A stretch of 63,630 bases of DNA, the filler included. It is 11 parts of 11 records of this genome, joined end to end, with 100 filler letters (N's around TTAATTAATTAA, not from the genome) between each part and the next. Parts side by side here need not be neighbours in the genome. Positions count along the whole stretch, not along the records: positions 1 to 4,749 come from SRR7504441_12514; 10 more parts are not named here. The stretch is one strand, 5' to 3'. Of this stretch, positions 1 through 63,630 are shown piece after piece. The translations under genes and the position numbers were made by a program. The number at the start of each line of letters is the position of its first letter. Positions within the stretch are counted from its first letter, which is position 1. A model generated the notes under the pieces. The model had not been told where the DNA came from and made no database searches. It saw nothing but the letters and a program-made list of their open reading frames with translations.

Positions 1-2375
1 ACCTGGCTGCGATTCCTGGCGCTGACCGCCACCGGAGCCTCCTCGGGGTTTGTTTTATCGGTGCTCGCGGACTGGTGGGAGGCCGGGCCATACCATCAGC
101 TCATCGGCTACGCTGGGTGCGTGCTGCCTGCTCTGCCGCCCTCACGGCGCACAGGTACCTGCTGCTGTCTATCTCCACCCCCGCGACCTACGCTATCGGG
201 GGTCGGATGCGCTTCGCGCGCTTCTGGCACTCAATCCCCCCGCGCTTCCCGATCCCATTCTCGCGGCCAGTGGATGGCGGGCCGACCTTCACGATGCTGC
301 ACACAACGGCCTGGGTGCCGCTGTGCCGCCAGCCTGGGACTCAGCGCTTGTGGGTGCAGCTGATGTACTCGTTTCTCGTGGTCGCCCCTCTGGCTCGGCT
401 TTGCTTGGAGGGCGGCGCAGTGCTTCCGTGGTCCGCCGGAGCGCTGCTGGGGCTGCTGGCACAGGCAGGCCTCCGGGCTCCATCCCTGATAGTGCCGGGC
501 AGGTGCTCATGGTGCTGGCGCTTTTCATGTACAGCCCGAGGGTATCCGCGTCAAAAATGAAGACCTTCTTTGAGACGTCCGACGCAGCCAAGAGTGCAAA
601 CTGGTGCAAGCTGTGGGTGACAATGCAGCTTTTCCTGGCATTCAATGTTCTAGCGCTTGAGCAATTGCAGAAAAACTCGCTGCCAGGTGAGTTCCGCACA
701 GTGGTCGGCACAGTGGTATCTGTCTGGGTGAGGTTGGGTGCCTCTGCAGCTCGCTGAGCTATTGCTGCAGGTGCTCGCTGTCTCAGCGACGCTGACACAC
801 TCTGTAGGAGGCCAGTGGCTCTACCCCCAGTCTTGGAAGCACCTGAATCCATTCAGGGGCGGCTGGCAGCACGTCAGCCTCCAAGCTGCAGGCTGGGCGC
901 TCATATCCTTTGCGGTGATCCAAATCATCCGCTGCGGCTTGAGCAGCCTGAGCTGCGTGGTGATTCCGTTGACGTCTGGCGCTTCGGGACAAGTGCTGTC
1001 CTCTGGCTCTGTGGCAGGGCTGGTGGGCGAGATCCTCTTGGCCTGGTCGCTGCTCGTTTACAAGAGCCCTCAGCAGGACAATGCCAACGAGTCTGTGAAA
1101 GAACCGGCTGTTGGGTGGCTTGAACGTGTCGTACAGGTCCTTGTGGGGACTGCAGGCGGCAGTGGCGTCGGCTTGGTGTTGGTACTCGCCGCTTCAACCT
1201 GGGCCTCGACCTCGCTATGGCCGGTGCTGCTTCGACAGCTTGATCAAATCATGCAATTGGCCCAACAAAGCACTTTGGCCACTGCAGCAGTCTTGGCTGT
1301 GATGTTGGCTGGGCGCTCCCTTCTTAATTCTGCCCTGACCGACTCGAGCGCTCCTCAGTACCCGGCTGGCTCGGAGCGCCGACGCAACCTCGACCGGCTC
1401 CGTGCCCAGAGCAGGCAGTTCCCCAGGCCTTATCCGAACGGTTGGTACTTTGTGAGTGAGTCGGATGAGCTGCAGGAAGGCGTGCTCCAGAGCGTGGCCA
1501 TGTGCGGTGGGCGAGTAGAGCTCACGAGAGAGGGCAGTGCCATCCCGTCGGCAAGATGGTTTGATGAGCAGTCGAGCAAGTCTGCACGCGGGCAGCCGCT
1601 CCGTGTGCAGGAGAGGCTTGGGATGGTGCTGGTGTGGATCTGCGCTGACCGGCAGGAGCCTTTCTTCGAACTCACGATGCTCGATGAGCTCGAGGATCAG
1701 GCCGAGTTCCGGTTTATTGACTCCAAAGAGTGGGAGCCGTTCCAGATGCACGTGATGGAGCCGTCGCAGAATAGCGCAGACTGGTACCACTTCCAGACAG
1801 TCCACCAATGGCTCGGGCAGGATGCCAGCTCACACATCCCAAAGGCGCTGTATGTGGAGCATGAGCTCAAGTGCCAATATGGCAACTGTGTGAACAACAA
1901 AGTCTCTGCTGACGAGCACACAGATCTTGTGCCTCATGAATTGCTCATCCATGAATATGTGCGAGGCCTCAAGCTCTTCGGGTTCATACCACTACCAGGC
2001 TTTCTGGCGACGCTTCTCACCACCAAAGTGAGGATGCAGGGGCCGACTGTCATTATGTTTGTCATCGACAACTGGCTGATGGGCCGTTTCCGAGCCGTGT
2101 TCACGCTGACTCCTACAGAGCCGTTCGAGCAGCGTGCTAGACTATCTGCTTTTGCTTCTCGTCGCTGGCCTTGGTGGCTCGCGCGAGTGTTGATGAAGAT
2201 CGTGATGGCAACTGTGGACCAAGACCGCCAAGTCTGGGAGCACAAGCTAGCCGTCGCTCCAAGGAATCTGGTTTATGGCGACGGCCCGTTCTTGCCTTAT
2301 GGTAAGTGGTTAGAGCAGTTCTATTCACCACAGTCTCTTGACTGGGATGCAGTTTTAGCGCGAGGCGGCATCTAG
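1..2375 (+). CDS. Neverland/DAF-36-like Rieske-family sterol desaturase paralogue A. It has a multi-TM N-terminus and an intact mononuclear-iron catalytic domain but no Rieske cluster ligands. 5' truncated, spliced.
   Basis: FPRPYPNGWY start of the Rieske fold; EPSQNSADWYHFQTVH (D-x2-H-x4-H); QDRQVWEHK; GDGPF...W..QFY C-terminus. No CxH/CxxH between GWY and RVQERLGMVLVW. Introns e.g. 117-154 (GT-AG) and 465-502 (GC-AG). Confidence 0.8.
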
Positions 2376-2551
2376 CGATTTCCATCTAATAGACAATCTT
2401 TACATAATATGATAGATTTAGAAAGATGATTAAAAGTTTATTTGTTATAGGTACAGTAGATCTAAGACAATCATGAATCTTGTACTTGTAAATACAATGT
2501 CATAAAATTTTATGCTCATTGAGACTACAGTAAAAGCAGTTGACTTTCATG

Positions 2552-4374
2552 TCACCATTCCAGCGAATCTAAGCCAGAAAGCTTATCCCACTGCTCCAAC
2601 TCGTCACTATTGGTGTAAAATCCCGTCATCCATTCTTCGAATCTCGGATCAGGCTCCGTCGCTACATAGTCGAGTTCATCGACCAGTTGATTCACTGCGT
2701 TAGCCACGAGGCCTGCTAGCCTCCGTGGGCACCACCACCTCTGAGATACGATGGTACAACTGTCACCGGCTGTTAGCACACTGCCAGTAGGCCAGGCCCA
2801 CCTCATGTGCTGCAGTCTCGCTTGAACGGGCAGTATTGTCAACAGCAGCTGGAACCGACCAAACAACGGCAGCCAGCTCTCAAACAGCCACAGCTATTAC
2901 AGCTGTTAGCATGGTGCAACATGCGGCACTACCTGAGGGCTGATCAGTGTCAAAGAAAGCTCGAGCGAGTACTGTCGCCACAAACGACACGAGCAGCGCC
3001 CCTCAGCACCCATCCGACTGCAACAGTCAGTCAGCAGGGCTCTCCTCCAGGCCAGACTTGCGTAGTTACGGCCAGTTGAGCACTCACCGCCAGAGCGCCT
3101 CTGCAACAGTCGCAAGTGGCAATGCAATAGGCCGCAGGTCCAGCGAGTCTACATGCCACCCGCTTTGAATCTGCTCAAGCCCGGCTGGAGCCTCTTCCTC
3201 CTACCATTTAGAGTAACATGGGTGCCTGTAGGCTGATACCTTGTCAGAAGCTGGCGGATAGGCCACCCACAGCTGACCATGCACCTCTCGCGTTTGGTAC
3301 GCCAGCGCATTCACCTGCTGGTCTCTCAGCTGCACGATGGCGGCAACTCGCATACCCGTGTGCTCCTACCCATTGGCCGATTACAGTATGGAATAGCCTT
3401 GTTTTGACCATCGGCGTCGAAAGCCCACTCATGGTATGGGCATACGACCGTGTTGGCCTCCACCCTGCCGCCATGGCCGAGATGTGTCCCGAGGTGCGGG
3501 CAGAATGCGGAGAGCACTCCTGCGCTATCAACAAAGCACAGCACGGTCAGGACGGCGGCCATGTTACTATCTCTTAAGGCGCTCACCGGCCATCTCCACC
3601 TCGGAATGCCACCAATTCGCGACCCCAGCAAGTACTTGGCTGCACCGCTCGCACAGCAAGGCTGGCGGTGTCGCACAACCGGTACCAACCTCGGGCGAAA
3701 GGAGGCCATCGCTGGCTGCTACTGGCCCTCAGCTCTCGACGAGAACCGGCAGACCGGCCTGAACTAGCTGTATGCGCGGCCCAGACCAGTGCCAGTGCTA
3801 GCCCGGTCTGCGGGAAGCCGCCCCACCATACTAACAGCCCGGCGCCGAGAGCGCTGACCACGTGTTCCAGGCGGCCAGGCCCTGGTGCCGTCTGGAACAG
3901 GTACCCGACGAGGGCGCACGCCTGCTCGGCCCAGTGACCCCCTACCAGCACGAACCAATGCCATCACACCTGGATCGAGTTGACGCCCGCGACCAGATGG
4001 CTGTGCTCGCTAATCCACTCGCGGTGTGCTCGCCATGCACGCCATCCGTCCGCGGCGCCCCCGTGCCCGATGGCCAAAGCTCCTAGGTCCAGTTTTCGAG
4101 CGGTCGCCTACCGGGCCACTCGCACAGCCCTGCGCAGCCACTAGGAACAGACCACGGTCGCGAGTACCACGATCACGGCCGTGGCCTCTTTTGTCCAGCG
4201 GGCCAGCCCGGCAGCCATGGCGACGGCCGCGAGGCGTATGGACGCGCCACCCACCGCCGCGGCCACGTGCACCAGCGCAGCCTGCAGCATGCGCAAGGCC
4301 AGCGGTGGAGCGATCCACATCACCCAAGCTGCCACTGCCAGGAGGCTTGCCGCAGTGACGGGAGATGCGCCCAT
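2552..4374 (-). CDS. Neverland/DAF-36-like paralogue B, with an intact Rieske [2Fe-2S] domain and a degenerate catalytic domain; multi-intron
   Basis: PPFARGWYRL...SAFCPHLGTHLG...VVCPYHEWAF..G....IPYC. The spliced C-terminus aligns with paralogue A (GRFQLLLTILP vs GRFRAVFTLTP; EEWMTGFY vs GKWLEQFY) but lacks DxxHxxxxH. Start ATG 4374 is inferred. Confidence 0.75.
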
Positions 4375-4749
4375 GGTAATTTGCCGTTGAATTGAAGGCA
4401 ATAGCGGCCAGCCGACTCGCCGGCATATGGACCGGTCCCAAGCCTGCCCCCCGCCGCCGTGGCTCATTGGCCACGTGCACGCGCTGCACACCCCTGCTTG
4501 CACGACGTGCACCGCGCCACCGCCCACTTTGCGGCTACCTAGCGGCACGAGCGGCCGAGCGGCCGAGCGGCAAGTCTGGCGGCTGACGTCAAGACCGGCA
4601 AGGTTGTGTTAATAGAAAATATATGTACAGTACATATCCACGGTGAGGTTGGCTGAACCGCACAACATGCAGAGGTGACTTAGTGATACGTGATTGTATA
4701 CGTACGTGTGTGTATGTTATAGCGTGGCGAGCCACGCACGGAGCAAAAA

Positions 4750-4849
4750 NNNNNNNNNNNNNNNNNNNNNNNNNNNNNNNNNNNNNNNNNNNNTTAATTA
4801 ATTAANNNNNNNNNNNNNNNNNNNNNNNNNNNNNNNNNNNNNNNNNNNN
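4750..4849. other. Artificial contig spacer (N44-TTAATTAATTAA-N44). The same spacer occurs at 11804, 23760, 27467, 34903, 40041, 44318, 48335, 55892 and 60514.
   Basis: Identical 100-nt linker with stops in all six frames, repeated 10 times. Confidence 0.98.
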
Positions 4850-5149
4850 CGCCCGTCGCACCACCCAGGCCGCGCCTCCCCCGGCCAGCGAAGACGCTGC
4901 TGCCCAGTGAATCTCGCAACCCTGCCGCCGATCAGCCCAAGCTCCGGGCGCAAATACCTGTTCGTTCAGGTATCGATACCGGCCGCCAGCCAGCTCGACC
5001 GCCCGGAAGCGTCCATTACACAGCAGTCCACCGTCGTCTGAAAGGGTAGTCGGGTTGTCGATAGCGCCTTCCACTTGCACCGTGTACTTGGCCGCGCTCA
5101 CGCACTGGAGGCCCACCAGAGCCACCACCAGCAGCTTGTGGATCTTCAT
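4850..5149 (-). CDS. Secreted protein, N-terminal fragment (3' truncated)
   Basis: Signal-peptide-like MKIHKLLVVALVGLQCVSA; ORF runs into the gap. Confidence 0.6.
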
Positions 5150-5240
5150 CTCACGAGCTCACTCGCTCACTTTTTATTTTTTCGGCGATGGATTACGAAG
5201 CTTGAGCCGGCGTGGCTCACACGGGCGGCTTATTGGGCGG

Positions 5241-7843
5241 ATGGCGCAGACCGACGCGCTGTTTGCGGCGAGCTCGCGGGTGGAGTACACCCAGTGCCTC
5301 GTGCAGAACCTGATCCAGCACGCCAGCGCACTGGCCGACGCCACCGCGGACGCTGGTGGGCAGCCCCGGCGATCCACAGCCCGAGCCTCGGTGGGCAGAT
5401 GCGGTGATCGCCCGGTTGCCCCGGTCGCCAGCTCCGCGGCGGTGCGTCTGCAGGGCAGCATGCGGGCCGGGCTGACCGGTGCTTGCGCGGGCAGGTCGGC
5501 TGGTCAGCCCGACAGCGCCGCCACCATCGTTCGGGCGCTGCGGTCTGCTGGCACGCAGCACGCTTCGCTGCAGCAGCAGCAGCTTGCGGCCCGGCGGAGC
5601 CAGCTGGGAGAGCGCGCCAGTGCGGCTAGCCGTGCGGTCCTGGCTGAGCTGGGCTGGCAGACCGGATGGAGACTGCGTTGCTGCACGCGGCGGAGCAGCA
5701 GGCCACTCTGGACAAGCAGATGTTCGAGGCCCGCACGGCGCTAGCCGAGCAGGTCAGCCGCGGGCCAGGGCGCGGGGCATGTCCGGTAGGTGCAATTCGG
5801 GCGTGTGGCCGAGATCGGGCTGGGGAGAGCGTTGGAACAGGCCGGACCAGCTGAGGCGGCGAGGGCGGCGCCAGTCGTGAGTGCCCTGCGCGAGCTGTGC
5901 AGCGCTGCGGCGGAGGTGGTCACGGCACAGGCCGCGGTGGCCGCCGAGGAGATCGCTGAGCTGCTGGGGCGAGTGGACGGGGCCGCGGGGTTGGAGTTTG
6001 ATGTGTTAGATCGGAACAGCGACGGTGTGATTGACAGGAGCGAGTGGGAGCTCCATCAGGGCGAGCAGCAGATCGGGCAAGTCCATGGCCAGTTGCGGGA
6101 CACCCGGCTGCAGGCGCCGGCCTGGGTGGGCCGTTTGAGCGGCCGGGGCAGCTGGCAGAGGCGCGTTCTCAGCTGCTGACCCTTGAGGGAGAGCTGGCGG
6201 CTGAGCGGTCGGTGTGCGAGGTGGCGCCTTGAGCCGGGCAGCCGGGCAGCTGGCGGGGCCAGGCGGCGATTGATAGCCAGAAGCTGCAACTGAGTCAGAT
6301 GCTAGCTGAGAGCACCGAGCCTAACCCTGCAATGCACGCTAGGCCAAGCGAGCTGGTAAACAGTGTCGTGGCGGAGGCCTCGTTGATGCGATCTGCTGTC
6401 GACGCCGCAGAGGCCGACAAGGCCGCGGCCCTTGCCGACACGTCAATTCTCAAGACCCGACTAGACACGGCAGCGGCCGAGAGGCATGCAGCGGCTGCTG
6501 AGCTCTCGATGATGAGAAGCATGCTCGAGGCAGTAGAGGCCGAGAAAGCTGCGGCCGTTGCTGAGAATGCATCGCTCAAATCAAGACTTAAGACTGAAGC
6601 AGCCGAGAGGGAGGCCGCAGTTGAAGCCTGGTCGAACTTGAAGCAAGACTACAGGCGGACGCAAGAGCATAACGAGCAGCAGGCCGCCGAGCTGACTAGT
6701 GCCAAGCTGCATGCGCTGGATCTGCAGCAACAGCTGGACGAGTCACGGCGCCAGCTAGCCTGCGAGGCGCGGCTCACCCGGGACCGGGCATGATGGATGG
6801 CAGGTGGAGGCTGTGAATGAGAGCGCCAACGTACAGGCAAGACAGGCGAGCAGCACAGCTTCGGAGCTGTGCAGCCGGCTCGAGCAGAGCAGCGACAATC
6901 TGCGCAGCGCGGAGCAGCAGGCTACGCAAGCGCAGGCGAGGGCAGCTGGGCTAGAGAGGCAGCTGCGCGAATCGAATGCTGCGGTGGCGAGCCTGACTGG
7001 GCACCTGAATCTGGCGCGCGAGGAGGCGCGGCAGATGGCAGGCCGGCTGCAAGCTGAACAAGACAAGTTTGGCACACCCCGCGGGTGCCTCCTGGGCTGG
7101 CCACGGGGCTGAGCCGACGGCAGGGGGCTCTCGCCGCGGTCGCAGGGTAGTTCTGTGCTCGAGCTGCAGCGAGCACTAGAGCGGGCGGCTCAGTTTCTTC
7201 AGCAGGTGGGTGACCAGAAGCTGGAGGAGTGCGAGCTAGAACAGCTCACGCTCAGCGAGGCGCCCGAGCTAGCGCATGTGGCACTCTCGCAACTGAGCCA
7301 GGGCGAGAGGGGGCTCGTGCTGGCACTCCAGGTGCGATGGCCACGGGCTGGTCCTCTGAGCTGTGTCTGCAGCGATCCGAGCGGCAGCGGGCCCAGGCGG
7401 ACGCGCACTTGGCCCAGTCGAATCAGGAGCTGAGGGATTGGCAAGAGGCGGCCGCTTCAGGCTCGAGACTGTTTGGCGGTGGGAATACAGGCGAACTAGG
7501 GGTGCAGGATAGCCATCGAATGGAGCTTGAGAAGATGGAGAGCAAGCTGGTGGCTGTACAGAAGCAGCTCCGACTGTTGCGGCCAGCTTCGCCGGTGCCG
7601 GGGAAAGCTCAGCTGGATTCGAGCCCGGTGCTGTCCTCGGGAGCGCCGCGGGTGGTCGGCCAACGGAACATGTTGCCACGGCTTGATCAAGTCAAAGCTC
7701 GAGCCCGCAGCCAAACTTGGAGTCAACACCCGCCGAACGCAGAGCACCATCAGCTGAAGGTCAAGTTGGGAGATGCGAGAGACAGGCTGGTGCACGCTAA
7801 GTCGGAGTTCAAGGCGCAGTTAGAGCAAACCAAATTCACGTGA
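5241..7843 (+). CDS. Coiled-coil protein with one EF-hand; many small introns
   Basis: A/E/Q/L-rich exons joined by about 40-nt introns (e.g. GC-AG 6114-6151); EF-hand loop DRNSDGVIDRSE. Confidence 0.65.
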
Positions 7844-8075
7844 TCCGGACACGCTAAAATGATTTGATTTAAAAAATGTTCGCCATGTTGTAACGTGCGG
7901 CGATTTTGTGTACCACATTATGCAATAGATGACTATTGTCGCTGGTCACGGCGCATCACGGTCTACATGTAATCACGGACAAACATAACATGGCCATGGG
8001 CCGTTGGTAGGCCGTTGGCCACCTTGTGTGCAAGGTAACGGCAACCCGGTGCATCGCCCAGCCCAGTCAGACAAG

Positions 8076-10994
8076 ATGGAGCGGACGTTCGTGCTTATGA
8101 TGATGGCCAGCACCGCCACAGCGAAGATCTGGCAGAACGAGCTGTACGGCCACGACATGATCCTCGAGTCCCGCGAAGCCTATGACATCCGGCCGTTCAT
8201 CTCGGGCTTTGGGGATACTCCTGGCGAGCCGGTGACCGTGACGTTCGCTGGCGGGTCATACCCCACAACCGTGGGCAGCGACGGGCGTTGGGAGGTGCAG
8301 ATGAATTGCTGTGACAAGCTGACCAACCAAACCCTCTCAGTGGCCACCGCGTCCGGCACGCCTCTCGAGTACTCGAACGTGGCCTGCGGCCAGGTCTATG
8401 TGTGCAGTGGGCAGAGCAACAGTGAGTGCCCGATAGGGTCGCGATAGGTCGCTGACCGGTGGTGTGGCAGTGGGACTGCCGCTGTCGTATGTGGACGGCG
8501 GCCAGGCGGAGATCGCCAGGGCCGATCGCCCCAATTGGCGACTCTTTACAGTCCCGCGTGCCACGGCGGCGACACCGCAAGACAGCATGCCCAATGCCAC
8601 AGGCTGGCAGGTCAGCTCTCCTGCCACCGCCGCGCCGTTCTCGGCTGTGTGCTATCTGACGGCTAAGCACATTGCGGAGATGTACTGGGGGGACGCTCCG
8701 ATCGGACTGATTTGGAGTGCATGGGGTGGCACAAGGGTCGAGGCTTGGGCCCCTTCGGCTGTGAAGCCACTGTGCGGTCCTAAGGGTCCCGATCCGTACC
8801 GGCAGCAGCAGGCCTACGCGGCGCTGTACAACGCTATGATCCACCCACTCACACGATATTCGATCCGGGGTGCGCTGTGGTTTCAGGGCGAGCATAACGT
8901 AAGCGTGGGGTTTGAGCTAGAGATGACCCTGAACTTTGTCAGGTGGTGACGCATAGCTCGCGGGAGGAGTACGCCTGCACCTTTGGGCAGATGATTAACT
9001 CGTGGAGAGATGCTTGGCAAGGCATCGGAGACTTTCCTTTTCTATGGGCGCAGCTGGCTCCGTATACTGGGTACGCTAACCAGTTCGCTGGGCGAGGCGA
9101 TATAAGCACCATCCGGCTGGCCCAGGCCGATGCGCTACCGCACATTGGACTCGACTCGACTGGGATGGCAGTAACTATCGACCTCGGCGATCCGGCCGCA
9201 CCGGCAGGGGATGTGCACTCGCGTGTTAAGGACCCAGTCGCATACAGGCTGGCGCTGCAAGCGATGCACGTGGCATATGCGTTCCAGGAAGGCGAAAGCG
9301 TGGTCAACCACGACCACCCGGAGCTCACCCCCCATCCGTTTGCGCTGTACTTTTCAGGGCCGGTTGTACGGGAGGTCAGTCTTGTAAAAGGGAGCGTGAG
9401 GATCAGGTTTTTGCACGGGGATGGGCTTTACTTGAATGGCACTATGGGGTGTGAGGTTCACCGCGGAGTGGGCTTTGACGGCGGTGTGATTGGCGGAGAG
9501 TGTTGTCGAGCAAGGGACACTTTCCAGCTTTGCACTGGGGACATCCGCAACACATCGCAGTTGACATGTGTCAATGCAAGCGATGCTCATATCCAGGGCG
9601 ATCAAATCACGCTCGCTCTGCCAGACCAAGCTGTGCTGCCAACGTCCGTCCGCCATGCTTACAGCAACTACCCGCAGTGCGCGCTCTATAACAAACACGC
9701 CCTGCCTGCCTCTCCATTTGTGCAAGCTCTGCCTGTGAGGGATCAGGGTCCTGGTGGCAGCCGTGGGGACTCGGTCGCACCCGCAGTCACCCCGCCGCTA
9801 GGAGTGAATACTTGGAACTCATTCCACTGCAATGTCGACGAGCGCAAGATCCGTGACATGGCACAGGCACTCGTGGACACTGGGTTGCGGGAGGCGGGAT
9901 ACGGTATTTAGATACAGTTACGGCTGAGTCTCTAACTGAGCCCTGTGTGCCAGAATACGTCAACATAGACGACTGCTGGCAAGTGATGCGGTCCCCGAAC
10001 GGTTCAATCAACGCAGATCCGGTGCGGTTCCCCGGAGGCATCAAAGCATTGGCCGATGACGTGCACAGCCTTGGTCTGAAGTTTGGCGTTTACAGCGCCC
10101 AGCGCGAGTTCACATGCCAACGGCGGCCTGGAAGCTGGCTCCATGAGGCAGTCGACGTCCAAAGCTACTGTGAATGGGGAGTGGACTACATCAAGCTGGA
10201 TGCATGCGCTGGGCGGGGGTATGCCCAGAACAACATTAGCTGGATCAAGTTCTCGAATGCCATCGCAGACTGCAGCCGTACCCGAGGGTTCCCGATGGTG
10301 CTCAGTGTGGAGAGCTGTGACGACCCCGACAGCTGTGGCCAGTGGATTGGCAAGCTAGCCAACCTGTGGCGTACAGGGGGCGACATCCAGGCGACATTCT
10401 CATCAATCATGAATAACGTGGCGACGAATACTCGGATGGCAAGCTTGGCCGGCCCGTCCGGTGGCCCGTTGGGGGGCGGGCATTGGAACGATGCGGACAT
10501 GCTTCAAGTGCCCGGGCTGGCTGGCCGATTGGCTGACTTGCCTTGTGCTGCAGGTGGGCGATATTGGGCTGAGCTTGACTGAGCAACGGACGCAGTTCGG
10601 CCTGTGGGCTCTGATGGCTTCGCCGCTATTGATTGGGTCCGATGTGAGCATGCTTTCAAACGAGTCACTGGCCATTTTGGGTAACAAAGAGGTGACCGCC
10701 ATCAACCAAGACAGTCTGGGCAAGCAAGGCATTCCAGTTGGCCCAAACGCGACCGACCCCACGACAGCACCATGTTGGGCCAAGCCACTGGCTGGTGGCA
10801 CCGTAGCGGCCATCCTTCTCAATGTCGCAGATGAACCTAAACGAATCAGTTGCACGCTGCAGGATCTGGGACTCGAGACTGTAACGTCTGCTCGAGATTT
10901 GTGGCTTCATCGAGACCTTGGGCTCCCGCAGGATGGTGTGATCACCGCACTGGTCCAATCGCACGACTCGCTTTTCGTCAAGCTCACTCCATGA
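8076..10994 (+). CDS. Secreted sialate-O-acetylesterase-like (SASA/SGNH) domain fused to a GH27 alpha-galactosidase; 4 introns
   Basis: CSGQSN|M, GGTRVEAW, LWFQGE, D.H..K for the esterase. TPPLGVNTWN, YVNIDDCW, YIKLDAC, WRTGGD, WNDADML for GH27. The two domains share one exon ORF (8943-9911). Confidence 0.85.
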
Positions 10995-11434
10995 GCCCAA
11001 ATATACATGAATCGACTGATCGGCCTATTTGAGATTACTAGTGGCCATGCGAGCTTCACGCAGCTTCATTTTCCAAATTGATTCATGCTCGTTATTCCGC
11101 TCGTATACGTCACTCGCACGCTTAGATGTACCCATGCCTACATGTCTGGCGCACCACCCAAGGGTAGCCCGTACGGCTCGAAACGCGAGATGCAAGAATC
11201 TAGCGGACCTCATCAATTAAGCTCACCCGTACCACGTGCAAAATCGCTTTAGGATTTTGTTTATCACACAAGGGGTTAGCATTCTGACCCATGAAAACAC
11301 GACTTTATTTTTTAGTCTTTACTGAGTCCACCCAACACTGGCGCTATTATTATTTAGTAACAAGTACCTTCCTTTTGAGGAATTAAATCGATCCCGAGAG
11401 CTCGTCCTCCCTACAACTGTAACACAAAAGCACC

Positions 11435-11650
11435 ATGCTCACCAAGCTCCTCCTGCTCGCCGGACTCGCCGCCGCCGCTCATGCCGCGCCCACCCGGCCA
11501 ACCGATATCCCCGCGTCAACCCCAGCCACACCAGCCGTGGCGAACACGGTCGACCAGCCGGACTGGGTGAAGAAACTTCATGCGGACATGCCCTCGAGTA
11601 TGCCTGAAGAACTGGCCCAACAAGCCCCTGAGATGGAGCAGAGAAAGTAG
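11435..11650 (+). CDS. Small secreted peptide (71 aa, or the first exon of a longer gene)
   Basis: Context gcaccATG; signal peptide MLTKLLLLAGLAAAAHA; P/T/A-rich. Confidence 0.55.
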   Translation: MLTKLLLLAGLAAAAHAAPTRPTDIPASTPATPAVANTVDQPDWVKKLHADMPSSMPEELAQQAPEMEQRK

Positions 11651-11667
11651 AGTGAGATGGAGCAGCG

Positions 11668-11803
11668 GAATGAATGAATGAATGCATGAATGCATGAATG
11701 GATTGATGGATGAGTGAGTGAATGGATGGATGAATGAATGCATACCCGCTCAGGCGGGTTTTATCTGAAAGGTAGAGAAAGTAGAGAAAGTAGAGAAAGT
11801 AGA
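11668..11803. repeat. (GAAT/GGAT)n microsatellite, then hairpin ACCCGC-TCAG-GCGGGT, then a (GTAGAGAAA)n tandem repeat
   Basis: Directly visible at the contig end. Confidence 0.85.
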
Positions 11804-11903
11804 NNNNNNNNNNNNNNNNNNNNNNNNNNNNNNNNNNNNNNNNNNNNTTAATTAATTAANNNNNNNNNNNNNNNNNNNNNNNNNNNNNNNNNNNNNNNNN
11901 NNN

Positions 11904-14900
11904 ACCGGCTGGCGGCCTCCATCGGGCCCTCGCTCTCGCTGCGCGAGCCACTCAGCCCGGCGGTGGACACGCCCGGCCGGCACGCTCGCCGCCCGGCCCC
12001 GAGGCTGGGGGCCGCCGGGCCGACCCCGCGCGGGCCGATGCGGGTGCACGGGAGGCCGGCGGTGGACCATTTTGTGCCGTTGGCCAGCGAGGGGCTGGCC
12101 GAAGCGAGCCGGCGGGAGGCCGATGCCGTCGACCGGCTGCAACAGCAAGCCGAGGCGGCCCGGCAACAGGCGGCCACCCAAGAGGCCGAGGCCGAAGCCC
12201 GGCGGGCGCGTGTGGCGGCCCTCGGCGACGAGACGAGTCGGTTTGTCCAGGGAGAGCGGCGCAAGGAGAGCCAAGCAGTTGGCCGGCTGCAGGAGCAGGC
12301 CAGGGAAGCTCGGGACGACTCGTTCGACGCCATTAAGGCCAACGGCGAGTCGAGCGAGCTGGTGGCGCAGATGTGGGCCGCACGCGAGGAAGCCGACAAG
12401 CGGCTGGTTGAAGGTAAGGAGTCGAGTAGGGACAAGGAGGATCAATTCCATCAGGCGGAGGAGACCGCCCGGTTCACCGGCTGGGGCGTGTGGGCGGATA
12501 AGGACCGGGCGAGTTATCGAGTGCTCGAACTGGACGGCCAGAAGCAGCTGAAGGCGTGGACCGGGCAGCAGGCGAATGCGGAACTGAACATCGCACTCGC
12601 CAACCTCAAGGAGCTCGAGTCTACCGCCAACACCCGGGTGCGCCAGGTGGAGGTGGCCAAGAAGCACGCGGCCGAGTCGGACGAGGCCGGAGAGCTCCAG
12701 GCTGAGCTCGAGGCCGAGCAAGCGAGGGTGGCGGCAGAGCAGCAGAAGCTTCAGAAGACGGCGGCCAAAGCGCAGAAGGAGCAGGCCAAGCTGGCCGAGG
12801 AGCGGTCGAGCAAGGCCAAGCAGCGGCAGGAAAGCATGCTGAAGTTTGATGAGATCAAGAACAAGACCGACGCAGTGATTGCAGAGCAGCGCAAGGCGGA
12901 GCAAACGTCTCTCTCACAGATGCAAGAAGCCACCAGCACGGCCAAATTTGCGGCCAAGAAGGCCGAGGACACGACCACGAAGATCCAGATCCAGGCCGAC
13001 CTGGCGCAGGCAGCTGTCAAGAGAGTCGACGCCAAGATCAAGGAGAAGGGCGAGAAGAAGCTGATTGCGCTGCAGGTGGCCTGTCTAAGCGAGGGGTGAG
13101 CTGATTGGGGGCAGGCGCTCGATGCCGAGAACGCAGCGCGGATGGCGGCGATGCCTCTGGCGCAGCTGGCCGCCCGGGCGTACCAGAAAGCGCGGGAGGA
13201 GTGGGCAAGCGGCGAGCGTGCCCGGATGGCAGCCGAGACCGAGCAGGCGATAGCCAAGCGGGCGGCGGTGGCCACCGAGCGGATCCGACTGTGGAGGAAG
13301 TTTGCGCAGAGCGAGATCGAGCGGGCGGACCGCTTGTTCAACCAGACACGCGACAGGATCCAGACAACCAACAGCTCGTATCAGCGGGCAGTCAGTCAGG
13401 AGCAGCGGGCGGCCCGGGCGGTCCGAGTGCAGACAGAGAACCTGGAGCTGGCCGGGCAGGCAGTCGAGCTGAGCGGGGCGGCGGTTCTCAAGGTAAGAGC
13501 GGCGCGCCGGCAGGCCTGGAGATCGGCGCATCGTACACACGGGGCCAACCTTGCAATCGGGCAGGTCTACTATCGAGTGGCCCGCGGCTCGCTCGAACGG
13601 ATGGACATGGCCGACGTCAAAACGCGCAGGGCCCAAGCGATCGAGGACCGCGCGAGGGCACAGCTGGCTGCGAGAACCGAGCAAGTGCGGCAGGCACAGG
13701 AGTTAGTAGTTGAATCGGAGGTGACTAACGACTTCAGCGCGCGCAAGGCGGCCCAGCAGGCTCAGATGGTGAGCGGCGAGTCGCAGGCGTGGGCCGAGCA
13801 CGCGCTCGACACCACAATTGCACTGGTTGACAGGATGCGACAGGAAGTGTCTGACGAGAAGAGCAGGGCGATGCAGATGCAGCAGCAGGCCGACCAGATT
13901 GGCGGTCTGGACCAGCTGGATGCGAGCAGCCGGGAGCAGGCGAATGCAGTCAATGTGGTGATGATGAACGCATTGATCGCCGACGACAAAGCAAAGCGGC
14001 TCAAGGCCGAATCTGCACTGCAGCTCAAGCTGGCCAAAAAGACCCGGAAAAAGATGACCATGCAACGCAAAGAGCGCGAGAGGGAACTCAAGCGCTACAC
14101 TGCAGACCTAGTCCGCAAGGGCCGGCTGATCAACAGGGCGAGAGAAGCATCGCGCGTGTGGGCTATCAAGTTGGATGAGGCTGATCAATATTCTAAGAAT
14201 AGAACCACTGCTAGCGTGGAGCTCAAGCGCTTGTGGGATGCGCAGGCACAATAGACAGCACGCCGGGCTGGTTGATGGCAGGGACAGGTTGCGGTGGCAG
14301 CGAATGCGTCCAAGACGTCGGAAGGGAGGGCCGGGGAGTCGAGCTCAGCGATGCTGGCAATCGATATGCAGGGTGATGCGGTGCACAAGTTGTGCCTGAA
14401 TGCCGGGCTGGTGATGATGTACAAGCTGGCTAAGATGCAGGCCAAGTGGGCGCTCAACTACCTTGAGGAGAGCAAATTGGTGCCCGAGCATGCAGCCTGC
14501 CTAGATAAGCTTGTGGGGACAGATTGCTGGCGATTGGGAGGTGAAGTTCCAGGCCACAAAGAAGCCAATCGAAGCGGCAGAAGAGCAGCTGGCTATCGGG
14601 AAGGCGGCGTACAACGCGTTTGTTGCCAAGGAGAACAACAAAGCGCTCTCGACTGAGCGGCTCAAACGGGCAGCCAAGATGGAGCACACGCAGGCGATCA
14701 TGCAGCAGGAGAAGCTGCGCAAGGCGTTCGAGTATGCAGACCAGCAGCATTACCTCAAGCAGACAGCCGCTGACCGGCTGACCCAGACCGAGGAGCAAGC
14801 CGAGGACAAGAGACGGGCGACCGCTCTGACCGTGCTCCATGAGAGGGTGACCGAGGCGTGGCGTTGGCGCGGTCAGCAGCAAACAGCCCCACTGAAGATG

Positions 14901-15749
14901 CGCCAGGGCGAGACCGCTGGTTTCATGAAGATTGTCGCCAGCTGGGGCCGCGATGGGAGCCCGGTGGGGCCAGGCAAGATGGACAATTGGCTCCAGGGCA
15001 ACCTCACCACGCTCTTCGCCCAGCCGAGTCAACCGACGCTCCAAGGATGGCTCAGCCCCGAACTGCTGGCAAAGTGCAGTAGCGTGTGCGAGCCGTACGC
15101 AGCGCTCGAATGCGATGACGGCCCGCTTGGGCAAGCCTGCACGCGTGGCACAATCTTCCGAGCGCGCTATCGATTGCTTGAGACCTACAACGAGGCCCAC
15201 GCAGACTGGTTTGTGTGCAGATGCAACTCGGGGACGATGCAGTTTGCAGGAAGCGAGACAGTGGTGGCCGAGAGGCACAAGGGCAAGCTGCTTGGGCTTG
15301 AGTACAGCCCAGCGGACATGCAGTTTGGCGCCCGGCTGCACAAGCACGAGCTGCTGCCTGCCCGATGGGTGCGCTGCTGGCGCCAGTTCAGACACTGGCT
15401 CTCGCACGAGACGAAGTTCTCTCGGCCAATCCGGGACCTGCACCAGCAGGACCGCAAGCAGGTGCGGCAAGCTTTCCTCAACTGGACTGCCGACACGACC
15501 AACCCACTCGAGGCCCCGTTCGCGGACCTGGAACGGTTGGCAATAACCCAGCCCGGCGAGCCTGGCTTCCTCGAGATCCGTCAAATGTGGCAGCGCGAGT
15601 GCATCCAAATGGCGAACGCGCCCGAGTGGGAGGCCCGCTCAAAGCTTGAGCCACACCCTCGCCCTGGGAGCTACCCGGGAGTCACCGATTCAGGGCTCGA
15701 ATTCTTCCATCTAGTGAGCACCAACGATACTTCGCTCTCACCCGACTAG
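11904..15749 (+). CDS. Very large coiled-coil protein with a globular C-terminal region, function unknown (possibly 5' truncated)
   Basis: Consecutive A/E/K/Q/R-rich ORFs 11963-13099, 13142-14254, 14294-14656 and 14511-15749, joinable by short introns. Confidence 0.65.
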
Positions 15750-15948
15750 GACTTCATGGATGTATAACTATGTGCATAAAAACTCTTTATTCAATCGAAT
15801 GATGAAGTTTACCAAACTATTACCTTATTAATATTACCTAACTAGTCGCTTGTTGAGTACTTGTTGAGCTCGCCCCGTTGATTACTGTTGATAATTCAGT
15901 TGATCAGTCAGTTGCTACTTACATGACTTGTACCGTACTTATTGCTAC

Positions 15949-18900
15949 TTACCCCGGCCTACCTTTCAGTGAGTATGTTTCCACTTGTAAGCTTTCACGG
16001 TCATCGACTTCTAGAGTATTGTAGATCCTGACTAGGCATTGCGCATCTAGGGCAGCATATTTCAGCTGCGCCTCACTTAATGGTCTCTGCTCCCAATCGC
16101 TGCATTGTTGCTGTTTATCCAAGCCCAAGCCTAATACATCGCGACTCAGTTTACTCAGCCCACCAGATTGCATCTGGCGAAAGTCAATCACCGATTCTAC
16201 CTATCAAAGCACAAAGCGGTCAAAGTTCGAGGCCAGCAAGACTACTGACCACATCAAAGCACAGGCTGTCGGTCGGCAGCAGCCTCAGCCTGTCCACGTC
16301 CTCTCGCAGCCCATAGCCCAGCTTGATGACAGACGCGTCTACAAGCAGGTCATGCATGAGCAAGGCCATATCAAAGTGGCCGCAGAGGTCCTCATTCAAC
16401 ATGTCAAACAATACCGCAGTTCGTCCGGTTGACATTTGCAGTAAAGCTACCGGAGACTCCGGATCACGGCCATACCGAGAAGGCAACCACTCCGCATCTA
16501 TCCCAATAATTTGCGACGATTCCCCTGAACGTGCAAAAAGCGCCTCTCGAGCCTGTTCAAGCTTACTTGGGTGATCCACCAGCAGCACGCATCCAAGGTC
16601 GATATCAAGGCACGGTCCATCGTGCACACTGCTCGATTTGGGAATAGTAGGAGCATTCAAAGTCACCTCTTTATGCTGAACATGCTCAGAAACTCCAGCA
16701 TCGAGGCCAAAAACGGTGGCAAAACGAATATAAGCATCACGGGCCGCACCAAAATGGGAAGCGCCCCGGCCATTGTAGTCCTGATCGAATTGATGCTTCA
16801 GAGCTGCTAGCGCTCGAGTGGCGCATTCTGGACCAAGACGATGGCACAGCTGCACGAGAACCTGGTCGTGATCATGAAGATAACTAGATCCAAGGCTTTT
16901 CAGGACAGCTGGACCAATATCGAGCGCCTCCGTCTCGGCCCGGTCAAGTAGCAGCCTCACTGCACGGACTGTCCTAGACCGGCCAAGCTTTCCGGGCCCG
17001 GCTGCACGATCCAGAAGAAGCGCAGGGCAGCTTCGAAATGCCTGATCAAGGCTAGGATCAGATAGCATGCACATGATGACGTCGAAGCTTAGTTCTGGAG
17101 CCAAACGCTCCAGCAAACCTTTGCGAGCGACTTTGCTGTCATCGCTGACTTCTGCGCTGCTCCATGCACGCAGCAGTATCTGGACAACCTGGACAGGGCT
17201 CATGTGCCAGCCGTACGGCGACTTGCCTTGACTTTCAGCCGTTCGGCTACACCGCCCAGCTTCTCCAGGCAGACGCCAACATGCATTGCCCTCACGATCG
17301 GGTCTATGGCCGGAGCGGCGCGCTCGAGTTCAGCCATGAACGCAGAGTAATGTTCCGAGGAGCGCATCGCCGAGCAGAGCCGCATGAGTAGATGCGCCAG
17401 TGGCAGAGTCGCATGGTCGGAGCCGGCCCAACAGTGCAGGTCGCATATATCTGTTGAGGGCGGATCGGCTACCGCAAGCATAGACATCGCCTCTGGAGTG
17501 TGCACCAGCGCCTCGAAGTAAGCTGCGAATACTACTTTAGAAGCAATGCACATTTGGGCGCACCTCGGCGCTGTGCGACGAGTGACTGCTTCTTCGCTAA
17601 GTACGTGTGCTTATTTCGTTCACGCTCCAATGCAAGTCCATCAAAGCATTCAAACAGAACCGAAGCACTAGCTCGAGACATTGCAATGGAGGCTCCATCA
17701 GCAGGAGGGGCAAGCAATAGGCCACGCTCGTAAAACTGTCGGAGCACTTCCATTGCTGCCAGATATGAATCGCAGGCTGCGCACACGGCTAGTGCAGCTA
17801 ACATCAAGTCCATCCGCTCCTCATCAGACGAACCGGCCACTGAGTTGAAGTAGTCACAAACCTGTAGAGCGTTCTCCACGTTGGCTGATTCTGTAGCACC
17901 ACATGATGCAATCATCCGCTTCATGACATGCGGAGCCGAAACCTCAGCTGCGCGCTGCCATCTATCGAGCAGACTGAAAAGGGCGCTTGGCTCCATGCCA
18001 CACCTGGACAGGTCGTATCACTCAGGGACAGCCGGTGGGGTACCCATCAACCAGGCTCCAGAAGAGCGAAAGCTCGTCTTCAGCAGTGTGCGCAGCGCTT
18101 GTGCACTGAAGCTGACTAAACACAGCCACAGCGCTATCCACCTGGCAGCGAGGCTGGGGCATGCAATACCGGACCAGCACCTGATTGCCTTGCAGCAGCG
18201 CCTGAACAACGCATTTGTAGGACTCGAATGGCATGTCAAAGCCAGCCGTTATAGCTCTGTTGAGCATTCTCTCGGCATCCCTCTCAGCATGAATTGCCAC
18301 AAAGGCCTCCACTACCGCTACGAATGTTGCAGCGGATGGCGCAAGTTCCGGTCGCCCATGGCTGTCTGACACCTGTTGCATTGCAGCAAGTATACATTCG
18401 ATCTCACTGCCCCACTTGCGCTTCCTGGCACACAGACACTCCATGCAATGGGCTAGCTCCTGCCACGCACCGACAGGTGTGAACAAGAGTGAGAAAATCG
18501 TCCATCGAAACATCTTGCCCAATCTCCAGCCTGTTCTTCAATCTATTCACCTGCCATACATTCACTGCTGTATCTATGCCGGCACAGCACCCCTTCCGTG
18601 ACCACCTCGGTCCTTAACCGCAGCGATCCCGCTTCGAGGCAGCCAAACCGCTTCTGTTGCTGCTTGCCTGCCACACCGGCACTGTCGAATGTAGCGTTGG
18701 CCAGCTGTTCGCACTCCAGCAGCTGCGCCCATTCGCTGGCTAGCCCTGTGGCCTCGGTCCTATCCTGCACCGCATGGAGCACCTGCAGGGCCACCTCGCC
18801 CAGCTGCCCTCCGTCATTTGGGCTGGTGACATTGGCTACAGCCATCCTCAAGGCGCAATCAGCCATGGCGGCCGCTTCTGGGTCCGGGCAGCTAGCACAC

Positions 18901-20162
18901 GCTCGCATAAAGTCTACAAACGGCAGTGGCTCATTGCAAGCGGCCTCCACCGCATGCTCCAGGATGCCAAACGCCAGATCCAGATCGGCTCTGGTTGGTC
19001 TCGGCACTGAATGGCCCTTAGACTGCTGAGCCTTGGTCCACCGCCTGCTGGTGTGAGTGACGCCTCGGATCGCTGTCGAGAACGTGATGGCGTTCGGCGT
19101 GGCGCCATCGGCCTTCATAGACCGATACACTTGCATTGCCCCATCGACGTCGCCCTCCCTTGAGAGCACGTCGATGAGCGCAGTGCATGTGAACACGTCG
19201 TGCTGGTAGCCATACTCGCGGAGCCGCCCGGCTGCCAGCATGGCCCCCTTAGCATCGCACAGCCGCTGACACGCGTTCACCACCGCGTTAAAGCCATACG
19301 ACGGCTGCAGCTGCGGTTGAGCGGGCGCGCCGCAGGTCTGGTCGCCCTCAAGTTCCAGCAATCGCATCCAGTCCACCATTTCCACAGACCGCGCCGCAAA
19401 CTGCTCGGGCGTGCAGCATGACTTTTTCTTGGACCACCGGAATATTATTCGCACAAACTCGCGCGTTGTGGGCAGCTCACCGCCGGCCATCCTCTCCACC
19501 AACTTTGCCACCGCAGGGTCGTGCCGCCAGTCACCCGCCGGTCCAGGTTGCTCCTGTGGCGGCTCGACTGGCTCGGCCAGTTCCTCAATCCGCTCGCGGA
19601 TCGCCTGGTGGATCTTGGCTGTCCCCAGCACGTGTCCTCTGTCGTGTACAAATCGGCACTGCCCCTGCCGCGCTAGCTTCCCGGTCTGCCGCATCAGTGC
19701 CGCGGACAGCTCAGGGGGCACCACCTCGTCCGCCTCGCCCCATACGTGCATGATGCTGTCGCATGATGGCGCCGTCCCATCTTCTATTGCGCCCGCCGCA
19801 AAACCACTCACCAGCACCACCAGCCGCAGCCCGCCCGCACCACCAGCTGCGCCAGAGCTGCCGGGCGCTACCCCCGCCGGCCAGCCGGCCAGCGCGGCTG
19901 CTGCCACCGCCGCGCCCTGGGAGAAGCCAAGCAGCACCGTCACTGGGCGGCTGCGGGCCTCGGCGTGCACTGCGGCCACGGCGGCCGACAGCTGGCCGGG
20001 CGAGGGCGAGGTGTGCGCGTCGGGCCACCAGGCGCGCCCGCCGGATGGACAGCCGGCCACTGGCCCTTGCATGCACCAGCTCGGCAGCCACTCAGGGGCG
20101 AGCCGGGCCACCAGCTGGCCCATCCGATCCGGGCCCGAGTCGTAGCCGTGCAGGCACAGCAT
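15949..20162 (-). CDS. Fusion of an FSH1/DUF341-like serine hydrolase, PPR repeats and a DEDDy 3'-5' exonuclease (MUT-7/EXD3-like); about 7 introns
   Basis: LCLHGY, GFSQG, HVWGEADEVV, HDRGH (hydrolase). DVFTCTALIDVLSREGDVDGAMQVYRSMKADGATPNAITF (PPR). IGIDAEW, ALLQ, KLGYG..ED, CSDWEQRPLSEAQLKYAALDA (exonuclease). Short introns join all ORFs in frame. Confidence 0.75.
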
Positions 20163-20278
20163 ACCGACCACCGGCCACCAGATCTGGCCGATTTTTCTCG
20201 TCGTTCGAAATGCAGGTGAGGTCCAGCTCGATCAGGCGTGATCACCGGCGGTCTGTCTGAGGCCTCGTATCGCGCGTC

Positions 20279-21337
20279 ATGACCGAGCAGCTGTGCGCGC
20301 TGTGCGGGGCGCCGACCAAGCTGGCGTGCAGCCGGTGCATGCAGGTGTTTTACTGCGGTCCGGAGCACCAGCAGCTGCACTGGGACTCGGGGCACGCCGA
20401 GAGCTGCGGCCAGCCCGCCCAGCAGCCGGCCAAGCCTCTCGCGGCGAGCAAGGGCTCGCACGGCGGGGCCCCACTCTTCCTGCTCTCCCGACGAGACGCG
20501 TTCCGGGCCGACGGGATTGCGGCGCTGGCCCGGGGCGACTGGTCCGCGGCCACCACCGCCTGCACGCACGCGTACCGGTTGGCGCACACCTTCTACGGGG
20601 AGAGCCATCCAGATATGCTCGTAGAGTGCACGCTGCTGGCGTGCGCGCACACCCAGACCGACCACTACCAGCACTCGCGTAAGATGGCAGGCGAGTACCT
20701 GGATGAGGCTGCGGGGCTCTGCGCGCTATCGCCGTTTGAAGAAGGCGGGCTGAACGCTGTGGCCTACTCGGTGCTGGGCGAGATCGCGGCGATGCAGCAG
20801 AAGCCCGAGCTGGCGGTCCAACTGTTCGAGCTGTATATTTCGATGCTTAGCAGCCACTTCGGGCCGCGCCACCTAACGCTCAGTGATGGGCTGCTCAACC
20901 TGTCGAGGCTTCACTGCGGGCTAGGGCAGCTAGCCCCGGCACTGGAGGCCGCACAGCGCTCTCATCAGATACGGCTGGCCGAGCTGGGACAGGACCACCC
21001 GGCGGTGGCCGACAGCCGGTACAATATCGGGGTCGTCCAACTGCTCTTAGGTTCGCCGCATGACGCGCAGCGCGAGTTTGTAGGGGCCCTGGACGCGCAC
21101 GTGTCGCCAAACACCACACAGGCGGCCAACCTGCGATTCGGGCTGGGGATGGCCGAGCACCAGATCGGGAGCTACGCAGCAGCGCATAGCAATTACCTGG
21201 CGGCCCGGCGGATCCGAGAGCAGATGCTAGGCAAGGACCACCCTGCGGTGGCCGAGCTGGACGCCTGCTTGAATGCGCTGAATGAAGACTCCGGTCGGCG
21301 GATTGTGGCGCTAAATCAGCTGCCAAACGCCATGTAA
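20279..21337 (+). CDS. MYND zinc finger + TPR protein (ZMYND12-like architecture)
   Basis: CALCG...CSRC..VFYCG.EHQQLHW..GH...C; kinesin-light-chain-type TPRs (LGQDHPAVADSRYNIG, LGKDHPAVA). Confidence 0.85.
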   Translation: MTEQLCALCGAPTKLACSRCMQVFYCGPEHQQLHWDSGHAESCGQPAQQPAKPLAASKGSHGGAPLFLLSRRDAFRADGIAALARGDWSAATTACTHAYRLAHTFYGESHPDMLVECTLLACAHTQTDHYQHSRKMAGEYLDEAAGLCALSPFEEGGLNAVAYSVLGEIAAMQQKPELAVQLFELYISMLSSHFGPRHLTLSDGLLNLSRLHCGLGQLAPALEAAQRSHQIRLAELGQDHPAVADSRYNIGVVQLLLGSPHDAQREFVGALDAHVSPNTTQAANLRFGLGMAEHQIGSYAAAHSNYLAARRIREQMLGKDHPAVAELDACLNALNEDSGRRIVALNQLPNAM

Positions 21338-21484
21338 CGTGTCAACCGAAAGTACTGGTACGAGTCCTCACACTGACGCAAGTACGAGTACGAGTATTAT
21401 AGCTAATAAAGTAAACAATGACACACGCGGTGTACTGTATCAAGGCACCGTAGCTTACAATAGAAGGTTTGCATCTACTACCCG

Positions 21485-22033
21485 TCAGCCACACTTGTCC
21501 TTTGAAGTGCACCGGGCGGCTTCCTCCGCCTGAACGACACCTCACCGGCAGCCCGGCACGCCCACGCACACCTCCGGACTCATTCCAAGCATCGCCGGGA
21601 GCCGCCGCCGGAGCGATGAGCCGATAAACCAGCGGTATACCGCCTCCAGTCCTGGCCGGAGCCCCGGGACCCAGGCGAGTCCCGTCCTGTACACTGGAGC
21701 CAGCCGGTGAAAGTAGGGCAGCTGATCCCAAATGGCCGGGAAGGCGTCGATCCCCTTGCTCAGCTGGCCCGAGGGCGAGACAACGTGCAGCGCAGTGAGC
21801 GCCTGCTCACGGGTGGCCCCGATTCGTTGGAGGGTGCCCGAGGCGGCCGGGCTGGACACATCGATCCAATCTATCTTGTTGCTGGCGTCCATCTTCTTGT
21901 AGTGCGACACCTCCCAAACGCAGAGCGGGCAGCCCTTGTCGTACAGCACGACCGCCTGCGCCTGGCACCACCGACGCCCCCCCGCCACCCGGCTGGCCAG
22001 AAGCCGGCTCGCCCTCGTCGTGATGGCCGCCAT
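21485..22033 (-). CDS. DCC1-like (DUF393) thiol-disulfide oxidoreductase with a mitochondrial-type presequence
   Basis: VLYDKGCPLC motif; LHVV..SG....GIDAF..IW; one 3' intron gives ...AEEAARCTSKDKCG*. Confidence 0.85.
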
Positions 22034-22101
22034 ATAGACCGGAGTTCGCAGAACTGAATCCGTTGAGTTTCAGTTCCAGCTGCAGCGGGGCAGGTAGATA
22101 G

Positions 22102-23201
22102 ATGTTTGCGCCGCAAAGCTCGAGGCCCAAGCTCCCGGCGCGCAAGCCGAGCGCCAAGAAGCCGCGGAAGCGCTCGTCGCCCCGGGCAGCCACATCCGAG
22201 CTGTACAAGCTGCTGGAGGCCAAGGAGTCCGAAGCGTTCGACCTGCGGGAGCAGTTGCTTGAACTCGAGGAACGGAACCGGCTGTTGGAGGCCGAGCGGC
22301 GGCGGCAGGCCGAGCAGCTCTCGGAGGCCTGGGGCAGCGTGCAGCGGGTCTCCCGGGAGCGGGACGAGCTGCGCCAGATATGGAACAGCGGGGGCACGCC
22401 GGAGGGCTGGCCCGGGGGTAACCAGGCGCTGGAGCTGGCCAAGCTAAAACGGGGTGGGCTGGCATGCCGGCCCGGGCGAGCGGGCGGGCAGGGGTGCTGC
22501 TGCGGCAGGAGATAATTGAGACGCTGCAGCAGGTGTCTCGCGAGCTGGAGCAGCAGCTGGAGGCGGCCGGCGAGAAGACGGCGGACCTGGAGCTCGAGAA
22601 CAAGCTGCTGCTGGAGGAGAACTCGCAGATTAACCGGCAGCTGGAGCAGCAGACTGAGCAGTCCGACCAAGCCGAGACGGCGCTGCGCGCCGAGAGGACG
22701 CGAGCCGAGCAAGCGGAGAATGGGCTGGCGGCAGCGATGGAAGAGATGAGGATGGCGCACCATGCCGAGCAACGCCGGGTGTGTGAGGGGTCGGCGGAGG
22801 CGCACATGGCGCGGATGCACGCCGAGAACATGGTGCAGGCGATGGGGGCCCAGTTGGAGGTGTATAGGAGGAACTACGGCCCGGTGCACTCGAGTCCGAC
22901 GAGCCCACTAAGCCCCCCACCGATGAGTCCCGTGGGCCCCCGGATTGAGATTGAGAGCGAAATGCAGCAGCTGGATCGGAGCCTAGCCGAGCAGAGCGAC
23001 GCTGCCGACCAGTTGAGGGAGCTTCAGAGCCGATTAGCTGCCAATGAGGCCGAGGTGGCTTCGTTGCGGGCGGCTGCGGGTGAGGCGGTGGCGGCCAAGG
23101 CCAAGGCCAGCCAAGCGGAGACGGAGCTGGAGCTGATGAAGAAGAGCTACTCGGAGCTGCGGCGCAGGCATGTCCTGGTCAATAGGTACTTGCAAGTGTA
23201 A
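22102..23201 (+). CDS. Coiled-coil protein, function unknown
   Basis: E/L/Q-rich ORFs 22102-22515 and 22464-23201 joined by an intron. Confidence 0.65.
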
Positions 23202-23511
23202 AGTAAAAAAAAGCGTGAATCATCACGTGACACAATCGCCGGCGTGTCGCTGACCATGCATCGCGAGCAATGGTTATAAGACAAAATTAATGCAATGGTG
23301 GAGCCGTAGTGGAGCCAGCTGCGATCGCGCCAGTGTACTGGCCTCTAGGTGGTCGCGCGCACGTCGGTAGACTATAGCCACTAGATAGGCTATACGCGAT
23401 GCGCTGACTTGCGCAACTAATCCCACGAACCCAGAGAGAGGAGAGACCGAGTGAACCGAGGCGAAGAGAACATGCTGCCGTTGGTTTATAGCCGCGCGCT
23501 GGACTTCATCT

Positions 23512-23759
23512 ATGCCTCAGCTGATGCCTCAGCTGATCAGGCACGGCCGGGGGCAACTCAGGGGGCTGGCACTGCTCGCGGCGGTGTGCGCAAGCCTCGA
23601 CTCGGCCCGGGGCCCGGAGGTCAGGCCAAGGCGAGACGACCCCTGCCCGTGCACCGGATCGCCCGGAGACTGCCCGGCGCTGGCGGATCTCTACATGGCT
23701 ACCCGGGGCGACGAGTGGGCCAATGCGACCGGCTGGTGCGACGGCGGGTCGCCTTGCTC
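23512..23759 (+). CDS. Secreted or receptor LRR protein, N-cap fragment (3' truncated)
   Basis: Hydrophobic LALLAAVCAS, then ALADLYMATRGDEWANATGW...SPC, typical of an algal/protist LRR N-cap. Confidence 0.6.
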
Positions 23760-23859
23760 NNNNNNNNNNNNNNNNNNNNNNNNNNNNNNNNNNNNNNNNN
23801 NNNTTAATTAATTAANNNNNNNNNNNNNNNNNNNNNNNNNNNNNNNNNNNNNNNNNNNN

Positions 23860-26800
23860 CAGCCAGCCAGCGAACGACGGATTGACCACGCACGTGCTAG
23901 TGGCTGTGGCGGCGTGCATCTACACCCTGGCGGCCACACAAGGGGTGTTCCTTCAGAGCAGCACGGCGTTTTCGGAAGGACTTGCTGCAAAGGGTGGCCT
24001 GACAGCTGTTGATGGCATCAACGTCGTTGAGGTACCGGTGACTCAGAAATCAGGGGACACGACAGTAGACAGCGGCCTCGTCACCACCGTCGCCTGCTCT
24101 GTTATTTGCACTGTACTGCTTGTCCTGGTCGTGGCTGGAGCTGTACATCTGCTCTGCAAGGAGGAGAAGGGCGAGGAGGAGAAGGTGGGGCCCAGACAAC
24201 TCCCCCAGGTGCGGCTTGATGACGATCTTGTGTCCTTGGTGGACATGTCCCAGGCCAATTGCAGCTGTGCTGGCAGTAGCTCAGCCAAACAAGTATGTGC
24301 TGGAAGGCCCCTGCGGTGTGTGCCGGCAAGCACTGCGATGATGATGTTTTCCACGCTGCTGATCGTCAATGCAGCTGCCGCATCTCCAAATCTACCTGTT
24401 CAACGCCATATCGGTCGCTGGAGCGCGCCGCCAGCTCTTGTGCCGACAACAGGTCTTTTCGATTCACCTATCATAGGGAACGGTGACGTGGGAATGACGT
24501 TTGGCGGCCCGCCGAACCACACCACGTTTTGGATTGCTTCAAACTCGTTCTGGTCGGCAAATCAGAAAGTGGACGAGCGACCTAATAATAGGGACTGGGG
24601 TGTGCCTCATACACAACTTCGTATTGGCGATGTGCAGCTCATTGTGCCCTCGTTGATAGGTGCCGAATACAGTGCCTCTCAGGACCTGTACCGCGCAACG
24701 ATTAACGCCACATACACCTCAGCAACGTGCCGGCTACGACACAGCAGCATTGTAACCCGCAATCACATGCTCCAAACACAGCTGGAGGTCTCGGGGACAG
24801 CTTGTGGGAATGCGACCGTCCAACTGATGGCTGGTCGTGGGTATCCTCAGTCCTTTGGCCCGACCACTGCTGGCGTGAAGGGCGACAGACTATACATCAC
24901 GCGAGAGTCGGTCAGCACAAGGCACAACACCATTACAGCCGCTCCGTGTTTCAATGGAGGGCAGCAGATCAACTCTCAGCGTTGGAAAAACCAAAGCACG
25001 GTGCTCACCCTCGCCGATGGTCGGTGCATCTTCTCTGTCTCTGTCGATGGTCGACCGAAATTGAGTATTGGGGCCTGTGCAAGTGGTGATGCCTGGGCTC
25101 TTGTGCCTATGGAGCCATCTGGTGGACCTGGATTTGTGCTGAAGCATCAGTCGTCATCAGGTAGATGCGCAACGCTTGATGCCAATAATGAGTTTCTGGT
25201 AGAGGTCGAGTGTGCAACAGCCACTGCACTGTGGCTTTATGACCATAGCTCAGGCCATGTATATGTACAGAATTTGGAGTATGGATGGGGAAAGGGGAGG
25301 TGCCTGACTGCGGTGGAGCCCAATCCGTTGGTGGTTGCAGCGATCGCCCTCCAGATGCTGGACATTCATGGTCTGCCTTTGGAATTGCAGGGGCAGAGTG
25401 ACCATGTGCAGCACAGCTCCTTCAATTTAAATTTGGACGCGCTCGGTGGCACTGCTACCATCATGGCTGCAGTGTTGACTAAAGGCGATTGCACGGGTTG
25501 TGACCCCAACGTGACCAATATGTTGGATTCTGCGTTTGTCTTACTGGACCAGCATCAAGGTAGCGGCTCGACCGCTCTCACAGAGCCACATGCGATGTGG
25601 TGGGAGGAATACTGGCAAGCTGGTGCCAAACTGGACCTCGGATCAGACTGGGAGCAACTGGAAGGTTTCTACTACGGAATGCATTACCAAATTGGCAGTG
25701 CATCCAGACCGAATCGATTCGCACCTGGATTATGGGGGCCATGGCTGACTGCCGAGAGTTCTGAGTGGGCTGGCGACTACACATTAAATTACAACTTCGA
25801 GGCGAACTTCTACGGGGTCTTCTCTGACAATAGACCTGAGTTGGCCGAGCCCTATTTCAGAACTATCCTCAACCACGTCGATCTCGGACGATGGCGTGCC
25901 TCAATGCCAAGGTGGGGCGGAGGCGCGATCTTATCGACGCCCGGTTTCTGGGCACAGGATTTTAATCTAATGAGTGCGGTCTCAACAGATGGCTCAGGCT
26001 TTGTTGGCGCTGGTTATGGTGGCATTGAGCTTCCAGTGCACTTGTCTCCCTGGAAACATTTCTACTTTGCGAGTGACTACGGGCAGAAGAGCATAGGTGC
26101 TTTCTCAACAAAGCCCTTTATGGACTACTACGATTACACAGGAAACAAGACCTTTCTGAAGGAGGTTTTGTACCCTCTGGTTCTCTTGAATTCTGAATTC
26201 TACAGCTCGTATATGATCAAAATTAACAGCAAATACAACGTCATGCACTCATGCGCGATGGAGTGTTGTTCGGCCCAGGGAAATCTCACAGAGAACGACA
26301 TCCGGGTGTCCAATAACCCACCATTTGATCTTGCGTTTGTGAAGCGGACCTTCCGGGAGCTACTTTCCTATTCGGAGATTCTGGATACAAATGCTGATAA
26401 GCGACCGCAATGGCGTCACATCCTTGATAACTTGGCAGATTATCCACTCACCAAAGACGAGGAAGGACACTCTGTGTATGCACAGGCGACTTTGAACACA
26501 GGACCAACCTCCACTGTTACAGACGGATTCCCAAATGCCTCAAAGTGCGTTTGGTTGCAGGGGCGTAAGGATACATCAGAATGTGGCAACGCTCGTTATC
26601 CTATCGCTTACTTTAATGCTATGCATCCAGGCGAGGACATCGACCTTGCCAGCGACTCTACTGCACTGCGAATCGCACGTCGGACCACCGCTGTAGTGAA
26701 TGGGATCAATGACTATTCTCCAACGAACGGCCTATGTATGGCCTGGCCTGCGTCTGCGAGGGTGGTCAGTAAGACAGAAGACCTCCTCCAGCACTTTGAC

Positions 26801-27235
26801 TTGGCTCTGAATCATACTATCATGCCAAATTTCATGCCTTTCATCATGAACCGCCCTACTGGCGGTCCAGGCGCCAGCATGGAGAACTCTGGTGCCACAG
26901 TTGCTGTGAATGATCTCATGGCCTCTGTGCATGGCCATGGGGCGAATGCTTCCCTCATCATCTTCCCAGGGGGTTGGCCTGCAGGGAAGCTGGTTAGCTT
27001 CCGTGACGTGCGTGTGCGTGGCGCCTTCACTGTGTCAGCCACAGCACGCGGTACTGGCCATGGAGTGACCTTGATTGGGCCGGCTGTGATCACATCGTTG
27101 GTTGGAAACCCATTGGCACTATCTTGGCCTGCAACTCCGACTGTGGAAAAGGGAGGTGTGCCTGTAGATGTAACGCAGTACGGTGATACATTCCATTTCC
27201 AGACCACAATGGGGAGCACTTACACGGTACAGTGA
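23860..27235 (+). CDS. GH95-like glycoside hydrolase (alpha-L-fucosidase-like) with a ricin-B-like insertion; true start may be 24338
   Basis: PIIGNGDVG; W..YW; APGLWGPW; WAGDYTLNYNFEANFYG; FRDVRVRGAFTVSA C-terminus; Cys/Trp lectin-like segment (SQRW, GRC, CLTA); single 1117-codon ORF. Confidence 0.75.
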
Positions 27236-27566
27236 GTTATGAGGGGCAATGTTATCACCGAGCGAGCGAAGCGAGTGAGAGTAGCCGCGTTTAAGCAAAA
27301 AATAAAAAAAAATAAAAAAATAAAAAAACCCGCTAGAGCCAACCTTGCACCAAAGTCCGCGAGCATGGAGAACCCTTGTGCCACTGTTGCTGTTGTGCGG
27401 TTGCTCCGGGAAGATCTTGTTCAGCCGGATTACAGCCGGATGCGGATGGAGCCTACATGTAACTGCNNNNNNNNNNNNNNNNNNNNNNNNNNNNNNNNNN
27501 NNNNNNNNNNTTAATTAATTAANNNNNNNNNNNNNNNNNNNNNNNNNNNNNNNNNNNNNNNNNNNN

Positions 27567-29165
27567 GACAAGGTGCGTCCCCGGCTGAGAGGAAGAAACC
27601 GAATGGCTGGGCAGGACGGGGAGCCGGCGCTGCATGAGGCAGCCTACAACGGGCACACCGAGGCGGTGGAGCTGCTGCTGGATGCCAAGGCCGATGTGAA
27701 TGCCAAGAACAAGGTGCGCTGCCCGCCCGGCTGGGAGGGAGCGAGTGGCTGGGGGGCTGAGCGCGAGGGGGCGACTGGGCAGGACGGGTACACGGCGCTG
27801 CATTGGGCAGCTGGCGAAGAGCACACCACTCACCAACAACACACTGCCATGTTGGAGACGCTCCTGGAGGCCAAGGCTGACATAGATGCCAAGAGCATCA
27901 AGGTGAGCCGGGCTGGGAGAAAGTGCCCACCTGAGAGAGGGACGGCTGGCTGGGCAGGATGGATGGACAGCGCTGCATCTGGCAGCTCAAGCAGCAGGGA
28001 CTCGCACAAGACAGACTGCGACGACTGAGCTGCTTCTGACGGCCAGGGCCGACATGCATGCTAAGGACAAGGTGGGCGCGCTACTGCCTGTGGGCGGCCA
28101 CTGAGACTGGGCGGTGAAGGCCGGGGAGACGCCGCTCCAGCTGGCCGAGAAGTGCAAACATGTAACGACCGCCGCTGTACTGAGTGCGGTGAGCTGCCAG
28201 CCGCGGCTGCCTCAACTAGAACTGTGCAGGCTGCCCAGCCACAGGCAAATGGTTCCTCAGCGGACACCCAGCGGGTCAATTCTGCCTCAACCTCACACAA
28301 AAAGCCAGCTGACTCAAAGAAGCGCAAGGCACCAGCCACTGGAGATGCTAAACGAAGCAAGAAACCCAAACCCGGACAGGTAGATACCTACACCACGCCT
28401 AGTGACGGCTGTGGGGGGCAGAACCAGACCTCAAGGGGTCAACAAGGAGCATCGGCAGAGGGTGATCCGCCCAAAGGCCAGATTCCAAAGTTTCCAAAGC
28501 CCCCTTCTGGCACACCACCTCAAGACTTGTTCGATTTGTTGCTGAACATCATCGAGACTCAACCCAGTAGTACACGTAAAGGCAACCTGCTAGAGGAAGT
28601 CGCAGAGTTATATTTCTTGCAAGATCAGACTGTGAAGGAGGTACATCTTGTTGGCGCTAGCCTCAGAGACAAGAAGGATTTTGGCCTTGCTCCCCGGGAC
28701 GCTTTAAAACATGGTGACGGCGGCCAAGATCTTATTGTTGAAAGGAGCAAAGGGAGCACAGGGAAGATATCAGCCCTCTTTGGTGACTTTGTTGAGGTTG
28801 TTGATTGCAAGGCCTATTTTGGTCACACAAAGGTCCACAGCAAAGACATTCGTAGCCTGATTGGTGCAATGCACTGCATCAAGTCCGAGCACAACCCCCG
28901 GTTGGCCACCCTCTTGACAACTGCGAGCAGCCCATTGACTGACTGTGCTCAAGCCCATGTGGCCCAATACAACAATAATGACTCAGACCACAGAATCCGC
29001 GTCATCAATGGTAACGAGTTTAAGAGAGATATGGTGAACGGTCGCCCACCAAACACAAATGGCTACCTTGATGACACAGGCTTCCAAAAGGAGCTGATGA
29101 AGATCCTTGAAAAGATTCGTGAAGCTGCATCTGGCGAGAAGTACACTTATGTCAAGTGGAAGTGA
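27567..29165 (+). CDS. Ankyrin repeats + basic NLS-like linker + Mrr_cat-like PD-(D/E)xK nuclease domain (5' truncated)
   Basis: Ankyrin exons DGEPALHEAA, DGYTALHWAA, DGWTALHLAA, AGETPLQLA. Intron 28189-28229 joins them to the ORF carrying KGNLLEE, GDGGQDLIV, VVDCKAY, KDIRSLIG, LLTTASSPLT..A, IRVING. Confidence 0.7.
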
Positions 29166-29574
29166 GCTGAAATATGACTCGCTGCTCACATCATCATGAA
29201 TTTATGATGGCACTCATGTACTATGCCCCATGGCCACGTGATTTACTAGTGAGTTACAAATATGACAGGTCCATAATATGTACACACGGTGAACTGAAGC
29301 CAATGTTACATGCAACTATACTCCTGCTTAATTTTCAATAAAGATTCGTTGTCAGTGTACAAGTCATACAGTGTACAGTTGTAACAATTATGGCGCGTGT
29401 ACATATGCTTGATGACATTGTATGTAGTTGTATGCACCATGTTCTGAATCATTTCCTCAAACTTCTATTATGATTAGTAGACTCATTAATTTGATTAAAG
29501 ATGATTAGTACACCGTACTGTACTCATAGGCAAGGAGTGAGCAAGACTCGTTAATTAAGATGATTAAAAGATGA

Positions 29575-32500
29575 TTAACACAACAGGTGCGGTAGAGCTG
29601 CCTCGATGCCCGACCAGGCGGTCGCCTCAAGCGCTCGGCGAGCTTCTGGCTCTCCAAAGCCCATTGCCATGCATTGCTCCACCATTTGCTGCTTAAACAT
29701 TATTGCCTTTGTAGCCTGCACAGCTTCCTCTGCTTCACGAGCCTCCTCTTCTTGCGCTTTCTTTGCCCGGCGCTTCTGTGCTTTGCTCATTTTCTGGGCA
29801 GGTGGCTTCTGCCCGCTTAGATCTACACATGCAGTTGTATTAGCGGCGACGTGCTCCTCAGTAGCAGCAGTTGCGAGCAGGTAGTCCAGTGCTGCCTCTG
29901 AGCTTACCCAGCCAGTGACTGTGAGGGCTTTACGAGCAGCGTCCTCTCCAAAGCCCATCTCCATGCATCGCTGGACCATTTGGGTCTTAATAAGCTGATG
30001 CTCTGCGGCCTCTTCCGCTTCACGAGCCTCCTCTTCTTGCGCCTTCTTTGCCCGGCGCTTTTGAGCTTTGCTCATTTTTGGTGGTTGTTGCGCAGCACTT
30101 ACATGCTCCAGCGAGGTACTGGGCTGATTCTCTTCCACATCCTGACGAGTCTCTTGCTGTGAGCTCTGCTCAGAAATCCACTTACGCAACTTTAGTCTGG
30201 GGCCTTTTTTCAGCCCAAGCTCCTGCAAGTCTTTGTCACTCATGTCGACTAATCTGCGGTGATCAATCTGATGCTCCCGAAACACCTCGTGAAGATGCTC
30301 CAATCCGATTGATCCCAGCAAAGCAGACAGGTGTTCATCTCCCTCCTCCGATTGAATTTCGCTCTGTGCATCTGCCCCATGGTCAGAGTCTTGCTCCTCC
30401 GACGGCTCTGCGATCGGTTCGGTCTGCTGTTGCTTCTTCTTCTTTTTCTTCTTGGAGCCTGCAGTCGTTACAGGCGTCTCTTGCTGCGCTGGTAGGCCGA
30501 GGAGCAGAACGCCAGGATTGTCCGGGTCCTCCATGCATGTCACACCAGACACATTGCTCAGCTCCTGAAGCACAGCATGCTTGATACGAGCGTCGCCACC
30601 GGAGTGTCGACCCCAGCCACAGATCAACTCCACAATGCCGCCTGAGCCGCCCCTATGCATACCGACTGTGGACTGAGCACACGCCACAGCTTGGGCAACG
30701 GTGAGTCCGTGCAAGTCGATCTCCTCAAGGATGTTACGTGACTCGTTTCTGGCCTGAAATGCCAGGTCCCCAGCCTGCTCACTCGCCAGCCGTGCCAGCC
30801 TGCTCTCCTCTTGAGCCAGCTCTGTCAGGCCTTGGGCAAGTACAGGATCCGCCTGGCTGTGGCTAGCAGAATGTGCAGTGCTTCGGAGAGCCTGGCTTTC
30901 TTCCCGGTGTTGCTGAGCTTGATTGTGCAGCCGATTGCTCTCCAGAATGGCCCCGAGATTGGGTGCCCGTTGTAACCGATCTGTTGACTGCGCCACCCTG
31001 GACCGAGCCCTGGCAAGATTACTCTCTACAATCTCCGTAATCACGTTGCCCTCGTCAGCTTCAGCAGGAGCCGCATCAAACCTGCTTTGCTGGGCATGAT
31101 AGAGAAACTTGCCATGTGCGTCGACATACTGGTAGATCTCCATCCAAATTCGGCATTTGCTGTTCAAGGTACTGGCTGAGCCAACAATGTGTAGCTCGCA
31201 CTGAGCTCTCGATAGGGCCACATTAACGCGTTGCCACTGAGAGGTGAAGCCTAGTACACTCTCTTTGTTAGCACGTACTGTGCTGAGCATGACAACAGCA
31301 GCCTCGGTGCCTTGTGCAGCATCCACGGTTCCAATGGAGAGCAAAGGATCAAACGGAGCTGTCCTTGCAGGGTCAAGATTCTCAGCTTCGCCTGGCTGCC
31401 GAGCTTCAGGGAACAGCTTGGTCAAAAGGTCTGACTGAGCCTTATACATGGCAATGATGTGTATGGCTCGCGGTGGCCCTGCGCGTTCCCTCTCTTGGGA
31501 ATACAGCTGCCTACACACTTGAGCTTCGCGCAGATTCTGCCAGGACCTGCCCCCAGGACCTGGCTGTTCGAGGCCATCGCCAGCTATTTCAAAGTCGTGC
31601 CAGAACAGACAGCACTGTTGCCTAGCTGCTCCGTTCATTGTCCCAGTCGGGTCCACTCTCTTCCTCAACTCAGCGATTTCCCTGTCTGTCTTTAATGGAA
31701 CACCTTTGGGTGCGTAGAACACTTTGGATATCATCCCACAGATGGCAGGGTGCAGCCTGTACTGGAGGTCCAGTTTCCTAAAGCTCCTGCCTTGGGCGAT
31801 GCACCTCTCCATCAAGGACCGGTTGACGCCTGCCACTTTGAGCTGCTTAGACATGCTCGAAGGAGGCAGCTGGAAATGATCTCCGACAAGAATAATGTTC
31901 ACTGGATTCAGCCGAAGCAAGAGCGGGATCGCTGGCTCACTAGTCGCTCCAGCTTCGTCTATTATGACGGTATGGGCATCTCTGCCGGACAGCTCAGTGT
32001 GGATTCTGCTGGTGCAAGCAATCGTGCACAAGATCACTCGGGCATTGACCACTAGCTGCCTCTGGGCTCTGAGCTTCTCAACGCGTAGCCTGTTTCCAAT
32101 TTCCTTCTCCAGCATCTGAAACTGGTCCCGCAGATGGTACCAAGCAGCCCAGCGGGCCCGTACACTTGCACGCCAGAGCCGATCTGCGATGCGCCGACAA
32201 GCCTGAATACAAACATCTCAGGCAAGGCAATTCACGGGTCACACCTCTCTTTGCTGGCCCTGTCTCCTCCTAGACGAGAAACTTTCGGGCGTGGCCTTCT
32301 CTTGATACGATCTGCGGTATTGGATACCAGACGTGCTCGTGTTGGCCATTACGTTGCCCCACCACACCTGGAGCGACTCGATCTGTTCCTCGTCCAACTG
32401 TGACGGTGCTGCTGCTTGAGGTGTCGAATACACCATATCTTCCTCCTCATCGGTTCCGGCTTGTTCGTCAGCAAATCCCGAACCGAATATGTCATCATAC

Positions 32501-34035
32501 AAGCCCATATCATTGCATGCCTGGACGCTCTCTGACGGCTCCATCCGCGACTGGTATCGGCAAGCCCAATCATATCTCGCATCGCAGCTCTCCCATGTGA
32601 CTATCATGTTCACCAGCAGCGAGTGGCAATGCTGGATTGCATCTAGAAACCTGAGCCAAAAGCACACTTTCGGGTCGCTCTCGACTTGCATCGGGATTGT
32701 GAAAGGCAAAGCCGCAGCAGCCACTCTCTGAACATTCCCCAGCACCACCAACGGAGACTGCTGATGGTACGGCTTGAGCTTTGAAGCGACGTTGCCGATC
32801 GCCTCGTTGCAGACACTCGTGATCACCGTCACCTTATCTGCTGGAACCTTTGAACGGAGGATGTGCAGGATCATAGCTGACTTGCCAGTGCCAGGCGGGC
32901 CTTGGATGATCTCCAGATTAGTCTCCAAGCCCTCAACCGCCTCCCTCTGTGGCTGATTGATCGGCGCGTACCCAAACTCCGGTGATATGTAGGTCTGGAT
33001 CTCGCGGCCAGCAAAGTCGCCTCGCTCCACGTGCGACGGATCGACCAGGGTCTGCAGAACAGCCGGGGCAGGAGCTTGGCTAGTTAGGAGCCGTTCGATG
33101 GTCTGGTGCTGGTGGACCAAGTTGCCCACGTAACCGATCAGTTCAACTCTCGGGTTAGTCTTGCCCGTCACCATCTCCGGGACAACCAAGAGCTCTGTGG
33201 AGATTTCACGAGGCGCCTCGCCATCGAGCCAGCGGGTGTATTTCACTTGGCTGGCTATCCCGCCCTCCTTGAGGGCCTTCACGGTATCCTGGACGTACCG
33301 GCTAGACACCTCCACGAAGAACAGCTTCATCAGCGGCCGCCGGCGATTCCCTCGGCGTCTGGCTCTCCCCCCGCCCTTCCCCTTGCCCTTCCCCTTGCCC
33401 TCGGCCCGCCTATCCTCGCGCTCTGTGATATTGAACGGAGTCTCGCCTGTTGCCTGCGATATGAAGGCCAGGAGTGCATCCTTGCTCCTGTGGCTCGCGT
33501 GCACCCCGACCAGCATGAGAACTTGGCTCCGCCGCTCGCAGCTGCTCACCACCATGTGGTACCGCCCGTCCACCTTCAGCAAGGTCTCATTCCAGCCGGC
33601 CCGGGCGTGCCCGCCCCGGTGGAAGTCCTCGTTCCCCCAGTGGTCCAGCGCCAATCCTGTCGGGCTCTCCCGGGTGGCCTGGAGCTCGATCGCCGGCTGG
33701 CTGGTGGACTCGGAGAGCATGTGCCAGAAGTCTGCGAGATTGTTCTGGCGCATCACGGACAAGTAGTGCTCGGCCGACTCGAACGCGAGCGGGACCGTAG
33801 CGTACTCGGTTGGCTGCGGGTTGACGAATATGTCATACAGGCCGGGCTCGTTCGAGACTTGCTGGCGGGCCATCCGGTCGGAGTCTTCCCGGCACGAGGT
33901 GCGGCAGACCGGGCACCAGGTCTTTTGGCGGAGCCATTCCTCGATGCACTTGGTATGAAACGTGTGCGCGCAGGGCAGGCTCACCGCCTCATCGATGATG
34001 GGCTCCAGGCAGATCACACAGGCGCCCTCCGCCAT
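29575..34035 (-). CDS. RING-H2 + SF1B (UPF1/DNA2-NAM7-like) helicase + Smr + SAM + two UBA domains (about 1470 aa)
   Basis: CVICLE...LPCAHTFH..CI..W....WCPVCR; QGPPGTGKS, IIDEAG, GDHFQLPP, QYRLHP, TVDAAQG, RVNVALSRA; IDLHGL..ICGWGRHS..NPG; LLGSIGLEH..F..H.ID..L.ELGL..GPR; two MGF..AL motifs. GT-AG intron 32203-32244 joins the two ORFs in frame. Confidence 0.88.
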
Positions 34036-34140
34036 GTTCTCCACCCGGGCCGAGGTCTCACGCGACCAAAGTTACGTTTTACGAGCTATTCTACAGCTCG
34101 CCAGCTCTGTAAATCATGTACCCCGGCCGTTGTAGGGTAT

Positions 34141-34162
34141 TTAACCTAGCTAGCTAGGTTAA
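34141..34162. repeat. Perfect 22-bp palindrome TTAACCTAGCTAGCTAGGTTAA
   Basis: Self-reverse-complementary; about 105 bp upstream of the helicase ATG. Confidence 0.9.
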
Positions 34163-34186
34163 GTAAACGATTTGAAACTACCAATA

Positions 34187-34902
34187 CTAAATCACTCGGC
34201 GGCTCGCAGGATCAGCGCGCCGCGAGACTTGCCCGACCCGCCGTCCTGCAGCAGCACCGCCGGCCACAACCGGTCCAGGCTCGCCCACAGCGGCTCGGTG
34301 TGCGGCCACGTGTCCATGATCAGGAACGAGTCGCTCGCCTGTAAATAACCCGACTAAGCACTGATCGAGAAACGGATAAATCACCTCGTCGTAGGCAGCT
34401 ACCGGTGAGAAATGCCCCCCAAATGGCTCCTGCGTCCCCCTATCGTCAGCAATTAATCTGTAAACAAGTATTAACCTGGCCTAGCGTGCTCATATGGTAG
34501 TTCAGCAGCACCTGCCCCGCCCATATTAACACACCAAAACTCGAATCTCGCAGCCACCCGCGACCGAGGCTCCCCCAGCGCTGACACCACAGCCTCCCGG
34601 AAAGCTGCCTGAGCCCCGCCCTCGCCCCCGCCGCTGCTGAACGCCCGCACCGGCCCGGCGAGCTCCTCGGCCAGCAGCACTGTGCACCCGCCCAGCCCAG
34701 TCACCTACAAAACATCAGCAGCTACAGTAACCAGCAAAGAGACTACCGTTCCGCAAAGCTCTGCCAGCTGCCCTAGCGTCATCCCCACCGCATCCACTGC
34801 CACGCCCCATCAACCCGCTCGCCACCCGGCCCCGCACCCTCCCCGGTCAGCGCCGCCAGCGCTGGAGCTGACATCCGGCTGGCAGCCAGCACGTCCTCCT
34901 CA
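34187..34902 (-). CDS. Hypothetical protein, 3' portion (5' truncated)
   Basis: Coding-like minus-strand segments separated by GT-AG-like stretches; no family recognised. Confidence 0.35.
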
Positions 34903-35249
34903 NNNNNNNNNNNNNNNNNNNNNNNNNNNNNNNNNNNNNNNNNNNNTTAATTAATTAANNNNNNNNNNNNNNNNNNNNNNNNNNNNNNNNNNNNNNNNNN
35001 NNTACTGACATCTTTGCGTGGAAACTTGGTTTCGGTTCGGGACCCCGAGCGTCCTGTGATCCAGCCCGTATAACCACCGCTCAGGGTCACATCGAGGCGT
35101 AATCGAGTCGCCCTTGATTTTCAGGTCGCACGCAGGTCGGCGCCGTGTATCATTATCATACTGCCGAGGTGCGCATTACTGTGGACCGAATTTAATCGGG
35201 CCCGGGGTTCTTAGAGATAAATTAATTAAGCGCCCACCCAGATCTATCA

Positions 35250-36216
35250 TCATGGAATCGCTCCCTTGGTCTCGGCATCGCACGCCGGCTTGAACTTGCG
35301 CATTTCGAGCACGACAAGCCACATCACAATCATGGTGGCTACATGCCAGACCGCATGCCCCTGAAGCATCGAGCTGCCCCGGCCTGTGAGCCTGGCAAAA
35401 TCCACCCTCCGCACCGAGGGTCACAGCCGAACTGCCGGATATCGCACTCCTGCGCCACCTTGCCAAACGCCATGAGCGCCAAAACCTACCCAGCCCAATA
35501 AGCCCGGCCCGCCCTCCTGCCCACCCTGGCCACAATTGCGCCGCCCACCCTGAGGCGGAGCAGGCTGAGGCTAATCAGCACAATCTGGCAGGTCACTACA
35601 AGGTTCTCCATCGGTTCACGGGCAGGGTCTGCATAGTAGAACTGGGCGCAACGCCAGAATAACGGCAGCCCCGCGAGCAGCATGCCAACCAACCAGCCCG
35701 GCCGCGGCCGGAGCAGTTGGCACACCGCGAGCGCCGAGAGGAACCACACGGCCGTGTACATCCCGAACACGTCCAGCACGTGCCCTGTCCACGGTAAGGA
35801 TCGCTCTCGCCGGCCCGGACCGAGGTGGCAGCGGCAGGCGTGGTTGGTGAAGCTGCCCACAAAGTGCAGCCCGTTCGCTGCAGCACCCAAATATCCGACC
35901 GACGGCACTGTTGCCAGTGCTCCTCCTGCTGGCACCGCACGCCGTGTGTCGGCCCGAGCGGTGCACCAGAGCCAGACTGCCAGCCACAGATAGGCCAGGT
36001 CCGACAGCGCGTTGCTGCCCCCCCCGGCGTGACTGGGCCCGCGAGCTCGCACCTCGGCTCGCGCAGGAAGGCGTCCGGCCCGCGGTCTGCCTCGCACCAT
36101 GGCCCTGGGTCTGGATCCAGCCCGGCCCACACCCCACCGATGCCCCAGTCGGCCAGCAGCACCAGCCCGCCGGCCAGCAGGGTCGCCCAGCTCGCCGTGG
36201 CCAGCGCAGTCGGCAT
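35250..36216 (-). CDS. CREST-superfamily membrane hydrolase (alkaline-ceramidase-like)
   Basis: WCE...REP|SNALSDLAY, GSFTNH, HVLD, QGHAVWH; multiple TM segments. Confidence 0.75.
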
Positions 36217-36324
36217 GCGGTCCCCGGGACGCCGAGCGCCACGCACTCAGTCCCACTCAGCCGACCTGCGCCGGGGCTTTTTTTTCAAGAGTGTTGGTGC
36301 GGCCGGCCGGCTGTCGAGCAGAGC

Positions 36325-37940
36325 ATGTCTGGATTCTTGACGCAGCTGGCTGTCAGCGCCGGGCTCACCTCCGCGGTCCACCGGGCCGCCGTCGGCGCTC
36401 ACTGCCGGACAGATCGGGGCGCTCGGGCTGCGGCTGGTGCTCCGCTTCCTGTTCCTGCCGTCTCAGACCTTCGCCCGTGCCGGCCTGGACCAGCTCAGGT
36501 CCCGGATCGAGAGAGCCGCGCGCCACCAGATGGTCAGCCTCTCCGTCCGGGTCCCAGGTGCCCCCGGGCCGGCCTGTTGGAGATCGGCGGCAGGGGCGGC
36601 GCTCGACGCGGTCGAGCTGCGCAACCCTGGGCTGGCCAACTGCCCGCCGGCCGAGGAGCGCTGGGTGGTCTGGCTCAACGCCAACGGTGTCTGCCTGGAG
36701 GAGATGCTCCCCGGGCGGAACAGCTTCATCGTCGACTACGGTGCGCTGGGCCCCCGCCTGAACCCACCCGGGGCGCAGCCGGGAAGCTTGGGGCGCACGC
36801 GCTGGTCTGGAACTACCGGGGAGTCGGGCGCTCCACGGGCAGCTCCGGCTGTGGGGCCGACCTGGTGGCAGACGCCGTGGTGCGGCTGGGAGAGGGCGCG
36901 GGCGAGCGGGCGGCAGGCCGTCATCTCTGAGCTGCTCGCGCGGGGAGTGCCGCCGGCAAACATCCTGATGCACGGACACTCCATGGGCGGGGCCGTCGCC
37001 TGTGCCGCCGTCGCACAGCTCGGCCAGGTCCAGTCCGCTGGGTTGCCCAGGCTGACGCGGATGGTGCAGCCGATTGCGGTGCTGAGTGACCGGTCGTTCT
37101 CGAGTCTGAGGGACGTTGTCCGGCATCACACCTCGCACGGCCCGCTCCCGCTGCTGGTGGCCGGGCTGCTCGGATTCCTCGGAGCGGCCACCACTGGACT
37201 GATCCTACGGGTGGCGTTCAAGCAGTCTGCCGGCGGATCGCGTGTGGCACTGATCGCTGCAGGCCTCGGACTGAGCGCACAGGTGCGGGCTGGCCCCACT
37301 GGCCCTGAGAACTGCGTGGCTGTAGCTGGCTTGGGCGATTGCCAAAGCGCCACTGCCCCGGCAAGTCTCATCTGCAATCTCGCCGTTCGTTCGGCTGGGG
37401 GCGATGGCCTGCTCAGCTCTGCTGGTGGGGGCTTTGCTCTCCTGGGCCCAATCGTATTTCTTGGTACTGACCTCCGTGCCTGGGCTATAATGGGGCGCAG
37501 GGCCGTCTACTGATACTGGGCGTGCTCGGTGAATCAGCTGGGATGCTGGCAGCAGCTGCAGGGGTGATGCCACCGTTGCTGAGCCAGCTCACTACTACTC
37601 TCGGGTGCTGCAACAGATTAACTGCCCGCTCACTGGGGCAGGTGGGAGGTGGACGCTGCAGCTGCTTGGCGAAAGCTGACCGGCCGGAAAGGCGTGCTGT
37701 ACCACAAGGGCGACATGGTGCCGCTTGGCTACCTGTTGCAGCTGAGCCGGTGGGCAGATGATCGACTACGCCCACGCGTCGCTCCAAAGGGTTGTGCTCA
37801 GCGATGACGCATTCGAGCTCAACTGCTGGCATGGGCCAGCGTGCCACATGTATCCGCTCAACCAGACACGTGACGAAGCGCAGTGGGTCGGAGCGGTGGA
37901 GCTCGCCCGCTCTTTACTGCCGGGCAAGGAGAGTAAGTAA
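36325..37940 (+). CDS. Membrane alpha/beta hydrolase (ABHD-like), multi-intron
   Basis: VWLNANG, WNYRGVGRSTG, ILMHGHSMGG, DRSFSSL, C-terminal H motif. Confidence 0.75.
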
Positions 37941-38132
37941 GCGAATCCCTCCGCATCTCTATCATGAATGACATCTTGACAAGTATACTGTACTATAGTA
38001 AATCTCCATGTGTACACCCCAAGCTTTATCTCACTGGCTTCAACTAGGCTCCTACGAATACTCGTACTATAATCATTACAGTCAGTGCAGTCATGATCGA
38101 TTGTGCGTATATACACTTAGTAACTCTGTATG

Positions 38133-40040
38133 CTATAACTGTGCATCGTCTTCCCCTTTGAGTGTAGCAGTCCGCCACCTCGAGATGACCCCACATACGC
38201 TCCTATGAGTCTCGCACATGGCAGCGACCCAGACACACTTGATTCCCCGGTTGAGCTGCTCTGCGCTCATGCGTGTGTCCTGATACACCACCTCAGGTAG
38301 GTCTTGCGGATCATAGTCGAATCTGGAGTCTATTTGCCACAGCTGCATGTGTTCAGCCGAGCTTATTGGTGATTGTATCCTCACCTCGTGCAAATCTTGT
38401 GGGCCACCCCCACGTCCTGAAGCTCGTGATCCTAATGGGCTCATGTTCCTAGAACTGAAGGCGTGCAGCATCTCGAATCTAAGCTCCGTCGACAAATTGC
38501 GGACAAACAGCTGCTGCGCCTGACCACCGTAGGATCAGTCCACATACTATATATATAGGCGCTGCTCACGCTGAGGAGCTCAGTGTAGATAGCGGCTCTG
38601 AACTCGGTCGAATGGTTCAGCGGCTGTAGCACTCTACACACAGCCAACCGAGACGCTGTCCCAGCAGGCCTAGGCGAGAGAGAGTCATGCAGCTCATGTC
38701 GCCTCAGCATGCTGCTCAGCGCCACTGCCTGGGGAAACGCATCCGCTGCCCTTTCCCGGACACCGGGCAACGCTATCTCGGGCCGGACTGAGCAGGCATC
38801 GCACATGGTAAGCAGCTCGCAAAACTCGTCGACGTCAAGAACGCCGTCGCGATTCGCATCTGCAAGGTTGAAGAGTGCAAAGCATCCCTGCTTGAAATCG
38901 TCGCTGCATAAATCCTTGCCCAGCAGCACTGGCAGGTCATTGGATAGCCGAGGCCTGACCAACGATAAGACCTGATCTAATGTCCATTTTCGGCTAGGGC
39001 CCTGCACAATCTCGGCTATATCAGGCAATTGGAAGTGGTCGAGGGGATCCCCCAAATACCGGCCCTCCTTCAGGTCCGCATACGGATCCCAGGAGCGGTC
39101 TCGAGTCTCCCAGTACCGCTGGTCATCAGAAGCCAGCTGGGCCTGTTGTGCACACGTCCAAACCATTTTAGACAGGAGCTTGCAGAGATCGGAGGTCTCC
39201 GGATGGTATTCAAGTTCCACAGAACGTAGTCGGCTCAGTCTCCCAAAATCGGCCTTGGCTTGCAATTCAATTGCGCAAGTCTTAAACTGAATCCATAGCG
39301 CTGCCTCCAGATGAAGAGCTGCTCGCAGCTGCTGGTAACTTACGGTTGGGTCTGGGAACCTGGAAAATTGACTCAGATCTGCGCAAGTGGTATAACGCAC
39401 CAATGCAAATCATTCGCGGCTCTCAATTGGTCCAGAGTAAATAGCTGTCGCCGCCCCTCGCACAGCGACATGATTACTGGCTTCCGCATGTGTGTCTGGA
39501 TGCACCGATCCTGCTCAAGCTTTGAAGACACCATCCCCTACAGCCAGGCTCAGCCGGATCGAATCGGGTGGGCACACCTTGTCGTGTGGAAGCATGCCCC
39601 AGGCTCGCCACTCCTCGATCGTTTCTGGTCGATCTGGTCTGAGTACCATTGCAAGATCCTCAAGTAAAAGCCCAACGGCGGTCTGGCAATACGAGCAGCC
39701 CTCAGCTGCCTTCTGGTCACACCAGGAGCCTTGCAATAGGGCCCTCCTCACCCTGTGTTTAATTGTCCCATCGATGCTCAACTGGTTCATGTTTTCAGAC
39801 CCAGTTACCAACTCATCTGGCGACTCAACTCGATCGACCAGCTGCCTGCCAGCAGATTTACTCATCTCCTGATCAGTCTCACGGAGCATGGGAGCGGCAC
39901 ACTGTTCGCACAGAACTTTGATCCGTTCCTGCATTTCATACTGCACCGTCCGCCTGACAGCTTCCAGCCCAATCCTGGCGTCGCTGTTGGTCGGGCAGAG
40001 CATCTGCTTGAGCAGTGCCGTCGTGCAGAGAGTGGTAGGC
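38133..40040 (-). CDS. Hypothetical protein with an EF-hand (5' truncated)
   Basis: Spliced ORFs 39515-40003, 38441-39403 and 38133-38495; DANRDGVLDVDE loop. Confidence 0.55.
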
Positions 40041-40198
40041 NNNNNNNNNNNNNNNNNNNNNNNNNNNNNNNNNNNNNNNNNNNNTTAATTAATTAANNNN
40101 NNNNNNNNNNNNNNNNNNNNNNNNNNNNNNNNNNNNNNNNAAGGGGCGCTCAACAAGCTAGTAATTGATAGACTAACACATGTGTTAATCAAGCTTTG

Positions 40199-40288
40199 AG
40201 CTCGTGTGGTATGCACGTGTGGTATGCACTAGGTATGCACGTGTGGAATGCACTCGTGTATGGCTCGTGTGGTATGCACGTGAACTCA
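40199..40288. repeat. Degenerate tandem repeat, unit about CGTGTGGTATGCA
   Basis: About 5-6 imperfect copies visible. Confidence 0.8.
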
Positions 40289-40322
40289 GTAGGGCAGAAC
40301 TTTAGCACACGTGTACTCGTAT

Positions 40323-43300
40323 TTAAAATTGCCAGTGGCGCTGAAGCCTGAGCCTGTGTAATCGCATGGCTTGACCATGAAGCCTTGCAGGGCAGAGCGT
40401 GACCCACCTGCAGGACCCAAAGGTATCACTGTGCATCACGAATGCAATATCACACAATCTAATGAGCAGTGCTACGCGGGATGGTGGCAGAGCATTACAT
40501 GCGGCGCCAACTGCGTCTTTCCCGGAAAATCCTCCCAAGGCCTCGATGAACTGATTCTTCAGGTACACGCACTTGGTGTAATGGGTTGTTGTCTCACCAA
40601 TGTTCATATTCGCCTGCGCATATCGCGCATTCAATTGCGTGCGGCGCCTGAATGCTCACCATGCACCCATATCTATAGCTGCCGTAATTTTGGCTCGTTT
40701 CCACGAGGTTCGAATTTGCACAAGCCGAATCGGGAATGTCAAAGTCTTTTCCAGCTTTGAAATGAAAAGAGGTTAATACCTCGTTTGCCTTGCACTGTAC
40801 CTTGAATCTGTCCACTCATTAAAAACCCGATTTCTCCCTCCCACGGGATTACCCTCCCTCACTGAGAACATGCATGTAATGGTCAGTATGAGGGTGACAT
40901 ATATCCATGTCTTTCCTCACGGTCCTACCAGGCCTCTCATAAACGAATCAGCGTTAGGGATCGTACATGCTTTTTGCATATTCGACTTCATTCACATTCA
41001 AACAAGTCGCTGCGTATTTCATCATATAAGTTGACACACAACCTGCCGCAGAGTATCGGGCTGCAGCAACTGAACAACGCTTTTGACCCTCTTTTGTCAG
41101 CTCAAACTTCTGAAGGACGCTGTCGTTTGGGCACTTGACAGGAACACGTTCCAGATTCCTGACGCCCCCATGCCACAGGGGCGTTGGCGGTACGCACCAG
41201 ATGTAGTTCCATCTGTCCTTGTGATATTTACCTGATTTCGTCGTCCACCCCCAACCGGTTCCCACAGGGCCGCATCTGCTGTTTGCCTCGACTGTTTTCA
41301 TATGAATTGGCTTGCCAGCCTGGCACTTGGTTGCGCCAGGGTAAGCGTACTGGCCCTGCAACGACTACTGGCATGTCAGTTCAATCGCTCCGGCACCTTG
41401 GGGCAGTCGGAGCATTGTTCTGCGCCCTCCTCAGCGAACTTGTTACGCGGGCACGTCTCGCACTCAGCTCTGGCAGGCACTCCAGCCTTTGAATGGAAGC
41501 AAAGGTCGTTGGGGTTATCTTGTCCTGCACAGACCACGCCTGTACAGAGAGGTCGGCATCCCGTGACAAGCTCAGTGAAACCTTTTGCAGGGCAAGCGTT
41601 GAGGAAGAGGTTCGCGTCAGAAGCGCACTGCCGGGATCCTTTACACAACGACTTGCCATCATTTTGTGTGACACTGTACCACGACCCATCGTGTGCACAC
41701 ATCTGCAGCAAGTACAGTCTGAGTGATCCATATGACAATAAGTGACACCTTCCAGTTTTTGGAAGCTTCGCCACACCAGCATTTCTTTCCACCCGAGCTG
41801 GGCTCAGCAGCACATTTCCCTCCCTGCTCCGTGCACATGCGACAGCTATACCACGTCCCTTCAGCACACAACGCAGAGTGTCACAATCGCACACACAGCG
41901 CTGCACACCGTCTTGAGGGCAGAACTGCTGATCGTCGTGTGGAGCGGGGCAGCGACATGTCTTCTTCAGCCACTTTTTGCTCTTGCATTCAGCTACAAGA
42001 TTGCATTTGGGATCTGAGCAATCATAGTAGGTCGAAGAAAGCCCATTTTCTGAAGGACACTCTTCTGTTCCAAACACCTGCACCAAGAGTGAGCGAGTTC
42101 TCGAAAGCCTGGCACCACTCTCTCGGCAGTATCCATCTGCCACTCTGTCGATGGAAGTTCATTTCTTTTTACACAGTTGCCCATGAAACCGTTCTGGCAC
42201 GCTGAATCTAGATTGTCTCTCGTGACAGGGCACTGTCCATCGATCTCGTCTTTGCCCACGTAGACTCCGAATCTCGGAGTGTCAAAGTAGCCGTTGGTTG
42301 TATCGTAAGTAGAACTCCAGCATGAGCATCTGCACTGAGCAGTGGCGCTCGGTGCTCCAAAGCGCTCGGTCATCTTTCTCGGAGTGGACCTTGTGCCTGG
42401 CGGACAGCTCTTCTCCTCGAGGCAGACTCCTTGATCTTTTGACCACTTGTAGCCTTCCTTGCAGGCGCCATGAAACATCTCTTGGACGAATTGCTCGATG
42501 ACATTGCCCAGCTCTGCCTTGTTGAGGACCTTTATGACCAGCGTGCTGATGGGCACTAGGCGGTATTGGATAACCACTGGCTTGTGCTCACAGGATGCAC
42601 ACCAACCCACCTGGCGCCAGTGCAAATGAGACGCAAAACCCTACCGGCGTGCGCACCCAGTCTTTTTGCGGCGTGCATCCATAGAACTTCCAGTCTGTGT
42701 TTGAGTCGGAGGATCCTTGAGAAGAGTCTGTGGTAGTCTTTGAGTCTGATTCATGCGACTCGCCACCGCCGCCATTGACCTGAACACACAAGCACAATCA
42801 TCTCAGTCCAAATATTCAGAGCTGTCGCTACCCCCTGAAGTAGCTTCCGGCCAGCATTCTTTCCAACATCATAAAAGGGCCTCGTGGGCCGCTGCTTCAC
42901 ACTCTCTGACCTCTTACGCCCGGCTTCTTGCTCAAGCTTTTTGGTCACACTCCCTGACCTCTTACGCTCGGCTTGGTGATTCTCGAGCGCTTCAGACCTG
43001 TCCTTGAGCGCTTCGCTCTTGGCTTTTTTGGCATCCGCTCTTGAGCTCTCCGCTTGTTTTGCTTTTATGTCTGCCTCTTTCTGATCTGGTGACTTTCGAG
43101 CGTCGTCAAGGTCTAAGGCACCAAAGAACTCAATCTGCTGCTTGATGGCCGTGCACACCTCTTCTGCTTTGTGCGTTCTGCTCCGCACGATTCTCGGTCT
43201 CTTGCTTATTAGATTTGAAGAGACTTGGAGGCGACTTTGGCTCGTATGGCAAACCTGCTGCATCTGCGTACTGCTTTTTCTCGGACTCCTGCAACAGCCG

Positions 43301-44290
43301 TGGCTGAGGTATACCAAGATTGTACAACCGACCTGCTTCAAAAAGTCGATTTCTGGCATCGCTTTCACAGATCCGGAGGCCTCCCAATTGCTACTGCTTT
43401 CCTGCTCCCTCCTTTTCTCACTTGCCTCGTCTTGCTCTGTCTTTGCGACATACCTCGTCATTTTGCCACCTGGATGAAAAATCACAGCTCGCGAGCTATC
43501 CTAATCCTTATCACCTAGGGTGCCCTCCGTCATATAATCTGTTCCAAAAACAGTAAGGAAGTAGCGAATTTTCTTGGTCAAAACAACCTCAGCACACCGG
43601 GCGCTGTCCAGTTCTTGCTCTTTGCAGACCTCTTTGGCCTCAGCTGTCATCTCCGGTGGCGTCGACTGCGAATATTTGAACCACTGATCGAGCTCGTCCA
43701 CCATGCTCGCAAACTCCTTGGTCAGGCTTGATGGATCAAGCACGTAAAATGTGTGGGTCTTAGCCACCACCTGAGACAGTCTCGAGTCAGAGCAGACCCA
43801 GCGTAACCGTTTCTTCTTCAAGGACCCTTTTCCCTGTTTCCTTCTGTTTTTGGTATTCCTTGTGCGTGTCAGACCAGCCCTTACTGAAAGAGGCACCTGC
43901 ACTAGAACATGCGTGCTAGCCAACGCATGCGGATCTCACCAACGGTCACCGGGACTCCAGCCCCGTGCAAAGGCACATCCATTCCTCCATTGAAATGGCC
44001 TGGCAAAGGGCTCAAACGGCCATCAGCCGACTCAGGGGCACCGGAGTCTGTCTCAGATTCGGCGGCGCTCTTGTCACTTTTGATCCACCGCACAGACGCA
44101 GATGCAAAGCTCTGGCAGTCAAGCGGGGAAACTGTGATGGCCACTTGATCCGGATACTGGACTTTGACATCGGGCGTGATGCCAGCCTTGTGGTCCTTCA
44201 CGCCTTGAGTGTACTGCTCGTACGTGTATGCAAAGAGCGGTATCACCCCACTCGATTCGTCAAACTGCCCGGCCGTGAGGTCCAGGCTTT
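40323..44290 (-). CDS. MACPF-domain protein with a long Cys-rich (EGF/TNFR-like) C-terminal region (5' truncated, multi-intron)
   Basis: YFLTVFGTDYMTEGTLG|GKM across intron 43470-43514 matches the MACPF GTH[YF]x6GG signature; WCASCEHKPVVIQYRLVPISTL; CETCPRNKFAEEGAEQCSDC. Confidence 0.7.
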
Positions 44291-44417
44291 GGGGGGGGGG
44301 GGGGGGGGGGGGGGGGGNNNNNNNNNNNNNNNNNNNNNNNNNNNNNNNNNNNNNNNNNNNNTTAATTAATTAANNNNNNNNNNNNNNNNNNNNNNNNNNN
44401 NNNNNNNNNNNNNNNNN

Positions 44418-44582
44418 GGCAAGGCGGTGGTCGGGGCTGCAGCTGGCGGTGCTCACAGCGTGGTGGCGGCTCGGGAGCAGAAAGTCTTCACGTTCGGGGG
44501 GGGCTGGGACGGCCGGCTGGGGCATGGGGCAGAAGCTGCAAGCGCGCCACTGCCGAAGGAGGTTGATGGACTTCGAGTGTAG
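44418..44582 (+). CDS. RCC1-repeat protein, C-terminal fragment
   Basis: VVGAAAGGAHSVV...VFTFGGGWDGRLGHG...PLPKEV*. Confidence 0.8.
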   Translation, partial: GKAVVGAAAGGAHSVVAAREQKVFTFGGGWDGRLGHGAEAASAPLPKEVDGLRV

Positions 44583-44710
44583 GCGCTTATACTCAGAAGC
44601 ACGTTAGTCTCATTATGATGATAGGACATGTACGTATCAGGGTTTATTGATGTTTAAAAACTGCACTGTAGCGCCACATACCCTCTCAACGTCTCAAGTG
44701 ATTAATTGCC

Positions 44711-46215
44711 TTATGATACCATAGAGCCGAGTACGCACACCTCTTGGCCATATTTTGCAAGCGCCGCCTCTGAAACCGTCAATCCCAACCCCGGTTGCTC
44801 ACTGAGCTGGATCCGGCCATCGCAGATTTCAGGAGGATTCTCAAACAGCTCGGCCTAGATAGCAATCACAACGCTCAGGGCCAGCCGAGCGCCTGGAGCG
44901 GATCGCGCTCTGCGTCCGTGAACGCCTCCACGATCAGACCTGCCGGCGAGGAGGCCACCTGCGGCCCGTCAAGCCCGCAGTGAGCCAGCTGCGCGCACAA
45001 GATGTGCGTGGATGAAACAGTCGTGGTGGGGCGCCACTCGGACGTGGTTGAGCTCACAGAGGTGGGCCAGCTTGCGCCCCTCAGTGAATCCGCCAAACAT
45101 GGTCACATCAAACTGCAGAATCTGTATCGCGCGCTCCTCGAGCATGGCCCTGCAGCCCCAGGCGCTGATCTCCGATTCTCCTGTGCACTGGCTCCAACAG
45201 GCAGCGTAGGTTGGCACCGCCAGAGAGCGGAATGTCAGTCTGTCTTGCCAGCAGGCCCAGGCCCCTCCGGTCGTCTTCCCAGCTGCCCTCGCCTCGAGCC
45301 TCAGCTGGAAGCATGCTCACCGTATTGGCTCCTCAAGCCACCGCGGCCTGAGCGGGGCTATCAGTTTTGCGGCCTCGATCGCGGTCCGCAGATCCCAGCT
45401 GCGGTTGGCATCAACCTGTGCCAGTTTGAGGGGTTTACTGGGCCGGGCCGCACCATCAGCCCGGCCTCATCGCCGATCACTCCACGAATGAACTCGAGCC
45501 TTGCGACGTCCTCTGCCAGGGCCAGTCCGCCAGTCTTGACCTGCTCGGCCTCTGGCAGGCCCGCTGGACCAGCTGCCTTGAAGGAATGGTGCCCTTGCTC
45601 TTTCATCATTAGCAGCTCATCGCGCAGCTCGGCATCATCCTTGCCGTCCCGGTAGTACCTGCGCGATCTACAGCCAAGGCACAGCCGGCCGCCACACCCG
45701 CAGGTGGCGTAAGCCTCGACCTCGTCGGTATACCCCCCGAAAAGTCGGTGCAAGGGCAGCCCGGCCGCCTTGCCCATAATGTCCCAGCATGCAATATCAA
45801 CCGCCGAAGATATCCGAATCATCGCTTCCCGGCTCCACCCGCGCTCATTGGCTGTCCTGCTTGTCGTCAGGCCAAACCTGCCCCGGCTCATCCCCGGCCG
45901 CTGGCCGGCCCATACAGCCGCTCGTACAGCCGCTCGGGGGCCAGCGCGTCGGCCCCGAGCACAATCTCGCCCAGCCCGGACTGCCATGGCCGAACCAGCG
46001 GCTCTATCGGGGTGTAACTGGTAGCCAGCCCGAACCCTTGCAGACCGGCTTCGGTCTCCAGCCTGACAAGTATCTCGTTACCTGTCGGCACCTGCCCGCC
46101 GCTCGCTGCAAGACGCCCGCTGGCCGCTCACCGGGAAGTGCGCCGTCCAGTGCGGTCGGGCCACCGCGGGGCCCTGCAGCCGAAACACCTGCAGCCCGAC
46201 GATCCTACCAGCCAT
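44711..46215 (-). CDS. Mandelate racemase/muconate lactonizing enzyme family (enolase superfamily), multi-intron
   Basis: [62 protein letters not shown]. Confidence 0.85.
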
Positions 46216-46263
46216 CCAAAGTCGTTAATGTCCGTTAGATGCGCAGCTATGCGCAGGTCGCCG

Positions 46264-47292
46264 ATGAGCAGCGGGGGCTGCACGCACTACAGACGGGGCT
46301 GCCAGATCGTGGCGCCCTGCTGCGGCGAGGTGTTTGGCTGCCGACTCTGCCACGACGAGGCGCCCTGGGCTGCACCACAGCGGCGCGAGCCGTTGGCAGG
46401 TGAAGTACGCGGGCGAGCCGGACCCTAAGAAGCGGCACGAGATCAACAGACACGCGATCGCCGAGATGATCTGCCGGAGCTGCGAGCACCGGCAGCCGGT
46501 GGCCCAGCAGTGCGCCCGGTGCGGCGAGTGCATGGGAGCCTACTTTTGCGGGGTGTGCAAGTTCTTTGATAACGACCTTTCGAAGCAAGCGTACCACTGT
46601 GATCAGTGCGGGATCTGCCGGGTGGGTGGGCAGGAGAACTTCTATCACTGCCCAAAGTGCAACTCGTGTCAGCCGGTCGCCGACCGGGAGCGCCACCGGT
46701 GCTTTGAAGGCGGGATGCGCCAGAACTGCCCGATTTGCATGGAATGTCTCTTCGACTCGCGCGAGCCTGCCCAGTCGCTCCGGTGTTGCCTAGGGCCGTG
46801 CAGGGCCTGACCGGAATGAGCAGCTGTGGGCATATGATCCACGCGTCGTGCTACAGGCAGATGTTTAGCTCCGGTGTGGGAATGGCTGGCATCCGTTGTC
46901 CTATCTGTAATGAATCGATCATGCCCGAGTCGCAGATGGCGAGCGTGTGGGCGCAAGTAGACGGTGAGGCTGCAGCTGGCATTGCTGAGCGGGCTGCAGC
47001 GGATATAGCCTTACAGCCGATGCCTGACGAGTACAGTGAGATCGTGGTTGCTGCGCCTTGTGTGCGGCGCGAGGAGAGGGCAGGTGCACGTGCTGTGCAA
47101 CGACTGCCATCAGGAAAGCTCATCAAACTTCCACTTCATAGGCGGCTCGGCTAGCTGCCCGGGGCCTCCAGCTCTGGCGGGACAGGCCTCAAGTGCGGCA
47201 ACCCAGCATGTGGGGGCTACAATACACGAAGGATCGGCGAAGAGGTCACAGAGCCGGCACAACAAGAGCCAGACGACGACGCGATTCAGTAG
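46264..47292 (+). CDS. RCHY1: CHY zinc finger + RING + zinc-ribbon E3 ligase (RCHY1/Pirh2 family), 5 introns
   Basis: [74 protein letters not shown]. Start could be 46249. Confidence 0.9.
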
Positions 47293-47402
47293 GAATAAAT
47301 CAGCAAGCCGCTTCTACCGATCTGCGGTGTACGCGATCGATATTTAATTAGTGCGGCCCCGGACACTTAAATGCAGCCATCTAGCAACCATCTGTCCCGT
47401 TA

Positions 47403-47894
47403 TCACAGCTTCTGCACGGGCAACAGGTCCTCGCGCTCGGTTGCATCGCTCGAGACTGGGGCATCGCCCATTGGGCACCGGGCCTCGTGCGCCACCACCG
47501 CATCGAAATCCTCGTGTTCGAACGGGCAGCCCCTGTTCGTATTCTTACAGTTCCACGCGTCGCCATCCTTGGTCACCATCACGTAGGTCTTCCAGAAGAT
47601 CACCACGCGTCTCCAGCACGGCCGGATCGCCGCATTCGTTCTCGCCAGCAGCGGCGCCGGCTCCCATCCTTCCTCCATGTCCACCACGCACCCGATCCCG
47701 CCCGCCGCTGCGGTCTCCCTCTCAGCCTCCGCACAGCATCGAACCGCTTTAACCACCCGACCGGCGAGCAGTCCGGCAGCCAGGGCGGCGGCGGCTAGAA
47801 AATTCCCGGCCCACCCAGGCAGCCCGACGAGCTGCCCGAGCACCAGCACGAGCGCCGCGAACACGACGGCCAGCCCGGTGCGGTGAAGCCTCAT
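47403..47894 (-). CDS. Small membrane protein with a C-terminal Cys/His motif
   Basis: Two hydrophobic helices; WNCKNTNRGCPFEH...HEARC. Confidence 0.5.
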   Translation of the reverse strand: MRLHRTGLAVVFAALVLVLGQLVGLPGWAGNFLAAAALAAGLLAGRVVKAVRCCAEAERETAAAGGIGCVVDMEEGWEPAPLLARTNAAIRPCWRRVVIFWKTYVMVTKDGDAWNCKNTNRGCPFEHEDFDAVVAHEARCPMGDAPVSSDATEREDLLPVQKL

Positions 47895-47940
47895 TTTCGA
47901 CAAATATAAATCGAATAAAATAATAATAGATCTTTAGCGC

Positions 47941-48334
47941 ATGGCGGGAAGAGAGGAGCTGCTGCGGGTGGCCGTCTGCCAGGCAAGCTGGGCGGCCCGC
48001 CGCGGCCCGAGCGGCTGGCTGCAGTACATTGAAAGAACCGCCGACTCGACCAGCGACCCTGCGCGCCGCGAGTCGCTGGCTGTTGCTGCCCAATGCCTGC
48101 CCGAGATCCTGGGGCTCGAGCCCAGCGAGACGCAGTACACTGTGTGCTGTCGGCCAGGCTGGGGCCGGAAGGGCCGGGACAGCTGCCGTGGGGGCTGTTG
48201 GAAGTGTTTGAACTGGGGCTCGTGGCCTGGCAGCAGCAAGCCGAACTGCAGCCCGGCCGGGAGAAGCTGCCGCACATCCAGGCAATGCCCCCAAGAACGG
48301 CCAGACCCTCGTGCTTGCCGCTCATTCCGGACAG
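47941..48334 (+). CDS. Hypothetical protein, 5' fragment
   Basis: ATG after an AT-rich spacer; LRVAVCQ start weakly resembles nitrilase-family N-termini; truncated. Confidence 0.35.
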
Positions 48335-48434
48335 NNNNNNNNNNNNNNNNNNNNNNNNNNNNNNNNNNNNNNNNNNNNTTAATTAATTAANNNNNNNNNN
48401 NNNNNNNNNNNNNNNNNNNNNNNNNNNNNNNNNN

Positions 48435-49318
48435 CACCGGGCTCTGCCGGCACTCGAGCACCGATCCGGCCAGTGACGGGAACAGCACCACCGGCGGCGC
48501 CGGCATCGTGCTCGTCCTCCGCAGTGAGGCGCCAGGCTGATTTCAGCGCCAACGGCACATCTCGAGAATGGCCAGTGCTCTGGAGTGCGGGGGGCCCAGT
48601 GCTCTGGAGGGCCAGGAGGGCGACACCAAGGTGGGGCCCTCGCTGCAGCAGCTGGCTGGAGCGCACGGGGGCAGCGGGCCCGGCGGCGCGAGGACTCGTC
48701 CAGCGACTCGTCCTCTGAAGAGTGCGGCGGGTGTTGGCTGCTGGTCTCAGGACTGGCAGGCGGCCGGCCAAGAAGCGCAAGCACAAGAAGAAGGACAAGG
48801 CCAAGAAGAAGAAGAAGGCCAAGAAGAAGAAGGAGAAGAAGGAGAAGGCGGCGAAGGAGGAGCCCGAGAGCCCGGCACCGACTGAGCTGCCCGCGGACCC
48901 AGCCCCCGGTGCGACCGGGCAGGCGGCGCATGCGAGCAGTGCGGACAGGGGAGGCCGGGGAGCCGGCGGCGGAGCCAGCCAACGAGCCATTGGCCCCAGC
49001 GCAGCCGGCCGAGCCTCTAACGGACGAAGATAAGCGGAAGGCTGCGTTCCAGGCGGCCCGGTGCGGCGGGCTGGGCCGCAGCGGCTGAGTGCCGGCAGCC
49101 GGATGATGCAGCTGAACGCCAGCGGGGTGGGCGTGGTCTCGTCGGCCTCGGCGCCCGACAGTGCTGGCGAGTGGTGGAAGGGTGCTTCGAAGCAGTCTGC
49201 GGGGAGCTGACTGGCTTGGTTCGCAGGGACAATTGTGGCGAAGAAAGCTGAGCTAGGAGCTGACGTGAAGGAGGTGCAGAACCAGCCCAAACGGGGAACC
49301 GGCTCGACCAAGTTATAA
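48435..49318 (+). CDS. Lys/Ser-rich low-complexity protein, 3' portion
   Basis: SSSDSSSE and KKRKHKKKDKAKKKKK exons separated by short introns. Confidence 0.55.
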
Positions 49319-49411
49319 TAAAACGTTCAAACACTCGTGTGTGTGTTCATTAATTGTATACGGTACATGCTCAAACCTTGCCAATCATGCCAGCGTACTC
49401 ATCGTATTGAG

Positions 49412-50923
49412 CTAGATTGGATATTCAAACTTTGCCAGATCGCACGGCCCCGGCGCAAACCCTGCAAACTCAAGCCCGGTAGGCCGCCCAAAGCCGCTGA
49501 GCACTGTAAAGCGCAGCCCCGAGGCTTGAACAGTGGAGTCTAGCAAGTCAATCCTGTTGGCACCGACCGTTGTGCCGGAAGAGACTTTGACCCAGTTGCC
49601 AGAGACGTTGGCCTCCACCCGGTACTCCGCGATCATCTGGCCGCAGCTCTGATCCTCGCGCATTCGGACTCGGTCGATTGGACTGGCCGAAAACTCGAGC
49701 TCAACAGAGAGCTCGCCAGGCTTGATTGAGCCTGAGCCTACAGCTGTGTCGTAGCACGAGCGGATCCAGTCGCCGAACTGGGCGTACGCCATCGCGTGCT
49801 TTGGGTCGACCCCGCCGGTCCGGTCGATTGCGAAGTCGATTTCCAGGTGGCCGTTGGCCCCGATGGAGTTGTGGTACATCTCCACCAGCGTGCTCAGCGG
49901 ATTGAGCGAGTCTCCCGGGGTGTAGAACCAGTGATCGCCGGCCTGCAAAGTAACGTCCACGCCAGACGGGTACCAGCTCGCCCCAGTAGCATTGGGCGGC
50001 GCCCCAGCCCCAGAGCCCGACGGGCACCAACCACAGGCGGCCGTGCTCCACACAGCGCCTCCCGGCCCGCGCTCCGGCAATCCGCTCTCGGTGCCACACC
50101 AACGGACCGGGCTGTCGCTCACCCCACCGCCGTTGAAAGCCACCGCGTCCCGGGCGTTGGTCCGTCGAACTAGCGCCCCGACCTTGTCACACATGGCGCC
50201 GCAGCCGCCATCGAGCCATATCTCAGTCAGGTTGCCGAAGTCGGTCCAGAGCTCCGTAACCTGCGCCAGTGCCAGCGCCTCGAACTCGGCCTGGCTCACC
50301 GGGGCCTGGCCGGGCAGCGCACTGGCTGGGCCGTTGGCCTTGTGCCCGGCCACGTTGAGGTAGAAGTTATTGGTTAAGGAGTAGTAGAAGCCGTGACCGA
50401 TCTCGGCGGCGGTGGTGGCGGCCACAAACTGCTCGAGCACGTTCAAATGGGCCGGCACGTGGTAACGGTACGGGGACCCGTCGGGCAGGGTTGTTTTGGT
50501 CTGCCAGGCCAGGAAACCGCAGCCGTGCTTGGCCGTGAGCACCGCCGAGCTTGCCCCGAGGGCCTTGAACGACTGGACCCAGCTGGAGACGTTGAGGTTG
50601 GTCGGATTGAACGAGCCCACGTCGCTGCTGTTGCACCGGTCGCTGTTCGGGTCACAGCCGTTCCAGTTGTGCTTGTCGCACCCGGGGTCGCCGTCGTGGA
50701 AGAAGGTGGCCATCCCGAAGTGAATGAGCGCCGAGATCGAGCCCTGGTAGGCCAGCTGCTGCCGGGTCGGCACCGGGAGCGGCCCCGCGTGCGGCAGGAG
50801 CGTAAAACCGCCGGCGGCAGCAGTTGCACTGGCACTGCCAACATGGGCAGCCACCAAGAGCGCCACGACTCCCAGCTGTCCTCGCAACCGAGTACTCCAG
50901 CTCGGCCTCGCCGGCCTCGCCAT
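49412..50923 (-). CDS. GH29 alpha-L-fucosidase (secreted, intronless) with a C-terminal F5/8-like beta domain
   Basis: ALIHFGMATF; FNPTNLN..W; VLTAKHGCGFLAW; EIWLDG; WFY; YHNSIGANG. Confidence 0.9.
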   Translation of the reverse strand: MARPARPSWSTRLRGQLGVVALLVAAHVGSASATAAAGGFTLLPHAGPLPVPTRQQLAYQGSISALIHFGMATFFHDGDPGCDKHNWNGCDPNSDRCNSSDVGSFNPTNLNVSSWVQSFKALGASSAVLTAKHGCGFLAWQTKTTLPDGSPYRYHVPAHLNVLEQFVAATTAAEIGHGFYYSLTNNFYLNVAGHKANGPASALPGQAPVSQAEFEALALAQVTELWTDFGNLTEIWLDGGCGAMCDKVGALVRRTNARDAVAFNGGGVSDSPVRWCGTESGLPERGPGGAVWSTAACGWCPSGSGAGAPPNATGASWYPSGVDVTLQAGDHWFYTPGDSLNPLSTLVEMYHNSIGANGHLEIDFAIDRTGGVDPKHAMAYAQFGDWIRSCYDTAVGSGSIKPGELSVELEFSASPIDRVRMREDQSCGQMIAEYRVEANVSGNWVKVSSGTTVGANRIDLLDSTVQASGLRFTVLSGFGRPTGLEFAGFAPGPCDLAKFEYPI

Positions 50924-50975
50924 TGGCTGTCCGTTGGCTGTCCGTTGACAACATACAGTAGGCTCGCACGCAACA

Positions 50976-51469
50976 ATGTGAGGCGACAGGTCGGGGCGCG
51001 GCTCACTCGGTGGGCAGGTCGGCAGATCTGGTGTGGCAATTGGTGCGTAACAACTCGGCGTTCATCCACAAGCGGCGTTGCGGGAGCAACCTCCAGCTGT
51101 TGAACTCGGAGCCGGGCAACCTGACCAACCTCAACCGGTACAAGGACAGCGGCCTCGCCAACAACACCGCCGTCGGCTTGACCGCCGATGCCAAGCAGGG
51201 CGTGGTGCTGAGCCTGAAGAACGCCAAGCGGATCAGGCAGATCAAGAAGAACGCCCCCGGTGTCAAGATGTCCGGCTCGTTCCGCAAGGTCGCCAAGGCC
51301 ATCAAGAAGGCCACAAAGGACTCCTTCTACCGTAGCGACCTCTCCAAGCCGGCCCTCGCTCGCTGGTGCGCGGGCGGTGGCTTGGGCAGGTGGCTGAGTG
51401 GCTGGTGACAGGTACAAGATCTGGAAGAGCCAGGAGGCCTACCACAAGAAGCCCAAGTCCGACGAATAA
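50976..51469 (+). CDS. RPL28: 60S ribosomal protein eL28; introns 50978-51017 (inside the ATG) and 51366-51411
   Basis: MSADLVWQLVRNNSAF...EPGNLTNLNRYKDSGLAN...YRSDL..PALAR. Confidence 0.93.
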
Positions 51470-51504
51470 GCTCGCAATCAGCCTTCGCCACCAGACAAGC
51501 CATT

Positions 51505-51865
51505 AAAAAAGACATAGTTGTTGAACTCAGCGTTGGGCGGCCGCGCGCGTTGGGGCAGGGGCCTGGGGTATCGCGATCGACGGGCAGCAGCGATTCTGGC
51601 GGCGCGCTGTCCACTCCCTGCCAGGAGTGCACGGGGCAGCAGGCCAATCAGGGGCAGAGCACACCCAGTCGCGTGCTTGGGTCGCTGCGTACAAGTTCGG
51701 GTGGGCGCAACGCGGGGGGGGTCCCGCTCAGTCTCAGTGTGCTATCCGCCTTGGCTGTGAAGAGAGCTCGTTCAGCCGGTCCTCGTACGCCAGGTTAGGG
51801 TTAGGGTTACTAATAGGATCGTGAGGGTTTTATGCGATGCACGCTGGTGCATGATTACGAGTCCG
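51505..51865 (-). ncRNA. Putative telomerase RNA (Pol III type-3 promoter layout); 5' end approximate
   Basis: Template-like UAACCCUAACCCUAACC (51809-51793); ACCCAT USE-like motif upstream (51894-51889); T6 at 51510-51505; GC-rich structured body with no credible ORF; complementary 5' and 3' ends. Confidence 0.55.
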
Positions 51866-51886
51866 AATGAATTGCCATCCTAGGCC

Positions 51887-51895
51887 AAATGGGTT
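51887..51895 (-). promoter_or_regulatory. USE-like element AACCCATTT upstream of the putative telomerase RNA
   Basis: ACCCAT core resembles the ciliate/algal snRNA and TR upstream sequence element; position fits. Confidence 0.35.
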
Positions 51896-52213
51896 CCACA
51901 TGCAACCAAATCGAACGTAAAATGCCGTGAGGCATGATTATTCGGATTGTTTGAATCATTGGCATAAATTGCGTATCTCTTATCGAATGGCGTATTGCAT
52001 TCGACACAACTTAAATGCATGCAATCAAGATATATGTGCATGTAATCGATTGCTATATTGATCAGCAACGTATCATGCAATACCTCTCGAACAAGATTTG
52101 ATTCGTTTGATTGTTTGTCTTGGCATCGGTGCTTCACATAAGATAAAGCCAACCGATTCTTCCAACAAAGGCCCTGATCATGGCCGGTCCTTGATCCCGC
52201 ACCCGACACGCCG

Positions 52214-52810
52214 TCAGCAGACAGGTTGGCCTAGAGGCTGCTCAGCTCTCAAGCGGACTCTTGGCTGGAACTGTCCAACGTGGCTGCCATCGAGGCTCAA
52301 TTTGCGCCAACTGGCGTGGATCCTCGGGACCCCGTCCTGTCGGACTCCGCCGCACTCGCACCGGATCCGTACCCGTCCGTCAGAACAGGCCGACGCGGAC
52401 ACTCGCCGGATGCCGCAATAGCTGCAGCAATACTCTTGCGGGGTCCCGAGTGCCTTGTGTGCCTTGCTCCGGCGGTACTGATGCTCCACCGGCGGGGCCT
52501 GGTGTTCCGCCATCGGCTGGTCGATCGGCCGCTTTCCGGAGGGCCCGTGCCGGGCTGCCGCGGTCGGCCAGTTGGCGGCCGCCTTTGCCTCGGCCGGCAG
52601 GTCCAGTCTGGGCGAAGCTCGCGGGGCGTACCGAATGGGCAGCTCGAGCAGGCAAGGGTCGGCGATCGGCAAGATCTTGGTCGCCCGTATCACCGGGGCG
52701 GCCGGCGGGGAGCCCATTTCGTCTTGGAGCAAGACGAACGCGGGCTCGAGAGTCGGAGTGGGCGGCAGCGAGCCGCCGGCCACCCTGCAGAGTATGGCGA
52801 GGGCGGACAT
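52214..52810 (-). CDS. Pro-rich protein with a C-terminal putative zinc-binding domain
   Basis: YCCSYCG...SDGRVRIRCECGG..DG.PRIHASW; start inferred. Confidence 0.55.
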   Translation of the reverse strand: MSALAILCRVAGGSLPPTPTLEPAFVLLQDEMGSPPAAPVIRATKILPIADPCLLELPIRYAPRASPRLDLPAEAKAAANWPTAAARHGPSGKRPIDQPMAEHQAPPVEHQYRRSKAHKALGTPQEYCCSYCGIRRVSASACSDGRVRIRCECGGVRQDGVPRIHASWRKLSLDGSHVGQFQPRVRLRAEQPLGQPVC

Positions 52811-52962
52811 GGACAGGCCAAACAGACCCGGCGCTCGACAAGCGTTGGGCTCAGTGCCGCCACCGCGGCGACACCCGCGCCTGTGGGTTAAGACGCATCC
52901 GCTGCGATCCCATCTTTCGGGCGTGGGTTGACCTGTTCTCGAATAGTGAATTTTTTTTTTCC

Positions 52963-53781
52963 ATGCCGGCCCAGTGCCGTGGTCTGACGAGCACCGCGGT
53001 GCGCTGCTGCCGGCAGTGGTCGGGCAAGGAGGAGTGGAAGGCGGGCGCTCTCTGCCTGTGCTGGCCTGAGCGTTGGGCCAGAATTGGATCGCCTGGGACA
53101 CCAAGTTCCAATCGTCCAGCGACAAACTCAATCGGAAGCGACACTACTTCTACCGCGTGGACGCCAAGGCACTGAACGCCCGCGCCCCAGCTGAGGGCAT
53201 GGGCAGGGGCGGCTGCTCCGGCTGGAGTTGGACCAGCCCGACAAGACCTTCGGAGAGATCAGGCCAAACGGTGCTGACTGGCGGCTGGTTGACTATTTCT
53301 TCTCGGTGAGCCTGCGCGGCCGGCGGGCAGCACCGTGGGGTCAGCACCTGGGGGCCAACCGCAGCGGGCTGTATGGGCCTGAGTTCGGTTGGCTCTCCAC
53401 CCGCATGCACGAGAAATACTTTACCAAATGCGACGTGGCGCCGGTTGTGTTCACAGACCTACGCGACGGTACGGACAACGCTCCCTCCCCGGGCCAGCCC
53501 CGGCAGGCGTGCTCAGGTACGCGGCCACACTGAGCGAGCCGTTCGAGCCGAGCCAGCTGCGGCTGTCGCGGTCGGGCTATTTGCTCCATCCAGTGCAGAC
53601 TAAGGCGGATCAGCTAATGGCGCTGGTGAAGAGCTGGCTGAGGCTGGTGGGAGCTCTGGGACAGGTAGACTCGCAGGTGGCGCAAGGGCTGCTCGAGCGA
53701 GTTGTGCACGACGGGGGCGATTATGTGCTGGAATGGGAGGGAGAGCGTGTGAGAATACCAGTGCTTGCGGATGACAGCTGA
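52963..53781 (+). CDS. UPF0598/C8orf82-like (DUF4505) protein, multi-intron
   Basis: RHYFYRVD..G; DYFF; NRSGLY..EF; C..APVVFT.L; LRYA..L..PFEP..L; GYLLHP; GC-AG introns 53041-53081 and 53169-53206. Confidence 0.75.
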
Positions 53782-53936
53782 CACAACAAAACACGTGATA
53801 CTAACGGACCTGACTAGGCGTTTAACTCGGTTGCATACATTGTGTAAACCTGAATTTTACACGCATCACTGAATGCTATATACGTAAACTAAGATGTTGA
53901 TATTGATACGCTAAGAAGATTGGACACTCGGATTGT

Positions 53937-55081
53937 TTAGCCCGGGGCCATGATATCTGGCTCGTTTGGCTTGATAGTTTGACTCGCGTCGCTCCTCGCA
54001 CCGTCACTCACGCGCCGCGGCAATGGCCGGTGTAGCTCTCCCGGATTCCGATGTGACATGCCCGGTGGAACTTCGGTTGCTGTCGTTGTCTCCACCTTGA
54101 CGGCGTGATGCACATCCTGGAAACACGCCCAATTAGTGCACAATCATATAAACAAGCAGCAACAGCCACCTTCTTGGGGCTCTGATCTGGGGGGCGGGTG
54201 TTCTCCAACGACGCGATTTTGAGCAGCATGTTGTTCATTTGCATGTTGTTTGTGTGCCTAGTGTCTGCTGGCTCAGAAGAATCAGGACGCGGCCGCTTCC
54301 CAAGCACAGCTTTCGGCCCCTCCTGGCCCGCGGGCTTCGGATCTGCCGGCCCAGTGTAAGCAGCACTCCGTGTAGGCGGCGCGCCTGCTTGGACCACCGT
54401 CGAGAGGAAGGCCATGATCTTCTCCACTGTGCTTTGCGTCTGCTGCTGCAGGCATCTGGCCTCATGCAACTCATTCAGGGTAGCCGCCAGCGTTCTATGC
54501 ATCGAGTCCTTCTCGTCCCGCAGGTTGTTCATCTTACTGGCCATTTCTAAGAACTGGTGCTGCTCCTGCCAGGGCGTCCCCGCCCACTGCTGCTCCACAC
54601 GGGCTACCCCCCAAACGGCCAACTGCTGGTCATTGGGCAGGCCCATCGGACCCGAACAAAATGGATGCGTTACTGGGTACTCCGCAGGTTGCAGCTGGCC
54701 CTCTTGCCCGCCGGCAGCCGGTTTAGGGGCCGACCGTCGCCGGTGGATCTGGCCAAGTAGCTCTGGCTGGCCGCGGCGGAAGCAATCGTTGGAAAACTCC
54801 CAGGCGTCGGCGGCGATTTTACGGAAGCCGTAGATGTTGAGCTGCCGGACGAAGGAGGAAAGGTTGTTGTGCTTGAAGTACTGCGGGAGCACCGCCACCG
54901 CGAACTGACCTGGGTCGGAGACGAGGAACGAGCAAGGACCCGACCAGCGGACGCACTCGTCGATGGTAGAGTCGTCGACCATTGTGAAGGTCTTGCTAAG
55001 GAACGGCGCGACCACCTTGGCGCTCGCAAGCGGCGCCATCCCCGGCTTGAAGGTCACTGGCGGCATCGAGGCCTCATTCAT
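53937..55081 (-). CDS. HSF: Heat shock transcription factor (HSF DNA-binding domain + coiled coil)
   Basis: [13 protein letters not shown]...VRWS..SF.V.D..QF...[25 protein letters not shown]...WEF.N..FRRG. Confidence 0.92.
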
Positions 55082-55714
55082 GGACAGCCGCTGGCCTTCG
55101 CGAACTCCCGTCTGGTGCACGACTCTATCTCGGCCTTCTGGAAAACAACGGAAAGTACCGGCAAAGTCGACCCGGGGGTGGTCACCGGGAAGATGAGCCG
55201 GGCGGACATGACCGCTAGGCCGGCCGGCGGGGCGGGTGGCAGCAGGGGGGGCAACCTCATCGCCCGGCAGGAAGCGTGCGGCCGCGTGCTGACGCTCCAC
55301 GCTCGGCTGCGGTCTGAGGCCGGACGGAGCGAGGACCTGGCCCGTGCGCAGCGGCGTGCGGTCGACGCGGCGCGGGAGGCGCGGTTTCGGGAGCAGGTCC
55401 GAGGGATCCACGCCGGGAGCGGAGTGCAGCTCGCGCGGCTGGACTGGGCGGCAGAACGAGCGAGGAAGACAGCCGCAGCCGAGCGGATATGAGTCTGTTG
55501 GACGGGAGCGTCTGGGTAGGACGGCGGCGAAGGAGAGGCGCCGCGGCTGCGGCTGGGAGGGGTGGCGGGTGGATTGGCTGACGAATTGAGCGGCGTATTG
55601 ACTATTGGAGCAGGACGAGCGTGGCTCAACGCTTGCAAGAGAAAGATAAACTGAGCAATAATAGTTAGATAGAGCATTGTAGTATATCGCGGTCGTCCAC
55701 ATTAAAAGGTTAAA

Positions 55715-55891
55715 TTAGAATCCGAGGTCCTGGGCGATCTCTTCAAAGGCCTGTACAACGCACAATCAGCGCTTCCTCGTTGATTTGATCACGCAATCTA
55801 CATGCAATCGAGTCACTCCGAATAAGCCGTCGCCCGTGAGCGCGCAGCACTCCCTGATCTTCCAGTGCCGGTCAACCAGCTTCGGCCTGAC
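55715..55891 (-). CDS. ARF/ARL small GTPase, C-terminal fragment
   Basis: RHWKIRECCALTGDGLF, then after an intron AFEEIAQDLGF*; matches the Arf W.I..C.A.TG.GL motif. Confidence 0.6.
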
Positions 55892-55991
55892 NNNNNNNNN
55901 NNNNNNNNNNNNNNNNNNNNNNNNNNNNNNNNNNNTTAATTAATTAANNNNNNNNNNNNNNNNNNNNNNNNNNNNNNNNNNNNNNNNNNNN

Positions 55992-56674
55992 ATCGCACCA
56001 GTGCTTCTGGTGCTCGCCACCCTAGCAGCCCTCTCCCGCCGCGATGACACTGCCGCCATCGCCACCGCCACCGGGGCCCCCGCAAGCAACCTGAATGTAC
56101 CGGACGGTGTGACCGGCAAGTACCCAACATGAACATCCCGATCTGCCGCAAGTCGCGAGTGCCTGGGGTGGCCGGTATATCCAAATGCGTCCCGTCGAAC
56201 TGGTGCGACGGCCAAGACTGTGGCTGGACCGGGCAATGGAGCTGCCCAGGCACGCCTCGCGGGTCCAAGGGCCAGGCGTCGAATGACGGATCCAAGGGGT
56301 TCCAGTGCTGCTGCACGGCCAAGATCTCCCCGGACAAGATGCCGTTCGACTGCGGTGGCACCCAATTGTTAGACAAGATGGGCACAAAGCTGTATGTAGA
56401 TCCCAGCAGTGTCCTGGGCAACATTGTCCGGAGTCAGATGCCTGGGATAGGCGGTTGGTTCGGCCGGCGACTGCTGAACGAACCCGCGCCCGAGAGTTCA
56501 ATGTGGGGGCTTGGGCCGTATTGCAAGACCGGGAGTTATTACCTGCCGGTTTGTATTGGGAGTTCCAGCGAGTGCCCGCGGATGGTCTTCATGGGGGAGA
56601 AATGGGGCTTTCAGGTACATCTGGACATAAGTGGGGCGGCTTGGCAGACAGTGCTCAGTGAGATGGGCAAATGA
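55992..56674 (+). CDS. Secreted Cys-rich protein (5' truncated)
   Basis: Hydrophobic APVLLVLATLAALS; Cys/Gly-rich ORF 56129-56674. Confidence 0.55.
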
Positions 56675-56958
56675 GCAGCACGATCAGCTCTGTTGTACAC
56701 TTGCGACGAAGCAGTTGAAAAACTCTTTGGTGTAGCGGTCTATATACCGTACTAGTCTATAGTTAACAGTAGGCGAGTGCCTTGCGTAGCTTTTGCCGGG
56801 GCCCGCGATGCATGCGATATTCTACGAGTATACCGGTTCTATGCATAGCACTCTATTTAAACTGTCTATGGTATTTCTAGGTATGTGCGACCTAATCACT
56901 ATTAATTGATTACTATTCTTGTTGCTCGTACAGTATCACTAACCCTCAAGCTATGGAC

Positions 56959-57720
56959 TCAACTCTTGCGACCGTAACCGCCCCGGTCACGGAACTTGTA
57001 CTGCAGGGTCACACGCGGTCGGTCCACCGAGGTATTCCTGCCCGCGGTCAGTCTAGATTGTGGGCTGGCCAGTCACCGTGAGGCTGAGTGCACCGTCCAA
57101 GGGTGCATCATCACCAACTCGCCAGCCTTGGCCGGGATCTGCCGGATCCGGCAAAGTCCGATCACCGCCACCAGGTGCGCTAGTATGAACAGCAGATTGT
57201 ACACCCACCCGCGCCCGTCGAGCCCCAGCATGTGCAGCAGCCAGCCCAGCCTGTGCGAGCCCTCCACCACGCAGAGGCAGCCACCGTCGGGCTCGACCGT
57301 AGATAGGTGGAGCAGCCCCACGGCCTGGAGTCCGTTGCCACAGCCCCGCTCAAAGTGCCAGCCCAGCCAGGGCGGCGACCAGTCCCCGCCTCGGGGGTAC
57401 CGCAGGTGGAGAGAATGTTTGCAATCGGCCTCGGCGCTCGGAAGGATCGGCCCGGCCGCCGCGCGGACCGCCTGGTTCACTGCCGCCTGGGCCGCCGGCG
57501 CGGTGTCCAGCTGGCAGCCCTCCCTGTTGGCGTACGGGGCCTTGTGTACCGGTGCGGTGTGCCAGCTGCCCGGGTCGTCCAACTTGACGGCGTGGGCAGC
57601 CAGGGTGGGCTGGACTAAAGTGTGGCCGGCCTGGGCCAGCTCGGCCGGGCCGAGCACGTCCGGGATAACTGCGAACCCGTGCTCGGCCATCGCGGTGCGG
57701 GGACTCTCGCTCGTGGCCAT
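56959..57720 (-). CDS. PhyH-like Fe(II)/2OG dioxygenase fold protein
   Basis: HGFAVIPDVL; WHFE; DGGCLCVVEGSH; AKAGELVMMHPWTVHSAS|RNTS..PR. Confidence 0.8.
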
Positions 57721-58116
57721 GTTGGTTGCCCGTTCAGACGGGTTGCCGACTTGCCGTACCAGGCTGGTTCCTTCACTTGTGTGTAATTTTGGCAACTTCT
57801 GGCAACTTTGGCAGTGATAACCGTGATAACGCTCATGATCGCGCGCGATGAGTAAGGATTCGGAGCTACCGTAGCTCTAGACAGCAGATGCCGGTCACAA
57901 CATGCATATGTTCGAAAGCACCAAAGTCGGCGCGTGTCGGCGTAGCTATCCATTGTGGTGTACATAGACTGATGAATATTTACGGATGAACTCATCACCA
58001 CCATTGCGTTCTTTAGTAAAGAGTAAATGGAACTGATTGACTATTAGCTAACTATGCGGCACTTCGCGGAATTGTTGTAAAATTGTTGGGAATTCGCATG
58101 GGAACTCGTCAAACAT

Positions 58117-59424
58117 TTACAATTCTTCCTCAGCATTGATGCGGAGCCGGATCAGCAAGCTTTCGTGAGGCCCGAGAATCGCTGGGGTGATATTTCCCAC
58201 AAACCCCGGGCCGTCGGTATGGTTCCACACAAACCGAGCTGACACTCTGGCGGTGCCCCACTCAGGCCGACCAAGAGCGGCGCCAACCACCGCGAGATCC
58301 ACACCCACGCATGCACAACCGCTCGGACTCTTGTCACAACTGATGCAGCCGCCCCAGCTGCCACGGTTGAAGAGCAGCACTGCCGCGTCGCCGTTGGCGA
58401 GCGGCCTCGCCCAGACTTCGCTCCACTGCAACCCACCGGGGTTGGAGTCGGAGACCTTGACAGCTGGCTTGCCCAGCGCATCTTGGTCGATTGCGATCAC
58501 CTCCCTGTTAGTGTACAGCCCGAGCGCCCGTGAGTCGTTGGCCAGCGAGTCCAGGTCATCTCCTATCGAGAGCGGAGCAGCAAACATCGTCCAGAAGTTG
58601 AACATGGTTCGCCGCTCCTCGAAACTCATCCGGCCCTTGACCATAAACAACTCGTCCAGATCGTTCCAACCTCCCGGACCAGCCGCCGGGAGCGCCACTA
58701 CCGCGTTGTCCACCGAGCGCATGACACTCTCCCAGCAAGGCTGCTGATCCGCTGAAATCCTCCACGAATTCGCAATCGCAGCCGCGTACGTCCACGGCGC
58801 GTCGGCTCCCCACGAGCACATGCTGAACAGCACTTTGTGCCCGGCGCGCACTTGCTGCTGCACGCATCGGCTCATCTCGGAGTAGCACGCCTGGCCGGTA
58901 TCGTTTCGAGACCCGCAGTTGCCCGGGCGGGGCCCGCAAAAGTCTTGTTTGATGTAGGTGACTCCCCACGCCGCGAACGTGCTGGCGTCCTCGCAATAGT
59001 GCCCATAGCTCCCGGGAAACCTGGCACACGTGTTCAGCCCGAGGTCTGTGTATATCCCGAGCTGCAGCCCACGGCTGGCAGCGTACTGGGCGATCTCGGC
59101 GAGACCACCCGACGGGAATTTGGTTCTGTTGGCCATCAGTTTGCCACGCATCGGCTGCCCGGGCGAGACGGGGGCGGTGTCCTCGGACCGGTGCGTCTGG
59201 TTGGACCAGCAGTCGTCGATCTGGAGGATGTTGTACCCAGCGGCCACCAGGCCCAGGTGGACCAGCAGGTCGGCGGTCCGTTTCAGGCTGTCTTCGGCGA
59301 CCTCGCAGCCGTACGAGCCCCAGCTCGACCACGTCATTGGCGGCCGCAGCGCCAGCCCGTTGTCGATCGCCACGACGGCCAGAGCCAGCCCCAGCAGCCA
59401 CAGCAGCTTCAAACGTAGAGCCAT
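58117..59424 (-). CDS. GH27 alpha-galactosidase (secreted, intronless)
   Basis: IDNGLALRPPMTWSSW; IDDCW; LGIYTD.G..TC; YIKQDFC; WRISAD; WNDLD; IDQDALG. Confidence 0.92.
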   Translation of the reverse strand: MALRLKLLWLLGLALAVVAIDNGLALRPPMTWSSWGSYGCEVAEDSLKRTADLLVHLGLVAAGYNILQIDDCWSNQTHRSEDTAPVSPGQPMRGKLMANRTKFPSGGLAEIAQYAASRGLQLGIYTDLGLNTCARFPGSYGHYCEDASTFAAWGVTYIKQDFCGPRPGNCGSRNDTGQACYSEMSRCVQQQVRAGHKVLFSMCSWGADAPWTYAAAIANSWRISADQQPCWESVMRSVDNAVVALPAAGPGGWNDLDELFMVKGRMSFEERRTMFNFWTMFAAPLSIGDDLDSLANDSRALGLYTNREVIAIDQDALGKPAVKVSDSNPGGLQWSEVWARPLANGDAAVLLFNRGSWGGCISCDKSPSGCACVGVDLAVVGAALGRPEWGTARVSARFVWNHTDGPGFVGNITPAILGPHESLLIRLRINAEEEL

Positions 59425-59678
59425 CGGTCGGAGATGGCCTGCAAACTTGCAGCCGTTGGGACCTGCCGCCGTGTCCGAGGCTTCTAAGCGAGGCTTGCCG
59501 CACGTGCCTGGTGAGTGCCCGTCTCTGGCCCGCCGGGTGCTAGCCGCCAATTTCTCCTGCCCCGGCTGTGCCGCGCACTCGACCCTCTCTGATGATGTTC
59601 CCCCCATCCCGCCACTCGCTTCCACATGTCGGCGTCGTGCGCCTGGGCCTGACGCACGCATGCTGGTGGCAGGCAGCC

Positions 59679-59897
59679 ATGGTTCTCGGCATCGTGTATG
59701 ACCGGCATGAGTGCTATCAAAGCACCGACCAGTCTGTTGTCGACCAGCTACGAAAGGAAGGCACGAGCATCGGGAACTATCCCCCGTACCCCGCGTACAA
59801 CTTCAATGCCGGGGCCGGCTTCTGCAATGACAAGGGGTACTTCTTCAGGAACAGGAAGAGTTCGGTGTATGGCTTTAATCAGTATGACAAGTCCTGA
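59679..59897 (+). CDS. Small hypothetical protein
   Basis: gcagccATG context after an intron-like segment; aromatic-rich 72-aa ORF with coding-like codons. Confidence 0.4.
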   Translation: MVLGIVYDRHECYQSTDQSVVDQLRKEGTSIGNYPPYPAYNFNAGAGFCNDKGYFFRNRKSSVYGFNQYDKS

Positions 59898-60077
59898 CCA
59901 GCGAGGTTGGCTGGGGCCCTCAACGGGCCCAATTCGTCCCTGTCTGACTACTCGTAGAGGCTCTAGTACTCGTATTCTTAATGAAGTTAGTAGCGCTTTT
60001 AGAAGTCTAATACGGCACAAACTACAGTACTTGGCCAGCTCACCCGACAGCGTCCTATTCCACGGACCGTTGGGGTT

Positions 60078-60130
60078 CCTTGCACCCTTGATTACACAAC
60101 CCTTGCACCCTTGATTACAACCCTTGCACA
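60078..60130. repeat. Short tandem repeat, unit about CCTTGCACCCTTGATTACA(CA)AC, about 2.4 copies
   Basis: Directly visible. Confidence 0.75.
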
Positions 60131-60159
60131 CCACGCTCCAGCTCTAGCTGTATCGTAAT

Positions 60160-60513
60160 CTACAAGTCTTGTTTCGCCTTGTCTGCGGTCACATCCGAGA
60201 AATCTCGTGGGATCGAAGGCATGGCGGGCGTTTCATCAGACACAAACTGCAGCTCGGCGTCGTGTGCTGTGCGCTCCCACGGGGGCTTGCTTGCCAGCCC
60301 AGCCTGATCACAAAGCTCGGCTGCGCCCCTGCACACTGTGTTCTCCAACTTGGAAAACTGATCCATGTTGCTCGACCCGAATGCTGCCCCCTGCAGTTAG
60401 CCACCCCCCAGGCTGCGGTGCCGCACTCGCGCTGTGGATCTCGTAGATCTTTTGCGCGAGCTCATAAAGGTCAGCCTTCTCCACCATCCGCCGGCAGGCC
60501 GCGCTCATCGCCA
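60160..60513 (-). CDS. ER-luminal protein C-terminal fragment, possibly saposin/Canopy-like
   Basis: AACRRMVE...LENTVC....LC pattern; ends KQDL (KDEL-like). Confidence 0.4.
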
Positions 60514-60613
60514 NNNNNNNNNNNNNNNNNNNNNNNNNNNNNNNNNNNNNNNNNNNNTTAATTAATTAANNNNNNNNNNNNNNNNNNNNNNNNNNNNNNN
60601 NNNNNNNNNNNNN

Positions 60614-61436
60614 GAGGATGACGAGGGAGCTCCGGGCTGCACTCGGGTCGCGACAATTCGAACGGATCCGAATCCCAAAGGTGCACTGGCAGGTCACCTC
60701 GCGCAAGGTGCTGGTCACTGAGTGGATCGAAGGCGAGCAACTGGCCAAATCACCGCCCGAGGTTATAGAAAAGCTGGTCGGGATTGGCGTGGGCTGCTTC
60801 ATGGCCCAGTTGGTCGACATTGGCTTCTTCCACTCAGACCCGCACCCCGGCAACTTGCTGGTGGATGAGCAGGGCCGGCTATGTCTGATAGACTTCGGGC
60901 TTTGCGCGGAGGTGGCGCCGCCAGACATGCGAGGGATGGTGAGTGCGATAGTGCACCTGATGGAGGGCGACGTCGAGGGGTTACTTACTGATGCCCAGAG
61001 TTTGGGGTTCCTGCCGAGCCGGATGGAGGATGAAGATTTAGACAAGCTGCTAGTAGTCCTGATCGAGATTTTCGACAAGGCCCAGCTGCAGCGCAACCTC
61101 AAGGTTTCAAAGTTTAAGACGGCGCAGCGGCGGCAGCAATTCAAAGCGGTTAGCCGGCAGCTGAATCAGGTGTTTTTCGACTTTCCGTTTAGCGTGCCCG
61201 ACTACTTTGCGCTGATAACCAGAGCGCTGATTGTGCTGGAGGGGATAGCTGTCAAGGCGAATCCTGAGTTTGATATTTTTGAGAGCGCCTACCCCCATGC
61301 GAGCAAGCGAGCCATGTCTGTTCTAGGGCTGAACGATGTGATGCGGTTGACTCAAGCAGCTTCGCACCAGCCGGAGCTGGAACTAATTGTCCGAGACATG
61401 AAGCTAAAAGGGACACACACTGTGAGTGCATCGTGA
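60614..61436 (+). CDS. ABC1/UbiB atypical kinase (5' truncated)
   Basis: VLVTEWIEG; GFFHSDPHPGN; LIDFG; PFSVPDYFALITRAL.VLEG. Confidence 0.92.
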
Positions 61437-61658
61437 GGATAGCGATTAATTATGGGAGCATCATTATCAGTTTATTCCAGTTAATCAGCAAATGAACTAA
61501 TCCTATCGGCTTGATTAAAATTTTCATCATTGAAACATGAGATTCATAATCAACACGAGTATGTCTGTAATGTTGTATGATGTAGTGCACCAATTACTCA
61601 ATAGGAACGAGCGCTCTCTAACTAGTACTTGAATTATACTTCACGCCCCCGCGTGCCT

Positions 61659-63460
61659 TTATCGTGCCTTTGCAATAACTGCATCAGCTTGAGCGCGCCA
61701 CATGGCACTCGGCCGAACATTGCCAGCCCCCGTGACACTTGCGACACCGTTCAATGTCATGACGCAACGCTGTAAATTGATGATCAAAGCTGGAGCCTCC
61801 ATCTCAGTCTTGGACTGTGAAATCTCTTGCTGCATCAACTCCATCACCTGCATGAGGTCCGCATCTTTCGGGTATCCAAAATGCTCATTGAAGAACGCTG
61901 TCCCGTACTGCTGATCGAAATCGCCGTATGCACTCATCAGCAGCAGTTTGTCTCCCATGCCACCACTGCACTTATAACCCAGCTGTTTAAACAGGCGCAA
62001 TATCTCAGGATCATTTCTCTCATCCAGGGCGACAATCAGCTGTGCAAACGTGAGCCGCTCCTCGGGGCTCAATGTCGGCGCATTGCCATAATCAATCAGT
62101 CCGAGCCTTCCATCGTCACATATCAAAACGTTGCCTGCATGTGGATCGGCGTTAAACCTGCAGCACACACAAGGCGCGTTAGTGGCAAAATCGCGCAATC
62201 GGTATTCTATCATCCAGGCGGTAAATGCACCTTCCATCTACCAGAACTTGATGGCCATGCACTTGATAAAGTAAGCGCGTCAGCTTGGGCCCATTGGGCG
62301 GAATTGTCGACCATTTGTATTCGATGGGTGTGCCCAGCACCCCACCAAGTCCTAAAGTGTAGTTGTACGTCATGGCAAGTCCGTTACGCACGATGTCCCG
62401 AAGCTTCATGTAGGCCAGGCCCGCTCTCACCTCGAGCTCGGATGGAGGCGGTGTATTGAGGAACTTATCGAGCATGACAGGATCTCTGAACTGCTCGTTC
62501 ATCTCATCCATCAGCTGACCTGCAGCACACACAAGGCGCATTAGCCGCAAAGCCACGCAACCGGTCACCTACACTCTTGTTCTGCTCTGCAGCCATCTCA
62601 GAGAGCACTTGGTTCATCCTCTTCTTAACTGGAACCCCCTGGACCGCGTCCATCACCATCACACGCTTTGTGCACAGCCCGCCCGCCCGGGTCGGAGGGC
62701 ACACTGGGTGCGTGCCATCCACAGGCTGAGGGATGAACACTTGCCGCTCAAATCCAGCGGCTACCATGTTGCGTCCGCACAGCCGCAGATTTTGGGCCTC
62801 CAGCTGGTAGTCGAATTCCGATTCAAACGACTTGCCAACCTCTTCGAATAGCTGGTCTGAATTCTCTAAAAAGTAGGAGCAGAGCGTCTTGATTGTGAAC
62901 AGATCCAGTCTGAAATACTCCTCCACTTCGGGGTACTGCACCTTGACTACGACCTTGTGCTTGCTGCCCCGGAGTGTCGCTGTGTGCACCTGGCCGATCG
63001 ACGCGGCGCCTATGGGCTGATCATCAAAGGTCTCGAACAGCTCAGACAGCGGGCACTGCAGCTCGTCCTCTATGATGCGCTTGATCAGATCACTGTCACG
63101 TGGGGGCACGCTGTCCAATAGGCACTTGAGCTCCTCCTCGTATGCGGCCGGCAGCATGCCGACCCCACACATCATCTGAGCCGCTTTAATGTAGTATCCC
63201 TTCATCTGGAGAACGATCTGCAGCACCTGAGGCGCATACTCGCGGTGCAATGACTCGAGTGCGGCCTCCCTGTCAGCCTTGTTCGCGTAGTCCCGATAGA
63301 GCGCCATGGTGTACGCTGTGCACAGCGGCGTCACTCGCGCGCCGAACTGCAAGGTGCGCCGAGCGCCGGGGTCGGTGTTGTACGCGTAGGCGACGCCACC
63401 TGCAGTGGCTCCAGTCGTGAGTGCCAGTCCCGCTCCGACGAGCTTGAGCGCCCTTCTCAT
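61659..63460 (-). CDS. ABC1/ADCK atypical kinase; introns 62520-62568 and 62158-62230
   Basis: GYYIKAAQ; L.D.VPP; PIGAASIGQVH.A; VVVKVQYP; EFDY.LEA.N; FNADPHAGN; LIDYG. Confidence 0.92.
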
Positions 63461-63630
63461 TTTGTGGCTCCAGTCGCGTCTGCACAGCCGCTCTCCCGAG
63501 CAGATTCGTCTCACCGTTATATAGAAACCAACGGCCAAACGGTTTCTATCAGCTACGTACAGCCGGGCGTACTCGGTACCCTGAGTTATGTACCCTATGA
63601 CAATCAATCAATCAAGAGTCTGTATTGCAC

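Follow-up and report, generated by a model that had tools for sequence, protein, structure and literature searches.

The locus raises the question of whether two neighbouring genes, each of which keeps one of the two cofactor sites of a Rieske oxygenase, together encode a single enzyme. The window, i.e., the entire 63,630-nt stretch of DNA analysed, is a chain of contigs, and the gene pair fills the contig at positions 1-4749, on which no third gene was found. Gene A (plus strand) and gene B (minus strand) are convergent, and their stop codons end at 2375 and 2552, in agreement with the 176-bp tail-to-tail spacing given in a preliminary description of the locus; the sequence of this spacer (2376..2551, not assigned to a strand), between the convergent 3' ends, is AT-rich. 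The source appears to be a marine single-celled eukaryote with short introns. Gene A lacks the cluster motif and gene B the iron motif, and both sites are present only when A and B are combined; neither product is a single alpha chain bearing C-x-H...C-x2-H together with an iron site. A and B are thus paralogues whose cofactor sites complement each other, as expected of a split Rieske oxygenase of the Micromonas chlorophyllide a oxygenase (CAO) type.

The spliced model of gene A comprises 643 aa, compared to 641 aa for P0001, its orthologue in a second organism. Two exons of the membrane region, at 363..464 (+; matched to the beginning of P0001 by homology, with 3 of 3 variants synonymous) and 503..727 (+; tblastn of P0001, E 2e-10), precede a last exon (771..2375, +; ORF 732-2375), which encodes membrane helices, a Rieske remnant, the full catalytic domain and the stop. 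The introns have GC-AG (465-502) and GT-AG (728-770) ends, and the start codon may sit 5' of 363. The protein contains six hydrophobic stretches, and no alignment was obtained for a suspected repeat in its membrane region. The Pfam search suggested earlier detects KshA_C only in A, with no Rieske domain, and the structure model (pLDDT 89.5) finds its best fold matches in KshA, other oxygenases being matched as well.

The Rieske remnant of A (1437..1616, +) keeps the base strands, yet the cluster-binding part of about 43 residues, with all four Cys/His ligands, is deleted. The distance from NGWY to RVQER is 55 codons in one open frame and 54 residues in P0001, versus 96-106 in 9 of 11 intact relatives (the other two gave no pattern match), and the absence of CxH or CxxH from this segment, reported previously, is thereby borne out. 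Residues missing in this way are not restorable by an intron. Nor is the gap a misassembly, since an independent DNA contig from another marine run covers 1467-1692 with no differences and no gaps. The iron site, by comparison, is found where it had been placed: the D-x2-H-x4-H motif (1779..1805, +), with the bridging Asp and two iron-ligand His, shows little or no variation in alignment A4, the E of EPSQN lies at 1758, and QDRQVW (2220..2237, +) supplies the third ligand, Asp, at 2223-2225. The ligand role of this Asp is assigned by alignment to KshA and by the chemistry common to Rieske oxygenases. A thus has the 2-His-1-carboxylate site and bridging Asp (D134, H137, H142 and D282) of a helix-grip catalytic domain, which B does not possess. 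Compared with other runs, 6 of 8 variants in A are synonymous (P ~0.009), as taken from single contigs at a depth below 5. One shallow poly(A) metatranscriptome run yielded no RNA contigs on A, which is not read as silence.

In gene B, all four [2Fe-2S] ligands are carried by one exon (3356..3524, -; Pfam Rieske E 2e-12, with RNA), in which 4 of 4 variants are synonymous and the motif C-x-H...C-x2-H, described earlier as CPHLG...CPYH, reads from 3502 to 3431 (-); this exon corresponds approximately to the segment missing from A. The last Rieske-domain strands follow at 3240..3314 (-; RNA joints and tblastn). The next exon (3088..3200, -) is where the iron motif belongs, and the motif census finds no D-x2-H-x4-H in it; an RNA contig over 3097-3199, the expected beginning of the motif, shows no differences, and the loss claimed at this position is therefore confirmed. 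Its extent is larger than had been described, as about 60 catalytic-domain residues are gone as well, along with the third iron ligand, QL standing in place of QD. What is left of the catalytic domain is a sheet remnant (2933..3017, -; RNA joint 2893/2933) and a degenerate C-terminal part without the Asp ligand (2552..2893, -; hhalign to the family, E 1.3e-4), in one exon or more, with a probable 42-nt intron at 2760-2801, where the hhalign alignment also has a gap. RNA covers 2838-2893 of this part, and 3 of 3 variants in it are synonymous (P ~0.025).

Four introns of B (2894-2932, 3201-3239, 3315-3355 and 3525-3586) are directly supported by poly(A) metatranscriptome contigs, whereas the RNA support for the fifth (3018-3087, GT-AG) is indirect. 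Two splice models were tried for the core of B (373 or 387 aa), and with either the frame stays open from 3963 to 2552; Pfam detects no reductase domain in the part modelled. Upstream of the cluster exon, an open frame (3587..3963, -) encodes the first Rieske strands (tblastn, 47% to P0003 over 3732-3586) and a hydrophobic anchor judged by eye, with RNA over 3587-3623 only. The 5' region (3964..4374, -) may hold N-terminal exons or UTR, 623 splice models being open with none favoured. A start at 4374, as first annotated, lacks support, given 3 of 3 non-synonymous variants in that frame, a 2-base insertion at 4108 in one run, and the absence of RNA above 3623 in the poly(A) run. Within the core, 7 of 8 variants are synonymous (P ~0.001), and the pooled count for A and B is 13 of 16 (P ~2e-5), such that neutral evolution, named at the outset as a possible refutation, does not describe these genes.

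The loss in A is shared by P0001, which is 61% identical and lacks the cluster segment likewise. The catalytic domains of the two pair at 100/99, and by its end branch (0.16 versus a median of 0.38) that of A is as conserved as those of intact enzymes. The Rieske domain of B groups with the intact P0003-5 at 93/93, and the nearest intact rows are P0002 for A (81/67) and P0004 for B; a grouping of A and P0001 with P0003-5 is absent from the tree yet compatible with the data (AU p 0.32). A sister relation of A and B is not supported by the trees. The branch of B is long in the whole-protein tree (2.1 changes per column), which joins B weakly (79, with a long-branch warning) to P0060, a Rieske-only protein found elsewhere and unrelated-looking to B; the two stand apart in the Rieske tree, and a common clade is compatible with the data (AU p 0.09).

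Both sites occur in 120 of 125 full-span proteins of the census, P0060 falling under the coverage filter and being uncounted. Among the best 150 of 9,039 profile matches, none but P0060 is convincing as a Rieske-only protein. Mis-splicing seems to explain P0058 and P0063, the motif of P0107 is a variant one, and several other candidates are fragments or carry frameshifts. The Cys missing from P0057 reflects a single variant, its cluster mates retaining the residue. No orthologue of B was found: the C-terminal exon gave no match among 233 candidates, which is weak evidence, and the 26 matches to its cluster exon among 36 candidates consist entirely of intact enzymes, bacterial variants and fragments. 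For P0001 and P0060 no partner is known. The adjacency implied by the term two-gene unit holds on contig 1-4749, but no second linked pair emerged from the metagenome scan, whose 4 loci from 352 pattern matches are intact or partial family genes, or from the viral scans (0 loci with A as query; 62 distant Rieske loci with B).

The complex prediction proposed in the preliminary description gives a score of 0.77 for A with the 56-residue cluster exon of B, the only input from B, versus 0.25 for the best of three controls. The docking runs share at least 91% of contacts, with a partner pLDDT of at least 76. The docking mark is passed by 51 of 78 solved versus 2 of 108 mismatched microbial pairs, and the eukaryotic figures are 39 of 65 and 2 of 126; it is also reached by a partner's close cousins. 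The modelled contacts join D134/Y136/H137 and residues 284-304 of A to residues 9-14 and 29-32 of B, including the ligand H31. In the model this surface is the face for electron transfer in trans, and the cluster of B may dock on the iron face of A. The interface is also that of solved Rieske trimers, so the docking pass may only reflect likeness to them.

Since the A orthologue is conserved, B is spliced and under selection, the model docks the two and CAO offers a precedent, the earlier proposal of a heteromeric enzyme arising from complementary losses is well supported. It is likely that B is the electron donor and A the catalyst of a two-gene enzyme, probably as a 1:1 pair; as A keeps only the iron site and B only the cluster, it is probable that neither works without the other, and we infer that they bind each other in the cell. 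Both would derive from intact Rieske oxygenases, anchored in the membrane, that belong to a single Neverland/KshA-like protist subfamily with the EPSQN motif. B would carry the [2Fe-2S] cluster and receive electrons from a reductase, its cluster His would dock on the bridging Asp of A, and A, with the mononuclear iron and the pocket for the substrate, would perform the oxidation. In ordinary Rieske oxygenases the electron step is between subunits (12 Å versus 45 Å), which accounts for the three-fold rings of the solved enzymes, according to PMC12445004 (section 6). With the donor face lost in A and the acceptor face in B, a closed ring is unlikely here, and a 1:1 A-B assembly, or multiples of it, is predicted.

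An intact third paralogue, fed by B and feeding A, would turn the two proteins into non-obligate accessory subunits. The docking face is common to the family, close cousins of a partner reach the docking mark as well, and A and B need not be sisters; still, no other family copy lies in the 63.6-kb window, itself a small fraction of the genome, and exactly reciprocal losses in neighbouring genes would be explained more simply by mutual dependence, making this an improbable arrangement. Slightly less probable is that the genes lie side by side as a remnant of duplication, A being fed by a reductase-borne Rieske domain or a free ferredoxin, and B serving another acceptor as a membrane-bound Rieske ferredoxin. 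Such wiring is known in the NdmCDE 7-methylxanthine demethylase, in which NdmC is a non-heme iron oxygenase that, like A, is cluster-less and draws on an additional Rieske cluster borne by the reductase NdmD, with the GST-like NdmE also needed (PMC4408171). It would suit the best Atlas match for A, a bacterial cluster of 150 members (281 aa) whose only domain is KshA_C, and P0060, which suggests that Rieske-only forms may arise separately. B nevertheless differs from a plain ferredoxin in having a degenerate catalytic tail under selection, and its cluster exon fits the iron face of A in the model. The donor here is a degenerate paralogue lacking a reductase domain in its modelled part, and contig 1-4749 carries no third gene, which sets the pair apart from NdmCDE. 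Decay of one or both duplicates, or assembly and splice artefacts, would match the long branch of B, its unsettled 5' end and the lack of RNA on A in one shallow run, but is largely refuted, and very improbable, given independent DNA over the gap in A, RNA over the missing motif in B, open frames, 13 of 16 synonymous variants and the same loss in P0001.

For the two-gene enzyme, the preliminary description suggested a sterol 7-desaturase. The nearest label agrees, intact relatives being auto-named 'cholesterol 7-dehydrogenase/desaturase', but the EPSQN protist subfamily to which A and B belong (34 rows, support 98) stands apart from the ENGAD-type group, which we take to be animal Neverland. 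In a quick, midpoint-rooted tree of sequences other than the assayed Neverland, DAF-36 and Des7, A lies in a separate protist subclade of a wider Neverland-like clade; the clade around A has 59 rows (SH-aLRT 100), one of them a protist protein labelled K14938/NVD. The literature searched contained no assayed member of the EPSQN subfamily. Sterol C7 desaturation has close to an even chance of being the reaction, another sterol oxidation is a weaker candidate, and a non-sterol substrate is weaker still. It is conceivable, though somewhat doubtful, that the subfamily has undergone more than one split (one in the A/P0001 lineage, with B, and a separate one giving P0060), with a membrane-bound 1:1 heterodimer, off the three-fold ring seen in all solved Rieske oxygenases, performing an as yet unassayed chemistry on sterols. 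Both unused interface faces would then have been physically deleted or degraded.

A second, independent split, in the sterol-type branch, would make splitting a recurring route, and the pair would be a natural, minimal donor-acceptor system for testing whether the ring is necessary. Its separation of an electron-supply module from a catalytic module may be useful for engineering sterol desaturation. In marine protists, enzymes of this kind would be overlooked or wrongly labelled by searches for single genes.

Among known systems, KshA, the oxygenase of 3-ketosteroid 9alpha-hydroxylase and a bacterial homotrimer with both cofactors, is the best solved match to A (PDB 4QDF, 4QDC, 4QDD and 2ZYL; profile E 1e-48; fold E 3e-12, TM ~0.6, 12-13% identity in the structural alignment). 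Neverland has Glu before the bridging Asp, while the subfamily of A has Gln. The Rieske sterol C7(8)-desaturases Neverland, DAF-36 and that of Tetrahymena resemble the pair in having a membrane anchor and domains of the Rieske and KshA_C types, yet PMC4967820 and PMC12445004 describe both cofactors in one chain (N-terminal anchor, Rieske, KshA_C-type), an architecture that A and B divide over two genes. Literature searches, covering mostly papers available without subscription, found no split Neverland-like enzyme, in line with the novelty claimed at first for the sterol desaturase family. The precedent named at that stage also stands: in Micromonas CAO, MpCAO1 has the iron site and MpCAO2 the Rieske cluster, and split forms occur in other Mamiellophyceae, Chloropicon, Caulerpa and Bigelowiella (10.1101/2025.02.10.637544 and PMC9615114). 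CAO is the main eukaryotic exception to the three-fold ring, its assembly being disputed between a heterodimer and a trimer of dimers (PMC9615114). Both systems combine an iron-site gene with a cluster gene, and electrons pass, or in A/B would pass, between the products; for CAO the activity, with both products needed, is demonstrated in 10.1101/2025.02.10.637544, whereas the A/B enzyme is known from sequence and model. A is not itself a chlorophyllide a oxygenase, as Pfam assigns KshA_C and not PaO and its closest solved relatives are KshA. The pair differs from CAO in belonging to the KshA_C/Neverland-like branch, in being membrane-anchored with several helices, and in probably acting on a sterol; its own two genes are adjacent, tail to tail.

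The complementary split between genes A and B, which occupy the first contig (1-4749) of a window made of contigs linked end to end by stretches of N, is real and under selection, in a sterol-type branch of the Rieske oxygenases. Gene A, on the plus strand, has a single open frame at 732-2375 and, as the preliminary description held, keeps its mononuclear-iron site (D-x2-H-x4-H at 1779-1805 and QDRQVW at 2220-2237, both from a motif census) without the cluster segment. The stretch from NGWY to RVQER is 55 codons long in A. Of 11 intact relatives, nine have 96-106 residues there and the other two have no match to the pattern. KshA_C is the sole Pfam match, Rieske being absent, and the family profile aligns at positions 3-52 and 111-368, passing over the cluster region. 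A contig from a separate run covers 1467-1692 with 0 differences and 0 gaps. The top homologue, the orthologue P0001 (641 aa, 61% identity), has lost the same segment, with other residues flanking the gap, and is the only one of 25 homologue matches to A with such an internal loss. A further candidate, P0008, was rejected as an N-terminal fragment. A and P0001 pair in the catalytic-domain tree (support 100/99) on short branches.

The model of A guided by P0001 (exons 363-464, 503-727 and 771-2375, +) codes for 643 aa with six hydrophobic stretches, and the predicted fold of the C-terminal 331 residues (pLDDT 89.5) has KshA as its top match. The intron at 465-502 (+), outside the RNA cover, has GC-AG ends, and its removal restores co-linearity with P0001. 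The true start may lie upstream of 363; hydrophobic open frames at 1-362 (+), in which Pfam matched nothing, suggest a longer membrane region continuing off the contig.

Gene B, on the minus strand, has an intact Rieske domain, 56-60% identical to the intact relatives P0003 and P0004. Its lack of DxxHxxxxH, also proposed earlier, is borne out: neither the bridging Asp nor any of the three iron ligands (two His and one Asp) is left, and the expected start of the iron motif falls in an exon with RNA cover. Outside the Rieske domain, B is about 60 residues shorter than its relatives, with 15-20% identity. Four introns are seen directly in a poly(A) metatranscriptome; a fifth has indirect support, from an RNA piece entering the intron by four bases with two mismatches, as expected of the spliced form; a sixth is deduced from an alignment gap. 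Introns at the locus measure 38-70 bases. The core is open from 3963 downwards; the frame formerly assigned to B across 3964-4374 is not backed by the variants there.

Structures of Rieske oxygenases place the cluster about 12 Å from the neighbouring subunit's iron and 45 Å from the iron of its own subunit (PMC12445004, section 6). Cluster-to-iron transfer runs between subunits, and therefore cluster-only and iron-only subunits can form one working site. A modelled complex of A (331 aa), the 56-residue cluster exon of B, a 2Fe-2S cluster and iron scored 0.77 (top control 0.25), with at least 91% contact agreement between runs and partner pLDDT of at least 76; in a ligand-free calibration set, 51 of 78 solved pairs attained the pass mark, as did 2 of 108 mismatched ones. 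The modelled exon docks via its ligand loops on A at 134-141 and 284-304, the trans electron-transfer face, leaving A's deletion unfilled in cis. By this model A still has an intact acceptor face, and that face matches B. The score is no proof of binding, because solved trimers have the same interface and close cousins pass too. In B the corresponding acceptor face is what has been deleted or degraded, and A lacks a donor face, which points to a 1:1 pair rather than a ring; in such a pair the electron would pass from the B cluster to the A iron across the trans face.

A and B are probably a heteromeric donor-catalyst pair. Joint action with an intact third copy is unlikely, and separate roles for the two proteins are decidedly improbable. 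Against runs from four studies of aquatic, marine or seawater metagenomes (four runs compared with 1-4749), 6 of 8 variants in A are synonymous (the eight, all from single low-depth contigs, count one F-to-Y change upstream of the model); so are 7 of 8 in the B core, among them 3 of 3 in its degenerate tail. Six of the eight B core variants are found in two or three runs or accompany variants that are, and six B sites vary in more than one run. Decay or artefact is a most improbable explanation.

An orthologue of B was not found among candidate and profile matches, and the linked pair anticipated in relatives was absent from four metagenome loci and from viral contigs. P0060 (489 aa), which occurs on 6 contigs and has a near-identical cluster mate, keeps an intact cluster motif, while its catalytic domain is full-length but has none of the iron ligands, and from its sequence is probably a second, separate Rieske-only subunit. 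The contigs carrying P0060 and P0199, from JGI and Logan, are about 1.7 kb long. The predicted P0060 model retains the oxygenase fold (mean pLDDT 72), towards which the alignment of intact relatives biases it. The Rieske tree places B with the intact P0003-P0005 (93/93) and P0060 apart, their union not being rejected (AU p 0.09); independent origins of the two Rieske-only forms are therefore likely, though unproven. In a quick tree limited to A, P0001 and proteins having both motifs (B and P0060 excluded, 12 cluster mates dropped), A's subfamily is a 34-row subclade nested in a wider Neverland-like clade; its named intact members are from Cymbomonas, dinoflagellates and a diplonemid. The intact P0006 of Cymbomonas tetramitiformis has a DUF2306 membrane domain fused at its N terminus, and other members have long membrane N-termini that are unrelated. 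In the ESM Atlas, 1380-2372 matches a bacterial cluster of 150 proteins (about 281 aa, KshA_C only) and further VanA_C-only clusters, possibly catalytic subunits of bacteria that lack the iron-sulfur cluster.

Elsewhere in the window, an ABC1 atypical kinase-like pair at 60570-63607 is a second convergent paralogue pair, facing on opposite strands (Pfam ABC1 at 60570-61433, +; 61662-62237 and 62507-63607, -). Two adjoining long frames at 29578-34071 (-), possibly one protein, carry a RING finger, an Upf1-like helicase (AAA_11/AAA_12), SAM and two UBA domains, and a single frame at 18546-20231 (-) joins a Serine hydrolase FSH1 domain to PPR repeats. An Mrr-type nuclease domain lies at 28065-29162. 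Four glycoside hydrolase genes occur within 63 kb (9857-10579, 23816-27232, 49415-51061 and 58120-59802): two alpha-galactosidases, a GH95 and an alpha-fucosidase.

Neverland-type C7-desaturases are reported from animals, ciliates, Capsaspora and Naegleria (PMC4967820 and PMC8296547); A and B resemble them but do not form a single chain, and a reaction of that type is putative for the pair. The available portion of a survey of arthropod Neverland paralogues contains no split form (10.1101/2025.04.14.648839), and no split Neverland-like enzyme was found described in the incomplete literature collection searched. NdmC, also cluster-less, relies on a Rieske domain carried by its reductase (PMC4408171). 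Chlorophyllide a oxygenase (CAO) activity in Micromonas requires both gene products, and comparable two-gene sets are known from other green algae and from Bigelowiella (10.1101/2025.02.10.637544); the assembly of split CAO is disputed (PMC9615114). By analogy A and B would share the working design of split CAO, yet the pair is not a CAO. The cofactor-split principle itself has this precedent.

What the first reader, a model, noticed from the sequence alone, without database searches (positions are those of the whole stretch)
29575..34035. All-in-one RNA surveillance protein: RING E3 + UPF1-like helicase + Smr nuclease + SAM + 2 UBA
Seen: a single 42-nt intron (32203-32244) joins RING-H2 (about 33900-34020), a full SF1B helicase motif set, Smr (about 30500-30725, IDLHG...GWGRHS), SAM (about 30170-30335) and a recently duplicated KMSKAQKRRAKKAQEEEAREAEEA+UBA unit. 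Established: in no-go decay a RING ligase (Hel2/ZNF598) marks collided ribosomes and a ubiquitin-binding Smr protein (Cue2/NONU-1) cuts the mRNA; ZNFX1 couples a UPF1-like helicase to an E3 in antiviral defence. Inference: writer, reader, motor and nuclease are fused into one polypeptide for ribosome quality control or antiviral RNA cleavage. I do not recognise this architecture.
Basis: partly seen in the sequence, partly recalled or inferred. Interest (0 to 1): 0.78.

Follow-up and report, generated by a model that had tools for sequence, protein, structure and literature searches.

The report
Ubiquitin ligase, helicase, Smr nuclease fusion
One gene of an uncultured marine protist joins a ubiquitin-ligase finger, an RNA-helicase-type motor, a small Smr RNA-cutting domain and two ubiquitin-binding domains, parts that other organisms keep as separate proteins for clearing jammed ribosomes or foreign RNA; the fusion is real and I found no description of it, but its function is only inferred.

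Summary
On the minus strand, ORFs 34035-32245 and 32202-29578 are joined by a frame-keeping 42-nt GT-AG intron into a 1472-aa protein. Its parts are RING-H2, a UPF1-1B-like region, a complete Upf1-like SF1B helicase, a charged linker, an Smr domain with DxH and GxG motifs, SAM, and two UBA units. The helicase's Pfam AAA_11 model is split across the intron, so both ORFs belong to one gene. No RNA evidence was available.

Relatives exist only as fragments (44-66% identity) from marine metagenomes and one transcriptome. They show helicase-Smr in one ORF and Smr-UBA-SAM-UBA in another. RING linkage was seen only here.

The helicase lies in a protist clade separate from the UPF1 and ZNFX1-like rows. 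Other clade members carry RNA modules (TUTase, CCCH fingers, RGG-like tails). The Smr profile matches human N4BP2.

The "recent duplication" is only partly right. The two UBA units are old; only a 24-aa head is identical.

Three literature searches found no helicase-Smr fusion; RING/UIM-Smr fusions are in print. The most likely role is ubiquitin-coupled RNA surveillance, which is inferred and untested. I rate it a new variant of a known kind, of moderate interest.

The parts
29575..34035 (-). Whole gene model: ATG at 34035, exon 1 to 32245, intron, exon 2 from 32202 to 29578, TAA stop at 29577-29575; 1472 aa
   Evidence: 23 of 36 substitutions in near-identical metagenome contigs are synonymous in this frame, and the two indels seen (3 nt and 9 nt) keep the frame.
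33901..34023 (-). RING-H2 finger (aa 5-45): C6, C9, C22, H24, H27, C30, C41, C44
   Evidence: Pfam zf-RING_2 E 2.6e-12, 47.2 bits. Best PDB sequence matches are synoviolin, RNF8 and AMFR RINGs, E 3e-9 to 2e-8. Ligand pattern read.
32971..33870 (-). N-terminal accessory region of the helicase (aa 56-355), co-linear with the UPF1 stalk/1B region, with an insert of about 80-100 aa that contains GKGKGKGKGGGRARRRGNRRR
   Evidence: phmmer finds it in P0211 (2.6e-71) and in 7 paralogue-level helicases out of 213 stored proteins. Alignment A5. Local hhalign against a UPF1-clade alignment is co-linear, window aa 19-580 to P0079 164-667.
31174..32961 (-). Upf1-like SF1B helicase core (aa 359-940), motifs I-VI, interrupted by the intron and by an acidic insert (aa about 470-597)
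   Evidence: Pfam AAA_11 and AAA_12. Best PDB match is UPF1 2xzo, E 1.8e-29. Junction alignment. Tree.
32203..32244 (-). 42-nt GT-AG intron with two in-frame TGA codons
   Evidence: The AAA_11 model continues across it. A homology-supported 46-nt GT-AG intron lies in another gene of the same window. Not seen in RNA.
30721..31113 (-). Charged, helix-rich linker (aa 961-1091), running into an N-terminal extension of the Smr domain
   Evidence: Conserved in P0052, P0055, P0202 and P0203. Alignment A1. The nearest Atlas clusters carry DUF1771 plus Smr, scores 0.76-0.82, which is a lead only.
30490..30720 (-). Smr domain (aa 1092-1168): IDLHG (DxH) and GWGRHS (GxG)
   Evidence: Pfam Smr E 0.029. 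Profile A1 hits N4BP2 Smr 3fau, 2vkc and 2d9i at E 6e-7 to 1e-6, and MutS2 2zqe at 0.1. Motif definitions come from passages of 10.1101/674358 and PMC10897456.
30181..30336 (-). SAM domain (aa 1220-1271)
   Evidence: Pfam SAM_1 E 3.1e-7. PDB matches are tankyrase, ANKS3/6 and BICC1 SAM domains, E 6e-6 to 7e-3.
29863..30078 (-). Unit 1: 24-aa basic-then-acidic head KMSKAQKRRAKKAQEEEAREAEEA plus UBA
   Evidence: Pfam UBA and UBA_7. Repeat D1. Codon comparison.
29578..29793 (-). Unit 2: identical 24-aa head plus a second, diverged UBA; C-terminus of the protein

Best explanation
This is one real nuclear gene of a marine protist. It encodes a 1472-aa enzyme built around a Upf1-like SF1B helicase of a protist-specific clade. 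That clade's usual RGG-like N-terminus has been replaced by a RING-H2 finger, and a NONU-1/N4BP2-type Smr domain, a SAM domain and two UBA domains have been added at the C-terminus.

The most likely role is ubiquitin-coupled RNA surveillance on stalled or collided ribosomes, or on other aberrant mRNPs. All steps below are inferred:
1. The RING recruits an E2 and ubiquitinates a nearby target or the protein itself.
2. The UBA pair holds the enzyme on the ubiquitinated particle.
3. The helicase translocates 5'-to-3' on the mRNA and remodels the particle.
4. The Smr domain, with DxH and GxG intact, cuts the RNA.
5. SAM may add self-association.

What is shown: the gene structure, the domains and their motifs, and the conservation of helicase-Smr and Smr-UBA-SAM-UBA in relatives. 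What is inferred: the substrate, the order of events and every activity.
For: One gene:
- RING, the accessory region and the first helicase half share one 610-codon ORF.
- The AAA_11 model is split 2-114 / 162-257 over the two ORFs.
- Exon 2 starts with sequence that aligns to contiguous paralogue sequence.
- 23 of 36 strain-level substitutions are synonymous, and both indels are multiples of 3.
- A 46-nt intron in the same window is supported by homology.

Conservation:
- P0203 (492 aa) carries the second helicase half, the linker and a whole Smr in one ORF.
- P0052 (520 aa, 52% identity) carries Smr-UBA-SAM-UBA.
- P0211, a Trinity transcript, covers aa 89-482 at 51% identity.

Smr type:
- The profile hits N4BP2 Smr at E 6e-7, against MutS2 at 0.1.
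- DxH and GxG are present; these motifs are tied to cleavage and RNA binding in passages of 10.1101/674358 and PMC10897456.

RNA context:
- The window plus P0203 sit in a 33-row clade (SH-aLRT 100) whose members include helicases fused to a Cid1-type TUTase (P0224), to CCCH fingers (P0001) and to UBA (P0060, P0063).
- Paralogue N-termini are RGG/KG-rich.

Precedents:
- Cue2 combines ubiquitin-binding domains (three CUE, one UBA) with Smr and depends on the E3 Hel2 and the helicase Slh1 (PMC9841427 passages).
- NONU-1 homologues fused to RING, UIM and UBL are reported (10.1101/674358 passage).
Against: - No RNA evidence for the splice or for expression in this organism.
- RING linkage is seen only in this window. 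The one transcript relative (P0211) starts at aa 89, so it cannot show it.
- The Smr falls below Pfam's gathering score as a single sequence.
- Smr domains can act as collision sensors without cutting, as in B. subtilis MutS2 (PMC10897456), and N4BP2/MutS2 Smr domains also nick DNA in vitro (recalled).
- SF1B helicases include DNA enzymes: DNA2, IGHMBP2 and SEN1 all match at E 1e-17 to 1e-20.
- The known collision helicase is Ski2-like, not SF1B (PMC9841427).
- Separation from UPF1 is only borderline by the AU test (p 0.044, with the group named after seeing the tree).
- The basic stretches could be nuclear localisation signals.
- No structure model could be made.
Confidence: 0.4

Rival explanations
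1. An antiviral or anti-selfish-RNA restriction factor that works like ZNFX1. RNA binding by the helicase switches on the RING. Ubiquitin chains are read by the protein's own UBAs, and with SAM this clusters the enzyme on foreign RNA, which the Smr then cuts.
For: - ZNFX1 is an SF1 RNA helicase with E3 activity. Its K63 chains drive aggregation and RNA entrapment (abstract of 10.1101/2025.09.05.674436; search listing).
- The SAM is most like polymer-forming SAMs of tankyrase, ANKS3/6 and BICC1.
- The family is narrow, and its domain order differs between relatives: Smr-SAM-UBA-UBA here against Smr-UBA-SAM-UBA in P0052.
- Lineage-specific, fast-changing Smr proteins have been read as conflict effectors (10.1101/674358 passage).
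Against: - The helicase is not in the ZNFX1-like group of the tree, and there are no NFX1-type fingers or ZNFX1 domain.
- There is no sign of copy-number expansion or other conflict signatures here. No genome is held, so this could not be checked.
- Strain variants in the helicase are mostly synonymous.
Confidence: 0.2
2. A ribosome-splitting factor of the MutS2 type. The Smr serves mainly as a sensor or anchor for the collided-ribosome interface, and the ATPase motor does the rescue, with little or no mRNA cleavage.
For: B. subtilis MutS2 joins an ATPase to KOW and SMR domains that recruit it to collisions, and it splits ribosomes without cutting mRNA. SMR domains are described there as conserved collision sensors (PMC10897456 title, abstract and passages).
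Against: That paper links loss of cutting to loss of DxH (DLR in MutS2). Here DxH is intact in the window, P0052 and P0203. The GxG-adjacent Arg is present in the window and P0052 but is Leu in P0203.
Confidence: 0.15
3. A DNA-directed enzyme for repair, replication-fork or R-loop processing. It would be an SF1B DNA or DNA/RNA helicase with an Smr nicking nuclease, using RING and UBA for ubiquitin signalling on chromatin.
For: - PDB matches include DNA2, IGHMBP2 and SEN1.
- Smr domains of MutS2 and N4BP2 nick DNA in vitro (recalled).
- RING-plus-helicase proteins act in DNA damage tolerance, for example Rad5 and HLTF, which are SF2 (recalled).
- There are Lys/Arg-rich stretches that could be nuclear localisation signals.
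Against: The closest helicase relatives carry RNA modules (TUTase, CCCH, RGG-like). The best solved match is UPF1. The Smr is of the N4BP2/NONU-1 eukaryotic type, with DUF1771-like clusters nearest.
Confidence: 0.15
4. A gene-model or assembly artefact: two neighbouring genes (RING plus half a helicase, and half a helicase plus Smr-SAM-UBA), or a chimeric contig.
For: No RNA across the junction. No metagenome contig covers 32137-32780. The roughly 130 aa before the intron have no homologue support.
Against: Neither half would be a working helicase on its own. The AAA_11 model continues across the junction in the right order. The intron is GT-AG, frame-keeping and of the size found elsewhere in the window. 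The orthologue P0203 links the second helicase half to Smr, and P0211 links the accessory region to the first half.
Confidence: 0.05

Closest known systems
Cue2 (yeast) / NONU-1 (C. elegans) / N4BP2 (human): ubiquitin-binding Smr endonucleases of no-go and non-stop decay
   Same: An Smr domain with DxH and GxG follows a charged helical extension, and UBA-fold ubiquitin-binding domains are in the same chain. The profile of this Smr hits N4BP2 Smr structures. RING, UIM and UBL fusions of NONU-1 homologues are in print (10.1101/674358).
   Different: Here the Smr is appended to a complete SF1B helicase, a partner not named in that paper's text (its figure S3C could not be seen). The ubiquitin readers are UBA rather than CUE and sit C-terminal to the Smr. 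There is an added SAM and no PNK domain.
ZNFX1: Upf1-like SF1 RNA helicase with built-in E3 ligase activity
   Same: A motor of the same superfamily and a ubiquitin-ligase module are in one chain. The function proposed for ZNFX1 on RNA is coupled to ubiquitin-driven self-association (abstract of 10.1101/2025.09.05.674436).
   Different: The ZNFX1 E3 is a cryptic RING-like/NFX1-type module, whereas here it is a canonical RING-H2. ZNFX1 has no Smr, UBA or SAM. The helicases lie in different groups of the tree, and the PDB match to ZNFX1 is weak (E 7e-11 against 2e-29 for UPF1).
UPF1 (NMD helicase)
   Same: UPF1 is the best solved sequence match. All helicase motifs are shared, and the N-terminal accessory region is co-linear with the UPF1 stalk/1B region. 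A zinc-binding module sits N-terminal to the helicase in both; UPF1's CH domain is called RING-like in reviews (search listing only).
   Different: There is no UPF1_Zn_bind (CH) domain. The two form separate clades; holding them together costs 68 lnL units, p-AU 0.044. UPF1 recruits its endonuclease SMG6 in trans (recalled), whereas here a nuclease-type domain is in cis.
B. subtilis MutS2 (and E. coli SmrB)
   Same: An ATPase motor is fused to an Smr domain that recognises collided ribosomes (PMC10897456). This is the only described motor-Smr fusion that I found.
   Different: The MutS2 motor is a MutS/ABC-type ATPase dimer with KOW, not an SF1B helicase. Its Smr has DLR and does not cut. It is bacterial or plastid, and no ubiquitin is involved.
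Hel2/ZNF598 plus the RQT complex (Slh1/ASCC3, Cue3/ASCC2, Rqt4)
   Same: The same four activities in principle, namely RING E3, ubiquitin reader, RNA helicase and (with Cue2) Smr nuclease, are here in one chain (PMC9841427 passages).
   Different: These are separate proteins. The helicase is Ski2-like SF2 (3'-to-5'), not Upf1-like SF1B. No sequence relationship was found beyond the generic RING, UBA-fold and Smr.
HELZ2 and DNA2: Upf1-like helicases fused to a nuclease
   Same: Both are precedents for an SF1B helicase and a nuclease in one polypeptide (HELZ2: title and abstract start of PMC10516660; DNA2: PDB names).
   Different: The nuclease domains differ: RNB exoribonuclease in HELZ2 and a PD-(D/E)xK nuclease in DNA2 (the latter recalled). 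Neither has RING, UBA or SAM.

Membership tests
Upf1-like SF1B helicases (Pfam AAA_11 + AAA_12) | Both RecA-like halves with motifs I, Ia, II (DExx), III (GDxxQLPP), IV (QYRMHP), V and VI | tested here: met
   AAA_11 (30.2 + 51.5 bits over two exons) and AAA_12 (136 bits). Motifs read. Near-invariant columns of 100 helicases fall on these motifs.
Upf1-like SF1B helicases | Accessory 1B barrel/stalk N-terminal to RecA1 | tested here: inconclusive
   hhalign is co-linear with the UPF1 stalk/1B region, but the score is carried by the helicase core. No structure model was possible.
UPF1 orthologues | CH domain (UPF1_Zn_bind) and placement inside the UPF1 clade | tested here: not met
   No UPF1_Zn_bind hit. 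The UPF1 rows form their own clade (SH-aLRT 97), and the window lies in another (100). AU test p 0.044, which is borderline.
ZNFX1 family | NFX1-type zinc fingers / ZNFX1 domain and helicase kinship | tested here: not met
   No such Pfam hit at E 0.1 or better. The ZNFX1-like row P0070 groups elsewhere. The PDB match to 9q9z is only E 6.7e-11.
RING-H2 E3 ligases | C3H2C3 ligand set with canonical spacing | tested here: met
   C6-x2-C9-x12-C22-x-H24-x2-H27-x2-C30-x10-C41-x2-C44. zf-RING_2 47.2 bits and zf-rbx1 36.6 bits. 101 PDB sequences matched at E 0.1 or better; in the 60 shown, all but the two NAM7 helicase rows are RING or E3 proteins matching aa 3-58.
RING-H2 E3 ligases | E2-dependent ubiquitin transfer | not testable with these tools
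   Needs an in vitro ubiquitination assay.
Smr domain, NONU-1/Cue2/N4BP2 type | Smr (IF3-C-like) domain recognisable by profile | tested here: met
   Profile A1 hits 3fau, 2vkc and 2d9i at E 6e-7 to 1e-6. As a single sequence it reaches only 15 bits against Pfam's 25.7 cut-off.
Smr domain, NONU-1/Cue2/N4BP2 type | DxH and GxG motifs linked to cleavage and RNA binding | tested here: met
   D1093-L-H1095 and G1126-W-G1128. DLH is invariant in the window, P0052 and P0203.
Smr domain, NONU-1/Cue2/N4BP2 type | Endonucleolytic cleavage of mRNA at stalled ribosomes | not testable with these tools
   Needs biochemistry or genetics.
UBA domains | Pfam UBA above threshold; MGF loop | tested here: met
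   UBA 54.9 bits with two stretches, and UBA_7 54.2 bits. MGFGE is present in both copies. Ubiquitin binding itself was not tested.
SAM domains | Pfam SAM_1/SAM_2 above threshold | tested here: met
   SAM_1 31.1 bits (cut-off 23) and SAM_2 26.5 bits (cut-off 20.5). Polymer formation was not tested.

The most novel reading that the evidence does not exclude
A self-contained 'mark, hold, pull and cut' machine for stalled translation or foreign RNA. It would be a eukaryotic protein in which the E3 writer, the ubiquitin readers, the motor and the Smr nuclease act in cis. A 5'-to-3' SF1B helicase would take the place that the Ski2-like RQT helicase holds in yeast and animals. SAM/UBA/ubiquitin self-association might concentrate it on its target, as proposed for ZNFX1. 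If so, the fusion is a Rosetta stone linking Upf1-like helicases to the Smr/ubiquitin branch of RNA surveillance.
Probability: 0.2. Interest if true: 0.75.

Novelty: new variant of a known kind. Interest (0 to 1): 0.5.

Why it matters
Fusions of proteins that elsewhere act as separate partners are strong hints of functional coupling. This one puts an E3-type RING, two ubiquitin readers, an Upf1-like motor and a Cue2/NONU-1-type Smr domain on one chain.

- It predicts that Upf1-like helicases can work directly with Smr nucleases under ubiquitin control. In model organisms that link is only known through separate proteins and a different helicase family.
- It offers a compact single-protein system for testing how ubiquitin marking, motor activity and RNA cleavage are ordered.
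- It shows that a protist-wide helicase clade, with members in Diplonema, Picozoa and Pyramimonas, is a platform for RNA-processing add-ons: TUTase, CCCH fingers, UBA and Smr.

The limits are plain. The organism is uncultured, all function is inferred, and such lineage-specific fusions are common in this genome according to earlier notes of this scan.

Tried and rejected
- **RNA evidence.** The look-up of sequencing runs listed no RNA holder. Laying four DNA-type runs gave only short, low-depth contigs, no joints, and nothing over 32137-32780, so the splice stays untested.
- **Whole genome.** None is held, so paralogue counts and copy number could not be checked.
- **Related loci.** The first metagenome scan, with the exon-1/P0211 alignment, found no relative among 85 pattern matches. 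The second, with the Smr alignment, gave 3 loci. L001 is the short contig of P0054. L003 is a spurious 35-aa match in bacterial DNA, seen in its ORFs. L002 has the same short match and was not inspected.
- **Word-index protein searches.** The exon 2 search gave only helicase-level hits (51 at E 1e-3 or better). The exon 1 region 1-358 search gave P0211 plus two unrelated RING proteins. The Smr region search gave only P0052.
- **ESM Atlas.** No cluster shows this architecture. The scores of 0.76-0.87 are leads only.
- **Structure prediction.** There is therefore no fold check of the accessory region, the Smr or the inter-domain packing.
- **Protein comparison.** It failed internally on A5 against A6, so the same comparison was run with hhalign in a script.
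- **Tree.** 8 labelled references, including the MOV10-like P0011, DNA2-like P0010, DUF6469-type P0089 and bacterial P0029, were dropped because under 250 residues of the query were covered. Those families are therefore not placed.
- **Earlier findings of the scan.** Nothing lies near this place, nothing matches by sequence, and nothing matches the words 'Smr helicase RING UBA'. 'Smr helicase' returned only unrelated prokaryotic items.
- **First alignment for folding (A3).** It misaligned P0211 (21% identity against 51% pairwise) and was replaced by A4.

Full report
**Gene structure**

Two long minus-strand ORFs abut: 32239-34071 (610 codons) and 29575-32217 (880 codons).
- The first ATG of the upstream ORF is at 34035, 12 codons after an in-frame stop.
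- The sequence between the ORFs reads GAG|GTGTGA...TATTCAG|GCT. That is a 42-nt GT-AG interval (32244-32203) with two in-frame TGA codons. Removing it keeps the frame.
- The spliced product is 1472 aa and ends at a TAA (29577-29575), followed by an AT-rich flank of GC 0.34.

**Domains**

- Pfam finds a RING finger at aa 5-45 (zf-RING_2, 47 bits). The helicase N-terminal family AAA_11 is split: model positions 2-114 fall in exon 1 and 162-257 in exon 2.
- It also finds AAA_12 (136 bits), SAM_1 (31 bits) and two UBA stretches (55 bits). The Smr match is weak (15 bits, E 0.029, below the 25.7 cut-off).
- The eight RING-H2 ligands and all helicase motifs can be read directly: GPPGTGKS, DEAG, GDHFQLPP, QYRLHP, TVDAAQGTE, RVNVALSRA.
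- The Smr call was settled with a profile. Aligned with two orthologue fragments (A1), the region hits the three solved N4BP2 Smr structures at E 6e-7 to 1e-6, and Thermus MutS2 Smr at 0.1.
- It carries IDLHG (DxH) and GWG (GxG). Passages of the NONU-1 preprint and of the MutS2 paper tie these motifs to cleavage and RNA binding.

**Is it one gene?**

- RING, the accessory region and the first half of the helicase lie in a single ORF, so that fusion needs no splice.
- The second join is supported in several ways. A helicase domain model continues across it in the right order. Exon 2 opens with sequence (RRIADRLWRASVRARW...) that aligns to contiguous sequence of paralogues.
- Mini-introns are real in this window. 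The Melibiase_2 domain of an alpha-galactosidase is split over ORFs 9857-10579 and 10413-10991. The join that best matches an intronless paralogue is a 46-nt GT-AG intron, 10508-10553.
- Earlier notes of this scan on the same genome also report 36-55-nt introns. These are unchecked notes, tested here only through that one case.
- Near-identical DNA contigs from four seawater and estuary runs cover parts of both exons. Of the 36 listed substitutions, 23 are synonymous and 23 fall on third codon positions. The two indels are 3 and 9 nt.
- What is missing is RNA. No RNA run was listed, and no contig crosses the intron.
- The roughly 130 residues before the intron (an acidic insert, aa about 470-597) have no homologue support and a lower GC3 of 0.59, so a further small intron there cannot be excluded.

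**Relatives**

- An exhaustive HMMER search with exon 2 found 14,684 proteins at E 1e-3 or better, almost all through the helicase. Only 19 reached 1e-30.
- The five best hits are fragments of orthologues at 44-66% identity, from marine metagenome contigs.
  - P0052 (520 aa) is Smr-UBA-SAM-UBA, with a domain order unlike the window's Smr-SAM-UBA-UBA.
  - P0203 (492 aa, same 90% cluster as P0054) holds helicase motifs III-VI, the linker and a whole Smr in one ORF.
- A Trinity transcript from EukProt (P0211) matches aa 89-482 at 51% identity. Its two ends look adapter-derived (my recollection of such translations), so it says nothing about the RING.
- Among the 213 proteins stored, the Smr piece matched 4, from two 90% clusters. 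The SAM and each UBA unit matched 2. The RING matched only 2 unrelated RING proteins.
- So helicase-Smr and Smr-UBA-SAM-UBA are conserved in at least two other lineages. RING linkage is shown only here.

**The helicase clade**

- The region aa 56-355 is not an orphan domain. phmmer finds it in P0211 and in 7 paralogue-level helicases, with a shared motif vP..F.S...Y....N.LAEFWH.
- A local hhalign against a UPF1-clade alignment is co-linear from window aa 19 to 580. It places this motif and what follows on UPF1's stalk/1B region, with an extra 80-100 residues in the window that include GKGKGKGKGGGRARRRGNRRR. This equivalence is suggestive, not proven, because the score is carried by the helicase core.
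- In a quick IQ-TREE (LG+G4, 76 rows, 328 columns of the second helicase half), the window pairs with P0203 (SH-aLRT 98). The pair sits in a 33-row clade (100, branch length 0.45) with all helicases that carry this N-terminal region.
- The UPF1 rows (12, support 97) and a ZNFX1-like row are outside that clade. Forcing the window pair into the UPF1 clade costs 68 lnL units (p-AU 0.044, borderline, and the group was named after seeing the tree).
- Eight labelled references (MOV10-like, DNA2-like and others) had to be dropped for short coverage, so the clade is not placed against those families.
- Named members come from Diplonema papillatum, Picozoa SAG25 and Pyramimonas parkeae.
- Other members carry a Cid1-type nucleotidyltransferase (P0224), CCCH fingers (P0001) or UBA domains (P0060, P0063). 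Paralogue N-termini are RGG/KG-rich where the window has its RING.
- This company points to RNA.

**The UBA units**

- The repeat finder shows one 71-nt direct repeat (29723-29793 and 30008-30078, 92% identity, 285 nt apart).
- Codon by codon, the 24-aa head KMSKAQKRRAKKAQEEEAREAEEA is identical in both units, with 7 synonymous and no non-synonymous differences.
- The UBA bodies are 23 of 43 identical, no closer than to the two units of P0052 (19-22 of 43-46).
- The duplication therefore predates the split from P0052's organism. Only the head has been homogenised or is under very strong constraint. What this conserved basic-then-acidic head does is unknown.

**Mechanism**

- Established knowledge supplies the parts list. 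In yeast, Hel2 (a RING E3) marks collided ribosomes. The RQT complex uses the helicase Slh1 and the ubiquitin reader Cue3. Cue2, with three CUE domains, one UBA and Smr, cuts the mRNA (PMC9841427 passages).
- NONU-1 homologues fused to RING, UIM, UBL, CCCH, PWI and 2H domains are reported (10.1101/674358 passage). A helicase partner is not mentioned in that text; its figure S3C could not be seen.
- In B. subtilis, the ATPase MutS2 is recruited to collisions by its KOW and SMR domains and splits ribosomes without cutting. Its SMR has DLR instead of DxH (PMC10897456).
- ZNFX1 couples an SF1 RNA helicase to E3 activity, with ubiquitin-driven aggregation and RNA entrapment (abstract).
- My best reading (0.4) is a ubiquitin-coupled RNA surveillance enzyme in which RING, UBAs, helicase and Smr act in cis on stalled ribosomes or aberrant mRNPs.
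- The rivals are a ZNFX1-like restriction factor (0.2), a MutS2-like splitting factor whose Smr mainly anchors (0.15), a DNA-directed role (0.15) and a gene-model artefact (0.05).
- None of the activities was or could be tested here.

**Novelty**

- Three full-text searches found no paper describing a helicase-Smr fusion: 'Smr domain' + 'UPF1-like' + RING (83 papers with at least two terms); 'Smr domain' + 'helicase domain' + fused (4 papers); Smr + 'UBA domain' + helicase + 'no-go decay' (26 papers with at least three terms).
- The Atlas of large protein clusters shows none either.
- This is not proof of absence. I saw only the top 150 of 14,684 helicase hits, the subscription literature is not covered, and the supplement and figures of the NONU-1 paper were not visible.
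- Each part and most pairings are known: RING-Smr, ubiquitin-binder-Smr, helicase-E3, helicase-nuclease and motor-Smr in bacteria. What is new is the combination on an SF1B helicase.
- I rate it a new variant of a known kind, interest 0.5.

Noticed in passing
window 28065-29165 (+): The convergent neighbour is a 366-codon ORF with a Lys/Ser-rich N-terminal half and a Mrr_cat restriction-endonuclease-like domain (PF04471, E 1.3e-5). There is no sequence match in the PDB. An Mrr-type nuclease in a protist nuclear contig is unusual.
   Followed up: partly
window 10508-10553 (+) and 32203-32244 (-): A homology-supported 46-nt GT-AG intron splits the Melibiase_2 domain of an alpha-galactosidase gene. 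It shares the 8-mer TTGCCTTG and a CTGA element with the 42-nt intron of the helicase gene. This may be a common intron motif or copied introns; earlier notes on this genome report near-identical 44-nt introns.
   Followed up: partly
window 29498-29577 (-): TAATCATCTT occurs three times exactly, starting at the stop codon of the gene (29568-77, 29557-66, 29498-507). The whole window has 6 matches at up to 1 mismatch against 1.44 expected, and 0 of 100 shuffles reach 6. It is a possible 3'-UTR or polyadenylation element.
   Followed up: partly
window 29578-34035 (-): There is a steep 5'-to-3' GC3 gradient along the coding sequence, from 0.87-0.88 in the first 200 codons to about 0.5 in the last 300, while GC1 and GC2 stay flat.
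   Followed up: no
window 9857-10991 (+), 23816-27235 (+), 49415-51061 (-), 58120-59802 (-): Four glycosidase genes lie in one 63-kb window: two alpha-galactosidases (Melibiase_2), a GH95-like gene and an alpha-L-fucosidase. This suggests a gene neighbourhood for degrading fucose- and galactose-rich glycans.
   Followed up: no
proteins P0224, P0001, P0060, P0063 (relatives, not in the window): Helicases of the same clade are fused to a Cid1-type terminal nucleotidyltransferase (P0224, 1348 aa), to CCCH zinc fingers (P0001) or to UBA domains. The clade therefore looks like a modular RNA-processing platform in protists.
   Followed up: partly
window about 34900-34960: A run of N (an assembly gap) lies about 0.9 kb upstream of the gene's start codon. 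It shows up as a run of X in two ORF translations.
   Followed up: no
window 54011-55714 (-) and 62507-63607 (-): An HSF-type DNA-binding protein and an ABC1 atypical kinase gene were annotated by Pfam during the survey of the surroundings.
   Followed up: no

Follow-up and report, generated by a model that had tools for sequence, protein, structure and literature searches.

We propose that the minus strand between positions 51895 and 51505 of the window (the whole 63,630-nt stretch of DNA that was analysed) carries a candidate telomerase RNA gene of the plant/ciliate type, a reasonable, unverified reading of the sequence to which we assign a probability of roughly 40% and which we regard as a lead rather than a result. 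Four elements follow one another on that strand: a USE-like motif, AACCCATTT (51895-51887), which by its sequence and its likeness to published USEs is a candidate type-3 (snRNA-type) promoter element; a telomere C-strand tract, UAACCCUAACCCUAACC (51809-51793), the candidate template and alignment region; a GC-rich non-coding body (51511-51792); and a T6 run (51510-51505), a candidate Pol III terminator. The motif, the tract and the T-run, as well as the pairings and hairpins discussed below, all lie on the minus strand where a sequence-only reading of this DNA had placed them.

In the mechanism proposed here, AACCCATTT would recruit the snRNA-type (SNAPc) promoter machinery. Plant USEs stand 55-75 nt from the start site, and because this spacing was applied to the motif, minus-strand transcription is predicted to start near 51840-51820. 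In this RNA, UAACCCUAACCCUAACC would lie about 15-30 nt from the 5' end and serve TERT as template and alignment region. A GC-rich scaffold of about 280 nt would follow, and the RNA would end in the U-tract at 51510-51505, its final ~20 nt being antisense to the 3'-terminal part of the eL28 mRNA; the telomeres of the host would be TTAGGG. The implied length of roughly 310-335 nt falls within the range of Pol III telomerase RNAs, about 150-350 nt. The analysis shows the tract, the motif, the T-run and a non-coding body; the transcription of the candidate, the polymerase, both ends and the fold of the RNA, and its use as a template are inferred.

The telomere-like tract and the USE-like motif

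The tract is perfect over 17 nt, or 2.8 repeats, and is the longest perfect run in the window; it had been described as the only tandem TTAGGG run there, which holds, and it was the sole match when the whole window was searched for TTAGGGTTAGGG with at most one mismatch. In a shuffle control the 12-mer TTAGGGTTAGGG found at least one match in 8 of 100 shuffles. The 17-nt tract itself is not a product of chance, because the exact 17-mer is expected only about 1e-5 times by our own arithmetic. The template of a Pol III telomerase RNA is here taken to be complementary to the telomere repeat of its own host over at least one repeat plus 1 nt. Telomerase RNA templates span 1.2-2 repeats, and those of Viridiplantae and ciliates measure about 9-15 nt as against about 17 nt in the candidate; 17 nt and 2.8 repeats would be unusual in a template.

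A tract that exceeds typical templates is typical of short interstitial repeats, and it would fit a neutral interstitial telomeric repeat in GC-rich intergenic DNA, produced for example by telomerase-mediated break repair or slippage, with ACCCAT and the T6 run present by coincidence; we consider this origin somewhat unlikely. What the locus shares with short interstitial telomeric sequences and plant-type telo-boxes is a small number of perfect repeats set in unique DNA between genes, close to a ribosomal protein gene. A repeat search found the candidate stretch to be single-copy within the window. Against a neutral repeat stands the scarcity of TTAGGG/CCCTAA hexamers elsewhere in the window (three outside the tract, on the plus strand), from which the genome seems not to be littered with such sequence. 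No telomere array was found at the contig ends among the contigs of the window.

The core of the USE-like motif, AACCCAT, sits about 78 nt upstream of the tract in the correct orientation. Counted on both strands, AACCCAT occurs three times in the window and ACCCAT 13 times; the chance of meeting ACCCAT is about 1% per 100-nt span of the window, and that of the broad form [AT]CCCA[CT] about 5%. The other two AACCCAT sites, at 27107 (+) and 40587 (-), are in sequence that looks coding, without an RNA gene downstream, and were rejected. Published USE consensuses, given in Table 1 of Fajkus et al. 2021 (PMC8287931), include AACCCRTAA for Blastocystis (telomere CCCTAA), ACCCAYAW for Micromonas, ACCCATAA for Auxenochlorella and CCCRTAA for Ostreococcus. 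The AACCCAT of the candidate agrees with the core of these consensuses, which belong to other lineages and may not be those of the host. Beyond the tract, we regard AACCCAT as the most interesting candidate feature, one that was selected post hoc, after the tract had been seen. A Pol III telomerase RNA with a type-3 promoter would share its USE, at a fixed distance, with the U6, U2, SRP and MRP promoters of its host; within the window Rfam matched no snRNA, SRP or MRP genes.

An ACCCAT at most 100 nt upstream (~1%) together with a T run of at least six within ~300 nt, both oriented as in an RNA gene, is improbable beside a neutral interstitial repeat, although both were picked post hoc. Allowing for that choice, we estimate the probability of motif, T-run and orientation together, given an unrelated interstitial repeat, at about 0.1-1%. 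The prior is set by the genome-wide number of such tracts.

The sole TATA-like element between motif and tract is CATAAAA (51834-51828, minus strand), with its first base 52 nt past the USE-like motif and its last base 18 nt before the tract. It is misplaced as a TATA box, because the start site would fall inside the template; the sequence-only reading had already noted the absence of a clear TATA box, and with CATAAAA too close to the tract and no other element at a workable position we concur. The spacing of type-3 promoters, with a TATA box about 25-30 nt before the start, is thus not found at the locus. The rule is described as lineage-dependent (PMC8287931), so its failure weakens the assignment to this class without excluding it.

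When sequences were scanned for the pattern AACCCAT, 60-90 nt, tract, seven loci were found in viral contigs and six in prokaryote genomes, most of them beside telomere-like arrays, and blastn detected no similarity between these 13 loci and the candidate beyond the tract. The occurrence of USE-plus-tract patterns elsewhere, without likeness to the locus, speaks for a neutral repeat. On the minus strand of locus L011 (about 7768-7862), in an AT-rich contig filed under a Gammaproteobacteria MAG, AACCCATAC is followed by a TATA-like run and then by a 22-nt CCCTAA-type tract. This arrangement, which does not resemble the candidate of the window, represents either a layout like that of a telomerase RNA or contamination by eukaryotic DNA. 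On a giant-virus MAG contig (L010), about 15 CCCTAA repeats form an internal array at 5190-5279.

The GC-rich body, its folding and its end

The body of the candidate RNA (51511-51792, minus strand) has a GC content of 0.69 and no codon periodicity. In the block 51526-51790 (69% GC) GC by codon position is flat, at 0.66/0.70/0.70, and GC3 of the neighbouring fucosidase and eL28 genes is 0.80-0.91; none of five ORFs across the block had a Pfam match at E<=1. With neither codon periodicity nor a Pfam match, the earlier description of about 280 nt of GC-rich sequence without a credible ORF is borne out. Blocks of this kind are not rare: 22 GC-rich non-periodic blocks were counted in the window, and the commonness of GC-rich non-coding sequence is consistent with a neutral interstitial repeat. 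Searches with Rfam (release 15) yielded no match at the gathering score over the window and, at E<=10, no telomerase RNA family in 51300-52200, where a miRNA model of no relevance here (E 0.78; plus strand, eL28 intron region) was the only match. A tRNA scan found no tRNA.

Several pairings had been pointed out in the sequence-only reading, and all of them exist: GGACUC(G) at 51864-51858 with (U)GAGUUC at 51529-51523, CAGCGU at 51846-51841 with ACGCUG at 51533-51528, and GGCUG at 51777-51773 with CAGCC at 51757-51753, which enclose a 15-nt loop, AACGAGCUCUCUUCA; both hairpins, at 51677-51658 and at 51629-51612, can also be seen. What does not survive is their significance, since stem counts are at the level of shuffled sequence. 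Stems of at least 6 bp number 73 as against 65 +/- 10 in shuffles, and 19 of 100 shuffles have at least as many; the longest stem comprises 8 Watson-Crick pairs (8.3 +/- 1.1 in shuffles); and the minimum free energy is -119 kcal/mol as against -115 +/- 5.4 (z -0.72), with 21 of 100 shuffles folding at least as well. The listed pairings are real yet carry no weight.

A single-sequence pseudoknot search, for which the layout was that of Viridiplantae telomerase RNAs (short GC-rich P2, P3 of at least 6 bp, bounded loops; PMC8287931), gave 35 pseudoknot-like architectures as against 25 +/- 19 in shuffles, and at least one in each of 100 shuffles. None of the 35 has a U-rich J2/3 and none uses the GGCUG/CAGCC hairpin, which had been called pseudoknot-compatible and is at shuffle level as well. 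A USE promoter and helices closing the two ends of the RNA had also been claimed jointly. The elements of both are there, but the two claims cannot both hold, because the closing helices (51864-51841) lie upstream of the predicted start, outside the RNA or at its edge. That structure, homology and expression signals do not set the stretch apart from background is a further point in favour of a neutral interstitial repeat.

The T6 run (51510-51505) lies about 283 nt downstream of the tract and is the first run of at least four T's after the motif; T runs of at least six number 13 in the window, both strands counted. An oligo-T end with no internal T run of at least four is thus present, though the run falls within the eL28 3' UTR. 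On the plus strand it is the A6 of ATTAAAAAAG, lying 15-20 nt before the eL28 mRNA end and transcribed within the eL28 mRNA, and ATTAAA at 51502-51507 overlaps it, which makes good the earlier caveat that the A6 run overlaps a possible RPL28 poly(A) signal. Because of this position within the eL28 3' UTR and the overlap with ATTAAA, T6 is not independent evidence of a terminator, and that the 3' UTR accounts for it is again consistent with a neutral repeat.

Neighbouring genes, RNA contigs and source lineage

The gene convergent with the candidate is eL28 (RPL28; 50974-51525, plus strand), identified by Pfam (PF01778, E 1e-25). Its start codon lies near 50974-50976, its stop codon at 51466-51468 and its mRNA end near 51525. 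RNA contigs delimit exons at 51018-51364 and 51411-51525, separated by a very short, GC-rich intron of 46 nt (51365-51410) whose GT..AG joint was seen in three of four runs; from RNA contigs with a loose end at 51018 and from the genomic sequence we infer a first intron at about 50977-51017, directly after the start codon, which would be very short (41 nt), GC-rich and GT..AG. The eL28 mRNA contigs of two runs stop at 51525, giving a 3' UTR of about 57 nt.

The RNA runs are marine metatranscriptomes, searched as contigs. Parts of a 1401-nt stretch occur in 20 of the 24 runs listed, and none of the runs holds half of its words; four runs were aligned, X1 and X2 (poly(A)), X5 ('other') and X24 (random-primed). 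No contig in these four runs covers 51526-52151, a result that is uninformative on a small Pol III RNA since the data are mostly poly(A)-selected and rare RNAs are dropped. X24 gave only look-alikes of 90-95% from other organisms.

Upstream of the candidate, on the same strand, lies a Cys-rich ORF, here called gene X (52214-53143, minus strand), in which GC is highest at the third codon position and for which no Pfam family was matched. Its RNA contigs, from two runs, cover 52152-52463 at a low depth of 3.3-3.8. Compared with the window, they show 2-5 base differences and a deletion of 7 nt at 52200, just beyond the stop codon, which suggests strain variation in the 3' UTR. The AT-rich spacer between gene X and the candidate (51896-52151; 34-42% GC in a fine-scale GC profile) is probably the 3' UTR/terminator region of gene X, and the other AT-rich blocks of the window are likewise found at gene 3' ends. 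The candidate is thus placed between two convergent genes, eL28 and gene X. In the next convergent pair on the contig, with stops at 53781 and 54008, the genes are separated by an AT-rich spacer alone, and for this reason the GC-rich block of about 265 nt appears as extra sequence.

The position of gene X bears on whether the tract might be part of another transcript, such as a long 3' UTR or readthrough product of gene X, an unannotated Pol II non-coding RNA or an intron. In such a transcript the tract would be non-templating, or it would belong to a telomerase RNA processed, as some fungal ones are, out of a Pol II precursor. We hold this to be improbable. Gene X lies directly upstream on the same strand, its RNA contigs stop at 52152-52205 without a defined end, and there is a precedent in the basidiomycete telomerase RNA described as cut from an mRNA (PMC9564094); a 3' UTR of about 700 nt would be needed, however, as compared with about 57 nt for eL28 on the same contig. 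Nor does an intron fit well: the hypothetical 29-nt GT..AG intron at 51810-51782 has no RNA joint, no exon context and no flanking ORF, and it is shorter than the eL28 introns of 41 and 46 nt.

Another possibility is that the tract acts at the DNA level, as a protein-binding double TTAGGG 'telobox' for a Myb/TRF-like factor that would serve as a roadblock or insulator between eL28 and gene X or as a regulatory element tied to a ribosomal protein gene. In plants and some fungi, boxes of telomere repeats are known as regulators close to ribosomal protein genes, and in yeasts readthrough transcription can be stopped by Myb-type factors. The tract lies where two convergent genes face each other with their 3' ends, and the contig is very compact; its fucosidase-eL28 intergenic spacer is shorter than 100 bp. 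We nevertheless judge such a role very improbable. The tract follows the eL28 mRNA end at a distance of about 270 nt and is in no promoter position. The window, with its roughly two dozen genes, contains no second tandem site and few single hexamers, which argues against a general device here, and the upstream ACCCAT motif is left unexplained. A telo-box usually consists of one unit and is located in a promoter or 5' UTR; the candidate tract, by contrast, has 2.8 units, is downstream of a gene and is accompanied by a USE-like motif and a T-run, both oriented as in an RNA gene.

The candidate locus and eL28 are on the contig at 48435-55891. The window joins 11 short contigs by means of ten identical spacers, each of the form N44-TTAATTAATTAA-N44 (4750-4849, 11804-11903, 23760-23859, 27467-27566, 34903-35002, 40041-40140, 44318-44417, 48335-48434, 55892-55991 and 60514-60613); because these joins are artificial, adjacency across a spacer is meaningless. 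Three glycoside hydrolases are spread over different contigs of the chain: an alpha-L-fucosidase (49412-50923, minus strand), recognised from Atlas clusters and protein-search matches, a GH95-type domain (24245-27235, plus strand) and an alpha-galactosidase (58117-59661, minus strand), the last two identified by Pfam. Together they fit a heterotroph digesting fucose-rich polysaccharides. An A-rich microsatellite, AAAAATAAAAAAAATAAAAAAATAAAAAAA, is found at 27290-27330, shortly 3' of the stop of the GH95-like gene.

In a protein search with eL28, 15 of 22 candidates had E<=1e-10 and the best was 91% identical; Telonema subtile, at 66% identity, was the sole named match. The best-scoring eL28 chains in the PDB are presumably from plant ribosomes. 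For the neighbouring fucosidase the top match was a EukProt entry (72%) and the next named one Salpingoeca helianthica (61%), and the ESM Atlas indicated only a generic fucosidase family. All eL28-bearing runs are marine metatranscriptomes. The source is an uncultured marine protist, and as a weak lead from these sequence matches it may be either a relative of Telonemia or another poorly sampled heterotroph on the TSAR side (the acronym is spelled out in PMC12133305 and PMC7658794). An eL28 metagenome scan returned 284 pattern stretches, three of which encode a relative. The closest (L001, 77% identical in amino acids) has lower GC and a different, coding-looking downstream neighbour, and both the tract CCCTAACCC and synteny with the locus of the window are absent from it; the eL28 proteins of the other two (L002 and L003) are only 39% identical.

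Relation to known telomerase RNAs

With the Pol III telomerase RNAs of Viridiplantae and ciliates the candidate shares its size and the order of a USE-like motif, a 5' template, a GC-rich scaffold and a T-run. It differs from them in having no correctly placed TATA box, and the P2/P3 pseudoknot with a U-rich J2/3, the P1.1 boundary helix and P1c are not above chance in it; the Rfam models for ciliate and other telomerase RNAs do not match it. A second close parallel is given by the Blastocystis candidates (Opalinata, Stramenopiles), which come from a TSAR-side protist, were found in silico from a promoter motif and a template, and have a USE core AACCC(R)T with a CCCTAA-type template downstream and an expected T-rich end (PMC8287931). 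In that source, each of the 10 subtype genomes of Blastocystis is described as having a homologue in which USE, template and pseudoknot are conserved (PMC8287931); for the present candidate, the metagenome, viral and prokaryote scans yielded no homologue. The motif of the window ends in TTT and the Blastocystis USE in TAA, as judged by the published consensus rather than by the gene sequences.

In the passages of PMC8287931 that bear on distribution, convincing candidates are reported only from Viridiplantae, heterotrich ciliates and Blastocystis, and no supported candidate is given for red algae or Plasmodiophorida. A literature search, judged by title, found among the matches listed no publication on a telomerase RNA of Telonemia or haptophytes. 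To our knowledge, telomerase RNAs diverge fast and are hence uncharted for most protist lineages. We tentatively suggest, as a specific form of the telomerase RNA reading, that the locus may encode the telomerase RNA of a deep lineage on the TSAR side, one that is uncultured and may be Telonemia. This RNA would be USE-driven, TATA-less or oddly spaced, with a template region of 17 nt and a U-tract that doubles as the poly(A) signal region of eL28.

If true, this specific form of the reading would add a further major branch of Diaphoretickes to those with a telomerase RNA of the plant/ciliate type and would give a first handle on telomerase in the lineage concerned. If verified, the candidate would predict the telomere repeat of the host and would provide a test of whether a Pol III telomerase RNA with a type-3 promoter is ancestral to Diaphoretickes.
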